A DNA stretch of 64,000 nt, from NCBI GenBank assembly GCA_012522765.1, contig JAAYJW010000312.1:2753-66752 (forward strand), in the 5' to 3' direction. This DNA comes from a candidate division WS1 bacterium. GTDB taxonomy: Bacteria > Armatimonadota > Zipacnadia > Zipacnadales > UBA5352. Of this stretch, positions 1 to 64,000 are shown piece after piece; the stretch's first letter is position 1; each line of letters begins with the position of its first letter. A program made the translations under genes and the position numbers. Under the pieces are notes generated by a model. It was not told the origin of the DNA. It searched no databases and saw only the letters and a program-made list of their open reading frames with translations.

Positions 1-3000
1 CCTTCCTGGCACACCCATTCACGCTCGAATCCGATCCCGATCGCCTCGATCCCCTGCTGGGCGAGTTGAAGTCGCAGGGCCTCGACGGGGTGGAAGCGAT
101 CTACGGTCGCTACAGCGAGAGTGAACAGCAGCAACTGCGTAGCCTCGCCCAACAGCATGATCTGCTCGTCTCGGGGGGGAGCGATGTCCATGATCGGGGC
201 GGCGCCGGGCGCTCCCCGCTTGGCGTGGACATGCCCACTGAGCTATGGAAGCGCTTCCGCGATGCGACCGGTCGCGGCAGGCGTTCTCTCGACGAGGCCT
301 CTCACGACCAGCCGCGCCACCGGATGAAGCGGCGCCACTTCCTTCTTCACGTGCTCGTCCCGACCGTGCTGGCTATGAGCCTCTTTGTCGGAGCCATCTT
401 CGCGGTGTTTCTTCCCGCATTCGAGCGGTCACTGCTCGACCGCAAGCGGGAGACGATCAGGGAACTGACGCAGTCGGCATGGAGCATTCTCGCCGCGTAT
501 GAGCGTGACGTTCAGTCAGGGCTGCTGAACCCGGTCGAGGCGCGGGAGATGGCGGCGAGGCGTATCGAGGACCTGCGTTACGGCTCGGAGGGGAAGGACT
601 ACTTCTGGATCCAGGACCTGCAGCCTCGCATCATCATGCACCCGTACCGCCCCGAACTCAATGGCACCGACGTATCCGACTACGTCGATCAGCGAGGCGT
701 GCGTATCTTCGTGAAGTTCGCTGAAGTAGCCCGCGAGAGTGGCGGCGGATACGTGAACTACGTCTGGCAGTGGAAGGATGACCCGCGGCGCTTTGCGCCC
801 AAAGAGTCATACGTGAAGATCTTCGAACCGTGGGGATGGGTCATCGGAACCGGCCTCTACACGGAGGACGTGCAGGCGGAGATTGAGAGCCTCGAGACGA
901 ACCTGCTGCGAACTTCAGTCGGGATCGCCGTGCTGGTGGCGCTGCTTCTGCTCTACGTATTGCGCCAGAGTCTGCGGGTGGAGCGCGCGCGTTCGCAGGC
1001 GGAGGAGGGGCTGCGCGAGTCCACCGCCCGCTACCGCTCGCTGGTGGAGGCCACCAGCGAGGGCACACTCCTCGTGCAGGACGGCCGCTGTCGCTACGGC
1101 AACGCGATCCTGCTCGAGGCGGCGGACTGCAGGCAGGAGGAGCTGCAGTTGCTTGACCTCGACGACCTGCTGCCCCGGCGCGCTGAGAACGCAGAGGTAT
1201 GGGCGGAGATCGAGCGGGTTGAGGCAGGGGAGCCGGCCTCAGGCGGTATTGAGGGTGTGCTGCGGCGCAGTGACGACACGCTCGTTGAGTGCATCTTCGC
1301 CATCAGCGCCATGTCGCTGGCGGGAATACGGGGGCTGATTCTGCTGGTGACCCCTCTCGGTCGAGCGGCCGGAAGAAGCGGCGCCGCTGAGGCGTCATCC
1401 GGTATCGCTCACCAGGCGCTGGGGGAGATAGCTGAGGCCGCTCCAATTGGCCTGCTTCGAGCGCGACCTACATCGCAGGGCACCGTGTTGCGCTACAACC
1501 GGGCGGCCGAACCGCTCCTCGCGGCGGTGCAGGAAGCCGCTCCGGGTGGAGTTATGACGCTCCCACCGCTGTTCCCCGATCAGGCGGCGTGGGAGGAGTT
1601 TCTGCAGGAGACGCGGCGCGATGGCAAGGCCGAGCGCACTCTCCGCCTGCCCATCGGCGACCCGCGAAGCCTGAGCGTACGCATCGAAGCCGTGGTCACT
1701 CGCGACGAACGTGACGAACCGCGCTACCTCGACTGCTCGATTGAGGATGTGACCGCCACCGCGAGGCAACAGGCGCGACGTGAGGCGCTGATTGAGCGCC
1801 TGCAGGCTTCGATGCTCTTTTTGCACGAACCGGTGGCTCACCTGGCATCCGAGCCCGTTCTCGCCGATCCCGACGAACCCGTGCGGGAGGTAGTGAGCCG
1901 CATCACCGCTGCGGAGGCCAGTGCGGCCGTGGTGACTTCGCCTTCTGGAGAGCCAATCGGCATCTTTACCGATCAGGATCTGCGTGAGAGGATCGTCGCT
2001 GCAGGCACTGATCTGCAGACCCCGATCGGGCGCGTTATGACCGCGCCTGTCAAGTCCATCCCCGAGAACGCGGAGATCTATGAGGCGCTGGCGGCGATGG
2101 AGCGAGACTCCATCCAGCACCTTGCGCTCGAGGATCGCAGTGGGCGTGTCAGCGGCGTGGTGCACCACAGCGAACTGCTGCAGTTCCCCAACTACGGCCC
2201 GATCGTGCTGGCGCGCGACATTGACCGCTCCGACACGGTTGAGCGTGTGGTATCCGCCGCACTACGCGCGCCAACGCTTGCGGCATCATTGATTGAAAGT
2301 GGCGCCCAGCCGGCCCAGGTCACAAGCATGCTCACGTCAGTCTGCGACGCCGCCACCGTCCGCTTCATCGAACTGGCCCGGCGCGAACTCGGACCGCCAC
2401 CGCGACCGTTCGTCTTCCTCGCGCTGGGAAGCCACGGCCGTGAGGAGATGGTCCTGACCAGCGATCAGGATAACGCCCTCGTCTACGCCGATGGTGCGGG
2501 TGACGATGCGGCGGTGCAGGAGTACTTCCTCGACCTGGGGAGACGCGTCTGCGGCTGGCTGGATGACGCCGGCTACCCCTACTGCCGCGGCGAGATCATG
2601 GCGCAGAACCCGAAGTGGTGCCGGCCGCTGTCGGTGTGGAAACGGTACTTCGAGGAGTGGATACGGGCCGCAGAGCCGAACGACCTGCTGGAGTTCGTGG
2701 CATTCTTCGACTTCAGGCCCGTCTCTCGCGAGCAGGACGACAGCGCCGGTAGAGCGCTGGCCGATGAACTGCGCGAACACGTCTTCACTGATGCGGCCGG
2801 GCACCCGGCGTTCTTCAGCCATCTCGCGCAGCAGGCACTGCAGTTCAAGCCGCCGGTGCGCCTGTTCGGACGCATAATCGCCGGAGGTACGGCAGGCGAG
2901 GACGCGCGGATGGTCAACCTCAAAGACGCGCAGGCCCCACTCACTGCATTCGCGCGTCTCTATGCACTGCGCGAGCGAATCGAGCAGACGAATACCCTCG

Positions 3001-3254
3001 ACCGGCTTGAGGCGCTCGCAGGCTCCGCGGTGCTTTCCGATACCAGTGCCGAGCAGACGATCTCGGCGCAGGAGAGTTTCACCCGCCTGAGGCTCCAGCA
3101 GCAGGCTGTCGCGCTCTCTGCGGGGCGCGAAGCCGACAACCTCGTGGCCTATCACAGGCTCGGGCCGGTAGACCAGGCCATGCTCAATCAGTCATTTGCC
3201 CAGGTCGCCGCGGTGCAGAAGCGTGTCAGCTACGACTTCCTCGGCGGCACCTGA
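1..3254 (+). CDS. 5'-partial ORF: C-terminal PHP-domain (TrpH/YciV-like) region running in-frame, with no stop, into a TM - single Cache - TM - PAS - CBS pair - DUF294 nucleotidyltransferase signalling protein. An internal ATG at 324 may be the start of an independent sensor gene.
   Basis: The frame is open from base 3. PHP C-terminal motif: GLDGVEAIY...LLVSGGSDVHD. TM1: FLLHVLVPTVLAMSLFVGAIFAVF. sCache motif: DYFWIQDLQPRIIMHPYRPELNGTDVSDYVDQRGVRIF. TM2: IAVLVALLLLYVL. Tandem CBS. DUF294 NTase motifs: FLALGSHGREEMVLTSDQDNALV and DUF294_C. Confidence 0.6.
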   Translation, partial: FLAHPFTLESDPDRLDPLLGELKSQGLDGVEAIYGRYSESEQQQLRSLAQQHDLLVSGGSDVHDRGGAGRSPLGVDMPTELWKRFRDATGRGRRSLDEASHDQPRHRMKRRHFLLHVLVPTVLAMSLFVGAIFAVFLPAFERSLLDRKRETIRELTQSAWSILAAYERDVQSGLLNPVEAREMAARRIEDLRYGSEGKDYFWIQDLQPRIIMHPYRPELNGTDVSDYVDQRGVRIFVKFAEVARESGGGYVNYVWQWKDDPRRFAPKESYVKIFEPWGWVIGTGLYTEDVQAEIESLETNLLRTSVGIAVLVALLLLYVLRQSLRVERARSQAEEGLRESTARYRSLVEATSEGTLLVQDGRCRYGNAILLEAADCRQEELQLLDLDDLLPRRAENAEVWAEIERVEAGEPASGGIEGVLRRSDDTLVECIFAISAMSLAGIRGLILLVTPLGRAAGRSGAAEASSGIAHQALGEIAEAAPIGLLRARPTSQGTVLRYNRAAEPLLAAVQEAAPGGVMTLPPLFPDQAAWEEFLQETRRDGKAERTLRLPIGDPRSLSVRIEAVVTRDERDEPRYLDCSIEDVTATARQQARREALIERLQASMLFLHEPVAHLASEPVLADPDEPVREVVSRITAAEASAAVVTSPSGEPIGIFTDQDLRERIVAAGTDLQTPIGRVMTAPVKSIPENAEIYEALAAMERDSIQHLALEDRSGRVSGVVHHSELLQFPNYGPIVLARDIDRSDTVERVVSAALRAPTLAASLIESGAQPAQVTSMLTSVCDAATVRFIELARRELGPPPRPFVFLALGSHGREEMVLTSDQDNALVYADGAGDDAAVQEYFLDLGRRVCGWLDDAGYPYCRGEIMAQNPKWCRPLSVWKRYFEEWIRAAEPNDLLEFVAFFDFRPVSREQDDSAGRALADELREHVFTDAAGHPAFFSHLAQQALQFKPPVRLFGRIIAGGTAGEDARMVNLKDAQAPLTAFARLYALRERIEQTNTLDRLEALAGSAVLSDTSAEQTISAQESFTRLRLQQQAVALSAGREADNLVAYHRLGPVDQAMLNQSFAQVAAVQKRVSYDFLGGT

Positions 3255-3260
3255 GCGCCG

Positions 3261-4601
3261 CTAAATGTAGCCCAGGTCCCGCAGTCGCTGCTCGAGCAGC
3301 GCTCCACCAGGCTCTTCGTCCGCCGCCGGATGCCGGCTGCCTCGCATCCCGTCTCTCCACTGCTCCAGTCTCGCATCAAGCTCCGTGACGACGGCCGCGT
3401 TATCTGCGCTGGCATCGCGCGTCTCGCCGGGATTACGCTGCAGATCGTACAGGCGTCTGCTGCCGTCTGAGCCACGTATGTACTTCCATCGTCTCGTGCG
3501 CACACCCAGCAGATCGCGCCGCAGCGGGGCGAAGTCGTAGCTCGGGTTGCGCCGACGCAGGTTGGCGAGCTGCCCGTCCCCCCACGCCGTCCATTCGATG
3601 AACGCATGCTCGTGCCCGGCGGCCCAGGTGCGCGGCGAGAGCAGGTCCAGCGGCTGATGCGACGGCTCATAGCCCACGGGCGGTATCTGCAGGAAGCCGC
3701 AGAGCGTCGCGAGCAGGTCTGTGTGTTGGAACTGGCCGGTGATCTGCGCGCCGGGCGGCATACTCGGTGCCATCACTGCGCACGGTACGCGCACCAGCTC
3801 CTCGTGCAGCGAAGCTTGATGGTCGGCGAGTTGGTGCTCGCCGAGGTGCTCCCCATGATCGGCGGTGACCACGATGAGGCTGTCATCGAGGAGGCCCGCC
3901 TGCTGATATGCCGCGATCAGGCCCTCGGTGATGCGTACGTCGTAGTCGAGACACTGCAGATAGCGCTTGCGCGCGTCGCTCCAACCGTCGGAAGTGGCGT
4001 GCGCGGCGAATTCCCACGCCTGCGCCTGGCGGGATGTGTAGTATCGCAGATGGCCCAGCGCATAGCGCAGGCGCTCGCGTGGCGCCAAGCCCGTTGGCGG
4101 CGGCAGGTAGGGGTGGTGTGCCTCCTGCAGATGGACGACGAGCAGATCGGGCAGGCCATCAGAGGCGGCCATCTGCTGTACGCGGCGCAGGATCGCGCGC
4201 CCACCGTAGTCGAGGATGCCCAGCAGGCGCCCGAGGCCGACCTCTTTGCGGCGGCGGCGATGGGGCAGTTCGATCTGATCGGCGCGCAGGGGGATCATTG
4301 GCGGCGCATAGATGCGGTTCGCCGATAGCAGCAGAAAGCTCCTGCCGGCGTCATCGCACATCGCGGCGATTGTCGGGGCGCTGCAACGGGCCTGCATGAG
4401 GGGCCAGCCGAGTCCGTGCTCCGCCGGATGCAGGCCCGTCAGCACCGAGCCCATGACCGGTACGGTCCAGCACGAGGGGGAAATCATGTTGACCCGGGCG
4501 GCTGATGCAAGCTCCGGGCTCAAAGACCGATCGAACGCCGCGTGGGTATCCTCCCGCCGTGCGGCATCAATGATGACGAGAAGAGCCTTCCTGCGGCTCA
4601 T
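3261..4601 (-). CDS. Sulfatase-like hydrolase/transferase (alkaline phosphatase superfamily)
   Basis: VVTADHGEHLGEH motif. N-terminal SPSCWTVPVMGSVLTG resembles a degenerate sulfatase CxPxR region. ATG at 4599-4601. Confidence 0.65.
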   Translation of the reverse strand: MSRRKALLVIIDAARREDTHAAFDRSLSPELASAARVNMISPSCWTVPVMGSVLTGLHPAEHGLGWPLMQARCSAPTIAAMCDDAGRSFLLLSANRIYAPPMIPLRADQIELPHRRRRKEVGLGRLLGILDYGGRAILRRVQQMAASDGLPDLLVVHLQEAHHPYLPPPTGLAPRERLRYALGHLRYYTSRQAQAWEFAAHATSDGWSDARKRYLQCLDYDVRITEGLIAAYQQAGLLDDSLIVVTADHGEHLGEHQLADHQASLHEELVRVPCAVMAPSMPPGAQITGQFQHTDLLATLCGFLQIPPVGYEPSHQPLDLLSPRTWAAGHEHAFIEWTAWGDGQLANLRRRNPSYDFAPLRRDLLGVRTRRWKYIRGSDGSRRLYDLQRNPGETRDASADNAAVVTELDARLEQWRDGMRGSRHPAADEEPGGALLEQRLRDLGYI

Positions 4602-4736
4602 CGCGGGGGGACTCGCGAATCAGCACAGTCAGCCGTCATGTGATTCCCTCCCGCGGCTGATATTGACGCTCCGGCGCCGCAGTTCCTCATCAGGCGACCG
4701 GGACCTCCTTCGGCTCTGCCGGAGGTATCGCGTGAG

Positions 4737-4754
4737 TGGCGTGGAAGTCCACGC
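4737..4754. promoter_or_regulatory. Inverted repeat GGCGTGGA-AG-TCCACGCC in the divergent sulfatase/ceramidase intergenic region (candidate operator or leader hairpin)
   Basis: Perfect 8-bp arms with a 2-nt spacer, about 55 bp upstream of the ATG at 4808. Confidence 0.3.
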
Positions 4755-4807
4755 CGTTGAGCCGCGTAGACGCGCAGAAGTAATCACTCCGCCCGGGAGG
4801 TACCGAG

Positions 4808-6190
4808 ATGCCTGAGTCACCCTACAACACCGAAGACCTGCCGCAGATCAGGGCCGGTGTGGCCCGATCTGTCATCACACCCGAGGGCGATGTCCGTCTC
4901 GCCGGCTATTATCACGAGCGCATCGGCGGCCGCGTGCGCGATGACCTGCACTGCCGCGCGCTTGTGCTCGAGCACGACGACTGCCGCATCTGCATCGTAA
5001 CGCTCGACCTGATCTTCGTCGCCCGCACCTGGGGCGATCAGGCGCGCGCGCTGATCACCGAGCGCACCGGCATCCCCGCCGATCGCATCCTGATCTCAGC
5101 GACGCACACTCACACCGGCCCCTCGGTCAGCTCAAGCTACCGCTGGTCGGCGCCGGAGGAGTGGGTGGCGTCACTGCCGGAGAAGATCGCCGACACCGCT
5201 GAAGCCGCCGCGGGTGATATGTTCGATGCGCTGCTCTTCCTCGGCGCGCAGGAGGAGTGTCTACTCGCCAGCAATCGCCTCGGGCGCACCCGGGACGCCG
5301 ACGAAGTCTTCTCATCGCAGGGCGTCATCGGACATGCCGGCCCCGTGGATCCTGAGCTTGTCGCGATAGGCGTGCGTGAACCCGACGGTACGGTGCGCGC
5401 GGTGATGGTCAACTACGGCATGCATGTTGACGTCATCGGCGGCGGGACGGCCGACTTCGTCTCCGCCGACTGGCCGGGCATCATGGAAGAGGCCGTCGCG
5501 GGCATATACGGCGAGCAGGCGATCACGGTCTTCGTCAACGGGCCATGCGGTGACATCAACCATCGCCTGTGGCGGGAGACGCGGCAGCCGGGCGAGGGCG
5601 AGGCGAAGGCGATACAGATGGGGCGCACCTACGCTGGGCTGGCAGTGGCCGCGGTAGAGGTTGCCGAGCCGATGGAGGAGACCGGCTGCGGGTCGAAGTT
5701 CGAGGACCTGCAGATCCCCTACTACACCCGCGATGAGGCCATCATGGCCGAGATCGAGACGATGAAGCAGCGTGATGACCTGGAGTACTTCGAAGAGGCC
5801 ATCATCAAGTCATACGAGCGCTGGGACAAGGACGGGCAGATCGCGCAGGTTCCGGTGCAGGTGATGCGCTTTGGCGAGCTGATGATCGTCGGCCTGCCCG
5901 GTGAGATCTTCACAAAGTGGGGGATGGAGATCAAGCACTGGTCGCCGACTCCATGGACGATCGTGGTGGAGCTTGCCAACGACGCTCTCGGCTACATCCC
6001 CACCACCGATCAGGCGAGCCGCGGCGGCTACGGCGCGAAGCCGATCCTCTCGCGCCGCCTGATCGCCGATGCAGGGCGGCAGATCACTGACTGGGTGCAG
6101 ACGGCGATGTGGGAGGTCTGGGAGGGAGAGGATCGCCCGACCGAGCGTCCGCGCCTCGGCGAGGGCGGCAGCGCGGTGCCCCGGAGATGA
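4808..6190 (+). CDS. Neutral/alkaline non-lysosomal ceramidase-like protein
   Basis: N-terminal domain motifs AGYYHER...ALVL..D..RICIVTLDLIF...ILISATHTHTGP match the bacterial neutral ceramidase family. RBS GGGAGG upstream. Confidence 0.65.
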   Translation: MPESPYNTEDLPQIRAGVARSVITPEGDVRLAGYYHERIGGRVRDDLHCRALVLEHDDCRICIVTLDLIFVARTWGDQARALITERTGIPADRILISATHTHTGPSVSSSYRWSAPEEWVASLPEKIADTAEAAAGDMFDALLFLGAQEECLLASNRLGRTRDADEVFSSQGVIGHAGPVDPELVAIGVREPDGTVRAVMVNYGMHVDVIGGGTADFVSADWPGIMEEAVAGIYGEQAITVFVNGPCGDINHRLWRETRQPGEGEAKAIQMGRTYAGLAVAAVEVAEPMEETGCGSKFEDLQIPYYTRDEAIMAEIETMKQRDDLEYFEEAIIKSYERWDKDGQIAQVPVQVMRFGELMIVGLPGEIFTKWGMEIKHWSPTPWTIVVELANDALGYIPTTDQASRGGYGAKPILSRRLIADAGRQITDWVQTAMWEVWEGEDRPTERPRLGEGGSAVPRR

Positions 6191-6293
6191 TCGTCTGGGT
6201 CTGAGTGGACCCTCCGCGGGTTCGATTGATAGCCCCGTACCACCGCGGGCGCGGAGAGTCAGATGGCGTTCATAATGGAAGGGAGTCGTGAAG

Positions 6294-7484
6294 ATGGAAA
6301 AGCTTCGAGTCGGTATTTTGGGCCTGCGCCGAGGGATGTCGCACCTGCGCAACTTCATGCGCGTTGATGAAGCGGAAGTCATCGGCTGTGCGGATCGGAT
6401 AGAGAGCATGCGGGAGCGGGCGCGCGAGGTCGCTCCGGACGTGCCGATGGTCGCGGAGTTCGAGGAACTGCTGGAGATGGAGCCGGACGCCATCGCTGTC
6501 GCCACTAACGGCCGCATGCAGGCGCAGCACACGATCCAGGCGCTGCAGGCGGGCTGCCACGTGCTCTCCGAGGTGCCGGGCGCATTCACCGCCGAGGAGT
6601 GCCATCACATCGTCGCCACGGTCCAGTTGACGGGGAAGCAATACATGCTGGCGGAGAACTCGTCATTCCTCGACTTCCTGCGCTACTGGCGCAAATGGGT
6701 CATGGAGAAGAGCATGGGCGAAATATCGATGGCCGAGGGGGAATACCTCCACTACCTGCCGAACACACTCATAACGGTGGACGGCGAGCGCTACACTCCC
6801 GCCCAGTGTGTGGAGGACGGCATCAGCGGCGCGTTTCCGTGCTGGCGGGCCGATCAGCCGCCGATTCAGTACCTGACGCACGACCTGGGGCCGCTGCTCG
6901 AGGTGCTCGATGACCACGTGGTGTCGGTCTCCTGCCGCGAGGCCCCGTGGTGGCAGGACCAGGCGCCGCTGAGGTCCGACGGGCAGATAGCGCTCTTCCA
7001 GACGGCCGCGGGGCGCCTGATCAAGATCACAGTCACGCTCAACACGATGCGGCCGGCATCGCACAACTATCGGCTCTTTGGCACCCGCGGCAGCGCCGAG
7101 TGGTACTCTCACGAGGGCTTCTGCCGGGTCTGCGACCGAGACCGCGAGGAGCGCGAGGGCTGGGAGTGTGTGCCGATAGGCACGGCCGCGCCTGACGACG
7201 ACAAGAGCGTCGGCCACGGAGGCACCGACATCAAGACCGCCTACTACTTCACGAAGGCGATACTTGGGGACCGTCCGGTGCCGATAGATGTCTACCGGAT
7301 GTGCGACTATACGCTGCCGGGCATCCTGGCGGCGCGCTCGGCCGAACTCGGTGGACAGCCGATTACCGTGCCTGACGTTCGCACCGGCCCGCGCGGCCTG
7401 ACCGACTTTTGGAATCACGTTCCGGTGCCCGAGAGCGAACCGGATCGGTGGGACTACAAGTCACCCAGCGAAATGAAGTACTGA
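6294..7484 (+). CDS. Gfo/Idh/MocA family NAD(P)-dependent oxidoreductase
   Basis: N-terminal Rossmann region MEKLRVGILGLRRGMSHL...AIAVATNGRMQAQHTIQALQAGCHVLSE. The alternative GTG at 6288 is also possible. Confidence 0.8.
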   Translation: MEKLRVGILGLRRGMSHLRNFMRVDEAEVIGCADRIESMRERAREVAPDVPMVAEFEELLEMEPDAIAVATNGRMQAQHTIQALQAGCHVLSEVPGAFTAEECHHIVATVQLTGKQYMLAENSSFLDFLRYWRKWVMEKSMGEISMAEGEYLHYLPNTLITVDGERYTPAQCVEDGISGAFPCWRADQPPIQYLTHDLGPLLEVLDDHVVSVSCREAPWWQDQAPLRSDGQIALFQTAAGRLIKITVTLNTMRPASHNYRLFGTRGSAEWYSHEGFCRVCDRDREEREGWECVPIGTAAPDDDKSVGHGGTDIKTAYYFTKAILGDRPVPIDVYRMCDYTLPGILAARSAELGGQPITVPDVRTGPRGLTDFWNHVPVPESEPDRWDYKSPSEMKY

Positions 7485-7549
7485 TTCGCTCGACACAGCA
7501 GGTAGGTGGTGGTGGGAGCCCGCCCTCTGAGCGGGCTCCCCGGAGGAGG

Positions 7550-8524
7550 ATGAAGATGCTTGCATGCCCGTTCAAACGCGCGAAGACCAACCCGCTCATC
7601 ACTCCGGACGATCTACCCTTTGAGAACAACGGAGTGTTCAACCCGGCCGTGGCCGACCTCGGCGATGAGATGGTCCTGCTGCTGCGGATTGAGCGGCGGG
7701 AGGGCATTTCGGAACTGCGCATCGCACGAAGCCCCAACGGGGTGGACAACTGGGAGTTTGCCGATGAGCCGCTGCTCAGTCCGGACCTGCCGGACTACCC
7801 CTTTGAGGAATGGGGCTGCGAGGATCCGCGGATAACCAGGCTGGAAAACGGGCAGTGGGCAGTGGCGTACACAGCCTACGGGCGCTACGGAGCCACAGTG
7901 GCCGTAGCCATCATTGATGACAGCTTCGAATCAGTTGAGCGCCTCGGCTCAGTCACCATGCCGCCGAATAAGAACGCGGCCCTGTATCCGGTCAAGTTCG
8001 ATGGTCGCTGGGTGATGCTCAACAGGCCGGAGACCGGTGGCAGGCCACAGATATGGTACGCCTACAGCCACGAGGACAATCTCGCCGAGTGGACACTGCC
8101 GGGCCTGCTGATCCCAACGCATCTGGGCCCGTGGTGGGACTCCACCCGCATTGGCGCCGGCGCTCCGCCCATCCTCACCGAAGATGGCTGGTTGCTGATC
8201 TACCATGGCGCAAAGGCGGCTGCAGGCGTTCTCACGTACAGGCTGGGGCTGGCGCTGGTTGATCGCGATGATCCACGGAAGGTGCTCGCTCGGGCTTCAG
8301 ACTGGGTCTTCGCCCCCGTTGCTCCCTACGAGACCGACGGCGTGGCCGGGAATGTGGTCTTCACCTGCGGCGCGGCGGTGCGAGATGACGAGGTCTGGAT
8401 GTACTACGGAGCGTCGGATATGTACGTGGCGCTTGCCCGGGCGGACATTAAAGACCTGCTGGAGTTCGTCTGGAAGTACAACTACCTCGAGGAAGCCGGG
8501 CGCGACAAGGGAATGCGCGATTGA
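7550..8524 (+). CDS. Glycoside hydrolase family 130 (beta-mannoside phosphorylase/hydrolase-like)
   Basis: VFNPAV...LLLRIE, CEDPRIT, LIYHGA and YETDG...NVVF motifs. RBS GGAGGAGG. Start could also be 7556. Confidence 0.8.
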   Translation: MKMLACPFKRAKTNPLITPDDLPFENNGVFNPAVADLGDEMVLLLRIERREGISELRIARSPNGVDNWEFADEPLLSPDLPDYPFEEWGCEDPRITRLENGQWAVAYTAYGRYGATVAVAIIDDSFESVERLGSVTMPPNKNAALYPVKFDGRWVMLNRPETGGRPQIWYAYSHEDNLAEWTLPGLLIPTHLGPWWDSTRIGAGAPPILTEDGWLLIYHGAKAAAGVLTYRLGLALVDRDDPRKVLARASDWVFAPVAPYETDGVAGNVVFTCGAAVRDDEVWMYYGASDMYVALARADIKDLLEFVWKYNYLEEAGRDKGMRD

Positions 8525-8695
8525 CTACGCGCCATTTGCGATGACGGAGCTTGATTCTTCAATCATGTCTCTGACGGCGCCGCCGAGGTTCTGCCATGCC
8601 GCGAGGCTGGCGATGATGACGAGCGCGAGCAATAGGGCGTACTCGACCGTCGCCACGCCCGTTTCGTCGCTCAGAAGCTGATGTAGAGATCTCAT
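8525..8695 (-). CDS. Flp/Fap family type IVb pilin (orphan)
   Basis: 56 aa: MRSLHQLLSDETGVATVEYALLLALVIIASLAAW... The G/TVEYALL prepilin motif is typical of Flp. RBS GGAGG 7 nt upstream. The track ORF 8525..8833 extends upstream of this start. Confidence 0.65.
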   Translation of the reverse strand: MRSLHQLLSDETGVATVEYALLLALVIIASLAAWQNLGGAVRDMIEESSSVIANGA

Positions 8696-8747
8696 CCAAT
8701 GACCTCCGCCGTGCAAAGAATAGCGCCAGAATGTTTCTTCTGCTGCG

Positions 8748-8776
8748 CTAATGGGAATTCTACAACAAGTGGAACC
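8748..8776 (-). promoter_or_regulatory. Sigma70-like promoter for the Flp pilin gene (-35 TTGACT, 17 bp spacer, -10 TAGAAT)
   Basis: Seen on the minus strand: TTGACTcgaggttccacttgttgTAGAAT. Lies in a locally lower-GC region. Confidence 0.35.
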
Positions 8777-8874
8777 TCGAGTCAACCGAGGGGAACAAGA
8801 GCTTTGTTGATAATTTGCCACCTGCTCGCGCATGGATCTGGAGCAAAACGTGTGCGACGAAGCAGTTGCGCTGT

Positions 8875-8903
8875 CTCGCAGTTGCAGTTAGAATGGGCTC
8901 TCT
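8875..8903 (+). promoter_or_regulatory. Sigma70-like promoter for the lipoprotein gene (-35 TTGCGC, 17 bp spacer, -10 TAGAAT)
   Basis: TTGCGCtgtctcgcagttgcagtTAGAAT, about 85 bp upstream of the ATG at 8986. Confidence 0.3.
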
Positions 8904-8985
8904 GCGAGTTCGGATGCTGATGGAACTTCCCGGCTGCTGCCTCAGTCTAATGCTCGGGAGCGATTCCAGCAAATGGAGTGAAGCC

Positions 8986-9393
8986 ATGAGTCTACGGAGT
9001 GCAGCCAGTGTAGCGATAGTCGCCCTCATCTCGGCCGCCATCCTCGCCGGTTGCGGCGGAGGCGGCGGTGGCGGGGATGATACACCGCCGACGGGCAACC
9101 GGGCGCCGGTGATCAGTTCACTCACCGCCGACCAGCAGAGTCTCTGGCCCACCGCAAACGCCCAGCTCACAGTCTCCGCCAGCGACGCTGACAACGACAC
9201 TCTCACCTATACATGGTCCGCCACCGGTGGCACTCTCAGCGGCACAGGCAACACGCGCACCTGGAACGCGCCGCTCGAAGACGGTACCTACACCGTCAGC
9301 GTCACGGTCAGTGACGGCCGCGGGGGACAGGATCAGGACAGCATAGTGCTGACCGTCCTCGACATCGGCCCGCCCCCGCCACCACCGTTCTAG
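8986..9393 (+). CDS. Small lipoprotein with PKD/Ig-like domain
   Basis: Signal peptide plus lipobox (LAGC), a Gly linker, then a PKD-like region (NRAPVISSL...DADNDTLTYTW...GTYTVSVTVSDGRGG) and a C-terminal PPPPPF. Confidence 0.6.
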   Translation: MSLRSAASVAIVALISAAILAGCGGGGGGGDDTPPTGNRAPVISSLTADQQSLWPTANAQLTVSASDADNDTLTYTWSATGGTLSGTGNTRTWNAPLEDGTYTVSVTVSDGRGGQDQDSIVLTVLDIGPPPPPPF

Positions 9394-9404
9394 CTCTCCT
9401 GTTA

Positions 9405-9432
9405 ACTGAAGCCGGCCGGGCTCAGCGCGCGT
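9405..9432. terminator. GC-rich hairpin between convergent genes (candidate bidirectional terminator)
   Basis: GCCGGGCTCA-gcgcgcgt-TGAGCCCGGC, a perfect 10-bp stem. No clear U-tract. Confidence 0.35.
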
Positions 9433-9465
9433 TGAGCCCGGCCGTTCGCACATCATCCCCGGCCT

Positions 9466-9666
9466 CTACTCGTCAGCCGGCTTGTCCTCTTTGGTGGCGC
9501 TGAACTCGTCCGCCGGCGGGCATTTGCCTCCGGACGCGAACGGGCAGCCAGCCGCACTGACGCAGGAGCCGCAACCTCCCGTCCGTTTCCCGGCGACGGC
9601 ACGCCAGATCAACCATCCCGCCGCGGCCGCGACAATGACCCCCACGACGATCGTCTCAAGCATCAT
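9466..9666 (-). CDS. FeoB-associated Cys-rich membrane protein
   Basis: MLETIVVGVIVAAAAGWLIWR followed by GGCGSC...AGCPF, matching the small FeoB-associated Cys-rich family. Confidence 0.55.
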   Translation of the reverse strand: MMLETIVVGVIVAAAAGWLIWRAVAGKRTGGCGSCVSAAGCPFASGGKCPPADEFSATKEDKPADE

Positions 9667-9698
9667 TCACCGCTCCGGTTCGCCACATCGCAACGCTC

Positions 9699-9875
9699 CT
9701 ACACCAGCGGCTTTTTGCCGCGCGGGTGTTCGATGTTGAGGTAGAACGCCGCCACCACGCCGGGCAGCCAGCCCACGAGCGACAGCGCCGTCACGATCAG
9801 CACTGTGCCACAACCGTAGTCAAGCACCGCCAGCGGCGGGAAGATCAGGGCGAGCACGGCTCGTCCAAAGCTCAT
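9699..9875 (-). CDS. Pmp3/YqaE (UPF0057) proteolipid membrane protein, absent from the ORF track
   Basis: My own translation: MSFGRAVLALIFPPLAVLDYGCGTVLIVTALSLVGWLPGVVAAFYLNIEHPRGKKPLV. This matches the Pmp3 consensus (LPPLGV...LLT.LGWIPGVIHAFYI). RBS GAGGAGAG upstream. Confidence 0.7.
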   Translation of the reverse strand: MSFGRAVLALIFPPLAVLDYGCGTVLIVTALSLVGWLPGVVAAFYLNIEHPRGKKPLV

Positions 9876-9969
9876 CTGCCATCTCTCCTCTGGGCCCCGC
9901 GTGTGCAGAGGCCCCGCTCAGTAAGTCACCACAGATGCCCTTCACCATCAGCGCGCCTGACTCCTGTCG

Positions 9970-12804
9970 CTACCGGCGCGCCATGCCCGCAACCGATAGC
10001 GTCGCCGGCGCATCCGTGCCGCGCAGTGTCACTGACGCGATCGCATCATCCGGCCGCGGGTTGCGCCACTGCATCGCGTAGAGGTGCAGGCCCTCGGCCT
10101 CGCAGGTCATCGGATGCACGCCGATCGAGTTGTAGACGATCGGCGCATTGCACCAGCCATCCTCCGGATCGCGCAACTCCATCGAGTAACGCACCGGAAT
10201 CGTCTCCGTCGCACCCGACGCGTATGTCACCACATACTCGCCGATTGGGACGCCATCCCAGTGTTCGCTAACCTTCAGCGCCTCGACCAGCGCCTCCCGG
10301 TCGAGCAGGCGCGTGGCATGCAGGAAGTAGAGCGCTTCGGCCTGCTCACCGACTGCCAGTGTGGCCTCCTCGCCGCCTGCGAGGCTGATGGCGCCATTGA
10401 CGTCGAAGGCGAGATGACCGTAGTTCACGGGGCCATCTGGTAAACCATCAACGGGCGTAGCGGCGGGGAGCGCTATCTGCGTCAACTCTCCCGCCGCAAC
10501 CGGGCTGCTGCCGACCCGCCACTGAACCAGCGGGCGCTCGGCAAAGAACTCGGCGGTCAGCGGCGGCATCATGTCAAACATGTCGGTCCAGTGGTTCCAT
10601 GAGTATTCAGCGGCCTCAAGGAATGAGCCGTAGGCGTTACCTTCAAGGTTATCGGAAGTGCCCTCAACCAGCCACGGGACCTTATACCAGCAGCCGAACA
10701 TGTTGCCAACTACCAGTTGCTGCTCGGCCAGCGTCGCCCCGCGCGAGTTCGACTTGACGATTCGCTCGAAGCCCTGGTCGAGCAGCCACTTGTGCGAGTC
10801 GGGCATTACCCGCGTGGACCAGTTCGTGATGATGATATCCTTCGGCAGCCGATCAACCGTCTCCGCGAGGTTGTACGGCGGGCCGCCGTTATGGCCGGGG
10901 AGGATCATGTCCCCCCACATCATCGGCTCCATGCCCTGCTCGGCGATGAAGTCGCGCAACATCGTCACCCAGTCCACAAAGATGTCCTGCTTGCTCAGGC
11001 CAGCGCAGCGTGGGCAGCGCTGCTCCTCCGGAACGCTCTCGGTGTGCCAGCGGATCTCGTCCAGCCCGAGGTGGAAGTAGCGCGGTTGCACGAGATCAAT
11101 GATCTCCTGGTAGATCTCCTTCACGATCCGCTCCGCATCGGGATGGGACGTGCAGATCTCATGCACGTCGCCATCTTCGGCAAGGCCAAGGTCGCGGTAG
11201 GGGATGCAGAGCCAGTTCATGTGCCCCAGCGAGTTCATCAGCGGCACCGGCTCAACGCCCCATGAGCGGAGAGTGTCGAAGACGCGCTTTACTTCCTCCT
11301 TCGGCCATGCCGCGGGGCCGGAGACCTGCGGGTGCGTGTCGTACTGCATCGCCTGGTGGATGGTGATGACCGCCACGTTCATCTTCGTGTGCAGCATGGT
11401 CCTGCGGAGGAAGTCGATGAACAGGTCGGGATCGGCGGGCGCGTCATTGGGGTGACCCCAGCGGCCGCTTGGGAGCGCGAGCGATACCGCGCGGATCGGC
11501 AGATTCGGCCAGTCGATCACGTGCATCTCGGGGATCGCGCGCTCGCCGGTGAGGGCGAAGTGACTCTCTGCGGTCTGGATGATTGTCAGCGCACCGTTCC
11601 GCAGCCCCTCGGCGTCATTCGCGCGGATAGTGGCGCCGTCGGTACCCACGTCCAGCAGATAGCCGCCAGCGGGGAGGTCGTTCAGGCGCGCGAGGGCATC
11701 TGCGGGGGCGTCAGCACCGGCACCCAGTCTCACATGCAGCGGTCCGCCATCGCCCGGAACTGCGAAGCTGACGTTCGCCCCGGTAAGACCAAGCTCTTGC
11801 GGAAGAAGGTTCGTCGCCAGTTCTGCCTCCTCACCGGCGCCTTCGATGTCCAGCGTATTAGGCAACGCGAAAGCGCCCTCGCCCAGTTCGATCTCCTTCG
11901 GCGCTGGCAGCAGCGACAGGCGCGTCGGGTCCGGGAGGGGGCGGTTGGCAACAGCGTCGAAGGTCCAGGTGGCTGATGCCTCGTCCTGCCCGCGCGCAAC
12001 AGTCAAGCTCAGTGTAGCCGCGCCGCTCTCCACCGCGGCAGGACAAAGGAGCAGCGCGTCGCCTTCGGCAGCAGCGCCTGCAAACTGCTCATTGCTCTCG
12101 AACGCACCTCCAGGCAGCGTGAACTGCGCCCTCGCGCTCGCAGGCCCCGGCAGCAGCGGCGACGGATCAAAGCGCAGGCCGTAGCGCCCGTCGCCGAACT
12201 GCAGTAGCTCCGGCTCAACCGGCACTTCGCCCTCGCGCTTCGTCAGTGGCACCGGGCGCTGGTCAGCCTCTACGGCGATCTGATCCACCGAGTATTCATG
12301 ATCGCCTGAGTGGCCGATGTAAAGCCGGACGATGCGGCTCGCGTCCATGCGGAGGCCCTCGCGATTCCAGAACGCGGCGGTGGGGATAGCGAAGCGTCGC
12401 CACTCAGTGCTGTCCATCGGCAGGTTGTAGGAGAAGCTCTCGGTGATCTCCTCGCCCTCGCCACAGTTCACCCGCAGAGAGGCGCGCGTCGGTGTCCCAT
12501 CACCGCGGAACCAGAGGCTGATGACGCCCCACGTGTAGTCGCGCCACTCGCCGCCGGCCGGCACCCACGGGCCGATCGAGTTGCCACCACGCTCGACGCC
12601 TGCCACGAGCGAGTGCAGCGCACCGGATCCGAACTTCGGGTCATCGGCGAGACTGAGCGTAACGGTGCCGCCTCCGCCCCAGACGTTGACGGTCCAGTCG
12701 TCTATGCCGTCCTCAAAATCGAACAGCACATGCTGGAGCGGTCGCTGTGCGCACACCGTCGCGGTGAGCGTGAGCAGAAGGATGAGGATCGCGGTTATTC
12801 GCAT
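9970..12804 (-). CDS. Secreted GH20-like beta-N-acetylhexosaminidase family protein with extra N- and C-terminal domains
   Basis: Signal peptide MRITAILILLLTLTATVCAQ. GH20-like motifs IDWPNLPIRAVSL, FIDFLRRTMLHTKMNVAVITIH and YFHLGLDEI (versus HIGGDE). RBS GGAGG. Confidence 0.65.
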   Translation of the reverse strand: MRITAILILLLTLTATVCAQRPLQHVLFDFEDGIDDWTVNVWGGGGTVTLSLADDPKFGSGALHSLVAGVERGGNSIGPWVPAGGEWRDYTWGVISLWFRGDGTPTRASLRVNCGEGEEITESFSYNLPMDSTEWRRFAIPTAAFWNREGLRMDASRIVRLYIGHSGDHEYSVDQIAVEADQRPVPLTKREGEVPVEPELLQFGDGRYGLRFDPSPLLPGPASARAQFTLPGGAFESNEQFAGAAAEGDALLLCPAAVESGAATLSLTVARGQDEASATWTFDAVANRPLPDPTRLSLLPAPKEIELGEGAFALPNTLDIEGAGEEAELATNLLPQELGLTGANVSFAVPGDGGPLHVRLGAGADAPADALARLNDLPAGGYLLDVGTDGATIRANDAEGLRNGALTIIQTAESHFALTGERAIPEMHVIDWPNLPIRAVSLALPSGRWGHPNDAPADPDLFIDFLRRTMLHTKMNVAVITIHQAMQYDTHPQVSGPAAWPKEEVKRVFDTLRSWGVEPVPLMNSLGHMNWLCIPYRDLGLAEDGDVHEICTSHPDAERIVKEIYQEIIDLVQPRYFHLGLDEIRWHTESVPEEQRCPRCAGLSKQDIFVDWVTMLRDFIAEQGMEPMMWGDMILPGHNGGPPYNLAETVDRLPKDIIITNWSTRVMPDSHKWLLDQGFERIVKSNSRGATLAEQQLVVGNMFGCWYKVPWLVEGTSDNLEGNAYGSFLEAAEYSWNHWTDMFDMMPPLTAEFFAERPLVQWRVGSSPVAAGELTQIALPAATPVDGLPDGPVNYGHLAFDVNGAISLAGGEEATLAVGEQAEALYFLHATRLLDREALVEALKVSEHWDGVPIGEYVVTYASGATETIPVRYSMELRDPEDGWCNAPIVYNSIGVHPMTCEAEGLHLYAMQWRNPRPDDAIASVTLRGTDAPATLSVAGMARR

Positions 12805-12912
12805 CAATTAGCCTCCAGTTGCAGAAACGGGCAGGAATGTTGGCGCAGGCTGCGAACCTTGCGCCACTTCGTCATGGTCGCGTAATGCACCTTGGAGTGA
12901 GGGAGGATCATC

Positions 12913-13776
12913 ATGGAGGACTTTCGCGCCGCGGCAGTGCAGATGAATGCGCCGCTGGGCGAAGTTGAGGGGAACCTTGACCGGATCGAGGGGTGGACGC
13001 AGCGGGCGGCGTCGGAGGGCGCGCGGCTCATCTGCTTCCCGGAACTTGCGGTATCGGGCCACTGGTGCGACGGCGAGATCTGGGACGTCGCCGAGGAAGT
13101 ACCTGGCGGGCTGAGCTGCACGAGGCTCGAGCGGCTCGCGGAGGAACTAACTTGCTTCCTCTCGGTGGGCATAGCCGAGCTTGACGCGGGGCTCGTCTAC
13201 AACACGCAGATGATCATCGGCCCGCGCGGGCTGATCGGAAAGCAGCGGAAGCTGCACATGTCCGCGGATGAGTACTTCCACTTTCGCACCGGCGGAAGCA
13301 TCAACGTGATTGACGTGGGCTTCTGCCGCCTCGGCATCGGCATCTGCTACGATACAGTCTTCCCGGAGACCGCGCGCATAGCGGCGCTCAAGGGCGCCGA
13401 GGTGTATCTGGCGCCACATGCCGCCCGCTGCGGCCAGTGGACTGACGATGCCGACAGACAGCGGGAGAAGGTTGCGACGGTGAAGGATCACGCACGAATG
13501 ACCTTCCGTTCGCGGGCCTGCGACAACGGCATGTTCGTCATATATTGCAACCAAGCCGGTCCCGCAGGGCCTGAAACCAACCACTGCGGCGGCATACTCT
13601 TCGTTGATCCCTCCGGGGTTGTTCTGGCCGAGTCGGAGACTGATGTGATCGAGGACGACATGGTGATCTGCGACCTTGCCGCCGAACTCTACAATGCCCG
13701 GCGACGGGCGCGCTGCTTCAATCTCCAGACGCGCCGGCCGGAGATCTACGGCGAGATCTGCCGGATGAACGACTGA
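12913..13776 (+). CDS. Carbon-nitrogen hydrolase (nitrilase superfamily)
   Basis: E-K-C triad context: ICFPEL, RKLHM, GIGICYD. Confidence 0.85.
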   Translation: MEDFRAAAVQMNAPLGEVEGNLDRIEGWTQRAASEGARLICFPELAVSGHWCDGEIWDVAEEVPGGLSCTRLERLAEELTCFLSVGIAELDAGLVYNTQMIIGPRGLIGKQRKLHMSADEYFHFRTGGSINVIDVGFCRLGIGICYDTVFPETARIAALKGAEVYLAPHAARCGQWTDDADRQREKVATVKDHARMTFRSRACDNGMFVIYCNQAGPAGPETNHCGGILFVDPSGVVLAESETDVIEDDMVICDLAAELYNARRRARCFNLQTRRPEIYGEICRMND

Positions 13777-13881
13777 GGCGGGTCGGGCTCTTCGACTATG
13801 CCGAATGACGTCGCCTGCCGTTGGAGAGGCGGCCTCCGCGCCGACCTGTGCCATTGTACGCGCCGTTAACCGCGCCGACAG

Positions 13882-14568
13882 TCACTCCCCCAACCCCGGC
13901 AGGTAGCTCAGGTGCGTGCGGTCGTAGAACCAGAACGTGTTGGTGTACGGAGCCTCTGAGTTACGGAGCCGGTTGGCCTCAGCCTGGAGCTTCTCATCGG
14001 TCGTGTTCCAGAGTGTAAGCTGCGTGCGCTGAGTGGCCTGGGTGAGAGGGCGAACATGCGCCCAGTTGCGTACATCGAGCACGATATCGGGCTGGCGGTC
14101 CGCCACGCCCTTGTAGTAGAAGATGTAGGGCGTGCGCCACTGCTCGCCCAGTTCCATCGAGACCGGGTTGGCCGCCTGCCATACCGCCTCGATGGAGAGC
14201 GCGTGCGTGTTCAGGTGATCGCGGTGCATGTCGTGGGGACCGTGCGTGAAGACAACATCCGGCCTCACCTGCCGCACCACGCGGATGAACTCCTTGAAGG
14301 TGGCTTTGTCATTCGTCAGCCCCATGTCATCCGCGCCGATGCAGATACGCTCCCTGGTGCCGATGATCGCGTCAGCGTCCGCCTGCTCCTGTGCGCGCAG
14401 GGATACGATCTCGTCCTTCCACTCCTGCTTCGGGTAGCCCTCGGAGCCGTTGGTGCTTATGCAGATGTATACCTCCACGCCGCGCTCCGCCAGCATGGCC
14501 ATGGTCGGGGCCATCGTCAGTTCGTCATCTGGATGCGCTCCAAAGACCAGTATCCGGCTGTAGTCCAT
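13882..14568 (-). CDS. PIG-L/LmbE family N-acetylglucosaminyl deacetylase
   Basis: MDYSRILVFGAHPDDE motif. Internal ATG with RBS GGGAGAG. The track ORF extends to 14637. Confidence 0.75.
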   Translation of the reverse strand: MDYSRILVFGAHPDDELTMAPTMAMLAERGVEVYICISTNGSEGYPKQEWKDEIVSLRAQEQADADAIIGTRERICIGADDMGLTNDKATFKEFIRVVRQVRPDVVFTHGPHDMHRDHLNTHALSIEAVWQAANPVSMELGEQWRTPYIFYYKGVADRQPDIVLDVRNWAHVRPLTQATQRTQLTLWNTTDEKLQAEANRLRNSEAPYTNTFWFYDRTHLSYLPGLGE

Positions 14569-14803
14569 CGTTTGCTCTCCCGCCCTTTTTTTGATCCCAT
14601 AGTCGCCTCCGGTCTTCGCTGTCGGCATCACGTGCACCTCTGCAACTCACGCATGCGGATTTTTTACATCAATTATCTGATCAATGAGGTGCGGAAACAG
14701 CGGTCTTGTGATATGATGTTAGTGTTGCCTCAGCGATGCCGTCGTAACCTGGTCGTGATTCCCTGAGTAGTTGCACTTAATCAGCAAATCAGTTGGATAG
14801 AGG

Positions 14804-15742
14804 ATGCCGAGACTGGTAACCGATCCGGGGGTGGGGAGGTTTGCCAGACTATTGCTGGGGGGGGCCACAGGAGGGTACGGGGTGGTCAACGCTCTCACCA
14901 TTGACGTAGAGGAGTACTTCTGCTACGCCTACCCGGGCGACGAGTTTCCGTGCCAGAGGTGGGGCGAACTTGAGAGCCGAGTTGTTCCACAGACCCTCGA
15001 GACGCTTCGAATCCTGGAGACCCACGGTATCCGTGCCACCTTCTTCATTCTGGGCTGGGTGGCCCAGAGAGAGCCATACCTCGTGCGCGAGATACTTGAT
15101 CGCGGCCATGAGATCGGCAGCCACGGCTACAATCATCGTCTTGTCTTCACACAGAGCCCGCAGGACTTTCGCAGCGATCTGCAGCGTTCGGTAGATATCC
15201 TTGCAGACATAACCGGCGAGATGCCGGTTGGTTATCGCGCGCCATCGTTCTCCATCAACGGGACCTGCCTCTGGGCCCTCGATGTGGTGGCGGAGATGGG
15301 CTTCAGCTATGACTCCTCGATATATCCGCTGAACATCCGCCACTACGGCGTCCCCGGTATGCCGGCGGTCCCTCATGAGCTTGAATCGGGACTGTGGGAG
15401 TTCCCTGCGACCACCGTTCAGGTCGGCCCGGCCCGCATGCCCTTCGGCGGCGGGGGCTACCTGCGGCTCTATCCGTTCCTCGTCACTCGCTGGGCCACGC
15501 ACCGCGCCAACGCGGACGGTCACCCGGCCATGGTCTACCTGCATCCGTGGGAGCTTGATCCGGACCCACCGATGAGGCCGCGCAGTCGCCTGCATCGTTT
15601 CCAGCACACGGTGAACCTGTCGAAGACACGATCGAGGCTGCTCCACCTGTGCGCGGAGTTCGACTTCGCCCCGATGGGGCAGGTGCTCGGGCAGTTCCAG
15701 GCCGCTCGCGCGGTGCCGTTGGGCTTCGCCGCGGCCATGTAG
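14804..15742 (+). CDS. Polysaccharide deacetylase family protein (DUF3473-type)
   Basis: NALTIDVEEYF, ATFFILGW, SHGYNH motifs and a C-terminal DUF3473-like region. Confidence 0.75.
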   Translation: MPRLVTDPGVGRFARLLLGGATGGYGVVNALTIDVEEYFCYAYPGDEFPCQRWGELESRVVPQTLETLRILETHGIRATFFILGWVAQREPYLVREILDRGHEIGSHGYNHRLVFTQSPQDFRSDLQRSVDILADITGEMPVGYRAPSFSINGTCLWALDVVAEMGFSYDSSIYPLNIRHYGVPGMPAVPHELESGLWEFPATTVQVGPARMPFGGGGYLRLYPFLVTRWATHRANADGHPAMVYLHPWELDPDPPMRPRSRLHRFQHTVNLSKTRSRLLHLCAEFDFAPMGQVLGQFQAARAVPLGFAAAM

Positions 15743-15761
15743 CAGTTCCCCTCGTCGCAGA

Positions 15762-16649
15762 TCAAAAGACGTAGACGGGTGTGCCCACCGCGACCATGCC
15801 GAAGAGCACCTTCGCGTCGGCGTTGTGCTGTCGCACGCATCCATGCGAGGCAGGCCTGCCGAGGTATCGGTAGTAGGGGGCGCTGGTGGCATGGATGCCG
15901 TGGCTGCCGGATGCGGTTATCTGCAGCCAGTAGGGCATCGCGCAGTTATAGCGCCTGCTCCAGGCGCTGGTCTGCTTGCCGAAGACTTTCCCCATCGCGC
16001 CGCGCCTGCGATCGTAGCTGCCGGGGCGCATCGTGGGCGTCGTATAGCCCGGGGCGGCGGTTGATACCACGTGCATCCTGCGGACACGGCCGCCCTCGTA
16101 GTAGTAGAGCCTCTGCCGCTTCTTGATGATCCCGATTGCGTGTGCGGGTAGATCAGCCAGCTCCGCGGGGCGGAAGCGCACTCCGATCTCGTGGTCGGCA
16201 ATCTGCTCCCCGTCACGAGTGTATCCCGCGATCCGCAGCCGGAACGCATCCGTATCCATCCACGGCACCGTCCATGGCGCCTCGGTGAAGTTCGGGATCA
16301 TCTGGTTGTAGAGGATGTGGCCGTAGCTGCCTCGCGACTTGCCGGCCAGCGGGCATAGATCGTAGGAGTAGTAGAGGCGGACCTGCTCGATCGGGCCGGA
16401 CGATTCCCACCGGATCGTGATCTTTCGGCCTTCGCGAACCTCCGAATCGGGCGCGGGTTCGATGATGTTGAGGAACGCTTCTTCGACCGGCGCGACCGCG
16501 CTGGGATTGAGGACGTTCAGCCCGACGTCCGGTGGCTCTGGCTGCAGTGGCGCGGATGGCGCGTCGGGCACGAGTTCGGCGGCGACGGCGCTGCAGGTCA
16601 TCACTGTGACGGCTAGCACGATCAGTAGTCTGAAGCTCACCGTGGCCAC
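15762..16649 (-). CDS. L,D-transpeptidase (YkuD domain) with signal peptide
   Basis: SHGCVRQHNADAKVLF catalytic motif. N-terminal signal peptide. Confidence 0.7.
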   Translation of the reverse strand: MATVSFRLLIVLAVTVMTCSAVAAELVPDAPSAPLQPEPPDVGLNVLNPSAVAPVEEAFLNIIEPAPDSEVREGRKITIRWESSGPIEQVRLYYSYDLCPLAGKSRGSYGHILYNQMIPNFTEAPWTVPWMDTDAFRLRIAGYTRDGEQIADHEIGVRFRPAELADLPAHAIGIIKKRQRLYYYEGGRVRRMHVVSTAAPGYTTPTMRPGSYDRRRGAMGKVFGKQTSAWSRRYNCAMPYWLQITASGSHGIHATSAPYYRYLGRPASHGCVRQHNADAKVLFGMVAVGTPVYVF

Positions 16650-16762
16650 CAGCCCGGATGTGGTCGCGATCTGTGCGATCGCTCCCGGATTTTCCTGCGA
16701 TTCTGCTGTTCTACTGTCTCCCGCTGTAAAGTCGTTCGACGTGGTGAGGATTTCTCCTTCAT

Positions 16763-16792
16763 GAAGGGGGCCGCCAGGCGACGGCCCCCTTC
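16763..16792 (-). terminator. Hairpin downstream of the KDPG aldolase gene
   Basis: GAAGGGGGCCG-ccaggcga-CGGCCCCCTTC, an 11-bp perfect stem nested in the CCTTCATGAAGG palindrome. Confidence 0.4.
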
Positions 16793-16816
16793 ATCTTTCA
16801 GCTATTCAGTACTGGC

Positions 16817-17479
16817 TTAGCCGCCCGCCATCTCGGCGCGGGTCTGATCAATGACCTCGCGGAAGCGCCGCGCGGTGTCGGTCACCACGTCGAAGCGCCC
16901 CTCGGCGACGGCCTTGCTGTTCACCAGCGCGCCGCCCGCGCAGAGGGCAACCGCGCCGGCCTTGAGGAAGGCGGGGGTGGTGTCAATGTCCACGCCGCCG
17001 GTCGGCACGAGGCGGATCTGCGGCAGCGGGCCGAGGATCGCCTTGAAGTAGCCGGGGCCACCCACATCAGCGGGGAAGACCTTGACCATGTCCGCGCCCC
17101 AGTCCCACGCCTGCTTGATCTCAGTGGGGGTGAATGCGCCGGGCAGGACCGGCTTGTCGTAGCGGTGCGCCATCTCGATCATCGGGCGGTCGAGGCACGG
17201 TCCCACGACGAACTGCGCGCCCGACAGGATCGCCATGCGGCAGGTTTCGGCATCCAGCACCGAACCGACGCCGATGAGGACCTGGTCGCCGTATTTGTTC
17301 GCGACCTCCTCGATGACCGCGAGGGCGTTGGGCGTGGTCATCGTTACTTCGATGACGTCAATCCCGCCCTCCTTGATGGCATCGGCGACGTGCATGAGAT
17401 GGTCGCTGCTCTTCGCGCGGATAACCGCGGCCATCCCGCAGTCGGTGATCCACTTGATCGTGTCAAGGCGTGTTGGCAT
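16817..17479 (-). CDS. eda: 2-dehydro-3-deoxyphosphogluconate (KDPG)/4-hydroxy-2-oxoglutarate aldolase
   Basis: The DVIEVTMTTP...VGPC...PG region is characteristic of Eda-family aldolases. Confidence 0.8.
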   Translation of the reverse strand: MPTRLDTIKWITDCGMAAVIRAKSSDHLMHVADAIKEGGIDVIEVTMTTPNALAVIEEVANKYGDQVLIGVGSVLDAETCRMAILSGAQFVVGPCLDRPMIEMAHRYDKPVLPGAFTPTEIKQAWDWGADMVKVFPADVGGPGYFKAILGPLPQIRLVPTGGVDIDTTPAFLKAGAVALCAGGALVNSKAVAEGRFDVVTDTARRFREVIDQTRAEMAGG

Positions 17480-17534
17480 TTTCAGTCACTCTCCCTGGCT
17501 CTGAAGGAACTTCTGCACGGCACCTGCAGTGTGC

Positions 17535-18320
17535 CTATTCGCCGCGGGCGCAGCCAGACCTTGCATCTCGGTTGATCAGTTCGAGCAGATTACCGCCGGC
17601 GATGTCGCCGATCTCCTCGTCCGGCAGGTCCAGGCTGCAGACCTGCTTGAGCGCCTCGGCCGGGTCATTGTAGGGGTAGCCGGAGGCGAAGAGAATGCGC
17701 TTGTAGCCGATACGTTTGACGATGGACTCGTGCAACTCGCCGCAGGCGGTGTCGAAGCATATATGTGAGTAATCGGCCAGCGCGTTGAGCACCGCGGCCG
17801 TGCCGCCATTCATCGCGCCCATCTTCGGAATCACGAAGCAGATGTCGGGGTAGCGCGCGATCAGTTCCAGCGTCACCGGGAAGTGCTCGGTCAGCCAGAC
17901 CGGCATGCAGCGCTCATGCGCGGCGGCGAAAAGCCTCGCGAGATCCTCGCGGGATACAGCTTCCTCGAGGCGCTCGGGATCCCAGTGGGCGCTGCTGGCG
18001 GCGCCCCCGAAATCCAGCGATGGTGACAGGAAGCAGCGAAGCTGGATAGCGCGGTAGCGCTCGAAATTATCGGGGATCTCGATCGGCCCGTGGCGATAGC
18101 CGGAGAATGGGTTGCCACCGACGTAGAGCGCCGGGAAGGGGCCGTCTTTGCCCGCGAGATCAAGCGGAAGCGCGGTATCATCGCTCATCTGAGGGCTTTC
18201 GGGATGCGCCGATACCAGTGCAGTGTCGACACCTGCCCGCCGAAGGACCTCCTGCACGCGCGGCCACTGCGCGATGCTGCGGCTGACATGAACGCGCGCG
18301 TCAATAATCGGGATTGCCAT
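17535..18320 (-). CDS. Amidohydrolase-2 family metal-dependent hydrolase (TIM barrel)
   Basis: MAIPIIDARVHV start with RBS GGAGGAG. The track ORF extends to 18443. Confidence 0.6.
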   Translation of the reverse strand: MAIPIIDARVHVSRSIAQWPRVQEVLRRAGVDTALVSAHPESPQMSDDTALPLDLAGKDGPFPALYVGGNPFSGYRHGPIEIPDNFERYRAIQLRCFLSPSLDFGGAASSAHWDPERLEEAVSREDLARLFAAAHERCMPVWLTEHFPVTLELIARYPDICFVIPKMGAMNGGTAAVLNALADYSHICFDTACGELHESIVKRIGYKRILFASGYPYNDPAEALKQVCSLDLPDEEIGDIAGGNLLELINRDARSGCARGE

Positions 18321-18475
18321 GGGGGACTCCTCCACCACGAAAGTCGCTATGCCGTGTGAAGACAATACCCCATCAGGACGCCTGTAGCAAGCGCGGATCG
18401 GGGCCGGGATTGCCGCCGCGCAATCGTGCTGCCGAAATTGCATTCACCCCGCGAGTGTGGTACACTTCGGCCTCG

Positions 18476-19156
18476 TTGGCAGATCAGGATGAAGCTGGGG
18501 CGAAGGCTGTGGGAACAGGCGATTCACGGGCCGCCGGGCGCGGAGTGCTGCTTGTCGTCGCGGGCCCTTCGGGAGTAGGCAAGGGCACACTGATCGCGGG
18601 GCTGCGTGAGCGCCATCCGGGGATCGAGTGGTCGGTGTCATGCACCACGCGCGATCCGCGGCCGGGCGAGGCAGATGGCGAGCAGTACCACTTCGTCACC
18701 CGCGATGAGTTTCTGCGCATGGCGCGCGAGGGCGGGCTGCTGGAGTGGGCGGTGGTCCATGGCAGCGATCTCTACGGCACCCCGCGGGCACCGGTGGAGG
18801 AAGCGCTTGCTGCCGGGCGCGACATGGTCATCGAGATCGACTACCAGGGTGCGCGCAGCATGCGGCAGGCGCTGCCGGAGGCGGTGCTGGTCTTCGTTGC
18901 CCCGCCGAATGCGCAGGCGCTGCGCGACCGGCTCACCGGTCGCAACACCGAGTCGGAAGAGGCGCTGGCACGGCGCCTCCGCAGCGCACAGACCGAATTT
19001 TCGCACATGGGCATCTTTGAGTACCTTCTCGTGAATGATGACCTTGAGGCGGCTATCGGCGGCCTCGAGGCGATCTACCTTGCGGAGCGGCAGCGGCTGA
19101 GCCGGGCACACTGGCGCCGGCTGCAGGGCGAGTTGGTGGAGGACCTGGAGGGCTGA
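18476..19156 (+). CDS. gmk: Guanylate kinase
   Basis: GPSGVGKGT P-loop, CTTR and EIDYQGA motifs. The start is uncertain (TTG 18476 or GTG 18509). Confidence 0.8.
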   Translation: MADQDEAGAKAVGTGDSRAAGRGVLLVVAGPSGVGKGTLIAGLRERHPGIEWSVSCTTRDPRPGEADGEQYHFVTRDEFLRMAREGGLLEWAVVHGSDLYGTPRAPVEEALAAGRDMVIEIDYQGARSMRQALPEAVLVFVAPPNAQALRDRLTGRNTESEEALARRLRSAQTEFSHMGIFEYLLVNDDLEAAIGGLEAIYLAERQRLSRAHWRRLQGELVEDLEG

Positions 19157-19161
19157 GGCTC

Positions 19162-20382
19162 GTGCCGGCCATCGAGCTGTCGGGCAGGCGGATCATTGTG
19201 GCGGTAACCGGCGGCATCGCGGCGTACAAGGCCTGCGAGCTTGTCAGCACTCTCGTGAAGTCAGGCGCGCAGGTGCGCGTGGTGATGACCGAAAGTGCCC
19301 GGCGCTTCGTGAGCGAGATGACCTTCGCCACCCTCAGCGGCCACGAAGTCGCGTGGGACATGTGGGCGCCGCGGACGAACGTCGAGCACATCTCTCTGGC
19401 GGAGTTCGCCGAGGTTTGCGTAATCGCCCCTGCCACCGCCAACGTCATAGCGAAGTGCGCCCACGGCATCGCCGACGATCTGCTGTCTACCTGCCTGCTG
19501 GCCCTCACCTGCCCTGTTGTCATCGCGCCTGCAATGAACACACGGATGCTCTGCAGCGCGCCGGTGCAGGCCAATCTCGCGACATTGCGTGAGCGCGGAG
19601 TGCATGTTGTTGAGCCCGAGGAGGGCCGGCTTGCCTGCGGTGAAACCGGCGCTGGACGCCTGCCTGCGACGGAGGTGCTGGTCGAGGCCGTCCGCGATGC
19701 ACTGAGGTCGCGCCGGGGCGCCATGAGCGGCATGCGGATTCTCATCACCGCCGGCCCGACGCGTGAGGCGATCGATCCTGTCCGCTTCCTCTCCAACCCC
19801 TCGTCCGGGCGCATGGGCTATGAGCTTGCCGCCGAAGCGCAGCGGCGCGGGGCGGATGTGACGCTGGTGAGCGGGCCCACCTCGCTGCCGCGCCCCGAGG
19901 GCGTTGCGGTCGTGGCGGTCCAGAGCGCCGAGCAGATGCATGAGGCGGTGCAGGAGCGCGCCGGCGTGGTGGACCTGTTTATTGGCGCCGCGGCTGTCGC
20001 CGACTGGCGCCCTGCCGAAGCCGCTACGGAGAAGATGAAGAAGGGTGACCGCGAGGAGATGACGCTCCGGATGGTGCGCACGCCGGATATCATCGCCTCG
20101 GTCGCTCAATGGCAGCCAAGGCCGACCATCGTCGGTTTTGCTGCTGAGACGAATGAGACGATCGCTCATGCTCGAGAGAAGCTGCAGCGCAAGGGCATGG
20201 ACATGATCGTGGCTAACGATGTATCCGAACCCGGTGCCGGATTCGAGGTCGAAACCAATCGGGTGACGCTGATCGATGTCATCGGGCGCGAAACAGACCT
20301 GCCGTTGATGAGCAAGGCGGAAGTTGCCGCCGCAATCCTGGACCGGGCCGGGGCGCTCATCGCGAGCAGGGAGAGCCAGTGA
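19162..20382 (+). CDS. coaBC: Bifunctional phosphopantothenoylcysteine decarboxylase/phosphopantothenate-cysteine ligase
   Basis: Flavoprotein N-terminal domain (IIVAVTGGIAAYKA) plus the CoaB domain. GTG start. Confidence 0.9.
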   Translation: MPAIELSGRRIIVAVTGGIAAYKACELVSTLVKSGAQVRVVMTESARRFVSEMTFATLSGHEVAWDMWAPRTNVEHISLAEFAEVCVIAPATANVIAKCAHGIADDLLSTCLLALTCPVVIAPAMNTRMLCSAPVQANLATLRERGVHVVEPEEGRLACGETGAGRLPATEVLVEAVRDALRSRRGAMSGMRILITAGPTREAIDPVRFLSNPSSGRMGYELAAEAQRRGADVTLVSGPTSLPRPEGVAVVAVQSAEQMHEAVQERAGVVDLFIGAAAVADWRPAEAATEKMKKGDREEMTLRMVRTPDIIASVAQWQPRPTIVGFAAETNETIAHAREKLQRKGMDMIVANDVSEPGAGFEVETNRVTLIDVIGRETDLPLMSKAEVAAAILDRAGALIASRESQ

Positions 20383-20418
20383 CACTCGACCGGTAGTCAA
20401 CCCTGAGGGAGGCGCACC

Positions 20419-21567
20419 ATGTCCAGCAAGTCCTATCAGTTCACGTCGGAGTCGGTGACGGAGGGTCATCCAGACAAGCTCTGCGACCAGGTGTCGGACG
20501 CCGTGCTCGACCACGTGATGAGGGAGGACCCCACGGGCCGTGTCGCCATCGAGACGCTGGTGACCACCGGCACCTGCATGGTCGCGGGGGAGATGACCAC
20601 ACAGTGCTACGTGCCGGTAGACGAGGTGGCGCGTGGAGTGATCGCCGACATCGGCTACACTCGCGCAAAGTACGGCTTCGACTCCGAGACAGTGGGTGTT
20701 CTGACGGCAATCCACGCTCAGTCGTCCAACATTGCGGCCGGTGTGGATACAGGTGGCGCAGGCGATCAGGGCATGATGTTCGGCTTCGCCTGCGACGACA
20801 CAGACACCTACATGCCGATGCCGATCCACCTCGCGCACAGGCTGGCGGAGCGGCTGGCGTACGTGCGCAAGACCGGGGAACTGGACTACCTCCGCCCCGA
20901 CGGCAAGACGCAGGTGACGGTGCGTTACGAAGATGACCGGCCGGTTGAGGTTACGAAGATCCTCATCGCGGCGCAGCACAGGCGGGGGATGAATCAGGAC
21001 GAGATTCTCTCGGACATGCTGCAGTACGTGATCGAGCCTATCGTCCCTGCCGACATGTGCAAGCCGGGCTTGCCCTGTCTTGTCAACCGCACCGGTGTCT
21101 TCGAGATCGGCGGGCCTCAGGCCGACACCGGTCTCACCGGTCGCAAGATCATCGTGGACACATACGGCGGCTACGCGCGACACGGCGGCGGCGCGTTCTC
21201 GGGCAAAGACCCCACGAAGGTTGACCGCTCAGGAGCGTACTTCGCACGTTACGTAGCGAAGAACGTTGTCGCGGCAGGGCTTGCGCGCAAGTGCGAGATC
21301 GAGGTCAGCTATGCCATCGGCGATCCTGATCCGTTCTCAATCGCCGTCTTCTGCTTCGGCACCGAAGTCATCCCCGAAGACAGGATCGCGAAGATCATCG
21401 GTGCGAACTTCGACTTCTCGCCGCGCGGGATGATCCGCCACCTCGACCTGCAGCGCCCGATCTTCCGCAAGACCGCCGCCTACGGCCACTTCGGCCGCGA
21501 CGACAAGGACTTCACCTGGGAGCGCCTCGACGCGGTTGAGATGCTCAAGGAAGAGGCGGGGCTTTGA
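20419..21567 (+). CDS. metK: S-adenosylmethionine synthetase
   Basis: [31 protein letters not shown] and DTYGG motifs. Confidence 0.95.
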
Positions 21568-21632
21568 CCGACGATCAGATGCAGTTCCGGCTGATTGATG
21601 ATGTTCCGCCGGAGCAGCCCCGGCAGCAGCAG

Positions 21633-24104
21633 ATGGCCGGCCGCTTCGCGCAGGTCATCGTCGATCAGCCGGCGCAGGATCTTGACCGGGAATTCAGCTA
21701 CTCCGTCCCTGCCCACCTGGAAGAGGCTCTCCAGGTGGGCAGTCACGTTCTTGTGCCCTTCGGCCGCAGGCGGCTCGCGGGCTGGGTGACCGGCTTTGCC
21801 ACCATCCGGCCCGACTTCCGGGTGCGGGAGATCATCAGCCTGCTGGTGGATGAGCCGGTCTTCGACGAGCGCGGTCTCGCCCTGGCGCGCTGGATCTCCG
21901 AGCACTACCTCTGCCCGCTTCGTGATGCGCTCCGCTGTCTTCTGCCACCGGGCGCAGGTCGCGATCCTGAGACGCTGATCTCGCTCACCGATGCCGGACG
22001 CGGCATCCCCGCCTCCGCTCTCGCTCAGGCACCGCGGCAGCAGCAGGTGCTTGCAGCACTACAGTCGCTGGAGGGCGAGACGCCGCTTGAGGCGCTCGTG
22101 GGTGCGCTGGAGGCTCAGGATGCGACCGTCACCCGGCCGGTCGTCATGTCCGCGCTGCGCTCGCTGGAGGAGCGTGGGCTGGCGGACGTGCGGCGCGTCC
22201 TCGGGGGGCCGAAGGTCCGCGAACGGCGCCAGCAGGTGGCACGCCTGTGTGGCAATGAGGATTGGCCGGCACTGATCGAGGAGCTTCGGGCGCGCGCTCC
22301 GCGACAGGCGGAGACGCTTGAGGCGCTGCTGGAAGCGGAGGACGGGCTGCTGGTGGCCGAACTGAACCGCGGCGCGGTGAACGCCCTCTGCGAGCGCGGC
22401 AGCGTCGAGGTGTCCGACGACAGCATTCGCCGCCGGCCACAGCGGCAGGAGATGGGCGGACAGGGCAGTGATTTCCTCCCCCTCACCACCGACCAGCAGT
22501 GCGCATTCGACCGCGTAGATGCCGGTCTTGAAGCACGCGCGTTCACCGGGATGCTGCTGCACGGTGTGACGGGCTCGGGGAAGACGGAGGTCTATCTCCA
22601 CGCCATCGAGTCGTCGCTGCACAGAGGCCGCGGGGCGATCGTGCTGGTGCCGGAGATCTCGCTGACGCCGCAGATGGTCGGGCGCTTCCGGGCGCGCTTT
22701 GGCGATCGGCTTGCGCTCCTGCACAGCGCGCTCGGAGCGGGGGAGCGCTTCGACGAGTGGATGCGCGTGCAGAGCGGCGAGGCCGACGTGGTGGTGGGCG
22801 CACGTTCCGCTATCTTTGCGCCGGTTGCCGACATCGGCGTGATCGTCATTGACGAGGAGCATGAGCGGGCATACAAGCAGGATTCGCCGCCACGCTATCA
22901 CGCTGTTGCGGTGGCCGAGATGCGCGCGAGGCAGCACGAGGCGGTGCTGCTGGTCGGCAGTGCGACCCCCTCGCTGGAGTGCTATCACCGCGCCACCGAG
23001 GGGGAGGGAGGCCTTTGCCTGTGCGAGCTTCCGCAGCGCATAGATGAGCGTCCTCTACCTGAGGTGGAGATCATCGACCTGCGCGGCGAGACGCTGATGG
23101 GCACCACCGGCACCTTCAGCCAGCGCCTGCATGATGCGCTTGAGGCGTGCCTGGCGAATGGCGAGCAGGCGATGCTCTTCCTCAACCGGCGCGGCTTCTC
23201 CACCTTCGTGATGTGTCGCAACTGCGGTTTCAGCCTCACCTGCCGCGACTGCTCGGTGTCGCTGATCTACCACCACGCTTCGCGGACGATGCGCTGCCAT
23301 CACTGCGACTTCGCGGTGCCGGTGCCGGAGATATGCCCATCCTGTGAGTCGGAGGACATCGGCTTCAAGGGCCTCGGCACTGAGCGCGTGGCGGATCAGG
23401 TGACGCGTGAGTTCGAGGGGGCCAGCGTATTACGCATGGACCGCGACACCACCTCGCGCAAGGGCGCTCACGCGCGCATCCTCGAGGCATTTCGGCGCGG
23501 CGAGGCGAATGTGCTGATCGGCACACAGATGATCGCCAAGGGACATGATTTCCCCAACGTTACGCTCGTGGGCGTACTGAATGCCGACACCGGCCTCAAT
23601 CGCGCCGATTTCCGCGCTGCGGAGCAAACCTTCCAGCTTCTGACGCAGGTGGCGGGTCGTGCGGGCCGCGCGGATAAACCAGGCCGCGTGCTGGTGCAGA
23701 CATACAATCCCGAGCATCAGGCCATTGTCCATGCGGCGCAGCATGATTATGCCTCGTTCTACGCATGGGAGCTTGAAAAGCGCCTTCAGAACATGTATCC
23801 TCCCTTCGCACGGCTGATCAACTTAACGATCGGCGACGAGGAAGAGGAAGCGGCGCTCAAACTGGCACGGCGGCTGGCATATCAGTTGCAGCAGCGGGGG
23901 CTGGAGCACAGGCGGGGGATGATGCAGTTCATGGGGCCGGCGCCGGCGCCACTGACGCGGTTGCGCGGGCGGTACCGCTTCCACCTGCTGCTCAAGGGCC
24001 CCTCGATCGAGCGGTTGCGCGAGATACTGACGGACGCCCTCGAGGCACTCGGAGATGACGCTTCGGCGGTGACGGTGGATGTGGATCCGCTTGATATGAT
24101 GTGA
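21633..24104 (+). CDS. priA: Primosomal protein N' (replication restart helicase PriA)
   Basis: N-terminal FAQVIVD...LDREFSY, Walker A GVTGSGKTEVY, DEEH box, Cys4 zinc module (CRNCG...CRDC...CHHC...CPSC). Alternative starts at 21564 or 21579. Confidence 0.85.
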   Translation: MAGRFAQVIVDQPAQDLDREFSYSVPAHLEEALQVGSHVLVPFGRRRLAGWVTGFATIRPDFRVREIISLLVDEPVFDERGLALARWISEHYLCPLRDALRCLLPPGAGRDPETLISLTDAGRGIPASALAQAPRQQQVLAALQSLEGETPLEALVGALEAQDATVTRPVVMSALRSLEERGLADVRRVLGGPKVRERRQQVARLCGNEDWPALIEELRARAPRQAETLEALLEAEDGLLVAELNRGAVNALCERGSVEVSDDSIRRRPQRQEMGGQGSDFLPLTTDQQCAFDRVDAGLEARAFTGMLLHGVTGSGKTEVYLHAIESSLHRGRGAIVLVPEISLTPQMVGRFRARFGDRLALLHSALGAGERFDEWMRVQSGEADVVVGARSAIFAPVADIGVIVIDEEHERAYKQDSPPRYHAVAVAEMRARQHEAVLLVGSATPSLECYHRATEGEGGLCLCELPQRIDERPLPEVEIIDLRGETLMGTTGTFSQRLHDALEACLANGEQAMLFLNRRGFSTFVMCRNCGFSLTCRDCSVSLIYHHASRTMRCHHCDFAVPVPEICPSCESEDIGFKGLGTERVADQVTREFEGASVLRMDRDTTSRKGAHARILEAFRRGEANVLIGTQMIAKGHDFPNVTLVGVLNADTGLNRADFRAAEQTFQLLTQVAGRAGRADKPGRVLVQTYNPEHQAIVHAAQHDYASFYAWELEKRLQNMYPPFARLINLTIGDEEEEAALKLARRLAYQLQQRGLEHRRGMMQFMGPAPAPLTRLRGRYRFHLLLKGPSIERLREILTDALEALGDDASAVTVDVDPLDMM

Positions 24105-24139
24105 GTGGCCGGCAGTGTTTGGCTTAAGGAGCTATTGCG

Positions 24140-24706
24140 ATGGCCGTAAGACGCATTGTCTACTGTGGTGACGCGAGACTGCGGCGAAAGGCCCAGCGGG
24201 TTCGCGAAATCAGCGACGATCTGCACGAACTGCTTGACGAGATGCGCGAGACGATGCTGGAGGCCGATGGCCTCGGGCTAGCTGGCGCACAGGTGGGGGA
24301 GTGCCTCGCGGTTGTGGTCGTGCGCGCCGACAGCGAGGGCACGGAGGTCATTGATCTGATCAACCCGCGGATCGTCGAGCAGGAGGGCGAGCAGGATGGC
24401 CACGAGGGCTGTCTGAGCCTGCCGACTCTCCGGGGGATGGTGTTGAGGCCATCGCGGGTGGTGGTGGAGGCGTTCGACCGCGAGGGCGAGGAGATCGAGG
24501 TTGAGGGCGAGGGCCTGATGGCCCGCTGCCTTGCACACGAGTTGGACCACCTGCAGGGGCGGCTGTTCATAGACGCCGTGGACCCTGAGAGTCTCGCGTG
24601 GCTGCGGCCGGACAGGCGTGAGGATTCGGGCTACCGGGTGGAGCCGACGACGCTCGCTGAGGCGCAGGAGGCGTTCGATCGCCTGCGCTCCGGGCGGGAG
24701 GAGTAG
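24140..24706 (+). CDS. def: Peptide deformylase
   Basis: GLAGAQVG, EGCLSLP and HELDHL motifs. Confidence 0.9.
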   Translation: MAVRRIVYCGDARLRRKAQRVREISDDLHELLDEMRETMLEADGLGLAGAQVGECLAVVVVRADSEGTEVIDLINPRIVEQEGEQDGHEGCLSLPTLRGMVLRPSRVVVEAFDREGEEIEVEGEGLMARCLAHELDHLQGRLFIDAVDPESLAWLRPDRREDSGYRVEPTTLAEAQEAFDRLRSGREE

Positions 24707-24709
24707 CGG

Positions 24710-25648
24710 ATGCGTGTCGCGTTCTTCGGCACGCCGCCGCCCGCCGTGCCGTATCTTCGCGCGCTGGCGGCGAGCGAACATTCGATCGTGGCGGTCATAT
24801 CGCAGCCCGATCGTCCTGCCGGGCGTGGCCGCTCTCTGCGTCCCAGCCCGGTCCGTGCGGCTGCAGATGAGCTTGCTCTCCCGGTCATGACGCCTGAAGC
24901 GGCGTCGGATCAGGATTTCCTTGACGCGCTGGCGGAACTCAAGCCGCAGTTGGGGGTTGTAGTGGCGTATGGGCAGATACTGCGCCGGAAGCTGCTCGAT
25001 TTGCCGGAGCGGGGCCTCATCAATGTGCATTACTCCCTGCTGCCCCAACTGCGCGGGGCGGCGCCTGTCTACGGCGCACTGCGGCAGGGGCTTGATGTGA
25101 CCGGCGTCACCATCCAGCGCATGTCGCGGAAGCTTGACGCGGGCGACATCATCCTGAGGCGTGAGGTGCCGATCGAGCCCGATGACAATCGCGGCACGCT
25201 GACCGAAAGGCTGACGGAGGCGGGTGTGCCCCTGCTGCTTGAGGCGATGGCGCTGATCGAGCGGGGAGAGGCGCCCCGGACACCGCAGGATGATGAGCAG
25301 GCGACGTATGTCGGGCTGGTCCAGACCGACGATTGCCGGATTGACTGGTCGCTGCCGAGCGAACAGGTGAGGAATCTGGTGCGCGCATGCACCCCCTGGC
25401 CGGGTGCGTGGTGCCTTCTTGACGGCAATCGCGTGAAGGTGCAAGACGTGTCACTGGTGCAAAATGTCTTAAGACAGGAAGGGAGCCCGGGGCAGATCGT
25501 CGAAATGCCTCGTGCGAGAGGTCCTATTGTGATCACGGGGACCGGTGTGGTGGAAATCACGAGACTGCAGCCGCCTGGGAAGAGGTCAATGTCAGGGGAG
25601 GAGTTCCTGCGCGGCGCGAGGCTGCAGGTTGGAGATCGCTTTGACTGA
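24710..25648 (+). CDS. fmt: Methionyl-tRNA formyltransferase
   Basis: The N-terminal formyltransferase domain follows def (classic def-fmt pair). SLLP motif. Confidence 0.9.
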   Translation: MRVAFFGTPPPAVPYLRALAASEHSIVAVISQPDRPAGRGRSLRPSPVRAAADELALPVMTPEAASDQDFLDALAELKPQLGVVVAYGQILRRKLLDLPERGLINVHYSLLPQLRGAAPVYGALRQGLDVTGVTIQRMSRKLDAGDIILRREVPIEPDDNRGTLTERLTEAGVPLLLEAMALIERGEAPRTPQDDEQATYVGLVQTDDCRIDWSLPSEQVRNLVRACTPWPGAWCLLDGNRVKVQDVSLVQNVLRQEGSPGQIVEMPRARGPIVITGTGVVEITRLQPPGKRSMSGEEFLRGARLQVGDRFD

Positions 25649-25727
25649 TTAGTCCGCCGGCAATCATCACTTCCGACAACAGCGAATCTCGCCGGGTCAG
25701 CTCAGGCAGTCCGGAGGACGTAAACTG

Positions 25728-26084
25728 ATGGCCGCCGCTACCGAGACAATACAGCAGGCGCACGAACACCGCATCAACGGCGAATACGATGAGGCGATGG
25801 CCCTCTACCGCCAGGTGCTGGAAAAGGTGCCGGAGGAGGCCGAGGCTCTCTGGGGCCTGGGGCTGTCTCTGATGAACATCGGCGATTTCGACGAGGCGCT
25901 GGAAAGCATCTGTGCAGCGACGCAGATCGAGCCGCAGAACCAGCTCTACCTGCTCGATGCGGGTAAGCACTACACCATGCTGGGGATGTACGATGAGGCC
26001 AGGCCGTTCTTTGAGAAGGTTCTGGAGATAGACCCGACGTCGCAACACGGTGCAGAGGCACAGAAGCAGCTTTCGTACTACTAG
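25728..26084 (+). CDS. Tetratricopeptide-repeat protein
   Basis: Three TPR-like repeats (A..Y...L...P....AL..LG). Confidence 0.55.
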   Translation: MAAATETIQQAHEHRINGEYDEAMALYRQVLEKVPEEAEALWGLGLSLMNIGDFDEALESICAATQIEPQNQLYLLDAGKHYTMLGMYDEARPFFEKVLEIDPTSQHGAEAQKQLSYY

Positions 26085-26156
26085 GGATTCGGAGGGTATA
26101 TGTGAGCCGGGCCCGGGGTGGCGCAAGCGATGCCTCTGAGGGCCGGCTCTGCTGCT

Positions 26157-27992
26157 ATGGTAAAGGTAACATTCAAGCCCGGTGGCGAGAGCGGCGAGAC
26201 AGAGGCAGGCACCACGATTCTGGCTGCGGCAGCAAGCCTTGGAGTGACGATCACCGCTCCCTGTGGCGGGCGTGGCCGCTGCGGCAAGTGCCGCGTGATT
26301 GCGGAGAAAGGGTGCGCACCGCCTACGCCCTCGGAGCGCGATCAGTTGACGGGCGAGGAGCTTCGGCATGGCATCCGCCTCGCCTGCGAAGCCGTCCTGC
26401 TGGAGGACGCGCAGGTGATCATCCCGTCGGATTCGCGCACCATCAGCGGCAAGATTCTCGCCGATGATGCCCGCGAAGAGATCTCACTTCGCCCCAACGT
26501 CTCGCGTCGGACGGTGGTTCTCCCGGCCCCCAGCCTGTCCGATCAGCGTAGCGACTTCGAGCGGGTGGCGGATGGTCTCGGCACTCCCGCACAGAGTCTG
26601 AGGATGCATCGCGAGGCTCTTGCCGAGCTTCCGTCGGTGCTGCGAGACAATGACTTCAAGGTTGACGTCATCACCGTCGGCGACACCATCGCCGGAGTTC
26701 GCCCGCCGAATGCTCGCCCCTGCTGCCTCGGCGCGGCGGTGGACATCGGCACCACCACTGTGGTCGTCTATCTCGTGGACCTCTCCAGCGGCGAGCGGCT
26801 TGCGACTGCTTCGGCGCTGAATCCGCAGGCCCGCTGGGGCCATGACCTGATCTCGCGCATCGAGCACGTGCAGAGCACCCCGGCCGGGCTTGAGGATCTG
26901 CGCCGGAGCATCGTGGATCTGATCAACCGTCTGCTCGGTGAGACCACCGAGCAGGCCGGGGTCCGCAGGCGGGACATATACGAAGTCTCGATCGTCGGCA
27001 ACACCTGCATGCACCACATGTTCCTCGGCCTCGACCCGCGACATCTCGCGCACGCGCCCTACATTCCGGTTACGCGCGAGCCGCTGGAGCTTTCGGCTGA
27101 AGAGGCGGGTCTTGCGCTCAGCCCGGCGGCGAACGTATACTGCCTGCCGGTGATCGCGGGCTTCGTGGGCGCCGATACAGTCGGCGTGTTGCTCGTGTCA
27201 AGGCTGACCGAGCGCGATCATCCGACGCTGGCCATCGACATCGGCACCAACGGCGAAGTCATGCTCTGGTCGGGCGAGCGGCTGCTGGTGGCCTCCTGCG
27301 CTGCAGGTCCGGCCTTCGAAGGCGGCGAGATCCGGCATGGTGTGCGTGCTGCCGACGGGGCCATTGAGCGCGTCTGGCTCAGCAATGGAAGCATCGGCTA
27401 TGCGACGATCGGTTCCACGCGCCCCAACGGCATCTGCGGATCTGGGATCTTCGACACCGTTGCCACGCTGCTTGACAGCGGGGTTGCCGACAGCACCGGC
27501 CGGCTGGCCGATGAACAGGCCGCTGAGAAGCTGCAGCGGGGGCTGGTGGAGCGGCTGCGTGGCGAGGGCCCCCAGCGCGAGTTTGTCCTGGTGGAGAGCG
27601 CCGAGAGCGCCAACGGCGACATCGTCTTCACGCAGAAAGATCTGCGGGAAGTTCAGTTGGCGAAAGGTGCTGTGCGTGCCGCGGTGGAATTACTCTGTTC
27701 GGCGGCGGGGATAGAGGCCAATGATATCGCCGAGGTATTACTGGCGGGGGCCTTCGGCAACTACATTGACCGCCGCAGTGCGCTGCGGATGGGGCTGCTG
27801 CCGGAGGTAGGCGTGGAGCAGATCAGAGGCGTGGGCAATGCGGCCGGAGCGGGCGCGCTGGCCGCGCTGGTGTCCGTAGACGAGCGACAGCGGGCGGCGG
27901 AGCTGGCGCGGCAGGCGGAGCACATTGAGTTGATGGCCAGTCCCGCGTTCCAGATGGTCTTTGCCGACAGCATGATCTTTCCTGAGTCCTGA
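26157..27992 (+). CDS. RACo-like corrinoid reductive activation protein ([2Fe-2S] ferredoxin + ASKHA/DUF4445 ATPase)
   Basis: MVKVTFKPGGE...CGGRGRCGKCRV...LAC ferredoxin domain, then a DIGTTTVVVYLVD ASKHA N-terminal motif. The track ORF starts at 26118. Confidence 0.75.
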   Translation: MVKVTFKPGGESGETEAGTTILAAAASLGVTITAPCGGRGRCGKCRVIAEKGCAPPTPSERDQLTGEELRHGIRLACEAVLLEDAQVIIPSDSRTISGKILADDAREEISLRPNVSRRTVVLPAPSLSDQRSDFERVADGLGTPAQSLRMHREALAELPSVLRDNDFKVDVITVGDTIAGVRPPNARPCCLGAAVDIGTTTVVVYLVDLSSGERLATASALNPQARWGHDLISRIEHVQSTPAGLEDLRRSIVDLINRLLGETTEQAGVRRRDIYEVSIVGNTCMHHMFLGLDPRHLAHAPYIPVTREPLELSAEEAGLALSPAANVYCLPVIAGFVGADTVGVLLVSRLTERDHPTLAIDIGTNGEVMLWSGERLLVASCAAGPAFEGGEIRHGVRAADGAIERVWLSNGSIGYATIGSTRPNGICGSGIFDTVATLLDSGVADSTGRLADEQAAEKLQRGLVERLRGEGPQREFVLVESAESANGDIVFTQKDLREVQLAKGAVRAAVELLCSAAGIEANDIAEVLLAGAFGNYIDRRSALRMGLLPEVGVEQIRGVGNAAGAGALAALVSVDERQRAAELARQAEHIELMASPAFQMVFADSMIFPES

Positions 27993-28087
27993 TGAAGGCG
28001 TCATCCGCGCCCCATCGGCGCGTTAGGCTCTTGGCGCAAGTAGCTCCGGACGTTACGACCGCAGATCATACGGGAGGTTCATCGGAA

Positions 28088-28720
28088 ATGGCGGACCTGC
28101 AGGCACTTGCTAACGCTGTCATCGGTGGCGAGAGGGAGAACGCGCTAAGACTGACCGAGGAAGCCATTGACGAGGGTGTCAAGCCGAGCGTAATCATCAA
28201 CGACGGTCTCATCGCGGGGATGAGCGTTGTTGGCGAGAAATTCAAGAATAACGAGTTCTACGTGCCGGAGGTGCTGATCGCCGCGAGGGCCATGCAGACC
28301 GCCATGGAGCGTGTCAAGCCCCTCCTGGCCGAGGGCGAGATGACCTCTCGAGGCAAGGTTGTGATCGGCACGGTCAAGGGCGACCTGCATGACATCGGCA
28401 AGAACCTCGTTGCGATGATGCTCGAGGGCGGCGGCTTCGACGTCATAGACCTCGAGGTGGACGTATCGCCCGAGCAGTTCGTCTCGACGGCTGCCGAGAG
28501 CGGCGCCCACTGCATCGCTTTGTCGGCGCTCTTGACAACCACCATGCCTTCGATGAAGGATACGGTTGATGCGCTGGTGGAGGCCGGCCTCAAGGGGCAG
28601 GTCAAGGTCATCATCGGTGGCGCGCCGGTGACGCAGAGCTATGCGGATGAGATCGGCGCCGATGGTTACGCACCGGATGCCGCCTCTGCGGTGGACAAGG
28701 TAACCCAACTGCTGGCATAG
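28088..28720 (+). CDS. Cobalamin-binding corrinoid protein (MtbC/MtmC-like B12-binding domain protein)
   Basis: N-terminal helical cap, then VIGTVKGDLHDIGKN (DxHxxG B12 motif) and a Rossmann-like B12 domain. RBS GGAGGT. The alternative start 27992 overlaps the upstream stop. Confidence 0.8.
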   Translation: MADLQALANAVIGGERENALRLTEEAIDEGVKPSVIINDGLIAGMSVVGEKFKNNEFYVPEVLIAARAMQTAMERVKPLLAEGEMTSRGKVVIGTVKGDLHDIGKNLVAMMLEGGGFDVIDLEVDVSPEQFVSTAAESGAHCIALSALLTTTMPSMKDTVDALVEAGLKGQVKVIIGGAPVTQSYADEIGADGYAPDAASAVDKVTQLLA

Positions 28721-28837
28721 TCCCCGCTTGGAGGGGTTTCTGCTGCAGCTTCCATGCGCAGAAGCTATCACCGCCGGATCGCGCTGGTGATGGCTTCTGC
28801 GTTGTGCGCTCATGCAAGTCTACGGGAGTGAAGTGCC

Positions 28838-29272
28838 ATGCCGTGGCGTTGGATTGCGATGCTGCTTGTGGCTGTCTCGCTTGGGGCGGGCGGCCAGATG
28901 TGCCTGAAATTCGGGGTGGACCAGCTTGGTGGCGGCGGCTTGGTCGCGGTCATCAAGGGCATCTTCACGCCCTACGTCTTCGCCGGCTTCGTGCTCTACG
29001 GCCTGAGCTCAATCATCTACCTGATGGTCCTGGCACGTCTGGATCTGAGCTTCGCCTATCCTTTCGTTGCGCTCAGCTTCGTCTTTGTCACGCTGCTGTC
29101 GTGGTGGTTATTGCAGGAACAGATTCCAGGACTTCGTATCATCGGTCTCGTCCTGATTATGGGCGGTGTGCTTACCGTGGCGGCCAGTTACCGCGCCGAA
29201 GCCGCGCAGGCCGCCGAGGTCCCGCAATCGCGGGTAGCCCTTCAGACACCAACGGACCCCGGAGTGACCTGA
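28838..29272 (+). CDS. Small DMT-superfamily membrane protein (ArnE/ArnF/GtrA-like polyprenyl-phosphate-sugar flippase candidate)
   Basis: Four predicted TM helices, 144 aa. First gene of the glycosylation operon. Confidence 0.5.
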   Translation: MPWRWIAMLLVAVSLGAGGQMCLKFGVDQLGGGGLVAVIKGIFTPYVFAGFVLYGLSSIIYLMVLARLDLSFAYPFVALSFVFVTLLSWWLLQEQIPGLRIIGLVLIMGGVLTVAASYRAEAAQAAEVPQSRVALQTPTDPGVT

Positions 29273-29326
29273 GGCTTTCTGGGTCCGGCTTTGTGCCCGG
29301 CGCCGCATTCGCGTATAATCCCGTGC

Positions 29327-31528
29327 ATGAGCGGCGAGTCCGGCGACCGTACTGCGACGTGGATCGCCACCATCGCACTGGTGGCGATCGCGCTGGCGTT
29401 CTGGGGGGACTGCATCTTCGGCCCTTGGACGCCGCTTGCGGCGGGCTTTCAGGCACAGATGCAGCCGTGGGCGAGTGAGGCCGATCTGCCGGGAACCGAC
29501 CGCCAGTGGTCTCCGCTGCTCTGGGACAGCGTCGCGCAGTTCTACCCGTGGCGCCTGCTGCTCGCCAGGTCCATGCGCGGGGGTGAGCTTGCGCTGTGGA
29601 ATCCCCATCAGATGTGCGGGTATCCCTTCCTCTCCAACGCTCAGTCCGCCCTCTTCTACCCCCCCAACTGGCTGCTGCCGCTCTTTGACGTAAAGTGGGG
29701 GATGGGCCTGCTGTCGTGGCTGCACTACGCGCTGGCGGCGGTACTTACGATGCTCTTCGGGCGGAAACTCGGGCTCGGAGCGCTTCCGGCCGCCTTTGTG
29801 GGCATCGCCTTCGCGTTTGGCGGCTTCATGGTAACGTGGACCGAGTTGCCGACGCTGATCAACTCCGCGACATGGCTGCCGGGGGCTCTTCTGGGCGTGG
29901 CGCTGATCTACGAGCGGCGTCGCTGGGGCCTGCCACTGCTGGGGGCTTCGCTGGCAATGGCGCTGTTGGCAGGGCATCTGCAGATCGCAGCGTATGTCTG
30001 GATGGTCGCTCTTGTCTACGCACTCGCGCGGGCGCTCTGGGAGGCAGTTAACCGTCGCGCGGCGCATCTGGGTCGGCTTGCGGCGGCGGTAGCGCTGGGG
30101 CTGCTGCTAAGCGCGCCTCAGACGCTTCCCGCGCTCGAGCTTGCAGCGAACTCCCCCCGAGGCGCTGCGGGGCCATCCGAAGCGGGGTGGCAGTTCCAGC
30201 AGGAGCGGGTGCTGCAGGTGGCGGAACTTGTCCTGCTTGTCAGCCCGGATGCGTTCGGCAATCCCGCGCATGGCGATCACGAACTGACGCGCTATGGCAT
30301 TCCCTACTCGGAGCACTGCGGCTTTGTCGGCATCGTCACGCTGCTCCTCGCGCTTCTCGGCGCATGGTTCTCGCGCACGAGGTCATACGCGTTCTTTGCG
30401 GCCCTGGCGGTGCTGTCGCTTCACGTGGCGATGGGTGGACCGCTGGCTGAGGCGATGTACTTCTATCTGCCGAAGCTGGGGCAGGCGGGCTCGTTCACCC
30501 GCTTCCTGTCGGTCTTCACCTTCGCGGCGGCAATGGCCGCCGGGTTGGGCCTCGAGGGCATCTGCCGCTATCTGAAGCAGCGGGACGAGGTCGCGGGAGA
30601 CGAAGGCTACTGCGGCTGGAACCTCTGTGCACCTGCGGGGCTGTGCGTGGTTGCACTCGTTGTCCTCTGCTACGAACTGCTTCCCTGGGCGCACACTTTT
30701 CTGCCTCGGACGCGGCGGGAGCATGTGTACCCGATGACGCCATCTATCGAGCGACTGATGGCCGCCGAGGGGCGCGTGCTCACGGTGACCCCGCGCGAGG
30801 GCTGGAGCATGGCGCGTGTGCCGGAGGCGGTGCTGCCGCCCAACTCAGCGACGGTTTACGGATATGACGCCATCGGCGGCTACGATTCGCTGATGCTGAC
30901 GCGCTTCAGAGCGTTCCTCAGTGCGTCCGAAGGGACTGAGGTAGCGCCTCCACCCAACGGAAACATGCTGCTGCCGATGGCTGCCTGCGGGCCGGGACAG
31001 GCTCTGATGGGACTGGACACGGTGATAGCACGGCGTCAGCCGGAGCCGGCGCCGGGGCATGACTGTGATGACTGGGGGCTTTCAGTCACGCAGAGCCTCG
31101 GCGGTACGGCTATCTGGCGGGTAGCGGAGGCCCTGCCGCGGGCGTTTGTGGCCCCGGACTGGCAGGAGCTTCAGCAGATAGCGGCGGACGATCCGACCGC
31201 TATGCGGGCGGCTGTGGCGTCCTGCGAGTGGGAGCGCAGCGGCAATGCCGCTATCAGGGTGGCTGTGCCGGTTGAGCGCGAGGGCGATCACCTGGTGGCC
31301 ACGGAAACCTTTGCCCCCGGCTGGAGCGCTTATGTGGACGGTCGGCGCCGGGAGGCAGTGCCTTTCGGCGACACATTCATCAGCGTGATTCTTCAGTCTG
31401 ATGACACCGAGGTCCGCTTCGTGTACGAGTCATCGACGATCAAGGCCGGTTGCTTCGTGGGAATGCTGGGGCTGGCGGCATTGATGGTGGCGGCGACATG
31501 GCGGTCAGGGAGATATGGCAAGTATTGA
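29327..31528 (+). CDS. YfhO family GT-C membrane glycosyltransferase-like protein (paralog 1)
   Basis: DSVAQFYPWRLLL...LWNPH..GYPFLSNAQSALFYP matches the YfhO signature. Polytopic, with a C-terminal periplasmic domain. Confidence 0.75.
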   Translation: MSGESGDRTATWIATIALVAIALAFWGDCIFGPWTPLAAGFQAQMQPWASEADLPGTDRQWSPLLWDSVAQFYPWRLLLARSMRGGELALWNPHQMCGYPFLSNAQSALFYPPNWLLPLFDVKWGMGLLSWLHYALAAVLTMLFGRKLGLGALPAAFVGIAFAFGGFMVTWTELPTLINSATWLPGALLGVALIYERRRWGLPLLGASLAMALLAGHLQIAAYVWMVALVYALARALWEAVNRRAAHLGRLAAAVALGLLLSAPQTLPALELAANSPRGAAGPSEAGWQFQQERVLQVAELVLLVSPDAFGNPAHGDHELTRYGIPYSEHCGFVGIVTLLLALLGAWFSRTRSYAFFAALAVLSLHVAMGGPLAEAMYFYLPKLGQAGSFTRFLSVFTFAAAMAAGLGLEGICRYLKQRDEVAGDEGYCGWNLCAPAGLCVVALVVLCYELLPWAHTFLPRTRREHVYPMTPSIERLMAAEGRVLTVTPREGWSMARVPEAVLPPNSATVYGYDAIGGYDSLMLTRFRAFLSASEGTEVAPPPNGNMLLPMAACGPGQALMGLDTVIARRQPEPAPGHDCDDWGLSVTQSLGGTAIWRVAEALPRAFVAPDWQELQQIAADDPTAMRAAVASCEWERSGNAAIRVAVPVEREGDHLVATETFAPGWSAYVDGRRREAVPFGDTFISVILQSDDTEVRFVYESSTIKAGCFVGMLGLAALMVAATWRSGRYGKY

Positions 31529-32892
31529 AGACGCTACTGGTTTTCCCTCGTTTCAGGTACCCCTCGGGCGATCCGCCTCTGGGTGTTGCTTATCTCGCCG
31601 CGGCAATGCGCGAGCGAGGACTGGATGTTGAGATCTTTGACGCTACCTTCGTGCGCAATCCACTGGAGCGACTGCGTGAGAGGCTGGTGCGGGGGCTGTA
31701 TGATCTCGTCGGCGTGAGCGCGCTGACGTCTATGATCGGCGATGCGGCCGATGTTGCACGGGTAGTGCGTGAGAGCAGCCCGGCGACGATGGTGGTGGCC
31801 GGAGGTCCGCACCCGACGGTGGCGCCGGAGCACACGCTCTCGCTCGGTGTGTTCGATGCTGTGATGGTGGGGGAGGGCGAGGAGACGCTGCCGCAACTGG
31901 TCGAGTCGGGCCTGCGGCTGGAGGATCAGCCCGGGATCGCCTACCTCGCAGATGGCGAGATGGTGCGTAATGATCCTGCGGAGGTCGTTGCGGACCTTGA
32001 CGCGCTGCCCAACCCGGCGTGGGACCTGCTGGAGATGGACCGCTACCTGGGATTGTGGTATCAGCTTGATGCGGTGCGCTATGGCGTGCGCGGAACGTCC
32101 ATCATGGCCTCGCGCGGCTGCCCCTATCGCTGCACGTACTGCCAGCCGACGCTGGGGACGATCTTCGGGCGGAGAGTCCGGCGACGTTCGCCTCAGTCGC
32201 TGGTGGCGGAGGCGGAGGAACTCAAGCGCAGGTTCGGCATTGAGGGCCTGATGTGGCTCGACGACACCTTCCTTCTCGACCGGGCATGGATGCGCGAGTT
32301 GTGCGAGGCGATGATCGAGGCGAAGCTTGGGCTTATCTGGGGCTGCAACGTGCGCGCCGATGTCTGCGACCGCGAGAGCCTGCAGATCATGCAGCAGGCC
32401 GGGCTTCGGATGGTGCATGTGGGCATCGAATCGGCGTCGCAGCGCGTGCTGGATGAGATATATGACAAGGGGATCACGCTCGAGCAGGTGCGTGAGGCGG
32501 TGGAGATGGCGAGCGATCTGGGGCTGAAGGTACGCGGCTACTTCATGCTCGGCGCGCCGACGGAGACTGAGGAGGAGGTGCGGGCGAGTGTGCAACTGGC
32601 GAATGAGTTGCCGCTGGATGACGTGACCTTCAGCATCACCACGCCGCTCCCGCACACCTACCTCTACGATTCGACGCTCGATCTGATCTCAGCGGAGTTC
32701 TCGCACTTCGACTACTACAAGTCGGCGGTCTACGACAGCGACCTTGTTCTGCCGGGACAAACACTTGACAGACTGAAGAAGCTGGCGTACATCAAGTTCT
32801 ACCTGGGGCCGAAGCGTCTCTGGCGTACGATCCAGTCGATGCTGGGGATATCGGGCCTGCGGAAGGCGCTGCTGAAGATACAGAGGTTCTGA
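31525..32892 (+). CDS. B12-binding (class B) radical SAM enzyme
   Basis: N-terminal cobalamin-binding domain (PLGVAYLAAAMRERG...VVAGGPHPT) and radical SAM CPYRCTYCQ. The start overlaps the YfhO stop (TTG 31525 or ATG 31498). Confidence 0.85.
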   Translation: MKTLLVFPRFRYPSGDPPLGVAYLAAAMRERGLDVEIFDATFVRNPLERLRERLVRGLYDLVGVSALTSMIGDAADVARVVRESSPATMVVAGGPHPTVAPEHTLSLGVFDAVMVGEGEETLPQLVESGLRLEDQPGIAYLADGEMVRNDPAEVVADLDALPNPAWDLLEMDRYLGLWYQLDAVRYGVRGTSIMASRGCPYRCTYCQPTLGTIFGRRVRRRSPQSLVAEAEELKRRFGIEGLMWLDDTFLLDRAWMRELCEAMIEAKLGLIWGCNVRADVCDRESLQIMQQAGLRMVHVGIESASQRVLDEIYDKGITLEQVREAVEMASDLGLKVRGYFMLGAPTETEEEVRASVQLANELPLDDVTFSITTPLPHTYLYDSTLDLISAEFSHFDYYKSAVYDSDLVLPGQTLDRLKKLAYIKFYLGPKRLWRTIQSMLGISGLRKALLKIQRF

Positions 32893-32894
32893 AC

Positions 32895-34778
32895 ATGGAG
32901 GCGACTGCGGGGACAAGTGGGCGGGAGGCGCTGGTGACGGGGCGCGAGATGGCGCCGGTGCTTCTGTGGGCGCTGGTCATCGCGGCGCTGACGGCATGGC
33001 CCTACGTCTGGGCGGTGCAGAGCGCGGGGCCGGATCAGCAGTTTCAGGGCTTCCTGTGGGGTGTAGATGACGGGAACGTCTACCTGTCGTGGATTCGGCA
33101 GGCCTCCGAAGGGCGCGTATTGCTGCGCAATCAGTACACGACCGTCGAGCAGAATCCGCACTTCTTCAATGTCTTCCTGCTGGCGCTGGGGAGGGTGACG
33201 GCGTGGACGGGCCAGCACCCCGGGATCATCTTCCATGCGTCGCGCCTGCTCGGGAATGTCGCGTTGCTGCTGATGATCTATCTGCTGGCGGCCTTCGTGA
33301 CACGCTCGGTGGCAGCGCGCTGGGGAGCGCTTGCGCTGGCGTCACTGGGTTCGGGCTTCGGATGGCTGGCGGCGATCTGGGCGAGCAGCGTTCCGCCGCC
33401 ACTGCCGCCGCCGCTGCGTCCTCCCGACTACGCCCCCCTGCCACCGCAGACGTGGCAGGTGATGCCCGAGGCGGTCACATTCCTGTCAATGCTGCTCAAT
33501 CCGCTCTTCGTGTGGTCCATGGCGCTCATGTGCGGAGTGCTCGTCTCGGCCGCCATCGCCCTCGAGCGCCGGAGCATCGCGTGGGCGGTGCCCGCGGGTC
33601 TGCTGCTGCTGCTTGTGGGCAATATGCACACCTACGACCTGCCCGTTCTGCACACCACGACGCTGCTCTTCGCTCTCATCCTCGTGCTACAGCGGCGGAT
33701 CAAATTCGCGGACGCGCTGCTGATTTATGCGATCATCTTCATCATTGCCCTGCCGGCCCCGGTGTGGGGGTGGTGGGCGGCGAATCAGGACCCGTCGTAC
33801 CTCGCGAAGGTTGAGACACCGACGCTGTCACCTCCGGTGCATGACTACATCGTCGGGTATGGGCTGATCCTGCTGCTGGCGATCCCCGGGGCATGGTACG
33901 CGATCAAGCGGCGGCGAGAGAACCCGCGCCTGCTGCTGCCGGTCTGCTGGGTGGGCATCAACGCGCTGCTGCTGTACGCGCCGGTGGCCTTCCAGCGTAA
34001 GATGGCTGAGGGGCTGCACATCCCGCTCTGCCTGCTGGCGGGCATTGCGCTCGCGCTGGTGATTGCACCGGCGCTCGCGGTGCATCGGGTGCGACCGGAG
34101 AGTGTGCCGGGAGTGGTTCCGGCGGGTGCGAGGCCGAAGTGGCGCTCGCGACCGCCGACGCAGCTTGAGTATGCGTTGCTTGTCGTGCTGGCAGTGGCGG
34201 TGACGTTGCCATCAAACCTGCTTTTCGTGAACACGTGTCTCCACCATGTGGCGACGAACAACCGCGATCTTCTGCGCTACCTGCAGCCGCCGATCTATCT
34301 GAGCTTCGATGAGGTCAACGGGATCAAGGCGCTGGCGGCGAAGGCGGGGCCGGACGAGATCGTGCTGTCGTCATCGCTGACTGGTAATCACATCCCGGCG
34401 CGAGCATCATGCCTGGTCTTCAGCGGCCACTGGGCGGAGACGCTGGAGTTCGGGCGGACGGTGGACTATGTCGGGCAGTTGCTGCTGCCGGGGCGCGAGA
34501 GACACGTGCTCTGGTCGGCGGTCAGGCGCATCAATGCGAGCTATGTCTTCTACGGTCCGCTGGAGGCGCTGCTGGCGGAGCAGATGATGCTCGCGGCGGA
34601 CCTCGAGCCTCCCGAGGATCCGGCCGCCGAGTTTCGCCGGTCCACCGAGCAGTTCCTGAGGCCGGTCTTCGAGCGGGGCGAAGTGACCGTCTATCGCTTC
34701 GACCCGAACGCGCAGGTGGAGCTTGACTTCCCACGGCATGAGGGGCCGATCCCAACTTCGGTCGCGGATGCGCTATGA
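32895..34778 (+). CDS. Polytopic membrane protein, putative GT-C fold glycosyltransferase
   Basis: About 13 hydrophobic helices, a proline-rich loop and a C-terminal soluble domain. No confident family assignment from motifs. Confidence 0.45.
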   Translation: MEATAGTSGREALVTGREMAPVLLWALVIAALTAWPYVWAVQSAGPDQQFQGFLWGVDDGNVYLSWIRQASEGRVLLRNQYTTVEQNPHFFNVFLLALGRVTAWTGQHPGIIFHASRLLGNVALLLMIYLLAAFVTRSVAARWGALALASLGSGFGWLAAIWASSVPPPLPPPLRPPDYAPLPPQTWQVMPEAVTFLSMLLNPLFVWSMALMCGVLVSAAIALERRSIAWAVPAGLLLLLVGNMHTYDLPVLHTTTLLFALILVLQRRIKFADALLIYAIIFIIALPAPVWGWWAANQDPSYLAKVETPTLSPPVHDYIVGYGLILLLAIPGAWYAIKRRRENPRLLLPVCWVGINALLLYAPVAFQRKMAEGLHIPLCLLAGIALALVIAPALAVHRVRPESVPGVVPAGARPKWRSRPPTQLEYALLVVLAVAVTLPSNLLFVNTCLHHVATNNRDLLRYLQPPIYLSFDEVNGIKALAAKAGPDEIVLSSSLTGNHIPARASCLVFSGHWAETLEFGRTVDYVGQLLLPGRERHVLWSAVRRINASYVFYGPLEALLAEQMMLAADLEPPEDPAAEFRRSTEQFLRPVFERGEVTVYRFDPNAQVELDFPRHEGPIPTSVADAL

Positions 34779-37156
34779 GCAGAGACGAGCGCCGACATGG
34801 CCCCAGGCGGGCGGACGATCTGCTTGCCCTCGGCTTTCTGCTTGTGGTATCGCTTGCGGTGCTGTGGCAGGTGACGATCGGCGACCGGGCAATGCTGCCG
34901 ACCGGCCTCTACCACCGCATGCAGCCGTGGCGGGCTCACGCGGACGAGCTTCCCCGGGTGGACGGCCCGCTCAACCCGATCCTCGACGCGGTGCAGCAGT
35001 TCTACCCGTGGCGGCTCTACGCAGCGCGAACGGTGCGGGAGGGGGAGGTGCCGCTGTGGAACACGCAGATGCTCTCCGGGGCGCCCTTCGTAGCGAACGG
35101 CCAGTCGGCGGTCTTCTACCCGGAGACGTGGCTGCACTACGTGATTGACCCGCTGAAGGCGCTCGGTTGGGCGACGCTGGCTTTCTATCTCATCGCGGGA
35201 TGGGGCATGTACCTGTTCCTGCGGGTGCTTTCGGCGCGGCCCGTGGCGGCGGTCATTGGCGCGCTGGCTTTCATGTTCAGCGGCTTCTTCACTGGCTGGC
35301 TGACCTTCCCGGCACTACGTTCGGTCGCCGCATGGCTACCGCTGGCGCTGGTGGGGATCGAGCTTGCCGTGCAGCGGCGTCGAGTTGCGTGGCTGGGACT
35401 CACCTCCCTCGCGGTCGGGATGCAGTTCCTCGCGGGACACCTGCAGGTAGCGATCTACGTGCTGACCTGCCTTGGGCTCTACGCGCTGTTTCGCAGCGCC
35501 GCAGTGGCGAGGAACCGCTCGAGGGCCGAGGGGTGGCGGCTGGGGGGCGCAGTTGCTGCAGCGGTGGTGCTGGGGACTCTGCTGGCCGCCGCGCAGTTGG
35601 GGCCGTCGCTGGAGATGGCCCGGCTGAACTACCGGGTGGCGGGAGTGAGCTATGAAGCGCAGGTGGCACATGCGCTGGCCCTGCCGCAGGCGCTGTTGAT
35701 GCTGATGCCGGATGCGTTCGGGAACCCGGTGGACGGCAATCACTGGGGCGGCGACCTCAATGCGTGGTGGGGGAGAGCCTACCGGGTCTACACGGAGACG
35801 GCGTGGTATATCGGAATCGCCCCGCTGCTGCTGGGCGTGGCTGCTGTCGGCCTGGGTCGGGGCGCTCAACGCTGGTTCTGGCTGGCGATCGTTCTGCTGG
35901 GGCTTGCTCTCGCCTTTGGCACGCCGCTCAACGCGCTCTTTCGGTGGCTGGTGCCCGGCTACGGTCAACTGACCGGGATCGGCAGAGCGCTGGCGCTCGT
36001 CTGCACCGGCGCCTCGGTGCTGGCAGGGCTTGGCGCCGAGGTGCTGATGAGGACGCTTCGGCCCGACCGGGCGATGAAGCTCGTTGCGGCGGCTGCACTG
36101 GTGCTGCTGCTGGCGGGAATCGCGGGTGGACTGGCAGTGTGGATATTCACGGGCACCCTGGAGGCGGCGGAGCCTTCACTGCAACTTGGCGGGTACACGC
36201 TGGCGCAGATGGCGCGGTTCGGGGTTCTGCTGATCGCGGCCTGGGCGCTGGTGTCGCGGGGTGTGCGTGGGGAGGGGCGTTACACCTGGCACGCTCTCGC
36301 GCTGCTCGTGGCGCTGGATGTCGGCTACTTCGCGGGACACTTCACGCCCGCAGGGAGAACGGACTTCGCGCAGGTTGAGGCCGGACTGCTGGAGCCGATC
36401 GAGCAGGCGCAGGGGCCGCAGCGCATCGCGACGCTTGGACCGGACTTTCTCAACCGCATCGCCCCCAACACACACATGATCCTCGGGCTGCAGTCGTGCG
36501 AGGGCTCAGAGTCGCTGATCTACGCGCCCTATCACCGGCTCATCTCGGCGGCTCAGAGTGAGCGCTTCGACTTCGCGCAGGTGGATCCGCGGCATCCGGT
36601 GCTTGACCTCATGGCGGTGGGCTGGCTGGCCTCCATGGTGGAGATTGATGAATCCGGATGGCGGCTGCAGGGCCGCTATGAGACGCTGATGTACGCGAAC
36701 GAAGAGGCGGCGCCGAGGGCGTTCCTGGCGCGGCGGGCGGTCGGTGCGGCTGATGATGACGCGATCTTCCGGGCAATCACTTCGGAAGATGCAGACCCGC
36801 TGACGATCCACCTGCTCGGCACCGCGGATGAAGCGCCGACCCACGAGGGTGAGGTGCGTGTCGCAGCATATGAGGCTAACGCGGTGCGAGTGGAGGGTGA
36901 GATGCCTTCCGGGGGATGGCTGGTGCTGGCGGATGTGGCCTATCCGGGTTGGCGCGCGTATGCCGATGGAGTCGAGGCGCCGCTGATCGCCGCCGATCTG
37001 GTTCGGCGCGCCGTGCATCTGCCGGACGGCGCTCGTGAGGTGCAGTTTGTGTACCTTCCCGCAGCGTTCCGCGTCGGCAGCTTCATGAGCCTGTTGGCTC
37101 TGGGGGCGCTCGGTGCGCTGATCGGAGTTGTGCTGGTGGGGAGACGAAGAGGATGA
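34775..37156 (+). CDS. YfhO family GT-C membrane protein (paralog 2)
   Basis: DAVQQFYPWRLY...LWNTQ..GAPFVANGQSAVFYP. ATGA overlap with the upstream gene. Confidence 0.75.
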   Translation: MSRDERRHGPRRADDLLALGFLLVVSLAVLWQVTIGDRAMLPTGLYHRMQPWRAHADELPRVDGPLNPILDAVQQFYPWRLYAARTVREGEVPLWNTQMLSGAPFVANGQSAVFYPETWLHYVIDPLKALGWATLAFYLIAGWGMYLFLRVLSARPVAAVIGALAFMFSGFFTGWLTFPALRSVAAWLPLALVGIELAVQRRRVAWLGLTSLAVGMQFLAGHLQVAIYVLTCLGLYALFRSAAVARNRSRAEGWRLGGAVAAAVVLGTLLAAAQLGPSLEMARLNYRVAGVSYEAQVAHALALPQALLMLMPDAFGNPVDGNHWGGDLNAWWGRAYRVYTETAWYIGIAPLLLGVAAVGLGRGAQRWFWLAIVLLGLALAFGTPLNALFRWLVPGYGQLTGIGRALALVCTGASVLAGLGAEVLMRTLRPDRAMKLVAAAALVLLLAGIAGGLAVWIFTGTLEAAEPSLQLGGYTLAQMARFGVLLIAAWALVSRGVRGEGRYTWHALALLVALDVGYFAGHFTPAGRTDFAQVEAGLLEPIEQAQGPQRIATLGPDFLNRIAPNTHMILGLQSCEGSESLIYAPYHRLISAAQSERFDFAQVDPRHPVLDLMAVGWLASMVEIDESGWRLQGRYETLMYANEEAAPRAFLARRAVGAADDDAIFRAITSEDADPLTIHLLGTADEAPTHEGEVRVAAYEANAVRVEGEMPSGGWLVLADVAYPGWRAYADGVEAPLIAADLVRRAVHLPDGAREVQFVYLPAAFRVGSFMSLLALGALGALIGVVLVGRRRG

Positions 37157-38793
37157 CACCGGCGGTGATGCGCGGGCTCGAGGCGCTGCTTGTCTTCGCG
37201 CTCGTCACGATCCTGCTTGCCACCACCGCGCACAGCTACGGCCTCGGTTACGACGAACCGGTGTACATGTCGCGGATGCAGGAGGCGTCCGCGTGGCTGC
37301 GGCTGCTGCGGATTGACCCGGGGGAGGCGCTGAGCCGCGATGGCGTCAGCCGCTTCTGGGACGCGCGCAGCGAGCAGCAGCCCGGCTTTCTCAAGCTCTG
37401 GGGGGCGGTCACGACGCCCCTCGTGGCGAGTTGGCTCTCGCCGCTCGCGGCGCTGCGGTTCGGCACGCATCTGCTGGTGGGGCTGCTGTGCGCGAGTCTC
37501 TACGTGCTGGTGGCGCCGCTGTGGGGGCGGCTCGAGGGCATTGCTGCGGTCGGGGCGCTGATTACTCTGCCGCGCACCTTCGCGCACGCGCATCTTTTCG
37601 CGCTGGATGCTCCCGTCATGGCGGCGACTTTCATCTCACTGCATTTCTTCTACCTGTGCGCGCGCGAGCGAAGTTGGTGGTGGGCGGCGGCAGGCGCGGC
37701 AGTGTGGGGCGTGGCGCTGAGCATCAAGGTGAACGCGTTCTTCGTGCCGGTGATAGTGCTCCCGTGGCTGGCGCTCTACGCGCGTGACGCGCTGCTGCCC
37801 GCACTTGCGTGCGGTGTCACGCTCGGTCCGCTGAGCTTCATGGCAACATGGCCGTGGCTGTGGTACGACACGATCAGCCGCCTCGGGGCGTACATGGCCT
37901 TCCACGCGCGGCACTGGCAGATTCACGTGACTTACTTTGGACAGCGGCTCGCGCCCGCGCCGTGGCACTATCCGATCGTGATGACGGCAATCACAACGCC
38001 GGTGGTGACGCTCATCGCCGCCGTCGGAGGTGCGGTGCGGATGGTGCGCGAACCTCACGGCGAGGTAGAGGGCGCCGACTGGCGCTCCCGCTGGGCCGAT
38101 GGAGGCCAGTGCAGGAGGGCATTGGCGGCCCTCGTCGGCTGGGCGCTGCTGGTGAATCTCGTGCTCAATTCGCTCCCCGGCACGCCCAAGTACAATGGCG
38201 TGCGGCTGTTCCAGCCGATCTTCCCGCTGCTGGCGCTGGCAGCGGGAGTCGGGATAGGCTGGATGGCGCGGTGGGTGGCGCTTAAGCTGGAGGAACGGGG
38301 TGCGGCGCTGGGCGAAGCAACGCCACGGATCGCCGCCGCGCTGGTGGTCCTCGTGGCACTGGCGCTGCCGCTACGTGACGTGCTTGCGTATCACCCGCAT
38401 CAACTGAGCTACTACGGCCCGCTGATCGGCGGGCTGAGTGGGGCGGCGCAGGCGGGCATGGAGCCGACGTACTGGGGCGAGACGTATCTTGATGGGGCGT
38501 TGTGGCTCAATGAGCACGCCCCGCCGGGGGCGGTGGTCTGGATCGAACCGCCGGGTGTTGAGGCCACGATGCGCGTGTATCAGGAGCTTGGCCTGCTCAG
38601 GACGGACATCCGCACCACCGCCGGCTCGGATGCACTCGCGACTGCGGATTACGCGCTGTTTCAAAACAAGGAGACGGAGTTCACTGACGATTCGCGGAGG
38701 CTACTGCAGACGCGGGAGCCCTGTGGCGTCGTACAGGAACAGGGAGTGCCGCTGCTGCTGATCTTCTGTCTGACTGATGGAGGCGAGACGTGA
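37153..38793 (+). CDS. GT39/GT83-like (PMT/ArnT family) polyprenyl-phosphate-sugar dependent glycosyltransferase
   Basis: YGLGYDEPVY in the first extracytoplasmic loop (the DE/DD motif of PMT/ArnT). Polytopic. ATGA overlap. Confidence 0.65.
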   Translation: MTPAVMRGLEALLVFALVTILLATTAHSYGLGYDEPVYMSRMQEASAWLRLLRIDPGEALSRDGVSRFWDARSEQQPGFLKLWGAVTTPLVASWLSPLAALRFGTHLLVGLLCASLYVLVAPLWGRLEGIAAVGALITLPRTFAHAHLFALDAPVMAATFISLHFFYLCARERSWWWAAAGAAVWGVALSIKVNAFFVPVIVLPWLALYARDALLPALACGVTLGPLSFMATWPWLWYDTISRLGAYMAFHARHWQIHVTYFGQRLAPAPWHYPIVMTAITTPVVTLIAAVGGAVRMVREPHGEVEGADWRSRWADGGQCRRALAALVGWALLVNLVLNSLPGTPKYNGVRLFQPIFPLLALAAGVGIGWMARWVALKLEERGAALGEATPRIAAALVVLVALALPLRDVLAYHPHQLSYYGPLIGGLSGAAQAGMEPTYWGETYLDGALWLNEHAPPGAVVWIEPPGVEATMRVYQELGLLRTDIRTTAGSDALATADYALFQNKETEFTDDSRRLLQTREPCGVVQEQGVPLLLIFCLTDGGET

Positions 38794-39308
38794 TGACGGG
38801 TGCTCAGGCCGACCGGGTGCCGCTCCCCGATCCGGTACGGATACTTCTGCTTGACATAGATGGCGTGCTGACCGACGGCGGGATGTACTTCAGCGCCGAG
38901 GGTCAGGCGATGAAGCGCTTCGATGTGAAGGACGGGCTGGGGGTGGTGCGACTGGCGGAGTTGGGCTTCCCGACGGCTGTCGTCAGCGGCGATCGATCGG
39001 CGATCAGCGCCGCGCGTTGCGACGTGCTGCGCATCGGGCACGTGGTGCTGGGGCGCATGGACAAGGAGACAGCTGTGAACGAGGTGCTGGAGATGACCGG
39101 CATCGCGGCGGAGAGCGCCGTGTACATCGGCGATGACATCACGGACCTCCCGGCGCTGCACATGGTCGGCCTCGGAGTGGCGGTAGCGGATGCGGTGGAC
39201 GTGGTGCGAGAGCAGGCGGACTGGGTCACGAGACGCCCGGGCGGGCATGGTGCAGTGCGGGAGATATGCGACGCTATCATTGAGCAGATCGCCCGGCGGG
39301 AGAGCTGA
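38793..39308 (+). CDS. KdsC-family HAD phosphatase (3-deoxy-octulosonate/nonulosonate-phosphate phosphatase-like)
   Basis: LLLDIDGVLTDGGMYF...DG.G...L...G......SGD...GDDITDL. Confidence 0.7.
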   Translation: MTGAQADRVPLPDPVRILLLDIDGVLTDGGMYFSAEGQAMKRFDVKDGLGVVRLAELGFPTAVVSGDRSAISAARCDVLRIGHVVLGRMDKETAVNEVLEMTGIAAESAVYIGDDITDLPALHMVGLGVAVADAVDVVREQADWVTRRPGGHGAVREICDAIIEQIARRES

Positions 39309-39326
39309 GGATCGTTGGAGGCGCAA

Positions 39327-40295
39327 GTGAAGACCGACCTGTCGCTCTGCATCGTCTCTTACAACTGCAAGGAACTGCTGGTGGAGTGCCTGCGCAGCAT
39401 ATTCGAGCACGTCGCCGGGCTGGAGGTCGAGGTGATCGTCGCCGACAACGCCTCCTCCGACGGCACCGTTGAGATGCTGCGGGCTGATTTCCCGCGGGTG
39501 CGCCTGCTCGCTTTCGAGGACAACCGCGGGTTCGCCGCCGGGACAAACGCGGCTATGGCCGCGGCGGGCGGCGAAGTGCTGATGATGCTGAACCCGGATA
39601 CGACGCTACGCGAGGGGGCTGTGCAGCAGCTCGTGGCCTTCCTGGGGGAACGCCCTGAGGCGGGGGCGGTCGGCCCCGCGATCTTCGATCCCGAGGGAGG
39701 GCTGCAGATGACCTGCCACCTCTTCCCGACGCTGTGGCAGACGCTGATACGCCAACTGGGGCTGCACCGTGCCTTCCCGGCCTCCCGCACTTTCGGCGCG
39801 TACGATATGACGTGGTGGGATCACAGCCAGCCGCGGCGCGTGGATTGGCTCTCCGGCGCTTGCATCGCCGTGCGGCGGGATGTTTGGGAGCGAGTGGGCG
39901 GTCTGGACGAGGGCTTCTTCATGTATGCGGAGGATGTGGATTGGTGTTACCGGCTTGCCCAGGCTGAGTTTGAGCGGTGGTATCTCCCCGGCGCCGAGAT
40001 TGTGCATCATGAAGCGGGGAGCTGGGCCGACGCGTCTCGGGAACGGATCATCGCGTCGCACCGCTCTATGTTCCGCTACTTCGGCAAGAACTACGGCCAT
40101 CTGCAGGAGGTGGCTGTGCGGCTGCTGGTGGCGTGGGGGGCGCTGATCCGCGGCAGCTTCTGGACCATCATGGGTCCGGTGCTGGGGGAGCGGGAGGCGT
40201 TCGTGTCGAGCTATGAGACTCACTTCCGCGTCGCCGAACGTGCGGCGGCGATGGAGGAGACGTGGCGCGAGCGACGCCGGGGGGGGCTGTCATGA
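39327..40295 (+). CDS. GT2 family glycosyltransferase (paralog a)
   Basis: SLCIVSYNCKELL...ADNASSDGT...DNRGFAAGTN...LNPDT. GTG start with RBS GGAGG. Confidence 0.8.
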   Translation: MKTDLSLCIVSYNCKELLVECLRSIFEHVAGLEVEVIVADNASSDGTVEMLRADFPRVRLLAFEDNRGFAAGTNAAMAAAGGEVLMMLNPDTTLREGAVQQLVAFLGERPEAGAVGPAIFDPEGGLQMTCHLFPTLWQTLIRQLGLHRAFPASRTFGAYDMTWWDHSQPRRVDWLSGACIAVRRDVWERVGGLDEGFFMYAEDVDWCYRLAQAEFERWYLPGAEIVHHEAGSWADASRERIIASHRSMFRYFGKNYGHLQEVAVRLLVAWGALIRGSFWTIMGPVLGEREAFVSSYETHFRVAERAAAMEETWRERRRGGLS

Positions 40296-41440
40296 GCGAC
40301 CGGCGCCTGCGTATCGGGATTGACGCACGCGCTATCTCTTACCCCAAGACGGGCGACAGGAGTTACACCCTCGGGCTGATAGACGGTCTCGCACGGCTGC
40401 GACGGGGGGGCACGGTGTCGCATGAGTTCGTGCTCTACTTCGATCAGGAGCCACCGGAGCAGCTTTCCTGTGCAGCGGAGAATGCTCTGGACCCAGGCTG
40501 GTCAGTCCACGTACTCGGGGCCCCTCACGGCCGCCTCTGGACATTGCAGGCGCTTCCCCGCGCGGCGAAAGAGGACGGAATCGATGTGCTCCACGTGCAG
40601 TACAACGGCCCGCGCATCAGGAGGCCCGCGCTGGTCACGACGGTGCATGACATCAGCTTCAGGCTGCATCCGGAGTGGTTTCCGCTCAAGGACCGCCTGC
40701 TGCTCGACCTGGGGCTCAGATCCACCCTCTCGGTCGCGCGGCATGTGTTCGCGGTCTCTGAGTTCACCCGCGCCGGTGTGATCTCAAGCTACGGCGTGCC
40801 GCCGGAGCGGGTCTCCGTGACGTACAACGCGTTGCCGCCGGCTTTCACCGCGCCGGATGAGGCGGCGGTCGAGCGGGTGCTGGCCGCCCATGGTCTGAGC
40901 CGCCCCTACGTGCTCTTCGTGGGTGTGCGCCAGCCAAGGAAGAACCTGCCGCGAACGGTCGCGGCCTTTGTGTCCGCGAAGCAGAGTGGGGCCCTCCCGC
41001 ATCGCCTGGTGCTGGCCGGCAAGGCCGGATGGCGTGCCACCGAGACTGAGCGGGCGATTGCCGAGGCGGGCGAGGACGTGCTACCGCTGGGTTATGTGCC
41101 GGATGAGGACCTCCCGGCGCTTTATGCCGGTGCGGACCTGCTGCTCTTTCCATCGCTGCTGGAGGGCTTCGGAATCCCGGTGTTGGAGGCATTCGCCTGC
41201 GGCACTCCGGTGGTGACTTCCGACGAGTCAGCGCTTCCGGAGATCGCCGGTGATGCCGCACTGCTGGTCAATCCGCGAGATGAGGAGGGCATCGCGGGGG
41301 CGATTCTGCGGGTGCTGAACGAGCCGACGCTGCGCGATGAGCTTGTGCGCAGAGGGTTTGAGCGGCTTCGGCTTTTTGACTGGCAGGAGACCGCGCGGCG
41401 CACCGTGGCCGGCTATGAGCGGGCGGTGGAGGTGCAGTGA
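40292..41440 (+). CDS. GT4 family glycosyltransferase
   Basis: EGFGIPVLEAFACGTPVV and VGYVPDEDLPALYAGADLLLFPS motifs. ATGA overlap. Confidence 0.85.
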   Translation: MSDRRLRIGIDARAISYPKTGDRSYTLGLIDGLARLRRGGTVSHEFVLYFDQEPPEQLSCAAENALDPGWSVHVLGAPHGRLWTLQALPRAAKEDGIDVLHVQYNGPRIRRPALVTTVHDISFRLHPEWFPLKDRLLLDLGLRSTLSVARHVFAVSEFTRAGVISSYGVPPERVSVTYNALPPAFTAPDEAAVERVLAAHGLSRPYVLFVGVRQPRKNLPRTVAAFVSAKQSGALPHRLVLAGKAGWRATETERAIAEAGEDVLPLGYVPDEDLPALYAGADLLLFPSLLEGFGIPVLEAFACGTPVVTSDESALPEIAGDAALLVNPRDEEGIAGAILRVLNEPTLRDELVRRGFERLRLFDWQETARRTVAGYERAVEVQ

Positions 41441-42321
41441 CCGAAGCCTGGCCGGACCTCTCGATCGTCATCGTCTCGTGGAACACTCGCGATCTGCTCG
41501 ATGCCTGCCTGGTGAGCATCAGGGCGATTCCGGACGCGGTTACACGCGAGGTCATCGTGGTGGACAATGCCTCCACAGACGGCACGGCAGAGATGGTGCG
41601 CGACGACCACCCGGACGTTTCGTTGATCGCCAACGAGGAGAACCGCGGGTATGCGGCCGGCAACAACCAGGGCATTGCACTGGCGGCGGGTAGAGACGTG
41701 TTGCTGCTCAACCCGGACATCGTGGTGCTGGAGGGCGCGCTGGATACGCTGGCAGGTCTGCTCGACGACAGGCCGCAGGTCGGGGCGGTTGCGCCGCGGC
41801 TGGTGCTGATGGACGGGAGTACGCAGGCGAGCTGCCGGAGCTTCCCGACACCTGATGTGGTGTTGTACGAGGCGCTGGGACTGAGCCGGCTCTTCCCGCG
41901 CAGCCGCCGCTTCGGAAAGTACCGCATGACGTGGTGGGACTATGACGACGAGCGCCCGGTGGATCAGCCGATGGCGTCCGCGTTGCTGCTGCGTGGCGAG
42001 GCATTGGAGCAGGTCGGCGGCATGGACGAGGACTTCCCGATCTTCTTCAATGACGTAGACCTGTGCAAGCGTCTGTGGGAGGCCGGGTGGGAGGTCTGGT
42101 ATACGCCGGGCGCGTCGATGGTGCACGTTGGCGGCGCGTCCACCAGGCAGGCGCGTCGGCGTATGATCGTCGAGTCGCACCGCAGCTTCGAGTTCTTCTA
42201 CCGCAAGCACTACCGCGGCCGCATCTCGTGGTGGAGCTACTGGATGGCGCTCGGCCTGCTTCGGTTGGGGTTTCGCCTCAGGTTACTGGGCCACGACTTC
42301 CGCCGGATGCTGTCGCGGTGA
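41437..42321 (+). CDS. GT2 family glycosyltransferase (paralog b)
   Basis: LSIVIVSWNTRDLL...VDNASTDGT...ENRGYAAGNN...LNPD. GTGA overlap. Confidence 0.8.
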   Translation: MTEAWPDLSIVIVSWNTRDLLDACLVSIRAIPDAVTREVIVVDNASTDGTAEMVRDDHPDVSLIANEENRGYAAGNNQGIALAAGRDVLLLNPDIVVLEGALDTLAGLLDDRPQVGAVAPRLVLMDGSTQASCRSFPTPDVVLYEALGLSRLFPRSRRFGKYRMTWWDYDDERPVDQPMASALLLRGEALEQVGGMDEDFPIFFNDVDLCKRLWEAGWEVWYTPGASMVHVGGASTRQARRRMIVESHRSFEFFYRKHYRGRISWWSYWMALGLLRLGFRLRLLGHDFRRMLSR

Positions 42322-42483
42322 TCTGCGCACGATTTCGTGAACAAAGGAGACAGGGCGCGGAGAGTTGAATATGTTCGTTCGAGTTGACCGCTCGTCCAGT
42401 TGGCGGAGGTTCACCCGGGGGACGAGTCGGGAGGAGAGAGTAGAGTGGCAGAGCAGCTACCTCGTACCGGAACCGGACGCAGC

Positions 42484-43731
42484 ATGAGCGCGAGAGACAG
42501 AAAGCCACTGCTCTACGCGGTGGCAGTGCTCCTCGCGCTGATGCTCGTGTTGTCGGCGACCGGTCAGATTCTCAACATCCGCCCCGCGGCCCTCGTGGGC
42601 TTCCCGATCATTCTTACCGCCGCGACCGCTTTGATACTGGTGCTGTTGGCAGCGGTTGCCCCCGATGAGCGTGCACCCACCTGCATGCATCTGGAGGATG
42701 TGGTGAGGATGAGTTTCCTCCCCGCGATCGCCGTTAGTCCGGAGACGCTCGAGGTGCTGGCGGCAAACGAGGCCGCGCGCGCACTGCTGGGCGAAACACG
42801 GTTTGCGGATGATCGCAATCTGGTGGACCTGCTCGGGAGTGACACGGGCGAGAAGTGTCGCGGCGTCGTTGAAGCAGCCGTCAGGGATGGCGCCGGGGAG
42901 GTCGACCGATGCAGCGTATACGACGATTCAGGCCGCCTTCGCAACATGCACCTGATGGGGCGCACTGACGCGGCGATCGCACCGGGGGCAGTTGTCGTGG
43001 CCTTCGCAGAGGGCGGTGTGGATGCGACGGTGGTTGAGTTCACCCGTGTGCAGGAGCGGCTGATGTCCAACATCAGCCACGAGTTGCGTACCCCCCTCAA
43101 CGTCGTCATGGGCTTTTCAGAACTGCTGACCACGGGAACGCTGGGCGAGATGCCGGAGGCCCAGCTTGATGCGGCACAGGAGTGTCACATCGGCGGTGAG
43201 CGCATCCTGGACCTTATCAACGACATCATAGACGTCGGCCGCAGCCGCAGCTACTACGGCCTTGAAGACGCGCATCCGGTGTCGGTGGCCGAACTGGTCC
43301 GGCGTCTGGAGAATCTGCTTGCGGGGCAGGCGCGACGGGAGGACATCAGGATCGAGACGGACCTCCCTGACGACCTTCCCCTGGTGAACGTAGAGGAGCG
43401 TCCCCTCAAGCAGTTGATCTATCACCTGCTGCTCGCCAGCGTCGATCGCAGTAAGAGCGGAGATACGGTGAAGCTCTCTCTGCGACGGGCCGAGGATGCC
43501 CTGCTGATGCAGGTCACCGACGCGGGCCCCGCGCTGAAGCGAGTTCCGGGGCCTCAACCGCTTGAGGCGGTTTCCGAGGAAGAGGGGAGAGAGGCACTTG
43601 CGCCGCCGCTGCTTGGTCTACCTCTGTGCGCCACGCTGGCCGACATGATCGGCGGGACGCTGTCTGTCTCTACTAACGACGAAGGCGTTCACTTCGTCTT
43701 TGAGCTACCGCTGGCGGGCGCAATAGCCTGA
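42484..43731 (+). CDS. Sensor histidine kinase (two TM helices, HisKA + HATPase_c)
   Basis: H-box SHELRTPLN, a degenerate N/G boxes region. No adjacent response regulator. Confidence 0.7.
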   Translation: MSARDRKPLLYAVAVLLALMLVLSATGQILNIRPAALVGFPIILTAATALILVLLAAVAPDERAPTCMHLEDVVRMSFLPAIAVSPETLEVLAANEAARALLGETRFADDRNLVDLLGSDTGEKCRGVVEAAVRDGAGEVDRCSVYDDSGRLRNMHLMGRTDAAIAPGAVVVAFAEGGVDATVVEFTRVQERLMSNISHELRTPLNVVMGFSELLTTGTLGEMPEAQLDAAQECHIGGERILDLINDIIDVGRSRSYYGLEDAHPVSVAELVRRLENLLAGQARREDIRIETDLPDDLPLVNVEERPLKQLIYHLLLASVDRSKSGDTVKLSLRRAEDALLMQVTDAGPALKRVPGPQPLEAVSEEEGREALAPPLLGLPLCATLADMIGGTLSVSTNDEGVHFVFELPLAGAIA

Positions 43732-43779
43732 TACGTCATGATCTGCGGAACGCGCGAACCTTTCGAGGAGATGGGCACA

Positions 43780-43896
43780 TGAAGAGACGCAAGGGCCCGC
43801 CGCTGCTGCACCTCCTCTGCTGCATTGCCACGCTCTCGGCCGCTATCCTCTCGGTCGCTGGCCGGGAGCCATGGTGCGGAGATGGAGAGGGGTAGC
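43780..43896 (+). CDS. Possible small hydrophobic peptide (38 aa)
   Basis: MKRRKGPPLLHLLCCIATLSAAILSV... with RBS GAGGAG. Could be spurious. Confidence 0.15.
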
Positions 43897-43898
43897 GA

Positions 43899-45932
43899 AT
43901 GACGCTGCTTACCCCTCTGCAGCTTCTCGCGGCGGCCGGAATCGCCGTGCCGATCCTCGTGCATCTCTTCGGGCGTCCGCGGCCCCGACTGGTGCGCTTC
44001 CCGTCGCTGATGCTCCTGCGCGCGGCACAGCAGCAGCGCAACGCCTCCACGCGCCTGCGCCGCCTTGTCTCGCTGATCCTCCGCTGCCTCGCGATCCTGC
44101 TGCTGGCGTTGATGCTGAGCCTCCCGGCTACAGATCGCGCGCCGCTGAGCTTGCTGGGCAGGCCTCTTGGCGCAAGCGCAATCGTGATCGACACCTCGCC
44201 CAGCATGGGAGCCGAGGTGGGGGATGATCGCCCGATCGATCGCGCGCGGAGGGCTGCAGCGGCCATCGCGGACACTCTGGGGCCCGGTGGCGTGGTGGTG
44301 CCTGCTACCGCCGGGGCGACGCTGAAGCCGCTTGCCGCGTCGGCGATCCCGGCGTCGGAGGCGCGAGGGCTGCTCGTGTCGGCGAGGCTCGGCGACGAGC
44401 GGGTGGACATTGCCGGTGCGCTGCAGGCGCTGAGCGAGGCAGGCGAGCCGCCCGCGAGGGCATTTGTGCTGACGGATATGCAGGCGACGTCTGTGGGGCG
44501 CCTGCCGTCGCACGCCGGAGGTGTCGCGCAGGTCGTGCTGATTGATGTCGGGGCCGCGATGGGCGGCAACTCCGCGATCATCGATCTGCAGCCCGAGCAG
44601 GTGGTACATCTGCGCGGTCGGCCGGTGCAGTTGGCTGCAACGGCGCGGACGTGGGGTGAGGGGCCGGGTCAGGTAGCGCTGACTGTTGAGGCGGCCGAGG
44701 AGACCGCGGGAGTTGGGATTGAGCTTCGTGCGGACAGCCTCTCGCTGGCGCAGGTGGAGCTCTCGGCGCCTGCATCCGGCCTGCTCGTCTGCCAGGCGAG
44801 CCTCCCGCCGGACAAGCTGCGCGTGGATGACAAGCGCCTGTACGCTGCGCTTGTGCGCGATCGTCTGCGCGTGGCGGTCATCGGCGACGCGGAGGAGACA
44901 CTCTTCATCCGGGCGGCGCTGGATCCGTTCGCGGAGGGCGATCAGCGGTCAACCATGGCTGTATCGCCGGCCGGAAGCATCGGCGGCCTGCCGCAAGCCG
45001 CCTGGGACGCCATCATCGTGGCCGATGCATCGGCGCTGCGGCCGGGAGATACGCAGGCGCTGGCCGAAGTGGTCCGAGCGGGGACAGGCGTGCTGCTGCT
45101 GACGACCGGCCCGGTGAGCGCTGAGGTTCTGCAGGTGGTCGGCCTGTCGGGTGTTTCGTTGGGAGAGGTGACGCGGCGCGAGGATGGCGCAGCGCTGGCT
45201 GAGCTTGCGACGGATCGTCCACCACTGGCCGCATTCGCACGACCGGGCGAGGGAGACCTCGGCGCGGCTCGCTTCATGAGGGTGCCCGCGGTGAAGGCCG
45301 GGTCACGTGACGGGGTAGTCGTGCTTGCGCGCTACGATGATGGCACCCCCGCGCTGCTTGAGGGCACGACCGGCCGCGGCCGCTCGCTGCTCTTCGCCAC
45401 CGCGCCGGATGAGCGGTGGTCGGACCTCGTGTCACTGCCGGAGTTCCCGCCGCTGATGCATCGCCTGGTGCTGCATCTATCGGCAGGCGCGGCGCAGACG
45501 ATCATGGCAGGCGCGCCTGGTGAATTGACAGTGGGAGATCTGCCGGACACCGCCCGTGAGCTCGTGATGATCGCTGAGGATGGTGCTGAGGCGGCTGTGC
45601 CACTTGAGGGCGGGCAGTGGCGCTTCGTACCGCAGACGCGAGGGGCATGGCGCGTTCTATCCGGCGGGGAGGAGATTGCGGCCTTCGCAGTCAATCTCGA
45701 CCCTGCTGAGTCAGATCCGGCGCGCATGGGAGCGAATGAGGCGCGCGAGGCCCTGTCTCCCCTGGCGACGGGAGTAGTGGCGTTCGACCACCTCGATGAA
45801 TACCTGCGGCGGATCGGGCCCGGGCTGACGGATCTGTCATCGTTGGTTGCGCTGCTTGCACTGCTGGTGCTTGCGGTCGAGGCAGTGCAGTCGCTGCAGT
45901 CGGTTGGAGGGCAGAGAGCGCAGGATGAATGA
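43899..45932 (+). CDS. Membrane protein with N-terminal double-transmembrane (BatA-like, TIGR02226-type) domain
   Basis: The N-terminus PLQLLAAAGIAVPILVHLF...LLLALML resembles the BatA/double-TM anchor found in PVC-type genomes. The remainder has no recognised motifs. Confidence 0.5.
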   Translation: MTLLTPLQLLAAAGIAVPILVHLFGRPRPRLVRFPSLMLLRAAQQQRNASTRLRRLVSLILRCLAILLLALMLSLPATDRAPLSLLGRPLGASAIVIDTSPSMGAEVGDDRPIDRARRAAAAIADTLGPGGVVVPATAGATLKPLAASAIPASEARGLLVSARLGDERVDIAGALQALSEAGEPPARAFVLTDMQATSVGRLPSHAGGVAQVVLIDVGAAMGGNSAIIDLQPEQVVHLRGRPVQLAATARTWGEGPGQVALTVEAAEETAGVGIELRADSLSLAQVELSAPASGLLVCQASLPPDKLRVDDKRLYAALVRDRLRVAVIGDAEETLFIRAALDPFAEGDQRSTMAVSPAGSIGGLPQAAWDAIIVADASALRPGDTQALAEVVRAGTGVLLLTTGPVSAEVLQVVGLSGVSLGEVTRREDGAALAELATDRPPLAAFARPGEGDLGAARFMRVPAVKAGSRDGVVVLARYDDGTPALLEGTTGRGRSLLFATAPDERWSDLVSLPEFPPLMHRLVLHLSAGAAQTIMAGAPGELTVGDLPDTARELVMIAEDGAEAAVPLEGGQWRFVPQTRGAWRVLSGGEEIAAFAVNLDPAESDPARMGANEAREALSPLATGVVAFDHLDEYLRRIGPGLTDLSSLVALLALLVLAVEAVQSLQSVGGQRAQDE

Positions 45933-47094
45933 ACAGGACCGGACGCGCCATGCGACGCGAGTGATGATTGACGCGGAGGCGCTGCGGCATAACGCGCGGC
46001 AGGTGCTTTCACGCCTGAAAAAGGGTACGCGCATGATGGCGGTTGTAAAGGCGAATGCGTACGGCCATGGGCTGATCGGAGCAGCCGAGACCTTCATCGG
46101 CGCAGGCGCTGAGTGGCTGGGAGTAAGCTCGGTGGCCGAGGGAGTTGCGCTCAGAGAGGCCGGGATCACCGCGCCCATCCTCGTCTTCATGCCTGCGGTG
46201 CGGGAGGAGTGCGAGGCGCTGGTGGAGGCCCACCTGACGGCCACCGTCGCCTGCACCGCGCATGTGACGTGGCTGCATGAGGCTGCGGAGGCGGTTGGAA
46301 CAAGCGCTCGCGCACACGTTTACGTTGACACCGGGCTGTCCCGGATGCCCGGCGATGAGCCTGCGATTGATATCATTGATACTGCTGCTGGCCTCGGCGT
46401 CACGGTGACGGGGTTGTACACGCACTACGGGCCTCCTGGTTCGGGAGCGATGGCGGATGGGCTGGACCTGTTCCGCTCGGGAGTGTCGGCGCGGATGTTC
46501 GGCGCGCTGGCTAACGACCTCCTGGCAGCGGCGGATCGGCGGGAGTTGATTGCGCATTGTGCGGCGAGCGCATTGACGCTGGAGGAGCCGGAGGCTCACC
46601 TCGGCATGGTTCGCGTGGGCACGCTGCTCTACGGGCAGTACCCGGCGCACGTGAAGCGTCGCGACCTCGACCTGCGAGACGCGTTCGAGCTTCGCAGCCG
46701 CATTCTGCACCTTGGAAGCGTTGGGGTCGGCGCGAAGATCGGCTACGGCGGGGAGTTCCGGGCGCGGCGCGAGACGCTGCTGGCGACTGTGCCGGTAGGG
46801 TATTCGCACGGTCTCGGGATGCTGCCGCAGAGCCTGGCTGAACGGCCGCAGACGGCGGTGAAGGGCTTCCTCTCACGCACCGCCGGGGCGTGGGGGAATC
46901 CGAAGCACTTGCCCGTGGTGCGCGTTCGCGGGCGGGAGGCGCCGATCGTCGGCCGCATTGCGATGGATCACTGCGTGGTGGATGTGACTGATCTGCCGGA
47001 AGCCGCACTGGGAGATGATGTGGTGCTGCCGGTGAGGCGCACGAGTGTCAATCCGGAGATCCCACGAGTGTTCGTCGCTCCCGAGGAGGACTGA
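45925..47094 (+). CDS. alr: Alanine racemase
   Basis: AVVKANAYGHG PLP-lysine motif. The start overlaps the upstream gene by 8 nt. Confidence 0.85.
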   Translation: MNEQDRTRHATRVMIDAEALRHNARQVLSRLKKGTRMMAVVKANAYGHGLIGAAETFIGAGAEWLGVSSVAEGVALREAGITAPILVFMPAVREECEALVEAHLTATVACTAHVTWLHEAAEAVGTSARAHVYVDTGLSRMPGDEPAIDIIDTAAGLGVTVTGLYTHYGPPGSGAMADGLDLFRSGVSARMFGALANDLLAAADRRELIAHCAASALTLEEPEAHLGMVRVGTLLYGQYPAHVKRRDLDLRDAFELRSRILHLGSVGVGAKIGYGGEFRARRETLLATVPVGYSHGLGMLPQSLAERPQTAVKGFLSRTAGAWGNPKHLPVVRVRGREAPIVGRIAMDHCVVDVTDLPEAALGDDVVLPVRRTSVNPEIPRVFVAPEED

Positions 47095-47096
47095 TT

Positions 47097-50054
47097 ATGC
47101 AGCGATGGATGTTGATCCTTGCGGCGCTGTCGGCGGTCGCCACGGTAGACGCGGCCGACGTGGCTCTGGTCCACGCGACATTCTCGCTGGAGAAGCACCC
47201 CGAGGCCGGGATCGACACCTACTACGAAGTAGTCAAGCGAGGCCTCGATCTGAGCGCTATCGACTACGACATAGTCACTGATGAGCAGATAGTCAACGGG
47301 GCGTTGGAGGGGCATCTGCTGGCGATCTTCCCCTACGCCACCGAGACGAACCCCGAACACACGCAGGCGATCCTCGACTACGTTGACGGCGGCGGCAACG
47401 TGCTGTGGTTCTTCACCGTGCGGGAGCCGCTTCAGGAGATGCTGGGCATGCGCAAGCTGACCTACCGGCGCAATGAATATGAGGGACAGCTTCAAACGAT
47501 GCAGTTTGCCGCAGATGCCCCGCCGGGATTTCCGGCACAGGTGCGGCAGGAGTCGCGAAGCTGCTATCAGGCGACGGAGTTGACTGAGGGTGCGCGGGTG
47601 CTGGCGGACTGGCTCGATGCGGAGGGAAAGAGCACCGGCACTCCGGCGGTGGTGATGACCGATCATTCCGTCTGGGTGGCGCATGTGCTCTGGCGCGAGG
47701 CGGATGGCGCGGCTCAGCAGCACCTGCTGCTCGCGACGATCGGGCACTTCGTCCCCGGTACATGGGAGCGCGCAGTCGAGGGAGCCCTCGGCGGCGGCGT
47801 GGTTGATACAGAGTTTGAGAGTTTCGATGCACTGGTGGCTGATCTGCGCGAGCACCCGCAGGCTGGTGCGATGGCGGCCGAAGCGGCGCTGCGGGCCAAG
47901 CAGGCGCGGGAGGCGCTCGGTCAGCAGCAGTACGCTGAGGCGCTGTCGCGGGCGACTGAGGCGGCTGCGGGCGCCCAACAGGCAGTCGCGGCAAGCTTCC
48001 CATCGCGGCCGCATGAGCTTCGCGGCGTGTGGATGGGCTTCCCGCAAGATGACATGGACTGGGACGCGTTGATGCAGCGGCTGCGTGCCGCGAACTTCAA
48101 CGCGGTCTTCCCGAACATGTGCACCCCCGGCGCGGCGGCATACCCGAGCGAGGTGCTGCCGCAGATCACCGAGCGCGATCACTTGAGCGAGTGCATCGAG
48201 TCCGCGCATCGCAACGGCATCGAGGTTCATCCGTGGCGGGGCAACTGGCAGGTCTACCGCGCCGCGGAAGGCGTTTCTGAGCGCTTCTTCGAGGAGGGCC
48301 GCTATGTGCTCTCAGTCGAGCAGGCGATGGGGCAGGAGGAGCAGGATCAGAATTACCGCTGGAGTCGCCGCTGGTTGGACCCCTCGGATGAGCGGAACCG
48401 GCAGCTTGAGATCGCGGCGATGGAGGAGATGGCGCGCAACTTCGCCGTGGACGGAATTCACTACGACTTCATGCGTTACCCGTCAAGCCGCTACTGCTAC
48501 TGCGATCGCTGCCGTGAGCAGTTCGAGGCATGGGCGGGGGTTGAGGTCGCGAACTGGCCCGCGGACTGCTGGGAGGGCGGGGGGCATCTCGCGCGCTACC
48601 GCGACTGGCGGCGGCATCTGCTGACGAGTCTCGTGGCGGAGATACGGGAGAGGCTGGCGACGATCAAGCCCGATCTGCGGATCTCACTGGCCGCGCGCGC
48701 AAGCCTCAGCGGCGCCGTGGAGAGCGACGCGCAGGACTGGATCACCTGGTCGCATGAGGGCTACCTCGACTTCCTCTGCCCGATGGACTACACAGGTAGC
48801 GTTGAGCAGTTCGTGGCGAAGCTTGAGCCGCAGATGGGCGCAGTGGGCGGAGCGCTGCCGGTCTACGCCGGTATCGGCGTCAGTCAGACGCGCTCGGCGA
48901 GCGCCGCGAATCTGTCGCAGCAGATCATGCGCACACGGGAGCTTGGCGCGGACGGCTTCCTCATCTTCGCCCTCAGCGCGTTCTCGTCAGAGTTGATCGA
49001 CGCAATCGGCAAGGGCGCGACCTACGGGCCGGTGGATCGCCTCCCTCATCACGTTCAGGCCGCCTCCGCCCTCTTCAGCTACCCCGCCTCAGTCGCCGGG
49101 GCGGCGGAGCGAACGTACGTGCCGGATGCCGAGGTCGCCGTGACGATCAAACTCACAGCCACGGGCGAAGCCGTCCAGCAGATCACCGCACAGCCGACCA
49201 TCATGCCCGCCCGCGGTGGCGAGCAGGTTGAGCTTGCGCGCTATGGTAGCGCCGATGGGCGAACGCTTGAGCTAACGGCGGGGCTTCCGCGGGAGCCGGG
49301 CATATACAGCCTGATTGCGCGCGGCGAGGTGGTCTATGCGGACGGCCATGAGGAGCCGTTCCTGCTGCGCAGCCTGCCGATCACTGTGTTGAGCGAAGAG
49401 CAGCACGCCGAACTGCTGCAGCGGCTGGAGGCTCCGCGTTTCACGACCGACGCGCTGCATGTTGGCGTCGTGAGCGGCGGCTACGGGAGCGAGGGCATTC
49501 TGAGTGGTCTGGCGGATGCGGCGGGCATTGAGGCGTTGCCGCTGCACCGGCTTGACGATCAGTTCCTTAGAGCCTGCGATGTGGTGGTGCTGCCGCAAAT
49601 GCGCGACGGGGCACTGGCATTGTCCGCCGATGACGCTGCTGCGCTGCGGGAGTTCGTCCGCAGAGGAGGTGGGCTGCTGGTAACGCATGATGTGGTGGGG
49701 ACGCGTGGCTGGGAGGCGCTTTTCCCGGAGGTGGCTGTTGGACTGGAAGCTTTGCGCGAGACGGGGCTTCGGATGGCGGAAGGCCATCCGCTCCTGCGCG
49801 GAATGAGCGCAGGCGAGCAGTTCATTCACAGCTACTACGATCACGTTACGGTCCGGCCGGGAGAGGATGGAGTAGTGGTGGCGGCGAATGAGGCGGGAAC
49901 TCCGGTGGTGGTAGCGGGTGAGGTGGGTGTCGGGAGATATGTCGCATGGGGCATGGCGACGGGACTCGGCGCCGACAGCGGCGAAGTCGCGCCGGTGGGC
50001 GGTGAGATGCAGCTTCTATCAAACGCTCTGACGTGGTTGGGTGGAAGTGACTGA
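47097..50054 (+). CDS. Secreted multidomain protein with glycoside-hydrolase-like family 10 (GHL10/DUF4015) TIM-barrel and a C-terminal ThuA/GATase1-like domain
   Basis: Signal peptide. RGVWM...DMDWD...NFNAVFP...AH.NGIEVHPW GHL10 signature. C-terminal GGGLLVTHDVVG...HSYYDHVTVRPG. Confidence 0.65.
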   Translation: MQRWMLILAALSAVATVDAADVALVHATFSLEKHPEAGIDTYYEVVKRGLDLSAIDYDIVTDEQIVNGALEGHLLAIFPYATETNPEHTQAILDYVDGGGNVLWFFTVREPLQEMLGMRKLTYRRNEYEGQLQTMQFAADAPPGFPAQVRQESRSCYQATELTEGARVLADWLDAEGKSTGTPAVVMTDHSVWVAHVLWREADGAAQQHLLLATIGHFVPGTWERAVEGALGGGVVDTEFESFDALVADLREHPQAGAMAAEAALRAKQAREALGQQQYAEALSRATEAAAGAQQAVAASFPSRPHELRGVWMGFPQDDMDWDALMQRLRAANFNAVFPNMCTPGAAAYPSEVLPQITERDHLSECIESAHRNGIEVHPWRGNWQVYRAAEGVSERFFEEGRYVLSVEQAMGQEEQDQNYRWSRRWLDPSDERNRQLEIAAMEEMARNFAVDGIHYDFMRYPSSRYCYCDRCREQFEAWAGVEVANWPADCWEGGGHLARYRDWRRHLLTSLVAEIRERLATIKPDLRISLAARASLSGAVESDAQDWITWSHEGYLDFLCPMDYTGSVEQFVAKLEPQMGAVGGALPVYAGIGVSQTRSASAANLSQQIMRTRELGADGFLIFALSAFSSELIDAIGKGATYGPVDRLPHHVQAASALFSYPASVAGAAERTYVPDAEVAVTIKLTATGEAVQQITAQPTIMPARGGEQVELARYGSADGRTLELTAGLPREPGIYSLIARGEVVYADGHEEPFLLRSLPITVLSEEQHAELLQRLEAPRFTTDALHVGVVSGGYGSEGILSGLADAAGIEALPLHRLDDQFLRACDVVVLPQMRDGALALSADDAAALREFVRRGGGLLVTHDVVGTRGWEALFPEVAVGLEALRETGLRMAEGHPLLRGMSAGEQFIHSYYDHVTVRPGEDGVVVAANEAGTPVVVAGEVGVGRYVAWGMATGLGADSGEVAPVGGEMQLLSNALTWLGGSD

Positions 50055-50074
50055 CAACAACAGGAGGCCCAAAG

Positions 50075-52948
50075 ATGCGAAAGCTGATAGCGATCCTCTC
50101 GATTCTCGCAGTGGCAGGCACGGCATGGGCTGCGACGACGAGCACCTGGGAAGACATGATTCCCACGCCCAAGAAGATTGATGTGAGCGAAGAGCGCTGG
50201 ATATTGTCGCTCGGCGAGCGGACGCAGGCGCAGATAATCGTTCCGCCACGCCAGCCGCAGGCGATGATCAGCGCTGAGGAGATCAACCAGCGGATGGGCG
50301 AACTTGGCGCCGCTCCGCTGCCGGTGATTGAGTCAGACGATCCGGCGGCGCTGGATTCGCAGGCGATCTCGATCGTCATCAGCAAGTGCTACGGCAGTGA
50401 TCTTGCCGAGGCGATCATTGCTGAGTGTGACATCGACATCACGCGCGATGATCCCGGCGAGCAGGGGTACGTAGTGGAGTTCGTGCGCTTCCGCGGCTCG
50501 CGTGTGATCGCGCTGCTTGGCAGCGATCCGCAGGGCGCGCTCTATGCCGCCGTCACGATGCGCTACCTGATGGAGGGTGGCGACAACGGAGTTGCGGCTG
50601 CGGAGGCATCCGTCCGCGACTGGCCCGACTTTAAGTGGCGCGGAACAACCTGCCTGCAGCAGGCAAAGAGCAGCTATCCCGCCTACGGCTTGAAGGACGA
50701 TGAGTACGTGGACGCACTGAAGCAGCAGGTTGACTGGATGCTGCGCGCCAAGCTCAACTTCATGGGCGACTTTCTGTATGGCCGTGAGGATGCCATGGAC
50801 TGGATTGATGCTCGCTGGGTGACCCAACTTAATGCCTACGCCCGCCAGCGCGGCATCATCGGGGAGGAGTATCAGAGCACGCATGTCGGCTACGATGAGC
50901 GTGACGCCGGTGATCCTCGTTTCGAGGGCATGATGCACACCCGCAACCTCTACTTCACCTGGAGCGATGACGAACTGCTCCGCAAGCGCGCCCGAGAGAT
51001 CGGTGAAGTGTATGAGAAACTTAACTTGGGCGTCGTCGTGCTGCACTGCCCCGATGGCGGCGGGCCTGTCAACCCCGAGATGTGGGAGAACCGCTCGGAG
51101 GCGGATCGCGCCCGCTGGGGCAATGACCGTGCCTCCGCCGATGCGCATGTCTTCAACATCTTCTACGAAGAGATCAAGCGCATCAACCCTGACATGAAGG
51201 TCGTCTTCGTGATCTACCCCTACAACGCGCAGTATCTCGACTGGGATATGCTCAAACCCATCTACCCGGATATGACGCGGGAGCAGTTCAACGCCGCAGG
51301 GCGCGACTACTGGGCGGACCTGGGGCCGAAGCTGCCGAAGGACGCGGGCATCTGCGTCTGGCTTGGCGAGCCGCAGTACATGGACGTCTTCCGTGAGTCA
51401 TTCGGGGAGATGCCCATGTACTACTGGTACAAGCTCGCCTCCGGCTGGGTGGATGCTGGCTGGCTGATCACCACGCTGCGCTACATCCCGACAAACTACT
51501 ACGACCATCCCGGCGACATCATGGCGGTGCGGATAGACCGCAACTTCCCGAACTACATCAACCGCCTGATCGCCTGCCAGTTCGCATGGAACAGTGATTC
51601 TGAGGGCGCCGAGGACTTCAGCGGCAACTACTACGACTTCCGCAAGGACAATGATGAGCCTGAGGTGGTAGTTGAGCGCTGGGGCGAGCTTGCCTGCCGG
51701 CACATGTGGGGGCCGGAGGTCGGGCCGGTGATGCACGAGGTGTACAACAAGGGCGTCATACCGGCGATGATCGTCAACCCGTCGCGGCTGCTCAACGATG
51801 TGAACAAGTCGCGCCGCCGCACGGGGCTTGAGCCGCTGGAGCTTACACCCGAGCAGATGCTGGGGCAGGCGGAGGGCTGCGAGGCAGCGGCAGCGGCACT
51901 GGAGACCCTCCTTGGCACCGAACAGCTCGCGGAGATGGACGAGATGGGCGAGCGCCTCTTCGTCTACTATCTGCGCCGCACCAACTGCCTCGGCGCGTAT
52001 GCCCGGGCACATTACCACCTGCTGCAGGCGCAGAAGGCGCTGGCGAATGGTGACGGGACGGAGTTGGAGCGGCAGGTCGCGGAGGGGCTGCACGCGCTGG
52101 ACGCGGGCCTTGAGAAGATGGCACGGGTGATGGAGATCACCTCCACGATGCGCGCGTATGACGTGAAATTCCACCGACAGGCCGCAAACGGCATCTTCCC
52201 GGCCATCCCCGGCACCGATGCCGACTTCCCGCGGATGCGCGAGTCACTCGAGGCGGTCATTCGCCGATGGCAGGATGCGCAACTGCAGTTCGAGCCGATC
52301 TCCCACGAGGGTCCGGTGCGAGTGGCGATCTACGATCCAAGCGGCGATGGCGGCACCGCAATCGGGCACCAGGGCTGGATGGAGACGCTGAAGACCGATG
52401 ATGGCGTCGTCGCGGAGTTCATCAATGACCTGAGCCTGTCGAACCTCGTGAAGTACGAGGTGCTGCTCTACCCGCAGGCTTCCAGCGGGCGCAGCGTGAG
52501 CCGCTACGAGTACTTCGAGGTGCTCAAGCGCTACGTGGAGGAAGCCGGTGGCGGCGTCATGTTCGGCCACCACCAGGTTGGGCACGATCGCGCTGAGTTC
52601 GGGATGGAGGTCACCTTCCCGCTGATCGGCGCGGGCTCCATCGATCGCCCGGATGCATACGACGTGGTGGTCGCCGGCGACCATCCGATCACTGAGGGAC
52701 TCGCAGCCGGTCAGACCTACCAGCACGTCTACTACGACCACTTCACCGTCAAACCCGGCCGCAAGGGCGTCGTCATCCTCAAGGACACCGGCGGCGACCC
52801 GGTGATGGTGGCCGGTCAGCAGGGCAAGGGCCGCGTGATCTACGACGGGCAGATCATCCTCAGCGACGTCTCAGGCACCGTGACGGCTGAGGGCACCGAG
52901 CGCGATGTCTTCCTCAGCGCAGTGAGGTGGATGGCGCACAGGAAGTAG
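50075..52948 (+). CDS. Secreted protein with GH20-like N-terminal region and a C-terminal ThuA/GATase1-like domain paralogous to the previous gene
   Basis: Signal peptide. VRDWPDFKWRG (GH20/GH84-like D.P.F..RG). C-terminal GGGVMFGHHQVGH...HVYYDHFTVKPG. Confidence 0.5.
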   Translation: MRKLIAILSILAVAGTAWAATTSTWEDMIPTPKKIDVSEERWILSLGERTQAQIIVPPRQPQAMISAEEINQRMGELGAAPLPVIESDDPAALDSQAISIVISKCYGSDLAEAIIAECDIDITRDDPGEQGYVVEFVRFRGSRVIALLGSDPQGALYAAVTMRYLMEGGDNGVAAAEASVRDWPDFKWRGTTCLQQAKSSYPAYGLKDDEYVDALKQQVDWMLRAKLNFMGDFLYGREDAMDWIDARWVTQLNAYARQRGIIGEEYQSTHVGYDERDAGDPRFEGMMHTRNLYFTWSDDELLRKRAREIGEVYEKLNLGVVVLHCPDGGGPVNPEMWENRSEADRARWGNDRASADAHVFNIFYEEIKRINPDMKVVFVIYPYNAQYLDWDMLKPIYPDMTREQFNAAGRDYWADLGPKLPKDAGICVWLGEPQYMDVFRESFGEMPMYYWYKLASGWVDAGWLITTLRYIPTNYYDHPGDIMAVRIDRNFPNYINRLIACQFAWNSDSEGAEDFSGNYYDFRKDNDEPEVVVERWGELACRHMWGPEVGPVMHEVYNKGVIPAMIVNPSRLLNDVNKSRRRTGLEPLELTPEQMLGQAEGCEAAAAALETLLGTEQLAEMDEMGERLFVYYLRRTNCLGAYARAHYHLLQAQKALANGDGTELERQVAEGLHALDAGLEKMARVMEITSTMRAYDVKFHRQAANGIFPAIPGTDADFPRMRESLEAVIRRWQDAQLQFEPISHEGPVRVAIYDPSGDGGTAIGHQGWMETLKTDDGVVAEFINDLSLSNLVKYEVLLYPQASSGRSVSRYEYFEVLKRYVEEAGGGVMFGHHQVGHDRAEFGMEVTFPLIGAGSIDRPDAYDVVVAGDHPITEGLAAGQTYQHVYYDHFTVKPGRKGVVILKDTGGDPVMVAGQQGKGRVIYDGQIILSDVSGTVTAEGTERDVFLSAVRWMAHRK

Positions 52949-52999
52949 CGGGCGAGACGACTGGCGATCCTTGCGACGCTCGCGGGCGCTGCGCTGCTG

Positions 53000-53767
53000 T
53001 TGAGCGCCTGGCGCAGCGCCTCATGGCTGGCGGCGACCGACCGGCGATTCCTGCCGGCGGTCGCCGCCTGTCTCGTCGTGATCGGCGCGTGGTTCTACGG
53101 CTACGAACGCACCTACCTCGCCCTGCGGCTCATCACCTGGGATGACGCGATCTTCTTCGACCGACTGCCGCTCTACGTCGCGATCGTGATGCTGCTGTCC
53201 CTGTGCATCCGGCGCCTCGAACGTGAGACGATGCGCAGACTCGTGACCGTCATCGTCGCCATCTTCGCGATGTATGCCCTCGCGGAGTTGGCGGCGCCCA
53301 TCCCGCTGCCGCTCTTCGCGGATGAGCTGAGCGGAGCCACCGACGGCCCGGCGGAGGTGACGCAATCCACCGGCTGGTCCTGCGGGGCGGCGGCACTCGC
53401 GTGGGCTACGCGGCTGCATGGTGTCCCCGCCTCTGAGCGGCAGATGGCCGAACTGGCCGTCACCGCGCCTCTGCGCGGGACGAGCACTCGCGGAATGCTG
53501 CGCGCGCTCCATCGGGTTGGTCTCGAGGCGCAAGCGATTAAGCCGGCGAGTTGGGAGGACCTCGACGACATCCCCGGCCCCGCGCTGATCGGCTGGAAGC
53601 TGACCCCGACCGTCGCCCATGCGGCGGTGTTGCTGGCAGTCGAAGGGGATGAGGTGATCGTCGGCGATCCGCTGTGTGGTCAGATGCGCTACGAGCGGGA
53701 AGAGTTCATGCAGCGATGGCTTCGCGACTTGATCGTCATTAGCGCGCCAGACAAGACTTCTTCCTGA
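53000..53767 (+). CDS. Membrane-anchored standalone peptidase C39-like domain protein
   Basis: Three or four N-terminal TM helices, then Q-x5-CG (VTQSTGWSCGAAALA) and a His motif (VAHAAVLLAVEGDEVIVGDP). TTG start; CTG upstream is possible. Confidence 0.55.
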   Translation: MSAWRSASWLAATDRRFLPAVAACLVVIGAWFYGYERTYLALRLITWDDAIFFDRLPLYVAIVMLLSLCIRRLERETMRRLVTVIVAIFAMYALAELAAPIPLPLFADELSGATDGPAEVTQSTGWSCGAAALAWATRLHGVPASERQMAELAVTAPLRGTSTRGMLRALHRVGLEAQAIKPASWEDLDDIPGPALIGWKLTPTVAHAAVLLAVEGDEVIVGDPLCGQMRYEREEFMQRWLRDLIVISAPDKTSS

Positions 53768-53874
53768 TCATGTGTGGGCGCTTGCCGAGCACGAATGGTC
53801 GGCAACTGCGCGCTGCCCGGGGCGTCAGTACGGCCACAACGGGACGTAGCCGCCATGCGCACTGACAGTCGGCC

Positions 53875-54654
53875 TCACTCGATCCCGAGCGCCTCAGCGA
53901 CATTGTCGCGCAACACCCGGCGCTGCGTCTCGGCGCTGACACCATGCTCGTCCATCAGCCCACGGTAGCGATCCAGCAGCGGAGCGAACCCCTGCGGGTT
54001 CCCCTCAGATCCGATGACAAGCTTGCCCCAGTGCGCTTCATCGCGCAGTAGTTCGTCCCACGGCTGCAGCGTCGGCTGACTGGCAGGCAGTCCGCAGATG
54101 TCGAAGTATATGCCGGGGTGGATCTTCATGAGGCTGGCCGCATGCCAGGTGTCGGGATAGCCGAGATGCGCGCCCCAGATCGTCAGGTCCGGGAAGCAGC
54201 GGGCGATGCGATCCAGCGTGAGCGGCATCATGAAGCGCGAGGAGACGTTCCAGCGGTCGTGCTCGGGAATGAAGCGGGCGCTGATGCCGGTATGAAAGAG
54301 GATCGGCATTCGAAGCTCCTCCGCCGCCTCATAAACCGGAAAGAACTCCTCCGAATCGTACATGTCTCGCGGGTACTGCGTCTTAAGCGCCCGGAAGCCC
54401 GCGCTGTGCCAGGCGCGAACATCCTCGGCAGTCTCCTCGCCGAGGTGTATGAACGCCAGCGGAATGATGCGATCCGGATGTGCCTCAGCAGCGGCCATGA
54501 CCCCGTCGTTGCCATGCTGGCGCCAGCGCTCCCCGCCGCCGTTGAGGCACAGCCACTCCACGCCCGCCTCCGTGGCGCCTTCGAGCATCTGCTCGAGGAA
54601 GCCGTCCCGAAGCTGATAGTGGCAGTGGTTGTCAATTATCCCGAAGCTCGCCAT
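53875..54654 (-). CDS. Amidohydrolase-2 family TIM-barrel hydrolase
   Basis: IIDNHCHY N-terminal metal-binding motif. Confidence 0.7.
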   Translation of the reverse strand: MASFGIIDNHCHYQLRDGFLEQMLEGATEAGVEWLCLNGGGERWRQHGNDGVMAAAEAHPDRIIPLAFIHLGEETAEDVRAWHSAGFRALKTQYPRDMYDSEEFFPVYEAAEELRMPILFHTGISARFIPEHDRWNVSSRFMMPLTLDRIARCFPDLTIWGAHLGYPDTWHAASLMKIHPGIYFDICGLPASQPTLQPWDELLRDEAHWGKLVIGSEGNPQGFAPLLDRYRGLMDEHGVSAETQRRVLRDNVAEALGIE

Positions 54655-54939
54655 CGATTCTGCACCTGTCCTTCAGTTGCAGCCGCCACGCGATTTGAGT
54701 GGCTCCACTTATCTGCTCCATGCGCCGCAGAAGTTTCTTCTGAGTACAAGTCATTCCTCCCCGCGACCTGATCTCCCAGGCGCGATCGTACCCGGCGCCG
54801 CGGGGCGGGAATGGCATGCCATTTGCGAGGAGGAATAGTCCGCTTGATCAGGGAACTCAGCGCAGCACCTACAGCGGAGGTCCGTGCCTAACGCCTCAGG
54901 CGGCCTCTCCGTCCATCTTCCGTCCGGGAAGGACCACGT

Positions 54940-56562
54940 ATGCTCAAGTTGGCTGTCGGCCGCAACATGTCTGTTCTCGTGTTCATCATCATGGCGCACG
55001 CTGCTCTACCTGTCGCGGCACAGGGGCCTGACGCCGCCCAGCAGGGGCTTGAGATGATGGCCTCGATGATGCCGGTCTCACCGTGGAGCTTCTACCCGGA
55101 CGACCAGGTGCTGGCGGACTTCTCCGGGACCGTCACGATCTCCTTCGGCGCCTCAGGCAACATGGCGCTGCCGAAAGACAACGACGGTGGGGAGACAAAG
55201 TGCAGCGCCGACCTCTCCGCCAGCCTGGTATACACCACCATGAACGGCCATGAGCAGACGAGCACCACGGCCGCGGGACGGATCATCGAGACGTACTTCC
55301 GGCGGGCTGAGGGCGTGGATGCGCCCGGCCACATGTATGAGCCCCCGCGGCGCGAGCGCCACGTCACGCGATACACGGGGCCTTCAGATAACACTCCGAT
55401 CCACATCGTCAACCTGCACTTCAGCCGCAGCATGAAGCTGGCGTCCTTTCAGATGCAGATCGGGCAGGTGGATGTCGGCCGCAGTCAGATCAGCCACCTC
55501 ACGCTGATGCGCGACAGCAAGATCAACGAAGATCCTCCCGATCGCTCGCAACTGGACGACATCGCGCTCTTCTTCAGCCTCCCGCCGCATGGGACCTCGG
55601 GCTCGCGCTGGGCGCAGCTAATGCGCGGCCGGCCCTCGGCGATGCCGTGGGCCGGCCCGTTCTACTACGAGTCGTCCAGCGCCAACGGCGCGACTTCGGG
55701 CAGCGCGACCTTCAAGGCCTTCTTCCATGGCGGCATGTGGGCGACACGCGAGCAGTGGGAGACTATGGGGCAGGACCCGGGCGAGGAGCCGATCTGGCCC
55801 GACGACATCTTCTGGCCGGGCAAGATGACAGTACGCTGGAGCTTCGTGACGAAGAGCGATCCGGGCGAGATGACCATCGCGCCTGAAACGCCCACGCTTT
55901 ACGAGCAGTGGATCCCCGCTCCCATGCCGGGCGACGATGACGTGACGGTCGCGCCACTCGTGCAGGGCGGGCAGACGGCTCAGCCGCCCGCAGTCGCGCC
56001 ACTCGTGCGGCCGGATGAGAACGCGGTCCCGACCATCTTCGGCCCCGCAGGTCCGCTGTACGTCACCGCGCGCATCAAGCCGCGGCAGGGACAGAACGAC
56101 CCGCCGAAGGGGCGCATCCACTTCCACCTGAGCGACGTGACGCGAAATCCGGGGACCTGCAACGACCTCGGCGAGGAGACCGATCCGGACCTCTACTTCG
56201 TGGAGATGCCCGGCGTGACAGTCTCCGGCGACGGTCAGCACGCCTACACTGAGAATTACGTGGGTGAATTGACGGTCGGCGTGGCCGCGCGCGATACCGG
56301 CGCATGGGGCGTGGTGCAGGCGAGTTGCGATGACCTCGGGCTGCTCGCGCGCGACGAGCGGACTGGGCGTCACGGGCTGGTCATCCCGCTGGATGACAAT
56401 CAGAACCGGACGTCAGATGCGTGGGATCGCGAGTTCGGCATCCGCGACAGCCTCTCGACGGATGATGAGGACAACGATGGCTGGACGCTCTACGAGGAGT
56501 ACCGCGGCTTCTGGACGGACACGGGCTTCATTCGGACGAATCCGCGGGTGGCGGATCGGTAG
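54940..56562 (+). CDS. Secreted hypothetical protein with an acidic D-rich C-terminal calcium-binding-like motif
   Basis: Signal peptide. No recognisable catalytic motifs. C-terminal DDEDNDGWTLYEEY. Confidence 0.45.
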   Translation: MLKLAVGRNMSVLVFIIMAHAALPVAAQGPDAAQQGLEMMASMMPVSPWSFYPDDQVLADFSGTVTISFGASGNMALPKDNDGGETKCSADLSASLVYTTMNGHEQTSTTAAGRIIETYFRRAEGVDAPGHMYEPPRRERHVTRYTGPSDNTPIHIVNLHFSRSMKLASFQMQIGQVDVGRSQISHLTLMRDSKINEDPPDRSQLDDIALFFSLPPHGTSGSRWAQLMRGRPSAMPWAGPFYYESSSANGATSGSATFKAFFHGGMWATREQWETMGQDPGEEPIWPDDIFWPGKMTVRWSFVTKSDPGEMTIAPETPTLYEQWIPAPMPGDDDVTVAPLVQGGQTAQPPAVAPLVRPDENAVPTIFGPAGPLYVTARIKPRQGQNDPPKGRIHFHLSDVTRNPGTCNDLGEETDPDLYFVEMPGVTVSGDGQHAYTENYVGELTVGVAARDTGAWGVVQASCDDLGLLARDERTGRHGLVIPLDDNQNRTSDAWDREFGIRDSLSTDDEDNDGWTLYEEYRGFWTDTGFIRTNPRVADR

Positions 56563-56614
56563 ACGCTGCGGACGGATCGTCAACGACAAAGCCAACGGCA
56601 TTGGTAACAGGGTT

Positions 56615-56841
56615 CGGCGCTGGCGCGCCGGACAGGATGGCGGCTTCGCCGCCAGCAGGACACGACACAGGCAACGACTACGGCTTCAAGGGCGAGGGAT
56701 AGCGCGGCCAAAGTCTTGGATGCGATGACAGCATCAGCCGTCGCGGTTTCCTTTGAAGTAATCGTCGTCACCTGTGACGTTTCCTGTTCCGGCGCCCAGC
56801 GCCGGATCCTGTCCGGGTGCGCCAGCGCCCGGAATCCTGTT
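56615..56841. repeat. Imperfect ~25-bp inverted repeats (GGCGCTGGCGC...CCGGACAGGAT) about 170 bp apart, plus GC hairpins and a 7-bp ATCCTGT direct repeat in a convergent intergenic spacer
   Basis: Copy 1 at 56615-56638. Reverse-complement copy at 56806-56831. Hairpins CCGGCGC-cca-GCGCCGG (56789-56805) and TCCGGGTGC-gcca-GCGCCCGGA. ATCCTGT occurs at 56806-56812 and 56834-56840. Confidence 0.3.
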
Positions 56842-56896
56842 AAGCAAGCCGTTGCCGTATTAGTCGGGCATTATGCCCCGCCCGCTCCTGTGCTTG

Positions 56897-59800
56897 CTAC
56901 AGCGCGTTGTGCGTGATGCGCAGGTCGCGCAGGCGACCCTCGAACCAGTTGCCGGTCCAGCCCTCACCGATGATCGTGTAGGAGATGTTGTTCGCCGGCA
57001 GCGTGACTTCGAACGACTCAGTCGCTCCGTTGACGCCGAGCGTCATCTGACCGAAGTCGTGGCGCACGGTGATCGTGGACCACGCGCCGGCGGGCACCTC
57101 AAGCCCGCTCTCGTAGCTCTGGCTGGTCCAGGCGTTCGTGACGTAGTTCGCCACCAGCTTGCCGTCCCTGATCTGCAGGCCCAGACCCTTCTGCGACTTC
57201 GTGACCCGCCCGACCAGCAGGAACTGGTCGCCGGCGGTCTCAGGCTTCACCGCGAAGCTCAGCGTGTAGCTTCCACGCCGCGGGAGGCTCTCGCGCGGCA
57301 GTTCGAGGTAGGTGCCGACGCCATCGAACTCCAGCGCCGGTCGCCCATCCTCCTCAACCCACTCAGGCGCTGAATGTGTGGCTGCCTCAGGGTAGTTGCC
57401 CCGACCGCCCCGCCAGAGGCCGTTCGGTGAGCCGCGCCCGGTAGTGGTGCTGGTGTAGCCGCCCAGCACCGCCCAGAAGGGGACCTCATCGCCACTGAGC
57501 AGCACCGCGCCGCGCTCCGGCTCGAACTCATACTCCATCACCGGGATACGCGAGGCTGCCACCTGAACGTCCACCCCGCGCCCCTCCGTCTCCGAGTAGA
57601 TGCGCAGCGGCACCTTGTTCGTGTCATCCACGTTCGGCAACAGCAGCGGGCGCGAGCGGAACTGCCTGCCTTCGGCGGTGGTTACGCGCAGGTGATACTG
57701 CTCCGTGTTGATCTCCGGCCAGATCGGCACCGAGAACGAGACTTCGCGGTCGGTGAGGTGCTGCGGCATATCAACCTGTCGGCGATACGGTTGCACACTG
57801 ATGTGCAGCGGCCCCTCGAAGTCATAGCCGACGATCTTCTTCTCCAACACGTCGCTGAGGGGGACAGAGAAGCTGCCGGTGTCGAAGTCCCACTCGAGGA
57901 CAGCCTCAGCGAGAGCATCTCGTGGCACCGCGAAGTAGATCCAGCGCACCGCCTCTGAGGCGTCGGCAAGCAACTCCAAACGCTGCGCCCCCGGCGCATC
58001 GGCCTCAACCGCAACCGGCGGTGGGCCGGATGAGAGCCACATCGGAGACGCAGCGTTCGCCAGCGTAATCGTTCCCTGCATCGGGATCGTCTTCAGCGAG
58101 CGGTACTCGATCAGGAAGCGCTCGTAACTCGGATCGTCGCGGAGGAACTCCTCGTTGGCGTCCACGGCGTATGCCTCGTCGTCATCACCGAGCAGTTCGA
58201 CCAGCCCCAGTGCCTCCGGGGCCGAAACGGTGCCTGTCAGTGTGAGCGAACCATCCCCGGCGACGCCCGGCTGCCATGCAAGCTCCGCCTGAGCTGCCGG
58301 CAGCAGGTCACGCAGCGGCTGCCGAACCGTCAGGTAGTCCCAGTTCCATGTGGCGCGCAGGTTGATGTGATGGAAACCGCCGTCGAAGGTGATGTCGCGG
58401 CCCTGGTAGCCCGTAACCGTCAGCACCGGGACGAGCGCCCGGGCATCAGCAAGCGTCTCGCTCGGGATCGTCAGGCGCTCCTCCTGCAGCTTCGTGCTGT
58501 CGAAGGTCACAGTCTCAAACTCCCGCACGACTCGGCCCGCCTCATCCTGCAGCGTCAACTGGACCTGATACTGCCCGGCGTCAGTTCCGTCCGGCACATT
58601 AAGCAGTTCGGCAATCAGCACTTCGCCCAGCGTCAGGATCTTGCGCGTGCTGAGGATCAGATTTGGGATGCTGGTATCATCACCCGGCCACGGCGTGGGC
58701 TCCTCGCCCTTGATCTGACTCATGTAGTAGCGCAGGATCCGCCCGGTGGTGTTGGCGCCGTAAACCGTGGGGCGGAAGCTCGTGTTTTCGTTCTGCTCGT
58801 CCCATTCGGGCAGGATGATGACATCCGGACGCGCGTCCATCGCGGCCTCAAAAGATGATCGCAGCGTCCGCGTGTAGTCTTCGAAGAGGTTGTTGCCGCG
58901 GTCGGGAGACATGTGCGAGCGGTAGGCGCTCAGGCCAAGGTACTTGTTGCGATACTCCGGCTCCGCCAGAACGCTTTTGAAGACCGGGATGAAGACTTCG
59001 CGGTAGAACTCGGCGTCGAATGTGTGGTCCTTCTTGCGCAACGCCGGCGGGTAGTTGAAGTAGATACCATCGCAAACATCGAGGTACTCCCGCAGATAGG
59101 CCTTCTCCTTCTCTACCGCGGCGCGAGAAAGCGGCTCGCCTGCCATCAGAGGACCGCGCAGCCCGACGACGTTCGTCAGCGAGGGCAGGAAGACGAAGGT
59201 GTCGCCCACCCGCGCCCGCAGTTCGTCGAGGACCTCTTTCCACTGTGCAGGGGTGAAGCTCTGCGCTCCGTAGCTGGTGATGAGCAGCTTGCCATCAATG
59301 CGCGGCGCGAAGTCGGTCTGCAGGGCGCGCTGGAGGATCTCCGTCTTCTGCGCGAGATGCTCCGGAGTGTAAGCGGTCAGGAACTCCGGCAGCAGCCCCA
59401 CTCCGGGCACGTCGAACTCCTCATGCAGGTCCATCATCGCCAGCCGGCCTTTGGTCTCGGGGAAGAACGCCAGGCCGTCTATGCCGTACTTGACCACCTG
59501 TTGCAATGTGCGCTGATAGCTCGGCGGCGGCGTGGGGTAGTCGGTCTCCATGCGGTAGTCGCGGTTCGCCAGCAGCGGGCGGTCGTTCCACTGGTGGTAG
59601 TAGTTCCTCTGCAGGCCGTACTTCATCTGGCTGCGTGAGAACACCACCGGGCGCGGCGTGAGCGGCTCTCGCGATTCGGCCTGAGCGTGAAGTTCAGCCA
59701 TCAACTTCTCATGGTCGGCCCACGCTTCAGCCGGTGTCATGGGAGGTTCGGGCGTTCCGAGCGCGGTAAGCTCGAGCGCGCCAAACTGCAGTTCGCCATT

Positions 59801-60286
59801 GAGTGCCACCAGCACAATCGAACCGCTCAGGAACGTAGTCTCCTGGCGCGTGACAAAGCTCAGTTCGCGCTCGATCCATGCGCTATCTGGATCGGGCTTG
59901 ATTTCACGGATCGTGACGGATTCCTTGGCGTACGGCTGGACCGGCCGGGCACCCTCGGCCTCATGCTCGCGCAGCATCAGGTAGATGTTCGCCGGCTCCT
60001 GCAGCCCGACTGGCCGCACCTGGTAGCGCACGCGGTAGGCGCAGTTGGGCTCGATCGGAATCCAACCGAGATCGAGTGTCGAGGCGGCCTCGAGTCCCTC
60101 AGCCGAGATCGAGACTGCCGTGCCATCGGGTAGTAACTCTGCGCCTACGCCCTCTGTCTCCGGCAGGCCCAACTGCTCGGGCTGGACGGTCAGCGGCGGT
60201 GGGACGTCCTGCTGCGCAGATGCGCCGCAGATGCAGATGATGAGTGCAACTATCGACAGATAGATCGGCTTGAGCATGAGCTTCAT
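56897..60286 (-). CDS. Large secreted protein with a central glycoside-hydrolase-like region and a C-terminal LamG/concanavalin-A-like lectin domain
   Basis: Signal peptide. C-terminal GSYTLSFAVKP...LGLQIRDGKL...TITVRHDF...LGVNG, typical of LamG. Family of the central domain not assigned. Confidence 0.5.
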   Translation of the reverse strand: MKLMLKPIYLSIVALIICICGASAQQDVPPPLTVQPEQLGLPETEGVGAELLPDGTAVSISAEGLEAASTLDLGWIPIEPNCAYRVRYQVRPVGLQEPANIYLMLREHEAEGARPVQPYAKESVTIREIKPDPDSAWIERELSFVTRQETTFLSGSIVLVALNGELQFGALELTALGTPEPPMTPAEAWADHEKLMAELHAQAESREPLTPRPVVFSRSQMKYGLQRNYYHQWNDRPLLANRDYRMETDYPTPPPSYQRTLQQVVKYGIDGLAFFPETKGRLAMMDLHEEFDVPGVGLLPEFLTAYTPEHLAQKTEILQRALQTDFAPRIDGKLLITSYGAQSFTPAQWKEVLDELRARVGDTFVFLPSLTNVVGLRGPLMAGEPLSRAAVEKEKAYLREYLDVCDGIYFNYPPALRKKDHTFDAEFYREVFIPVFKSVLAEPEYRNKYLGLSAYRSHMSPDRGNNLFEDYTRTLRSSFEAAMDARPDVIILPEWDEQNENTSFRPTVYGANTTGRILRYYMSQIKGEEPTPWPGDDTSIPNLILSTRKILTLGEVLIAELLNVPDGTDAGQYQVQLTLQDEAGRVVREFETVTFDSTKLQEERLTIPSETLADARALVPVLTVTGYQGRDITFDGGFHHINLRATWNWDYLTVRQPLRDLLPAAQAELAWQPGVAGDGSLTLTGTVSAPEALGLVELLGDDDEAYAVDANEEFLRDDPSYERFLIEYRSLKTIPMQGTITLANAASPMWLSSGPPPVAVEADAPGAQRLELLADASEAVRWIYFAVPRDALAEAVLEWDFDTGSFSVPLSDVLEKKIVGYDFEGPLHISVQPYRRQVDMPQHLTDREVSFSVPIWPEINTEQYHLRVTTAEGRQFRSRPLLLPNVDDTNKVPLRIYSETEGRGVDVQVAASRIPVMEYEFEPERGAVLLSGDEVPFWAVLGGYTSTTTGRGSPNGLWRGGRGNYPEAATHSAPEWVEEDGRPALEFDGVGTYLELPRESLPRRGSYTLSFAVKPETAGDQFLLVGRVTKSQKGLGLQIRDGKLVANYVTNAWTSQSYESGLEVPAGAWSTITVRHDFGQMTLGVNGATESFEVTLPANNISYTIIGEGWTGNWFEGRLRDLRITHNAL

Positions 60287-60432
60287 GTTTCGCGTATCTC
60301 CTTCGGACCGGGGTATTATCCTCGACGTGCCCGGCGGGGGGCCTGTTCATTAGGGAGCGCCTCGCACGTACAGTATACCACGGGCCGCGGGGCGGGGTGA
60401 ATAGCCCAGCGCGTGCGTGCGGTACAACACCA

Positions 60433-60457
60433 GGCGCAGGCTAGTGTAGCCTGCGCC
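60433..60457 (-). terminator. Hairpin downstream of the radical SAM gene
   Basis: GGCGCAGGCTA-gtg-TAGCCTGCGCC, an 11-bp perfect stem followed on the minus strand by UGGUGUUGU. Confidence 0.4.
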
Positions 60458-60498
60458 GTGGAAGCACTCGTACGAAGGGAGGAGGCAAGCGCGTCCTA

Positions 60499-61431
60499 TC
60501 ACTGCGCCCGTTTGAAGAACGTCTGGCCCTCCCGATCCTCTCGGTCAAGCTTTCCCTCCGCGATCAGGTGCGTGAGATACTTGATCGCCTCGTTCGGGTG
60601 CATGCCAAGGCCGTGCGAGACGTCCTCAATCGTGCATGGGCGATAGCTCACCAGCGCGAGCACCTCCTCCTCGGAATGTGCCGCGCCCTCGGGAACGTCA
60701 TGTTCCCACGCCGAGGAGATCACGGTGGCACTAGGGCCGAAGATAACCCTCGCGCGCACCAGCGTCCCGTTGTCAACCCGCTTCACATCGGTGCCCGGCG
60801 CCGGCCGCACTACTGTATTGATCTGCACCTGGTCCGGGGCGATGCCGCGGATCACGCGTGCCAGCGCCTCAAGTTGCTCGTTACTATCGTTGACGCCCTC
60901 TACAAGCATGACCTCAAGCCACATCTCGCCATGGAACTCCAGCGCGGTCTCCTCCAGGCCCTCGATGACCTGCTGTAGAGCGAGGCCTTTCACCGGGTGG
61001 TTGATGCGCTCGAAGACCTCCTCAGTGGCGGCGTCGAGCGAGGGCATGATGAGGTCGGCCTGCATAGCCGCATCGCGCGCACCTTTACGCCACAGCAGAG
61101 CGCCGTTGGTGAGCAGGCAGATCGGGATATTCGTCAGTTGCCGCGCGCGCGCCATCGCGTCGCCGAGGTCTATGTTCAGTGTCGGCTCACCGCAGCCGGC
61201 AAAGGTGAGATAGTCGGCCTCCCCGCCGGCCTCCAGCCACGCCTCAAGCTCGCGCAGCACCTCGTCAACGTCCACGTATGCCTTGCGCTCGGCGGTATGA
61301 ACCGTAGTCGGCCCAAGCTGGCAGTAGATACAGTCGAAGCAGCAGGTCTTCATCGGCACCATGTCAACGCCCAGCGACCTACCCAGCCGCCGCGATGGTA
61401 CCGGCCCGTAGAGATGCTTGTACTGAGCCAT
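60499..61431 (-). CDS. Radical SAM protein (COG0731/Tyw1-like family) with C-terminal winged-helix domain
   Basis: GPVPSRRLGRSLGVD...CCFDCIYC cluster motif. C-terminal wHTH-like region. Confidence 0.75.
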   Translation of the reverse strand: MAQYKHLYGPVPSRRLGRSLGVDMVPMKTCCFDCIYCQLGPTTVHTAERKAYVDVDEVLRELEAWLEAGGEADYLTFAGCGEPTLNIDLGDAMARARQLTNIPICLLTNGALLWRKGARDAAMQADLIMPSLDAATEEVFERINHPVKGLALQQVIEGLEETALEFHGEMWLEVMLVEGVNDSNEQLEALARVIRGIAPDQVQINTVVRPAPGTDVKRVDNGTLVRARVIFGPSATVISSAWEHDVPEGAAHSEEEVLALVSYRPCTIEDVSHGLGMHPNEAIKYLTHLIAEGKLDREDREGQTFFKRAQ

Positions 61432-61436
61432 TCATC

Positions 61437-62267
61437 TCACCCGTTCTCGCGTATGCGCTCCATAAGGGCGTCCACGATCTCGTTCCAGGCCTGCCGGACC
61501 GCCTCGGGTGCCTCGTCGCTCGTCAGTGGCTTGCCCTCGTCACTCAGCGCCACGATCTCCGCCGCCAGTGGCACTCGGCCGAGGAACGGCACGTTCATCT
61601 GCCGCGCCATCGCCTCACCGCCGCCGGTGGAGAAGACCTCCGTGCGCTCCCCGCAGTGGGGGCAGACGAAGCCGGACATGTTCTCCACCACGCCCAGCAC
61701 CCTCAGGTTGACCTTATGCGCGAAGTTGATGGCCTTACGGCAGTCGGCCAGCGAGGCCTCCTGCGGCGTGGTGACGATGATTGCGCCATCGGCCTGCGGG
61801 AGCGACTGCGCGAGCGTCAGGGGCTCATCGCCGGTGCCGGGAGGGAGGTCCACCACGAGGAAATCGCGCTGTCCCCACTCCACGTCGCCGAGAAACTGCC
61901 GCAGCACTCCGCCGCGGAGTGGTCCGCGCCAGATAGTAGGCTGATCGCGCTCGGCAGTGAGGAAGCCGATGGACATGACCGCGAGGTTCGGCGCCGCCTC
62001 GACCGGCTGCAGCGCCTCCGGAGTGCCGGACGCCATCTCGCCTGTTACGCCCATCATCAGCGGAATCGTCGGCCCGTGCAGGTCCGCGTCCATCAGTCCC
62101 ACGCGATTCCCGCGCTCAGCCAGCGCCGAAGCGAGGTTGGCGGCGACGGTGCTCTTCCCGACGCCTCCCTTGCCGCTGAGCACGAGTATAACGTGCCCGA
62201 CCTCGCCCATCCTGTCCGCGATCTTCTGCGTCTGCTGCTCATACTGCTGCACCTGATCGTTCATCAT
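61437..62267 (-). CDS. Mrp/NBP35/ApbC family Fe-S cluster carrier ATPase
   Basis: LSGKGGVGKST Walker A. CPHCG motif. Confidence 0.9.
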   Translation of the reverse strand: MMNDQVQQYEQQTQKIADRMGEVGHVILVLSGKGGVGKSTVAANLASALAERGNRVGLMDADLHGPTIPLMMGVTGEMASGTPEALQPVEAAPNLAVMSIGFLTAERDQPTIWRGPLRGGVLRQFLGDVEWGQRDFLVVDLPPGTGDEPLTLAQSLPQADGAIIVTTPQEASLADCRKAINFAHKVNLRVLGVVENMSGFVCPHCGERTEVFSTGGGEAMARQMNVPFLGRVPLAAEIVALSDEGKPLTSDEAPEAVRQAWNEIVDALMERIRENG

Positions 62268-62464
62268 GCGACGACGGTCCTTTCATGCGTCACTGCACCG
62301 TGTTACGGACACTCCTGTCAAGCTTAAGAGGAGGGTTTGGGCCACCCCAACGAATGAAACAGGTTCCCAAGTAAAGCGGGCGCTCTCCTCATAGCCAGAC
62401 AACCGAACCAACGCCACGAGAAAGCCAGATTCTCAGGTAGAGCGGGCGCGGCGCCACCGCGCCG

Positions 62465-63340
62465 TCAGATCCCCGCGATCATCTCCGCGGTTCGCTCCCA
62501 TGCCGCTCGCATCGCCTGTGCCGCCGGCCCGTCGTTGTGCTCGACGAGAGGCTTCTTTGCCGCGAGGGCGTCGGTTACCTGCGGGTCCCACGGTATCTCC
62601 CCGAGAATCGGCAGGCTCCTCATGTTGCACCACGTTCGCAGGTGCTGGGTGTTCGCCTGATTGATGTCGAACTTGTTGATAATCACCGCGGAGGTCAGGC
62701 CGAAGTGATCGATGAGCTGGATCTGCCGCTCCATGTCGTGGATACCCGAGAGCGACGGTTCGGTAACCACTACGGCCAGGTTCGTGTCAGTGAGGGCAGC
62801 GGTAGTAGTGCAGCCGAGGCCGGGCGGGCCGTCAATGATGATCAGCGGCAGATCGTGCTGATAAGCCAGGTCCTCGGCTTTCTGCCGCACCAGCGTGACA
62901 AGGCGGCCTGAGCTCTCCGCTGCCGGCAGCAGCCGCGCGTGAGCCATCGGCCCGTATGCGCTTGTGCCGGTGTACCACGTACCAACCACTACCGGCTCCA
63001 GCTTCAGCGCATTCACGGGACAGACAACCACACAGAGGCCGCAGCCCTCGCAGGCAAGCTCATCCACCTCATCCACGGTGATGGCGTGGAAGCGGCAGCG
63101 TTCTTCGCAGGCGCCGCAGCGGGTACATTTGTCTTCATCGCGCACCGCCACTTTTGCGCCGGTGAACTCCCCGCTGTCGGTGTCTTCCGGATGCATCAGC
63201 AGATACAGATTTGATGCGTCAACATCGCAGTCGGCGATGACCTTGTCGTGTCCCAACGCAGCGAAGGAGGCCACAGTGGTCGTCTTGCCCGTGCCGCCCT
63301 TGCCGCTGACGATCGTTATTTGCTTGAGGTCTGGCATCAT
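62465..63340 (-). CDS. MinD/ParA-superfamily P-loop ATPase with inserted 2x[4Fe-4S] ferredoxin domain
   Basis: SGKGGTGKTT Walker A, CTRCGACEERC...CEGCGLCVVVCP. ATG at 63340 with RBS GGGAG. The track ORF extends to 63592. Confidence 0.8.
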   Translation of the reverse strand: MMPDLKQITIVSGKGGTGKTTTVASFAALGHDKVIADCDVDASNLYLLMHPEDTDSGEFTGAKVAVRDEDKCTRCGACEERCRFHAITVDEVDELACEGCGLCVVVCPVNALKLEPVVVGTWYTGTSAYGPMAHARLLPAAESSGRLVTLVRQKAEDLAYQHDLPLIIIDGPPGLGCTTTAALTDTNLAVVVTEPSLSGIHDMERQIQLIDHFGLTSAVIINKFDINQANTQHLRTWCNMRSLPILGEIPWDPQVTDALAAKKPLVEHNDGPAAQAMRAAWERTAEMIAGI

Positions 63341-63560
63341 GAATGCTCCCGGCGCGTCAGTTCGGATCATTTGAAGTGACGTAGTAAGAAAGTGTCCGCG
63401 TACTGTGTCCGGGCGAGGCGCTCGGGCTGCGCACCGGATTGCGCCCCGCCGGCCAAAAGCCCGGACGCCAGGCGGCCCTCGCCTGGAGAAGCGACATGCA
63501 ACGTCTGCACTTGCGCAAATTCTACTTTCGTCCGATAATGCCCCTGAGCCGCATGGCTCG

Positions 63561-63649
63561 CCTGAGGCAGAGCGGTGGTGGCCGACCACCATCAGAGAGG
63601 GAAACGTAGCTCGGCTACGTCCCGGCAGCCGGCCACCACCAGTCTCAGG
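63561..63649. other. Nested multi-hairpin element abutting the DUF5320 stop codon (candidate structured 3'UTR/leader RNA)
   Basis: Outer stem CCTGAG...CTCAGG encloses GGTGGTGG...CCACCACC, TGGTGG-ccga-CCACCA and ACGTAGC-tcg-GCTACGT. Confidence 0.2.
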
Positions 63650-63949
63650 CTACCACCAACGTCCGCGGCCCATGCCGCGCCCGAAGCCGCCACCGCGGCC
63701 CCAGGCCATCCCGCCGCCGCAGGGGCCCCTGCCCCAGCCGAAGCGTGGATAGGCGCCGGGCATCATGCCGTAGCCCATCCCCCAGCCTCCGCCGTAGCCG
63801 GCGTAAGGGTAGCCATAGCCCATCCCGTAGGGGCGAGCGCCATAGCTCCCGTAGCCGCCGTAGCTTGCCCCGTAGGGGCTGCAGAAGCCACGGCCGCCGC
63901 CGGTCATCGGGCCCATTCCGGCAGGTCCTGTTCCATCCATTCCTGGCAT
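63650..63949 (-). CDS. DUF5320 family small Gly/Tyr-rich protein
   Basis: MPGMDGTGPAGMGPMTGGGRGFC... then GYG repeats. Strong RBS AGGAGGTG. Confidence 0.65.
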   Translation of the reverse strand: MPGMDGTGPAGMGPMTGGGRGFCSPYGASYGGYGSYGARPYGMGYGYPYAGYGGGWGMGYGMMPGAYPRFGWGRGPCGGGMAWGRGGGFGRGMGRGRWW

Positions 63950-64000
63950 TTGGATCACACCTCCTGTATGCCGAATATGATGCGTCATCGCTTGCTCACT

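Follow-up and report, generated by a model that had tools for sequence, protein, structure and literature searches.

A cobalamin-type radical SAM gene among GT-C glycosyltransferase genes of a candidate division WS1 bacterium, and its possible role in tailoring lipid-linked sugars

The gene at positions 31525–32892 (+) of the window, the whole 64,000-nucleotide stretch of DNA that was analyzed, codes for a 455-residue radical SAM protein (rSAM) of class B architecture, in which a Rossmann-type B12 domain is fused to the radical SAM core and cobalamin use is predicted. It lies within an operon of membrane glycosyltransferase genes, and we favor, on balance, its interpretation as a cytoplasmic class B enzyme of an uncharacterized and widespread clade that contributes an optional tailoring step to a polyprenyl-phosphate-sugar/GT-C glycosylation pathway. 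Its substrate is likely a polyprenyl-phosphate-linked sugar, and the enzyme probably alters this lipid-carried sugar, by methylation or by other chemistry.

The rSAM gene and its operon

The operon is ordered ArnE/F-like small membrane protein, YfhO, rSAM, 627-aa GT-C, second YfhO, PMT_2 GT-C, HAD phosphatase, GT2, GT4, and GT2, and is compactly organized from 28838 to 42321, with overlaps of 1–4 nt or gaps of 2–19 nt; a promoter and terminator scan of 25500–43000 gave counts at or below those of shuffled sequence and says nothing on the operon boundaries. The first gene (28838–29272, +) codes for a 144-aa EamA/SMR-like protein with several membrane spanning segments, a candidate polyprenyl-phosphate-sugar flippase that is kept in about 20 loci; its best NCBIfam matches, ArnE (41 bits; cut-off 92) and ArnF (38.9 bits; cut-off 99), are both below threshold, and its Pfam matches to EamA and TMEM234 are weak. 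The longest open frame between the corrinoid gene and YfhO (28804–29478) was rejected as a gene, the conserved one being in another frame.

Immediately upstream of the rSAM is a YfhO-type GT-C membrane glycosyltransferase gene (29291–31528, +), coding for 745 aa from a TTG or 733 aa from ATG 29327, the latter being the length given by an independent gene call. It matches Pfam YfhO (PF09586; 54 bits against a cut-off of 28.5), with weak C-terminal matches to PgfM1 and PgfM2, and is conserved in this position in about 30 Armatimonadota loci. The downstream gene (32895–34778, +) codes for a 627-aa polytopic membrane protein matching no Pfam or NCBIfam family, but its AlphaFold model (pLDDT 93.1) has a GT-C fold, with STT3, AftA, AglB, PglB, ArnT, and DPY19 as the top Foldseek matches (E 1e-10 to 1e-6). 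The proposal from the sequence-only reading that the rSAM is sandwiched between GT-C enzymes is thus borne out on both sides. Named relatives of the 627-aa protein are nearly all from Armatimonadota; an apparent association of this family with the rSAM across phyla was an artefact of out-of-frame shadow ORFs in the GC-rich rSAM gene, which had joined unrelated proteins, and after non-overlapping gene calls the family is limited to Armatimonadota-type loci.

Further downstream are a second YfhO-like GT-C gene (34775–37156, +; 793 aa), which matches the Pfam YfhO C-terminus and DUF7657 and whose product is a paralogue of the 745-aa YfhO (38% identity), and a PMT_2-type GT-C gene (37153–38793, +; 546 aa; Pfam PMT_2, 28.3 bits, cut-off 26.1), giving four GT-C genes in the operon. 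These are followed by a KdsC-family HAD sugar-phosphate phosphatase (38790–39308, +; 172 aa; TIGR01670, 136.7 bits, cut-off 107) and three cytoplasmic glycosyltransferases that end the operon (39315–42321, +; Pfam Glycos_transf_2 and Glycos_transf_1): a GT2 (39315–40295, +), a GT4 (40262–41440, +), and a second GT2 (41437–42321, +). No Dpm1/PgfS-like GT2 was found in the window, the two operon GT2s scoring only 42–44 bits against a profile of the GT2s that accompany the rSAM clade (cluster 7), and the operon has neither a YdjC nor an HpnI-like GT2.

The rSAM gene occupies an open frame at 31450–32892 (+) that ends with a TGA at 32890–32892, and reading of 31498–31530 reveals two in-frame start codons, ATG 31498 and TTG 31525. 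The automatic gene call picked the ATG (464 aa), but this adds nine residues without counterpart in any homologue and was rejected. TTG 31525 is the supported start, because all 28 aligned homologues (47–79% identical; alignment A1) begin there, reading M[KR]xLLVFPRF; 455 aa is also the length of most database homologues. The TGA of the upstream YfhO frame is at 31526–31528, such that stop and start overlap as TTGA (31525–31528), as had been suggested, with the TTG now preferred over the ATG. Through this overlap, expression of the rSAM would be translationally coupled to that of YfhO. Similar NTGA overlaps with the upstream gene are present in at least 12 related loci (L007–L009, L011–L015, L024, L074, L076, and L079), and the same operon has further 4-base overlaps at 34775, 37153, 38790, and 41437. 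Overlaps of this length are commonplace where the genes of an operon are tightly packed; the coupling, though real, is nothing out of the ordinary.

Domain architecture and orthologues

The N-terminal B12-binding domain (31573–31899, +; residues 26–134 of the 464-aa translation) matches Pfam PF02310 with 81.5 bits (cut-off 32.1), so that the domain on which the sequence-only reading depended is present, and it has GGPHPT and GEGE motifs conserved in alignment A1. The radical SAM domain matches PF04055 (96.2 bits; cut-off 29.5), and superfamily membership is supported by a CxxxCxxC motif (CPYRCTYC; 32119–32142, +) for the [4Fe-4S] cluster within the PF04055 core. Translation of 32107–32151 gives ASRGCPYRCTYCQPT, with cysteine codons at 32119, 32131, and 32140 (C199, C203, and C206); C199 is invariant and C203 and C206 are at least 90% conserved in the same alignment. 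Two of the three cluster cysteines are lost in the orthologue of one lineage (L037, P0091, and P0104), which has the same operon position.

The AlphaFold model of the rSAM (pLDDT 92.3) matches AprD4, MgmA, TsrM, CysS, TokK, and OxsB in Foldseek searches, with AprD4 (6FD2) the best structural match (TM 0.74–0.76) and MgmA next. It superposes on the cobalamin-bound structures of MgmA/QCMT (9CCB), TsrM, TokK, CysS, and OxsB (query-normalized TM 0.65–0.71; E 1e-24 to 1e-18), in which, as in the rSAM, a Rossmann-type B12 domain at the N-terminus precedes a radical SAM barrel with the CxxxCxxC motif. The rSAM is only 17–25% identical to these five proteins, however, is shorter at 455 aa than TokK, TsrM, and OxsB, lacking their large C-terminal domains, and its putative substrate and membrane glycosylation context match those of none of the solved class B enzymes. 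AprD4 and ArsL have related domains and yet bind no cobalamin. Several rSAM paralogues are present in DPANN archaea with very small genomes, and cobalamin dependence is therefore itself unproven.

Orthologues 43–80% identical to the rSAM are found in Armatimonadota, Fermentibacteria, Chloroflexota, Acidobacteriota, Myxococcota, and DPANN archaea, and are distinguished from in-locus paralogues (30–33% identical); no member of the clade has so far been characterized. In at least six phyla the orthologues adjoin polyprenyl-phosphate GT2 synthases, GT-C enzymes, flippase-like proteins, or YdjC deacetylases, in varied arrangements. Armatimonadota loci have the order SMR–YfhO–rSAM–GT-C, sometimes with a GT2 next; Fermentibacteria and Aegiribacteria have PMT_2 GT-C–rSAM–YdjC–GT-C–GT9, the gene 3' of the rSAM in Fermentibacteria being a YdjC deacetylase and not a member of the 627-aa family; Acidobacteriota have GT2–GT-C–rSAM–GT2–YdjC; Anaerolineae have PMT_2 GT-C–flippase-like LPG_synthase_TM–rSAM; and Myxococcota, Deltaproteobacteria, Nitrospira, and Woesearchaeota have GT2–rSAM–methyltransferase. 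The adjacent GT2s score best against the polyprenyl-phosphate sugar synthases PgfS, PpgS, dolichyl-phosphate hexose transferase, AglJ, and ArnC, and a GT2 of this type or a large polytopic membrane protein is within three genes in 44 of the 55 loci with adequate flanks. Such a synthase is encoded in-cluster in relatives L012, L013, L023, L031, and L089, as well as in other phyla. Among the remaining neighbors, a YdjC protein matches HpnK best (128 bits) and a flippase-like protein has HpnL as its second-best match. The rSAM had been linked to the glycoconjugate made by its neighbors from this one locus, and the recurrence of the same kinds of neighbors in at least six phyla makes that link stronger than the earlier reading could know. 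Two sister loci (L087 and L088) have the same operon lacking the rSAM, which is thus an optional add-on tailoring module.

Candidate chemistries

The rSAM belongs to no curated NCBIfam family, every score being far under the family cut-off. BchE (TIGR02026) is the top family, at 201.8 bits (cut-off 481.35) and collinear over residues 25–444, followed by HpnJ (TIGR03471) at 188.1 bits (cut-off 577.6) over nearly the full length. The remaining scores are 148.8 bits for MgmA (cut-off 360), 145 for the Sden_1168 family P-methyltransferase (575), 107.9 for PhpK (600), 107.8 for AprD4 (NF033070; 500), 103.6 for HpnR (650), 100.3 for the RiPP C-methyltransferase (282), 66.7 for KedN5 (700), and 45.8 for the TsrM family (500), and membership in the curated class B methylase families is therefore not supported. 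With all scores this far below threshold no chemistry is assigned to the rSAM, and its substrate and chemistry rest on gene context. An identity as BchE, which catalyzes the anaerobic cyclization of Mg-protoporphyrin IX monomethyl ester, is rejected, as the window has no photosynthesis genes in addition to the low score, and the BchE name that JGI gives to several homologues is a typical annotation carry-over. Membership in HpnJ is not supported either, no hopanoid (shc/hpn) genes having been found among the window ORFs scanned, nor is membership in the AprD4 diol-dehydratase family, to which the match is partial (residues 159–395).

A methylcobalamin-dependent C-methyltransferase that methylates the neighbors' sugar or lipid at an unactivated carbon, as the sequence-only reading had it, is a possible identity, which we hold at somewhat under an even chance. 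Characterized class B enzymes are mostly methylases (PMC12931638), the B12-binding score of the N-terminal domain is strong, and the cobalamin-bound methylases MgmA, TsrM, TokK, and CysS can be aligned with the rSAM by sequence as well as by structure; moreover, a methyl group on a non-anomeric carbon would not stop the GT-C enzymes from using the lipid-linked sugar as donor. On the other hand, no sequence feature is diagnostic for methyl transfer, the curated methylase families score below the non-methylating BchE and HpnJ, and the best structural neighbor is a dehydratase. Closest homologues that are non-methylating BchE/HemN-like enzymes had been named as what would refute methylation, and these observations go halfway to that outcome: BchE and HpnJ are the top families but far below their cut-offs, and in structure AprD4 is followed by the methylase MgmA. 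The class B architecture, the coupling to YfhO, and the tie to the neighbors' glycoconjugate pathway therefore stand, while methylation is one of several live options and is not established.

Rather less likely is a non-methylating radical enzyme on a lipid-linked sugar, either a ring contraction of the HpnJ/Cds/OxsB type, yielding a cyclitol-like head group, or an AprD4-type 1,2-diol dehydration or epimerization, yielding a deoxy or epimeric sugar. A parallel for the former is the HpnI/HpnK/HpnJ(/HpnL) pathway to bacteriohopanetetrol cyclitol ether (PMC13459092), where a lipid-linked hexosamine is likewise the substrate of a grouping of B12-domain radical SAM enzyme, GT2, YdjC deacetylase, and flippase-like membrane protein. 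The clade's neighbors in other phyla mirror this set (GT2, HpnK-like YdjC, and HpnL-like flippase), and HpnJ, HpnK, and HpnL are the best or near-best curated matches for the rSAM and the orthologues' neighbors, although all are below equivalog cut-offs, HpnJ by a wide gap. The window differs in that no hopanoid genes were found among the ORFs scanned, in having neither a YdjC nor an HpnI-like GT2, in a carrier that is presumably polyprenyl phosphate, and in the GT-C transferases that follow; a ring contraction at the anomeric carbon would also destroy the glycosyl-phosphate donor that these require. For the dehydration type, AprD4 of apramycin biosynthesis acts on an aminoglycoside sugar and ranks first both in structure and among PDB sequence matches (92 bits), but the sequence likeness is confined to the radical SAM core (residues 154–387), with the N-terminal domain outside it, and AprD4 binds no cobalamin. 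No AprD3-like partner for the rSAM was identified.

It is improbable that the rSAM acts outside the glycan pathway, modifying a protein, peptide, or other metabolite and merely being co-transcribed with envelope genes. MgmA, a protein glutamine C-methylase that acts on MCR, is among the closest solved structures, and about a fifth of the related loci have no GT2 or GT-C neighbor, as in those of Aegiribacteria where a sulfatase and paired rSAMs are present. Against this, the neighborhood of GT2, GT-C, flippase-like, and sugar deacetylase genes recurs in distant bacterial phyla and archaea in wholly different gene orders, and here the insertion of the rSAM is exact, with a GT-C gene on either side and junctions that overlap or span 2 nt.

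A check for cobalamin uptake or synthesis genes elsewhere in the genome had been suggested, and it gave one result: a RACo/AcsV-like corrinoid reductive activase (26118–27992, +) and an MtgC/MtbC-like corrinoid protein (27992–28720, +), both assigned using Pfam and NCBIfam, lie 3 kb upstream, but the pair persists in genomes in which the operon has no rSAM. That these form a dedicated module, loading or reactivating the rSAM's cobalamin or relaying methyl groups to it, is highly improbable: a TPR–RACo–corrinoid trio immediately precedes the operon in about 22 Armatimonadota loci and no corrinoid-dependent methyltransferase was found within the 64-kb window, but L087 and L088, which lack the rSAM, retain the trio along with the remainder of the operon, and this largely refutes the idea; upstream conservation extends to the housekeeping genes priA, def, and fmt, pointing to deep synteny; unrelated genes separate the two units in L049; clade members outside Armatimonadota have neither gene within 10 kb; and conservation of the corrinoid protein (72–100% identity among the top 120 clusters) greatly exceeds that of the rSAM, with many of its homologues named methionine synthase by JGI. 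The pair is therefore not dedicated to the rSAM, and both proteins are probably conserved neighbors outside its system.

A proposed pathway and its implications

Three-component glycosylation systems combine a GT2 polyprenyl-phosphate sugar synthase, a small flippase, and a GT-C transferase (PMC11127046, PMC7389260). The window shares with CsbB/GtcA/YfhO, PgfS/PgfM1, ArnC/ArnE-F/ArnT, and PpgS/Rv3779 adjacent GT-C enzymes (YfhO, PMT_2, and the 627-aa protein); its ArnE/F-like protein is a candidate for the flippase, and PgfS/PpgS/ArnC-like GT2s are present in related loci. It differs in its run of four GT-C genes and in the optional rSAM insert. The parts list alone is data, and from it we infer each of four steps. 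A GT2 polyprenyl-phosphate glycosyltransferase, here perhaps that at 39315 or 41437 or one encoded elsewhere, would place a sugar on the lipid carrier at the inner membrane face. The rSAM would then cleave SAM reductively at its [4Fe-4S] cluster, abstract a hydrogen from the lipid-linked sugar at an unactivated carbon, and functionalize that position. The ArnE/F-like protein may flip the modified donor, and the four GT-C enzymes would transfer sugars to an extracytoplasmic acceptor. For the second step, C-methylation via methylcobalamin has close to an even chance; a non-methylating radical reaction (AprD4-like dehydration, epimerization, or HpnJ/OxsB-like rearrangement) is possible but doubtful, and action on a different substrate altogether is unlikely.

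Literature searches found no description of a three-component glycosylation system containing a radical SAM enzyme or of a radical SAM enzyme acting on polyprenyl-phosphate-linked sugars, and those combining B12 radical SAM with YfhO, or radical SAM with GT-C, polyprenyl, or flippase, returned nothing relevant. We tentatively propose, at slightly short of even confidence, that the clade, widespread among both bacteria and DPANN archaea, is an undescribed family whose direct targets for radical chemistry are polyprenyl-phosphate-linked sugars, and that it serves as an optional fourth, tailoring component of three-component GT-C systems, its product being a C-methylated, deoxygenated, or rearranged envelope sugar. 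The BchE and YgiQ names that are widespread on its relatives are misleading, and the translational coupling to YfhO is in itself ordinary. Sister genomes either have or lack the rSAM in what is otherwise the same operon, which offers a clean comparison for identifying the product. If the proposal is correct, the known substrates of cobalamin-type radical SAM enzymes would be extended by a new class, lipid-linked sugar donors, and the envelope glycans of several little-known phyla, among them Armatimonadota, Fermentibacteria, Chloroflexota, and DPANN archaea, would bear a sugar modified at an unactivated carbon.

Organization of the operon and the rSAM start

The B12-binding radical SAM gene (rSAM, 31525–32892) lies in an array of rightwards-transcribed genes in a window of approximately 65% G+C, and the closest named relatives of the window proteins are from metagenome-assembled genomes labelled Armatimonadota or candidate division WS1. 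Downstream of the housekeeping genes coaBC, metK, priA, def and fmt there are genes coding for a small TPR protein (118 residues; 25728–26084), a RACo/AcsV-like corrinoid reductive activase (624 residues; 26118–27992), and an MtgC/MtbC-like corrinoid protein with a DxHxxG motif (27992–28720). These are followed by an EamA/SMR-like membrane protein (144 residues; 28838–29272) whose top curated matches are ArnE and ArnF, a YfhO-type GT-C glycosyltransferase (29291–31528), rSAM, a 627-residue membrane protein (32895–34778), a second YfhO-like protein (34775–37156), a PMT_2 GT-C enzyme (37153–38793), a KdsC-family HAD phosphatase (38790–39308), a GT2, a GT4 and a second GT2 in that order (39315–42321), and a histidine kinase (42400–43731). 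The longest open reading frame around the SMR-like gene (28804–29478, rightwards) was rejected as a GC-rich shadow frame, the conserved gene being in another frame.

The 627-residue protein matches no family in Pfam or NCBIfam, and we assign it a GT-C fold because its AlphaFold model (pLDDT 93.1, pTM 0.91) matches STT3, PglB, AglB, AftA, ArnT and DPY19. The operon thus has four GT-C genes in a row, and the sequence-only reading that rSAM sits between GT-C enzymes is borne out on both sides. Only about 160 relatives of the 627-residue protein were found, nearly all in Armatimonadota and two of them with DUF6541, and it is a candidate for a new GT-C family. Elsewhere in the window, the leftwards strand encodes another radical SAM protein, small (310 residues) and lacking a B12 domain, near a CbiA/ParA-type P-loop protein with two 4Fe-4S ferredoxin motifs (60499–61431 and 62465–63592).

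The rSAM product contains Pfam domains for B12 binding (PF02310, 81.5 bits) and Radical_SAM (PF04055, 96.2 bits), with the CxxxCxxC motif encoded at 32119–32142. Its open frame spans 31450–32892 and includes two in-frame start candidates, ATG at 31498 and TTG at 31525. An automatic gene call on the identical sequence uses the ATG (464 residues), which we reject as the nine added residues have no match in homologues. The TTG position is the uniform start across 28 aligned homologues (47–79% identical), all reading M[KR]xLLVFPRF, and yields 455 residues, the length of most database homologues; TTG is also present in the close relatives L006–L012, with GTG in L013 and L014. The alignment thus supports TTG 31525 as the predicted start. 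The TGA of the upstream 745-codon frame (31526–31528) forms a TTGA overlap at 31525–31528, in agreement with the earlier suggestion that the two genes overlap, and NTGA overlaps with the preceding gene are present in at least 12 loci, including other phyla with a different upstream gene. The translational coupling of rSAM to YfhO is genuine but unremarkable, as there are further 4-nt overlaps in the operon (at 34775, 37153, 38790 and 41437) and a spacer of 2 nt after the rSAM stop.

A distinct clade in glycosylation gene clusters

A scan for related loci, using one genome per species, recovered 80 loci encoding proteins 43–80% identical to the window protein. These form a distinct orthologous clade, since rSAM paralogues within the same loci are only 30–33% identical. 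The bacterial hosts include Armatimonadota (with Candidatus Zipacnadia and WS1), Anaerolineae and other Chloroflexota, Fermentibacteria, Aegiribacteria, Acidobacteriota, Myxococcota and other Deltaproteobacteria, Nitrospira, and Fibrobacterota; the archaeal hosts are Woesearchaeota, Undinarchaeota, Nanoarchaeota, and one Methanobacterium.

A first clustering of the neighbors was corrupted by shadow frames, and the neighborhood types were drawn after correction. In Armatimonadota (type A) the order is RACo, corrinoid protein, SMR, YfhO, rSAM, 627-type GT-C, in some a GT2, YfhO, and PMT_2. Fermentibacteria and Aegiribacteria (type B) have a Wzt-type ABC ATPase, a PMT_2 GT-C, rSAM, a YdjC deacetylase, a GT-C, a GT9, and a second B12-rSAM, and Acidobacteriota (type B') have GT2, GT-C, rSAM, GT2, YdjC, and a second rSAM. 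In Myxococcota, Deltaproteobacteria, Nitrospira and Woesearchaeota (type C) rSAM is between a GT2 and a class I methyltransferase, and membrane proteins of PMT_2 or PTPS_related type are often close by; in Anaerolineae (type D) it follows a PMT_2 GT-C and an LPG_synthase_TM flippase-like protein. For the GT2s adjoining rSAM the highest scores come from polyprenyl-phosphate sugar synthases (PgfS, PpgS, dolichyl-phosphate hexose transferase, AglJ and ArnC), HpnK is the top score for the YdjC neighbor, and HpnL is the second-best for the flippase-like protein. In the window itself no Dpm1/PgfS-like GT2 was found. A polyprenyl-phosphate-type GT2 or a large polytopic membrane protein lies no more than three genes from rSAM in 44 of the 55 loci that have two or more genes on either side, and two more are of type D; the minority without such neighbors includes loci of Aegiribacteria in which a sulfatase gene accompanies paired rSAMs.

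In many glycan clusters outside Armatimonadota there are two or three B12-rSAM paralogues, approximately 30% identical to each other (L046, L061, L063–L069, L072, L078, L085, L038 and L045); in the archaeal L038 and L045, every paralogue has a Dpm1-like GT2 as its partner. A class I methyltransferase adjoins rSAM directly downstream in L077 and L079 and on the opposite strand in L060, L070 and L083, and the L079 representative matches the uncharacterized DVU_1556 family best in NCBIfam, with a weaker match to CpaM, a corrinoid protein-associated methyltransferase.

Two sister Armatimonadota genomes, found by a search with the corrinoid protein, have the window gene array without rSAM (L087, 10270–14363; L088, 6073–10166). 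Their order is coaBC, metK, priA, def, fmt, TPR, RACo, corrinoid protein, SMR, YfhO (745 residues), GT-C (620 residues), YfhO-like (805 residues), PMT and HAD, with the first YfhO directly overlapping the GT-C gene; L089 has rSAM, and a 247-residue GT2 after the GT-C. Because L087 and L088 lack rSAM and L089 has it, rSAM is a presence/absence module in an otherwise conserved operon, an optional placement as expected for a tailoring enzyme. In one lineage (L037, 10001–11353; proteins P0091 and P0104) the orthologue is in place in the operon with two of the three cluster cysteines lost, the CxxxCxxC site reading RGCPFDRSDSTPAL with a 3-residue deletion close by, and it may be a retained inactive pseudo-enzyme.

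Apart from rSAM, the window's only genes related to cobalamin are those for RACo and the corrinoid protein; a corrinoid-dependent methyltransferase was not found anywhere in its 64 kb. About 22 Armatimonadota loci have the pair ahead of the operon, and the very highly conserved TPR-RACo-corrinoid trio always follows priA-def-fmt there. We largely rejected a role dedicated to rSAM: priA, def and fmt are also conserved upstream, the pair and the operon are separated by unrelated genes in L049, neither gene of the pair lies within 10 kb of rSAM in clade members from other phyla, and the pair persists where rSAM is absent (L087 and L088). The corrinoid protein is 72–100% identical over its best 120 clusters, far above rSAM conservation, and many homologues are named methionine synthase in JGI annotation. 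We regard the pair as a housekeeping one-carbon module, adjacent by synteny, and the trio may be a split methionine-synthase-like module.

Family membership and predicted fold

No curated NCBIfam model matches the rSAM product at its cut-off. The ranking is led by BchE (201.8 bits, cut-off 481), HpnJ (188.1, 578) and MgmA (148.8, 360), followed by ApyD (146), Sden_1168 P-methyltransferase (145), a ladderane-associated family (138), BzaD (125), PhpK (108), AprD4 (108) and HpnR (104); membership of BchE, HpnJ, AprD4, MgmA and all of the curated methylase families thus fails on score. Against PDB sequences the best matches are AprD4 (92 bits, radical SAM core only) and 9CCB (91 bits; MgmA/QCMT, a glutamine C-methylase acting on MCR), then TokK, TsrM, OxsB and CysS. 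In superpositions of the AlphaFold model (pLDDT 92.3), AprD4 fits best (TM 0.74–0.76), followed by MgmA (0.70–0.75) and then TsrM, CysS, TokK and OxsB. The protein belongs to the radical SAM superfamily, and its architecture is clearly class B. The nearest characterized enzyme by fold, AprD4, is a sugar dehydratase acting without cobalamin, and a C-methylase, a presumed ring-contracting enzyme and an oxidative cyclase are also among the near ones; the chemistry is not fixed by sequence or modelled fold.

Proposed substrate and chemistry

Because they depend on SAM and a low-potential reductant, radical SAM enzymes are cytoplasmic, and GT-C enzymes take their sugars from polyprenyl-phosphate-linked donors on the outer side of the membrane. 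The recurrent companions of rSAM (polyprenyl-phosphate GT2, sugar deacetylase, flippase-like protein and GT-C enzymes), a parts list that the data establish together with its conservation, describe an Arn-like or three-component glycosylation pathway (PMC11127046, PMC7389260). Only two intermediates of such a pathway, the nucleotide sugar and the sugar on its lipid carrier, are accessible from the cytoplasm, and because a cytoplasmic rSAM could reach only these, we infer that the polyprenyl-phosphate-linked sugar would be modified by it ahead of flipping and transfer; the nucleotide precursor is a less likely substrate.

The reaction is likewise inferred. A C-methylase acting on the pathway sugar has close to an even chance of being correct: methylases are prevalent across class B, and a change at a non-anomeric carbon would leave the donor transferable. 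The sequence-only reading, a C-methylase acting on the glycoconjugate of its neighbors, is thus supported in part: the recurrent companions link rSAM strongly to such a pathway, and methylation is one of several candidate reactions, with rSAM below cut-off in every curated methylase family. A non-methylating radical enzyme is a plausible, if tentative, alternative, to which the Hpn-like neighbor set, the family ranking with BchE and HpnJ on top, and the structural match to AprD4 all point; an HpnJ-type ring contraction via C1 is a less likely form of it, as the reactivity of the donor would be lost. Action on a different substrate is unlikely.

The window operon resembles three-component glycosylation systems, but with a radical SAM enzyme added. 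A full-text literature search returned no three-component system with such an enzyme, and two recent reviews of class B and lipid-modifying radical SAM enzymes list none acting on polyprenyl-linked sugars (PMC12931638, PMC13459092). The enzyme class and the type of pathway are familiar; their combination appears to be undescribed and phylogenetically widespread, and its interest lies in the conserved, optional placement of an uncharacterized B12-rSAM clade in lipid-linked glycosylation clusters.

Follow-up and report, generated by a model that had tools for sequence, protein, structure and literature searches.

Why would one bacterium carry two YfhO-type proteins and two further large membrane proteins side by side, and what might they build? 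We addressed this question in a window of DNA (the whole 64-kb stretch that was analyzed) from an uncultured Armatimonadota bacterium. A first-pass annotation of the window had described four GT-C membrane proteins encoded in a single operon. All four open reading frames were recovered where that annotation placed them, on the + strand and uninterrupted. It had overlooked, however, the gene of a B12-binding radical SAM enzyme lying among them, an ArnE/ArnF-like gene upstream, and genes for a KdsC-like phosphatase, a GT2, a GT4 and a second GT2 downstream. The candidate operon thus comprises ten genes on the + strand, from 28838 to 42321 (Table 1). Neighboring GT-C genes overlap by 4 nt at their start and stop codons, as YfhO2 does with the gene of protein C, whereas the housekeeping genes upstream show no such overlaps. 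The KdsC-like gene and the last GT2 gene likewise overlap their predecessors by 4 nt, and in the gene call of an identical JGI contig the GT4 gene starts at the ATG at 40292, overlapping the preceding stop. These overlaps fit the single operon that had been proposed, and no internal terminators above chance were found within it. The cluster is surrounded by the housekeeping genes Gmk, CoaBC, MetK, PriA, Def and Fmt and is not a variable island. We consider an envelope-glycosylation operon to be the best explanation of the locus, with a probability of about 0.7. This view is based on what was determined computationally: which genes are present, the paralogy, the GT-C folds, the residues conserved in the catalytic loops, and synteny that is likewise conserved.

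Table 1. Genes of the candidate operon and the evidence used to assign them.
Feature	Coordinates	Strand	Evidence
ArnE/ArnF-like small membrane protein (144 aa), EamA/SMR type	28838..29272	+	hydropathy, Pfam, NCBIfam
YfhO1, YfhO-family GT-C (733 aa)	29327..31528	+	Pfam YfhO, AF2 model, Foldseek
B12-binding (class B) radical SAM enzyme (464 aa)	31498..32892	+	Pfam
Protein C, GT-C-fold membrane protein (627 aa)	32895..34778	+	AF2 model, Foldseek
YfhO2, second YfhO-family GT-C (793 aa)	34775..37156	+	Pfam, paralogy
PMT_2/ArnT-like GT-C (546 aa)	37153..38793	+	Pfam PMT_2, YDEP motif
KdsC-like HAD phosphatase, Kdo-8-phosphate phosphatase subfamily	38790..39308	+	TIGR01670
Soluble GT2 glycosyltransferase (326 aa)	39315..40295	+	Pfam Glycos_transf_2
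Soluble GT4 (GT-B) glycosyltransferase	40292..41440	+	Pfam Glycos_transf_1, Glyco_transf_4
Second soluble GT2 (294 aa), last coupled gene of the operon	41437..42321	+	Pfam Glycos_transf_2

Both YfhO proteins exceeded the gathering cut-off of Pfam YfhO (PF09586; 28.5 bits), with 54.2 bits for YfhO1 and 34.8 bits for YfhO2, which also matched DUF7657 (28.7 bits). The PF09586 match is precomputed for most YfhO1 orthologs. Pairwise alignment confirmed that the two are related, as the first-pass annotation had claimed: BLASTP aligned them with 38% identity over 413 aa (E = 5e-63) and again in a C-terminal match with 25% identity (E = 9e-7), and hhalign matched their profiles with 100% probability over 693 columns. 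These alignments show YfhO2 to be a paralog of YfhO1, and an ancient one. Both genes are uninterrupted and their products have lengths similar to those of their orthologs (~700–750 aa for YfhO1 and ~780–810 aa for YfhO2); neither is a pseudogene. YfhO1 also has an alternative TTG start at 29291. The paralogs share the motifs LWN and SA(L/V)FYP as described, but the first motif is D-x3-Q-F-Y-P-W-R (DSVAQFYPWR and DAVQQFYPWR) rather than DxxQFYPWR. Among 41 orthologs of YfhO1, its motif residues D67, Q71, P74, W75 and R76 show at least 95% conservation, and D71, Q75, P78, W79 and R80 of YfhO2 are conserved among its orthologs. The AF2 model of YfhO1 (pLDDT 93.3, pTM 0.93) presents a beta-rich domain (residues 480–700) followed by a terminal helix (703–724), and its best Foldseek matches were GT-C enzymes only: AftD, PglB, AglB, ArnT and AftA. 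Hydropathy, the YfhO1 model, its structural matches and the conservation of D67/D71 all agree with the GT-C architecture expected of YfhO proteins, in which TM1 is followed by a first extracytoplasmic loop with a conserved Asp, and a C-terminal extracytoplasmic domain by a final TM helix.

The protein that had been left unassigned, protein C, matched nothing in Pfam, NCBIfam or the sequences of the PDB. It belongs to a family of 6,604 representative clusters for which neither Pfam nor NCBIfam has a model; one homolog (P0091) matches DUF6541, in its C-terminal part only. The AF2 model of protein C (pLDDT 92.9, pTM 0.91) contains ~11–13 membrane helices, in line with the 13 noted earlier, and the best 32 Foldseek matches in the PDB were all GT-C enzymes (E down to 1.4e-9, TM-score up to ~0.5), with STT3, AglB, PglB, AftA, DPY19 and ArnT at the top. 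The model therefore points with confidence to a GT-C-type glycosyltransferase fold, and the idea that protein C is a transporter, raised as a caveat in the first-pass annotation, was rejected since GT-C glycosyltransferases were the only matches. Residues D58, N61, R68 and Q69 of the first loop are invariant in an alignment of 40 sequences, and D58 and Q69 still show at least 95% conservation when 73 sequences are compared. D58 is the conserved acidic residue of the first extracytoplasmic loop and lies within WGVDDGNVYLSWIRQ. Remote homology was also detected between protein C and its PMT_2-like neighbor (hhalign probability 91.8%, E = 7e-7). This neighbor, annotated earlier as a PMT/ArnT-like enzyme with a YDEP motif, passes Pfam PMT_2 (PF13231) only marginally (28.3 bits; cut-off, 26.1). 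Its Y33-D34-E35-P36 motif lies shortly behind TM1 and shows at least 95% conservation among 21 orthologs. It was predicted from hydropathy to contain at least nine TM segments and a 135-aa C-terminal domain.

The same layout recurs in the hydropathy profiles of all four proteins: TM1 is followed by a loop of 76–98 aa containing a conserved Asp, and a soluble domain is found at the C-terminus. In comparisons of 21–73 orthologs per protein, this Asp shows at least 95% conservation. This predicted topology fits extracytoplasmic transfer. With Pfam recognizing YfhO twice and PMT_2 once, and with the models of protein C and YfhO1 matching only GT-C enzymes, the evidence supports the initial claim that all four large membrane proteins are of GT-C type.

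The remaining genes of the operon suggest how these enzymes might be supplied. The small protein encoded upstream of YfhO1 has four TM segments by hydropathy. It scored slightly below the cut-offs of Pfam TMEM234 (29.2 bits) and EamA (27.7 bits), and its best NCBIfam match was ArnE, over its full length (E = 1.8e-10; 41 bits, equivalog cut-off 92), with ArnF also detected (E = 1e-9; 38.9 bits against an equivalog cut-off of 99). No match to the GtrA/GtcA family was found for this protein. Although it falls below every curated cut-off, its resemblance to these families makes it a candidate flippase for a polyprenyl-phosphate-linked sugar. Flippase activity has seldom been demonstrated directly for small membrane proteins of the ArnE/F type. 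The radical SAM protein matched Pfam B12-binding (81.5 bits) and Radical_SAM (96.2 bits), as expected of class B, and contains the cluster motif CPYRCTYC (CxxxCxxC). It reached no NCBIfam cut-off (BchE, 201.8 against 481; HpnJ, 188 against 578), and among proteins of solved structure it is nearest to AprD4, a sugar-modifying enzyme (6fd2; E = 4.6e-25). We regard its gene as an accessory member of the cluster. The KdsC-like phosphatase exceeded the cut-off of TIGR01670 (136.7 bits against 106.95) but not that of the KdsC equivalog (152.9 against 208), and among proteins of solved structure it is nearest to KdsC of E. coli (E = 4e-36); this gene may have no more than a housekeeping role in LPS synthesis here. 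The first soluble GT2 (Pfam Glycos_transf_2, 84.4 bits) has no TM segment and best matched the MftF, rhamnosyltransferase and EpsD types of NCBIfam, not polyprenyl-phosphate-sugar synthases. The GT4 matched Glycos_transf_1 (106 bits) and Glyco_transf_4 (54.6 bits), and the last GT2 matched Glycos_transf_2 (70 bits).

We compared the locus with those of related species-level genomes, from which the synteny counts were drawn. The core formed by the flippase-like gene, YfhO and protein C is kept throughout Armatimonadota. Of 55 related loci, 50 have a YfhO gene as the immediate upstream neighbor of protein C and 47 have the flippase-like gene upstream of YfhO; the radical SAM gene separates YfhO1 from protein C in 22. 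Among 41 loci, a second YfhO was found in 25, a PMT_2-like gene after YfhO2 in 23 and the last GT2 downstream in 16; of 36 YfhO orthologs located downstream of protein C, 33 are of the YfhO2 type. The arrangement is found again in dozens of species-level genomes and is therefore not due to chance. No polyprenyl-phosphate-sugar synthase was found within the 64-kb window. In 17 related loci (16 among genome loci), counted by homology to a single scanned GT2, a small GT2 directly follows protein C. In many relatives a GT2 of 240–250 aa and of the DPM1/PpgS/ArnC type lies between protein C and YfhO2, and the best NCBIfam matches of the scanned one were dolichyl-phosphate hexose transferase, PpgS, PgfS and ArnC. 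One relative presents a natural fusion of YfhO and protein C (1,352 aa), followed by a small synthase-like GT2.

These observations can be assembled into a mechanism. A sugar would be loaded onto polyprenyl phosphate at the cytoplasmic face by a synthase encoded outside the window, and the ArnE/ArnF-like protein would flip the lipid-linked sugar. At the periplasmic face, YfhO1, protein C, YfhO2 and the PMT_2-like protein would use it, each presumably relying on the conserved Asp of its first periplasmic loop for catalysis. Assembly of the acceptor's cytoplasmic part would fall to the GT4 and both GT2s, all soluble, together with the KdsC-like phosphatase; our leading guess for this acceptor is a Kdo-containing envelope glycan such as the LPS core. 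The B12-radical SAM enzyme could provide optional tailoring of a sugar or lipid. Armatimonadota MAGs of the classes concerned do encode LPS and Kdo genes (PMC10290634), and the logic of the system has precedents (PMC8035078, PMC11127046). The operon encodes no initiating phosphoglycosyltransferase, Wzx, Wzy or ligase that would define an acceptor pathway. The four transfers might be sequential or alternative. About 40% of related loci lack the genes from YfhO2 and PMT_2 to KdsC and the soluble GTs, which form the downstream half, and the four GT-Cs therefore do not have to share one product.

Alternatively, the operon might encode a protein O-glycosylation machine, in which the acceptors of the YfhO and PMT_2-like GT-Cs are not glycolipids or polysaccharides but proteins of the periplasm or cell surface, modified in Ser/Thr-rich regions as by the PMT family. 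In streptococci, disordered regions rich in Ser/Thr are glycosylated by the YfhO-family proteins PgfM1 and PgtC2. The Pgf cluster of S. mutans (PgfS, PgfE, PgfM1 and PgfM2) also encodes two YfhO-type GT-C paralogs, a third in that species being PgtC2. Paired YfhO genes therefore have a precedent, and the premise of the first-pass annotation that YfhO proteins usually occur singly is weak, the more so as B. subtilis has three GT-A/GT-C pairs. The name PMT_2 derives from protein O-mannosyltransferases, and the best structural matches of protein C include the oligosaccharyltransferases STT3, AglB and PglB, but a TM-score of ~0.5 defines a fold and not an acceptor. YfhO1 matches PgfM2 and PgfM1 weakly at its C-terminus, with only 20.6 and 15.1 bits against cut-offs of 1500 and 1400, far too distant for membership in the Pgf system. 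The operon contains no counterpart of PgfS (a GT2) or of the epimerase PgfE and no candidate acceptor protein or adjacent adhesin substrate. Unlike the Pgf cluster, it adds two non-YfhO GT-Cs, and what it carries besides, a KdsC-like phosphatase along with soluble glycosyltransferases of the GT2 and GT4 types, is typical of glycan assembly. We regard protein glycosylation as unlikely.

It is conceivable, though we doubt it, that the GT-Cs act in sequence as a periplasmic assembly line, using one or two polyprenyl-phosphate donors to produce a lineage-specific envelope polymer beyond decorating an existing glycan. Four consecutive GT-Cs here, and five or six in a distant relative (L087) that has two ArnE/F-like genes instead of one, agree with this scenario, as does the vertical conservation of the cluster in a housekeeping region. 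Mycobacteria offer a parallel, where the arabinan GT-Cs AftA–D and EmbA–C are paired with Rv3789, a small SMR-type protein of four helices that exports a polyprenyl-phosphate sugar (PMC11127046), and AftA and AftD are among our best structural matches. The two sets share no detectable sequence homology, genes of a PRPP-dependent donor pathway are lacking here, and phylum and envelope differ. Against the assembly line, primer-synthesis and attachment genes are absent, there is no sign of processivity, and a GT-C number varying from two to six between genomes is more easily reconciled with modular decorations. Finally, adjacency could merely reflect inherited gene order in a frozen chromosomal region, with the four GT-Cs serving unrelated pathways. 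The conserved block does include the unrelated PriA, Def, Fmt, RACo and a corrinoid protein at similar frequencies. Yet the GT-C genes overlap by 4 nt, which the upstream housekeeping genes do not, the YfhO–C pair is retained down to 30% identity, the two proteins can be fused, and relatives insert a matching donor-synthase-like GT2 within the block, all of which makes inherited order highly improbable.

An envelope-glycosylation operon would remain distinct from the systems that it most resembles. In three-component transmembrane glycosylation, CsbB/GtcA/YfhO operate in Bacillus, Staphylococcus and Listeria and GtrA/GtrB/Gtr* in Shigella and Salmonella (PMC8035078). The locus shares with these systems a YfhO-family GT-C with a conserved N-terminal loop motif, an adjacent small 4-helix flippase candidate and, in relatives only, a clustered small GT2 of the polyprenyl-phosphate-sugar-synthase type. 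It differs by encoding four GT-Cs instead of one, by its additional B12-radical SAM and KdsC-like genes and by its host, a diderm Armatimonadota without teichoic acids. It does not qualify as a CsbB/GtcA/YfhO-type system, as the 64-kb window contains no cognate membrane-associated GT2 and the adjacent small protein is ArnE/F (EamA/SMR)-like, not GtrA/GtcA-like. A diderm that has LPS genes and combines an ArnE/F-like protein with a GT-C of the PMT_2/ArnT-like kind recalls the Arn pathway of lipid A aminoarabinose modification (ArnC, ArnE/ArnF, ArnT), and ArnT is among the structural matches of both protein C and YfhO1. However, no homologs of ArnA, ArnB, ArnC or ArnD were found in the operon and the scores lie far under the Arn equivalog cut-offs, which sets the locus apart from that pathway. 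In contrast to the newly founded GT-C family GT136, whose activity was shown biochemically (PMC11127046), we only infer that of protein C. Like GT136, protein C presents a GT-C fold without sequence similarity to existing GT families, and both were recognized through a predicted structure and a three-component context (PMC11127046).

The four genes that the first-pass annotation had grouped into one operon (two YfhO paralogs, an unassigned membrane protein and a PMT/ArnT-like enzyme) are real, and their coordinates and family assignments hold, but the list left out a B12-binding radical SAM gene lying within the same interval. The cluster genes are all on the forward strand and, from YfhO1 to the last GT2, run with each start abutting or overlapping the stop before it. 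The 144-aa, four-helix product of the flippase-like gene, which lies 55 nt 5' of YfhO1, has its best NCBIfam matches to ArnE and ArnF (aminoarabinose-undecaprenyl-phosphate flippase subunits), both below cut-off, as are its Pfam EamA and TMEM234 matches. One promoter-like site is located 5' of this gene. Counts in the promoter and terminator scan were not above shuffled expectation, and an Rfam and tRNA search of the whole window, intergenic regions included, returned no riboswitch or RNA element. The window has a G+C content of ~65%. Three long ORFs lie antisense to real genes or overlap them in another frame, and we take them as by-products of this composition because the overlapped genes have family matches and conserved homologs.

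Features of the glycosylation cluster and its surroundings (last column, related loci carrying the feature)
Feature	Coordinates	Strand	Match or content	Related loci
Housekeeping string	15600-26100	+	Gmk (guanylate kinase), CoaBC, MetK, PriA, Def, Fmt, small TPR protein	
RACo/corrinoid pair	26118-28720	+	RACo-type reductive activase (2Fe-2S + ASKHA; Pfam RACo domains, 262 and 207 bits); stand-alone corrinoid protein	43-47/55
Promoter-like site	28692-28721			
Overlapping ORF	28804-29478	+		
Flippase-like	28838-29272	+	ArnE, ArnF (below cut-off)	47/55
Overlapping ORF	29108-30067	-		
YfhO1	29327-31528	+	Pfam YfhO, 54.2 bits	50/55 (YfhO directly upstream of C)
B12-binding radical SAM	31498-32892	+	Pfam B12-binding, Radical_SAM	22/55
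Overlapping ORF	31534-32655	-		
Protein C	32895-34778	+	no match in Pfam or NCBIfam	
YfhO2	34775-37156	+	Pfam YfhO, 34.8 bits; DUF7657	25/41 (second YfhO)
PMT_2-like	37153-38793	+	PMT_2, 28.3 bits (cut-off 26.1)	23/41
KdsC-like phosphatase	38790-39308	+	TIGR01670, above cut-off	18/41
GT2	39315-40295	+	Pfam Glycos_transf_2	
GT4	40292-41440	+	Pfam Glycos_transf_1	
GT2	41437-42321	+	Pfam Glycos_transf_2	
Two very large proteins	47097-52948	+	985 and 957 aa; weak ThuA, GHL10 matches	
Laminin_G_3 protein	56897-60286	-	1,129 aa	
Radical SAM/ATPase group	~60499-64000	-	radical SAM protein; three CbiA/ParA-type ATPases with 4Fe-4S ferredoxin domains; Nitro_FeMo-Co (dinitrogenase cofactor-binding-like) protein	

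Over the stretches compared, the window proteins match at ~100% those of a 344-kb metagenome contig, Ga0239563_000005 of JGI 3300038805, and of anaerobic-digester assemblies. Homologs of the window genes are found almost exclusively in Armatimonadota MAGs, among them Candidatus Zipacnadia, Hebobacteria and "WS1". We surveyed conservation with tblastn on 80 species-level genome loci encoding a homolog of protein C, counting upstream genes in the 55 loci where the upstream flank of C spans at least 4.5 kb and downstream genes in the 41 loci where the downstream flank spans at least 6 kb. The minimal module, seen for example in locus L086, consists of the flippase-like gene, YfhO, in some cases the radical SAM gene, and C. 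The largest cluster seen, at locus L087, has two ArnE/F-like and five or six GT-C-like genes. This expanded cluster of a distant Armatimonadota relative (L087 5054-20882) contains two ArnE/F-like genes, YfhO, PMT/PMT_2, C, an unassigned 508-aa protein, a small GT2, a second YfhO, a second PMT_2, a GT2 and a GT4.

Among the 160 word-indexed homologs of protein C, all those with a source name go under "hypothetical". Its AlphaFold2 model is of high confidence (pLDDT 92.9, pTM 0.91), and the best 32 Foldseek matches in the PDB are only GT-C glycosyltransferases, among them STT3, AglB, PglB, AftA, DPY19, ArnT, AftD, ALG12, Emb and Pmt4. The first-pass annotation had left room for a transporter at this position. 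Transporters appear only among the insignificant matches (E >0.05, TM-scores ~0.1), and this reading is therefore ruled out. In the loop after TM1, residues D58, N61, R68 and Q69 are invariant in a 40-sequence alignment. Remote homology links protein C to its PMT_2-like neighbour (hhalign probability 91.8%, E 7e-7); no direct homology to YfhO was detected by BLASTP or hhalign. An exhaustive profile search recovered 6,604 representative clusters (50% identity) at E ≤ 1e-3 and 2,519 at E ≤ 1e-30, spanning at least Armatimonadota and Chloroflexota and including members from Fimbriimonadaceae. The large family currently annotated as "hypothetical" can thus be assigned a GT-C fold. A literature search on DUF6541 found no paper naming it.

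Pairwise alignment bears out the paralogy of YfhO1 and YfhO2: 413 aa align at 38% identity (E 5e-63), the C-terminal parts match more weakly, and the ortholog-based profiles of the two align over 693 columns with a probability of 100% (hhalign). The sequence motifs proposed for them are present, except that the spacing of the first is D-x3-Q-F-Y-P-W-R rather than D-x2-Q; at the key positions of these motifs, 36-41 orthologs show at least 95% conservation. The YDEP motif of the PMT_2-like protein is conserved to the same degree in 21 orthologs. The YfhO1 structure model (pLDDT 93.3) matches AftD, PglB, AglB, ArnT and AftA. No match came from searching PDB sequences with C, YfhO1 and the PMT_2-like protein. 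The YfhO genes are not pseudogenes or frameshifted, with intact ORFs and lengths matching those of their orthologs. A recent tandem duplication is likewise ruled out: phylum-wide, each copy falls into an orthologous group specific to its position, the copy upstream of C being of the YfhO1 type in 40/41 cases and the downstream copy of the YfhO2 type in 33/36, and the duplication is therefore ancient.

These genes suggest a periplasmic glycosylation pathway in which a lipid-phosphate sugar would be made in the cytoplasm, flipped by the small ArnE/F-like protein and transferred on the periplasmic face by the four GT-Cs. The cytoplasmic portion of the acceptor would come from the soluble GT4, the GT2s and the KdsC-like phosphatase, and the radical SAM enzyme, which among solved structures is closest to the sugar-modifying AprD4, might add an optional tailoring step. 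We found no polyprenyl-phosphate-sugar synthase elsewhere in the 64-kb window, and such a role is unsupported for the window GT2s. In 17 related loci, some close to the window, a GT2 of 240-250 aa directly follows C. This small GT2 lies between C and YfhO2 at L007 5322-6050, L010 11923-12645, L018 4127-4867 and L019 12475-13182 and in 13 more loci; the window has no such gene, and YfhO2 overlaps C by 4 nt. The one copy scanned, that of L087, has its best NCBIfam matches to dolichyl-phosphate hexose transferase (DPM1-like), PpgS, PgfS and ArnC. Our leading guess for the acceptor is a Kdo-containing glycan, because the operon includes a KdsC-like gene and the lineages concerned encode LPS genes (PMC10290634). 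O-glycosylation of proteins and an assembly line for a polymer are both live alternatives.

A bolder and rather unlikely reading is that YfhO-type and C/PMT_2-type GT-Cs form obligate heteromeric pairs, that the operon stems from a two-gene module duplicated long ago (YfhO1-C, YfhO2-PMT_2-like), and that these pairs and the B12-radical SAM enzyme build an Armatimonadota-specific envelope glycan with an unusual radical-SAM-tailored sugar. Hints in this direction are the homology of YfhO1 to YfhO2 and, remotely, of C to the PMT_2-like protein, the recurrence of YfhO followed by a PMT-type gene in L087, the frequent adjacency of YfhO and C (50/55 loci) and a natural YfhO+C fusion whose topology fits both halves. 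The fusion, a 1,352-aa protein (P0170, L088 4756-8814) of a low-G+C metagenomic organism, has a YfhO-like half with 22% identity to YfhO2 over 762 aa and a protein-C-like half with 27% identity over 587 aa, and is followed by a 244-aa GT2. Because its source is a single-run assembly, it may be a true fusion or an indel artefact. The recurring YfhO and PMT-like pairing, this fusion included, raises the possibility that GT-Cs of bacteria work as heteromers.

Paired YfhO genes are already known from the S. mutans Pgf cluster, several GT-C systems per genome are common (PMC8035078) and multi-GT-C pathways are established in mycobacteria (PMC11127046). Three-component periplasmic glycosylation and multi-GT-C clusters being established, no concept is overturned. 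What is new is the gene combination and its phylum-wide conservation, an ArnE/F-like instead of a GtrA-like partner, the embedded B12-radical SAM gene and the placing of protein C in a large GT-C family so far without a name. Our literature search found no paper on the present locus, and the paper on the classes Zipacnadia and Hebobacteria nowhere mentions glycosyltransferases (PMC10290634). These results place a conserved envelope locus in a functional framework for the first time, in a phylum of which few members are in culture and whose cell surface is uncharacterised.

The upstream housekeeping string keeps its order across related loci, at least for the PriA-Fmt part, a gene order also familiar from Actinobacteria and Firmicutes. 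Between this string and the glycosylation cluster lies the RACo/corrinoid pair, with no adjoining methyltransferase partner; among solved structures, 1y80 is closest to the corrinoid protein (E 1.5e-66), with MttC, MtmC and MetH ranking behind it. One speculative idea for this pair is that it works in a split methionine synthase. A functional link to the B12-radical SAM gene is unsupported and doubtful, since the pair persists in loci where that gene is absent. On the 3' side, the cluster is followed by a histidine kinase, BatA and alanine racemase. Farther downstream, the ThuA/GHL10-matching proteins and the Laminin_G_3 protein are probably secreted carbohydrate-active or surface proteins, and the window closes with the reverse-strand radical SAM/ATPase group.

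Follow-up and report, generated by a model that had tools for sequence, protein, structure and literature searches.

A radical SAM/winged-helix gene and NifX-like carriers in a putative ORP/IssA-type iron-sulfur operon

Four neighbouring genes near one end of the 64,000-nucleotide stretch of DNA analysed here (the window) may form the distal part of an operon of the ORP/IssA type, in which Fe-S clusters (metal sulfide) would be stored and transferred in an ATP-driven manner and a radical SAM enzyme would work alongside a NifX-like carrier; in our judgement this explanation has an even chance of being correct. As far as sequences can tell, the parts list appears to match two systems, both partly characterised: the Desulfovibrio orange protein (ORP) complex (Orp3/4, Orp8, MrpORP) and Pyrococcus IssA. 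The initial annotation had called the function of the genes unknown, which overlooked the ORP/MrpORP system and the kinship to IssA. MrpORP co-purifies in the ORP complex and transfers Fe-S in vitro to Orp3/Orp4, which are MinD-ferredoxin proteins (PMC6345978).

Gene content and layout of the cluster

Four minus-strand open reading frames were present at positions 60499-63949 of the window (Table 1), in the order DUF5320 peptide, MinD-type ATPase with two [4Fe-4S] motifs, Mrp/NBP35 and a radical SAM enzyme that ends in a winged helix. The initial annotation had described four co-directional genes with these domains, and the reading frames and Pfam matches bore this out; it had also treated them as a unit. 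The same genes lie on a 344-kb contig, and recovery of the full cluster from contigs with an identical radical SAM protein revealed that the window cuts a co-directional cluster of 11 genes: PadR, NifX, CDF-NifX, MBL, NifX with a Gly-rich tail, MinD-ferredoxin ATPase (MinD-Fd), GDGTGP zinc ribbon, DUF5320, MinD-Fd, Mrp and radical SAM. The four genes are the distal (3') part of this cluster and not a free-standing module. The PadR gene stands at its head, and the MBL hydrolase is of the COG1237 type. Co-transcription of all four window genes stays putative because gaps of 310 nt and 197 nt and a strong hairpin lie between them. In the 197-nt spacer we found no Rfam match, no σ70-like promoter on the gene strand and no convincing σ54 site. 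Matches to the σ54 pattern TGGCAC-N5-TTGC did not exceed their frequency in shuffles, and none was well placed. The transcription unit likely ends at the hairpin beyond the radical SAM gene and the sequence that follows it, and the next gene has a promoter-like site at 60401-60372.

Table 1. Features of the locus in window coordinates
Feature	Position	Strand	Evidence or remark
Perfect 11-bp hairpin, 3-nt loop, then UGGUGUUGU	60433..60457	-	Inverted repeat I3; folding z = -4.1
Radical SAM enzyme, 310 aa, uncharacterised family	60499-61431	-	PF04055, E 2.9e-15
Codons for C-terminal winged helix (wHTH), residues 254-308, including R264-P265-C266-T267	60508..60672	-	AlphaFold secondary structure, weak wHTH Pfam matches
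Codons for C30-x3-C34-x2-C37 (CX3CX2C), radical SAM [4Fe-4S] ligands	61321..61344	-	100% conserved, 81 sequences
Mrp/NBP35/ApbC-type Fe-S carrier ATPase, 276 aa	61437-62267	-	PF10609, E 7e-97
Intergenic spacer MinD-Fd/Mrp, 197 nt	62268..62464	-	No Rfam match
MinD-superfamily P-loop ATPase, inserted 2x[4Fe-4S] ferredoxin domain, 291 aa, Orp3/Orp4-like, COG1149 type	62465-63340	-	Pfam CbiA, ParA, 2x Fer4
GC-rich stem-loop, 16-nt arms, directly after DUF5320 stop	63569..63645	-	Inverted repeat I2; dG -58.6 kcal/mol, z = -6.0
DUF5320 peptide gene, 99 aa	63650..63949	-	PF17253, 30.2 bits against gathering score 27, read from ATG at 63949

Three NifX-like (Nitro_FeMo-Co) genes belong to the cluster: a single-domain gene (locus L001, 2961-3314; PF02579, E 7.5e-18), one that forms a fusion with a CDF metal transporter, and one IssA-like. 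The IssA-like product, NifX265 (L001 5476-6273), has a Nitro_FeMo-Co/IPR003731 domain followed by a 160-aa Gly-rich disordered tail; it is Gly/Met/Gln-rich and acidic (pI 4.4 overall, 4.7 for the tail), not cationic. The window Mrp (GKGGVGKS Walker A, CPHC) had MrpORP as its top NCBIfam match, with 355 bits over model positions 2-251 of 365, against a cutoff of 450 bits for this model (NF041136), which joins an Mrp/NBP35 P-loop domain to a Di-Nase (Nitro_FeMo-Co) domain. A separate 117-aa NifX gene matched the Di-Nase part (positions 261-364, 73 bits), and both halves of MrpORP are present here as split genes. Full-length MrpORP equivalogs above the cutoff adjoin the same radical SAM family at L025 (451 bits) and L037 (521 bits). 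The solved structure closest to Mrp is CFD1 (6g2g, E 5e-69).

The DUF5320 product begins with MPGMDGTGPAGMGPMTGGGRGFC, a motif of the GDGTGP...GRGxGxC type, and continues as a cationic tail rich in Gly, Tyr, Trp, Arg and Met (G 39%, Y 11%, M 10%, R 8%, W 5%; pI 9.8). Its PF17253 alignment covers model positions 1-58 only, the coiled coil at the C-terminal end of the model being absent. The gene is also called in public contigs, and AGGAGG lies 8 nt upstream of it, in agreement with the strong ribosome-binding site reported initially. A hairpin at the place equivalent to the stem-loop after its stop was clearly strong at L007, L087 and L088 and weak at L009 (z -1.0); the stem-loop may attenuate transcription within the operon or stabilise the transcript.

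The window MinD-Fd, with [4Fe-4S] motifs CTRCGACEERC and CEGCGLCVVVCP, has one paralogue in the cluster, which precedes it and lies 0.9 kb beyond the window end (L001 6284-7180); a second copy had been named as something to look for, and it exists. A 375-aa reading frame in the mechanical list was over-extended, as public gene calls begin at MMPDLKQ and give 291 aa. Among solved structures we found none with the MinD-ferredoxin architecture. Could these ATPases determine where the septum or some polar structure is placed, with the Fe-S parts being regulatory, as has been suggested for ORP in Desulfovibrio? The orp genes are labelled 'putatively involved in cell division' and MrpORP is reported to localise at the pole (PMC6345978, PMC3897727), and the ATPases are MinD/ParA-superfamily proteins. 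However, the MinD equivalog model TIGR01968 gave 68 bits where 212.9 are required, and gene calls within 10 kb included neither MinC nor MinE, so that a Min system was rejected, as it had been at the outset. Moreover, the conserved neighbours (NifX, Mrp, CDF, NifU_N, CGGC) all bind metal or cluster, and no division genes recurred across the 80 loci described below. A positioning role is extremely unlikely.

The radical SAM family and its genomic neighbours

The radical SAM family comprises 1,877 representatives; the enzyme carries an invariant N-terminal GPVPSRRLGxSLG. Its homologues are named COG0731 by JGI, the label that the enzyme had been given initially. In the AlphaFold model (pLDDT 84.9) helices at residues 254-263, 268-274 and 279-291 are followed by a beta hairpin at 295-308, which supports the winged helix of the initial annotation; HTH Pfam matches were weak for the enzyme's own C-terminal fragment and stronger in homologues. 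Conserved cysteines of the family are limited to C30, C34, C37 and C266 (the last in 89% of sequences), unlike in NifB, and no auxiliary-cluster cysteines are conserved. The best structural matches of the core were PFL activase and NifB (the latter with E about 1e-10 and TM 0.54-0.75); RlmN and TYW1 were also among them.

We analysed the neighbourhood of this gene at 80 loci/genomes anchored on it, 41 of which have full flanks. Partners lay almost exclusively on the same strand (same versus opposite: MinD-Fd 25 versus 1, NifX 29 versus 3, Mrp 19 versus 0), indicating that the grouping is not due to chance; it is far beyond it. MinD-Fd, NifX or Mrp occurred on the same strand within 3 kb at 33 of the 80 loci (23 of the 41 with full flanks). 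Linked loci came from about ten bacterial phyla and from Methanocellales (archaea), were scattered over the whole radical SAM tree, and included anaerobes, as the initial annotation had it. That annotation had also set beforehand that a lack of co-conservation in other taxa would speak against the association; the genes are co-conserved across phyla. DUF134, which it had suggested looking for, is found at 12 of the 80 loci, though not at the locus itself, where PadR takes its place. PAS-σ54 activators occur at seven related loci.

The radical SAM gene stands apart from ORP genes in two clades, Pirellulales/Sedimentisphaerales and Bacteroidales. In 11-12 Pirellulales/Sedimentisphaerales genomes it sits in a kdsA...xerC housekeeping block. 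Genes for TrmO_N and SAM-methyltransferases recur near the radical SAM gene, and one protein is a fusion with a methyltransferase. Together with RlmN and TYW1 among the structural matches, this would fit a loose association, in which the enzyme is a housekeeping modifier of RNA or small molecules (the COG0731 label being TYW1-like), merely co-regulated with anaerobic Fe-S genes. We consider this very unlikely, as the TYW1 model TIGR03972 scored 26.5 bits against a cutoff of 317.95, the gene lies between two MinD-Fd genes at nine loci, hardly any clade of the family tree lacks linkage to ORP-type genes, and the family has two independent natural fusions with a NifX-like domain (see below).

A further alternative is that the enzyme modifies small Gly/Cys-rich proteins encoded alongside it (DUF5320 and the GDGTGP zinc ribbon here, FmdB zinc ribbons elsewhere), with the winged helix recognising the peptide and the ATPases and carriers giving clusters and electrons. 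A gene for an FmdB-CCG zinc ribbon (tail CCGxxxxCxxPxC) is the commonest immediate upstream neighbour (nine loci), also at L018, L055 and L080, where ORP genes were not detected, and small Gly/Cys-rich peptide genes lie within 3 kb at 22 of the 80 loci. In addition, PFL activase has a glycine within a protein loop as its target, and the small partial barrel would suit macromolecular substrates. On the other hand, the family alignment contains no SPASM/twitch auxiliary-cluster Cys motif, the winged helix is of a generic kind and resembles those of the DNA-binding families ArsR, TrmB, IclR and MarR and not PqqD-type elements, neither the window nor L001 has an FmdB-CCG gene, many loci have no such peptide, and DUF5320 is found, too, in ORP-type contexts whose descriptions include no radical SAM enzyme. 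Peptide modification of this kind is therefore improbable.

Proposed role in iron-sulfur storage and transfer

In the two fusion proteins, P0244 and P0284, the NifX-like domain is N-terminal to the radical SAM-wHTH part, and P0284 adjoins Nitro_FeMo-Co and NifU_N genes. At the level of sequence, these fusions appear to fit a radical SAM enzyme that is the working partner of a cluster carrier at least as well as one that is its client. The client possibility had been raised in the initial annotation: Mrp and the MinD-ferredoxin ATPase would be a dedicated insertion or repair line that matures the radical SAM enzyme, whose own job is unrelated. Consistent with this, Mrp-type proteins are Fe-S carriers, the radical SAM gene starts 5 nt past the Mrp stop, the Mrp to radical SAM order is repeated at L007, L009, L014 and L025, and a fused NifX-like domain could equally be a cluster donor joined to its client. 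However, the MrpORP targets that have been demonstrated are Orp3/Orp4 themselves (PMC6345978), and the described orp operons of Desulfovibrio vulgaris Hildenborough (DvH) work without a radical SAM gene (PMC8359166). An adjacent Mrp is missing at many radical SAM loci (it lies within 3 kb at only 16 of 80), and 11 genes with three NifX, a CDF transporter and storage-type peptides far exceed the needs of one client. These observations make a client-maturation module unlikely.

For the storage and transfer system that we favour, we infer each step in the host organism from gene content, homology, conservation and fusions. The host, an anaerobic Armatimonadota bacterium, would use the system to store, hold and pass on inorganic Fe-S clusters under strongly reducing conditions. 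The NifX-like proteins, encoded just past the window, would hold an inorganic cluster or polymer. The cationic Gly/aromatic/Arg-rich DUF5320 peptide may play the part of the IssA C-terminal tail in trans, neutralising and wrapping anionic Fe-S species, and the conserved hairpin after its gene may allow the peptide to be made in excess. An Mrp dimer with a bridging [4Fe-4S] cluster on its CXXC motif would load the two MinD-ferredoxin ATPases, a step demonstrated for the Desulfovibrio homologues, and this pair may couple ATP hydrolysis to electron or cluster transfer by a NifH-like logic. The radical SAM/winged-helix enzyme would be an integral partner of the NifX-like carrier, in a layout like that of NifB (radical SAM plus NifX domain), and its SAM-dependent radical chemistry may act on the cluster bound by the carrier or on a ligand of that cluster.

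Comparison with known systems

The cluster shares features with several known families. With MinCDE it has the MinD/ParA-superfamily P-loop fold in common, from which the ferredoxin insertion sets it apart. Like TYW1/Taw1, the named COG0731 member, the enzyme has a radical SAM core, a COG0731 label on its homologues and a TYW1 structural match, whereas it has a C-terminal winged helix and its family occurs in bacteria, which are not known to contain wyosine. We rejected TYW1/Taw1 identity on the model score given above and because there is no second cluster motif, C266 being the sole extra conserved Cys. Mrp resembles Mrp/ApbC/NBP35/Cfd1 carriers in its deviant Walker A, its CXXC and its strong match to the solved structures of Cfd1 and Mrp, but lacks an N-terminal DUF59/MIP18-type extension, and the ApbC equivalog model (232 bits against a cutoff of 348) scored lower than MrpORP.

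As in NifB, which acts with NifX/NafY carriers in nitrogenase cofactor assembly, radical SAM and NifX-like domains go together, both genomically and, in P0244 and P0284, physically, and as in the NifB system, where NifH is present, a P-loop ATPase with Fe-S clusters is in company. In contrast to NifB, the enzyme has no K1/K2 auxiliary-cluster ligands, carries a winged helix and, in the fusions, has the NifX-like domain at its N-terminus. Sequence similarity to NifB is merely generic, and NifB identity was rejected since the similarity is structural only and auxiliary-cluster ligands are not conserved. The window and L001 contain no nitrogenase genes.

IssA of Pyrococcus furiosus stores thioferrate and rebuilds [4Fe-4S] ferredoxin; IssA and the 'IssX' clade have a Nitro_FeMo-Co domain with a long Gly-rich tail (PMC5524996), as does NifX265. 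The Gly/aromatic/Arg-rich, high-pI character of DUF5320 is that described for the IssA tail (PMC5524996). While the IssA tail has a pI of about 10.7, that of NifX265 is acidic, and the cationic tail-like sequence is here a separate gene product, DUF5320. Descriptions of IssA mention neither MinD-ferredoxin ATPases nor a radical SAM enzyme; in Methanococcus voltae on pyrite, IssA-clade and neighbouring radical SAM proteins increase (PMC9431491).

The ORP complex of DvH comprises Orp3/Orp4, Orp5, Orp7, Orp8 and Orp9 (MrpORP; PMC6345978, PMC8359166, PMC3897727), and expression of its operons is confined to about -425 mV (PMC8359166). Both systems have a pair of MinD-type paralogues, each an ATPase that carries two [4Fe-4S] ferredoxin motifs, an Mrp with MrpORP as its best family, single-domain Nitro_FeMo-Co proteins (Orp8) and anaerobic hosts. 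They differ in that MrpORP is split here, with the Mrp gene in the window and the NifX gene at the opposite cluster end, and in that one co-directional array replaces two divergent operons. Regulation is also unlike that in Desulfovibrio, with PadR instead of the σ54 activator OrpR and no σ54 promoter signal. Extra components here are the radical SAM-wHTH enzyme, the COG1237-type MBL, the CDF-NifX fusion, the GDGTGP zinc ribbon and the IssA-like long-tailed NifX. A radical SAM gene is not universal to the ORP system, as the DvH operons illustrate. The new point with respect to this system is that an uncharacterised radical SAM enzyme appears, from conserved linkage, to be a regular and sometimes fused partner of ORP-type genes.

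Gene content and transcription signals of the cluster

Four minus-strand open reading frames, for DUF5320, a MinD-ferredoxin ATPase, Mrp and a radical SAM enzyme in that order, occupy positions 60499-63949 of the window, as the initial annotation had described. The start of the MinD-ferredoxin ATPase was set by public gene calls and its ribosome-binding site, the mechanical 375-aa ORF being over-extended, and its two Fer4 motifs are CTRCGACEERC and CEGCGLCVVVCP. The DUF5320 peptide is rich in Gly (39%), Tyr (11%), Met (10%), Arg (8%) and Trp (5%), with a pI of 9.8, and AGGAGG lies 8 nt upstream of its start. NCBIfam had no model at or above cutoff for the radical SAM enzyme, the MinD-ferredoxin ATPase or DUF5320.

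The radical SAM protein was found with identical sequence on seven contigs of anaerobic-digester and biogas metagenomes, and one of these (L001, 344 kb) extends beyond the window; the nearest named homologues are from Armatimonadota MAGs. On this contig we found eleven co-directional genes over ∼8.4 kb, of which the four in the window are the last (see the table). The best specific models for the CDF transporter of gene 3 were MntE, FieF and MamM/B (Mn/Fe-type CDFs), all below cutoff; its fusion to a Nitro_FeMo-Co (NifX-like) domain is an unusual architecture that ties metal transport to a cluster-carrier domain. Proteins of the gene 7 type (∼75 aa) belong to no Pfam family, combine a DUF5320-like MPRGDGTGP start with a C-terminal CxCPxCG...CPxCG zinc ribbon, and recur beside MinD-ferredoxin genes in eight related loci (L007, L019, L025, L032, L033, L074, L087 and L088).

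Around the cluster, two related Armatimonadota contigs have restriction genes of the McrB-like AAA_5 type upstream of the PadR-headed genes and in divergent orientation, accompanied by McrC in L087, and the genes just upstream of the ORP-type cluster in L088 resemble AmmeMemoRadiSam. The 1,129-aa LamG protein and the 540-aa protein adjoin the cluster in every long contig. The remainder of the window is an ordinary anaerobe chromosome (PriA, RACo corrinoid activase, YfhO-type membrane proteins, glycoside hydrolases), and the RACo-type activator is consistent with corrinoid-dependent C1 metabolism.

Features of the cluster, its surroundings and related loci
Feature	Sequence	Position	Strand	Details
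Gene 1	L001			PadR, heads the cluster
Gene 2	L001			117-aa Nitro_FeMo-Co (NifX-like) protein
Gene 3	L001	3304-4578		CDF transporter fused to cytoplasmic Nitro_FeMo-Co domain
Gene 4	L001			COG1237-type metallo-beta-lactamase-fold protein
Gene 5	L001			265-aa Nitro_FeMo-Co protein; 160-aa Gly/Met/Gln-rich tail, coiled coil at end
Gene 6	L001			first MinD-ferredoxin ATPase
Gene 7	L001	7209-7433 (ends at window 63999)		74 aa; MPRGDGTGP, Gly/Arg run, four-Cys zinc ribbon
Gene 8, DUF5320	window	ATG at 63949	-	99 aa; PF17253, 30.2 bits (gathering score 27)
Gene 9, second MinD-ferredoxin ATPase	window	start 63340	-	291 aa; CbiA/ParA and two Fer4 motifs
Gene 10, Mrp	window	61437-62267	-	PF10609 (NUBPL/Mrp family), E 7e-97; GKGGVGKS and CPHC motifs
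Gene 11, radical SAM enzyme	window	60499-61431	-	310 aa; PF04055, E 2.9e-15; C30-x3-C34-x2-C37
Stem-loop directly after DUF5320 stop	window	63569-63645	-	GC-rich; dG -58.6 kcal/mol; z = -6.0
Gap	window	63341-63649		310 nt
Gap	window	62268-62464		197 nt
Antisense to radical SAM codons 9-15	window	61394	+	reads ...RRDGTGP
LamG protein	window	56897-60286	-	1,129 aa; sole recognisable domain C-terminal Laminin_G_3
540-aa protein	window	54940-56562	+	no Pfam match
RACo-type reductive activator of corrinoid proteins	window	26118-27992	+	Fer2 and RACo domains
Post-DUF5320 hairpins	L007; L087; L088	5291-5370; 9883-9915; 9904-9975
McrB-like AAA_5 genes	L001; L087	1-2296; 901-5096
Upstream gene set	L088	113-3969		Memo-AMMECR1 fusion, DUF362, second radical SAM protein (388 aa)
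FmdB-CCG genes (examples among others)	L031; L045; L055; L067; L079	8925-9161; 9729-9989; 4910-5221; 9741-9974; 9753-9995
P0244	L089	1783-3126		447 aa
P0284	L090	483-1805		440 aa

An 11-bp hairpin without mismatches (z = -4.1) lies 45 nt past the radical SAM stop and leads into a U-rich stretch, and a promoter-like site precedes the next gene, for the LamG protein, so that the transcription unit probably ends after the radical SAM gene. The stem-loop that directly follows the DUF5320 stop is far stronger. Of four related loci compared at this position, three have a clearly strong hairpin of unrelated sequence and one, L009, only a weak one. This recurrence suggests conserved attenuation within the operon or transcript stabilisation, and the hairpin may be a device by which the peptide is expressed in excess of the downstream enzymes. 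The two gaps listed in the table are unusually long (∼20-150 nt at the same junctions in relatives), and no promoter, Rfam family or called gene accounts for them. Consensus scans for sigma-70 promoters and terminators gave no coding-strand promoter within these gaps and no canonical T-run terminator; the sigma-54 promoter pattern matched 63 times against 72 expected, with none well placed, and Rfam gave zero matches over the whole window at gathering scores or over 60200-64000 at E ≤ 1.

Co-conservation across genomes

A scan by sequence pattern, with each species represented by a single genome, turned up 568 or more proteins related to the radical SAM enzyme, and we analysed the best 80 loci (38-72% identity) by phmmer with probes drawn from this cluster. 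A MinD-ferredoxin, NifX-like or Mrp gene lay within 6 kb of the radical SAM gene in 35 of the 80 loci (25 of the 41 with at least 5 kb on each side), and within 3 kb on the same strand in 33 (23 of the 41 with full flanks). Partners on the same versus the opposite strand numbered 25 versus 1 for MinD-ferredoxin, 29 versus 3 for NifX, 19 versus 0 for Mrp and 16 versus 0 for MBL; chance adjacency was rejected. Linked loci came from Armatimonadota, Planctomycetota (Phycisphaerae, Planctomycetales, Pirellulales), Ignavibacteria, Spirochaetales, Lentisphaeraceae, Smithella and other Desulfobacterota, Acidobacteriota, Bacteroidota, a Rhodospirillales MAG and archaeal Methanocellales. Thus the genes that the initial annotation had grouped as a conserved Fe-S cluster are co-conserved across many lineages, and DUF134, which it proposed to look for, occurs in 12 of the 80 loci.

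In a neighbour-joining tree of 81 radical SAM enzymes nearly every clade held linked loci; linkage was absent mainly from a Pirellulales/Sedimentisphaerales clade, with the gene in a kdsA...xerC block, and from a Bacteroidales clade. That the protein is a loosely associated enzyme of RNA or metabolites is, in our estimate, very unlikely. [quoted passage not shown] Two look-ups anchored on MinD-ferredoxin homologues again placed it at the 3′ end of a PadR-headed cluster. The best 120 matches of the MinD-ferredoxin search were all close relatives (≥54% identity); for ORP-type clusters lacking the radical SAM gene, the comparison covers the published case of Desulfovibrio vulgaris Hildenborough (DvH).

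Unbiased clustering of unannotated neighbours in the 80 loci added FmdB-type zinc ribbons (15 loci), further DUF5320-type peptides, a third, divergent NifX-like class (14), DUF89/ARMT1 (9), TrmO_N (8), PAS-sigma-54 activators resembling OrpR (7), and CGGC-domain proteins and SAM methyltransferases (6 each). An FmdB subfamily with a conserved C-terminal CCGxxxxCxxPxC tail (FmdB-CCG) occupied the position directly upstream of the enzyme's gene more often than any other (9 loci), in some of them with no ORP genes present, and may serve as substrate or as a partner that binds a cluster. This association is a competing lead, in which the enzyme would modify peptides and its targets would be the adjacent Gly/Cys-rich small proteins; however, the FmdB-CCG gene is absent from both the window and L001, and we consider such an activity quite improbable.

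The radical SAM–winged-helix family

The family comprises 1,877 representatives at 50% identity (E ≤ 1e-30), and neither a curated model (NCBIfam) nor a solved structure (PDB sequence search) was found that covers it, the family profile giving only generic PDB matches at E ∼1e-5. Its invariant elements are an N-terminal GPVPSRRLGxSLG beta hairpin, CX3CX2C, GxGEPTL, PSLDA, NTVVRP and an RPC(T) motif that opens the winged helix. C266, conserved in 89% of sequences, is the only conserved Cys outside the SAM cluster, and thus there is no sign of an auxiliary cluster. In the AlphaFold model (pLDDT 84.9) residues 254-308 form three helices and then a beta hairpin, in agreement with winged-helix Pfam matches that are weak on the C-terminal fragment and stronger on homologues. 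The homologues carry the name COG0731 in JGI annotation. Foldseek matched the enzyme to PFL activase (E 8.5e-12), NifB (∼1e-10) and also RlmN, TYW1 and viperin, all small partial-barrel enzymes; these matches reflect the generic small radical SAM core and assign no subfamily. Membership of TYW1 was rejected.

The most telling observation lies in the longer family members, two of which are fused to NifX-like domains. In P0244 a Nitro_FeMo-Co domain precedes the radical SAM–winged-helix part, in what was confirmed on the contig as a single gene, and P0284 carries an independent N-terminal fusion to the divergent NifX-like class (39% identity to a free-standing neighbour, E 6e-28), with Nitro_FeMo-Co and NifU_N genes downstream. 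This architecture is that of NifB, a radical SAM enzyme with a NifX-like domain, but the NifB K-cluster ligands are absent from the family; membership of NifB was therefore rejected and the parallel is one of logic only. A third long member, P0251, bears a C-terminal class I SAM methyltransferase. Antisense to the GPVPSRR codons of the window gene, as in many related loci, another frame shares a pentapeptide with the DUF5320 N-terminal motif, most likely a coincidence of Gly/Pro codon complementarity. The searchable literature gave no description of a radical SAM–winged-helix partner in an ORP or IssA context, and that on DUF5320, DUF134, COG1149, COG1433, COG0731 and the FmdB family nothing on this gene association; a paper on a Bacteroidetes iron stimulon likewise contained no pertinent information.

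Relation to the ORP and IssA systems

The best curated model for the window Mrp is MrpORP (355 bits), matched over its P-loop half only (positions 2-251 of 365), and gene 2 of the cluster, for the 117-aa NifX protein, matches the missing Di-Nase half (261-364; 73 bits). The partners of MrpORP are the 'orange protein' Orp8, of the Nitro_FeMo-Co type, Orp5, and Orp3 and Orp4, two MinD-like proteins that each carry a pair of [4Fe-4S] ferredoxin motifs (PMC6345978). Expression of the orp operons requires a very low redox potential and is turned on by the Fe-S sensing activator OrpR (PMC8359166). The cluster is thus a recognisable relative of a partly characterised system; the initial annotation's 'function unknown' gives way to that extent and holds insofar as the physiological role of ORP remains unsettled. 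MrpORP transfers Fe-S clusters to Orp3 and Orp4 in vitro and localises to a pole (PMC6345978). Membership of the Min system was rejected, and a role in cell division, as proposed in the Desulfovibrio literature, seems to us extremely unlikely here.

For the overall picture, we judge it about evenly balanced whether this is an ORP/IssA-type system for Fe-S holding and transfer in which the radical SAM enzyme works with a NifX-bound species. The homology to ORP is much more certain than this picture, and any specific radical SAM chemistry much less so. NifX-like proteins would hold an inorganic metal-sulfide species, Fe-S or another, the fusion of CDF and NifX would link such holding to metal transport, and the cationic DUF5320 peptide, acting in trans, may neutralise and wrap the anionic species. 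Mrp would load the MinD-ferredoxin pair, in which ATP may drive the movement of electrons or clusters, and the radical SAM enzyme would act on, or together with, the NifX-bound species. Our own evidence consists of gene content, homology, conservation, fusions and RNA hairpins, while transfer from Mrp to MinD-ferredoxin proteins (PMC6345978), low-potential expression (PMC8359166) and Fe-S storage by a tailed NifX-domain protein (PMC5524996) come from homologues elsewhere. The dedicated maturation line for a radical SAM client that the initial annotation suggested is, we think, distinctly unlikely.

A bolder proposal, which we regard as rather unlikely, makes the radical SAM–winged-helix family the missing catalytic part of a widespread anaerobe-specific machine for Fe-S mineral storage and mobilisation. 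An Fe-S polymer resembling thioferrate would form on NifX-like scaffolds, with free cationic Gly/aromatic peptides (DUF5320, GDGTGP zinc ribbons, FmdB-CCG tails) as further templates; Mrp and the MinD-ferredoxin ATPases would load and unload it, and a NifX-docked, NifB-like radical SAM enzyme would carry out a new radical reaction on the carrier-bound cluster or the templating peptides. If this were true, the ORP complex would gain a defined biochemical function, in a field where Fe and sulfide storage and trafficking in strict anaerobes are poorly understood. The orp gene cluster was reportedly characterised in 2011, the function of the complex being open since. Members of this large, uncharacterised radical SAM family lie regularly beside ORP/IssA-type modules in bacteria and archaea and have twice become fused to them, which offers a concrete, testable enzymatic handle on the ORP system. 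Should the links be regulatory only, the finding would amount to one more ordinary case of a gene cluster that is known but enigmatic. The finding is unsurprising in kind, yet it gives enzymology a testable way into the ORP system.

The comparison also joins two literatures usually kept apart, on ORP in sulfate reducers and on IssA in Thermococcales and methanogens. IssA of Pyrococcus furiosus has a Nitro_FeMo-Co domain and a Gly/aromatic/Arg tail (pI 10.7), the proposed wrapper of anionic thioferrate, and its authors described a mesophilic uncharacterised 'IssX' clade with Gly-rich tails (PMC5524996). The tailed NifX protein of the cluster and the DUF5320 peptide recall IssA, and the role that this suggests for DUF5320, that of an IssA-like tail supplied in trans, can be tested. 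The cluster described here is of ORP/IssA type; in it MrpORP is split, the regulator is a PadR protein, a CDF transporter is fused to NifX, peptides resembling the IssA tail are free, and a conserved radical SAM–winged-helix partner is present.
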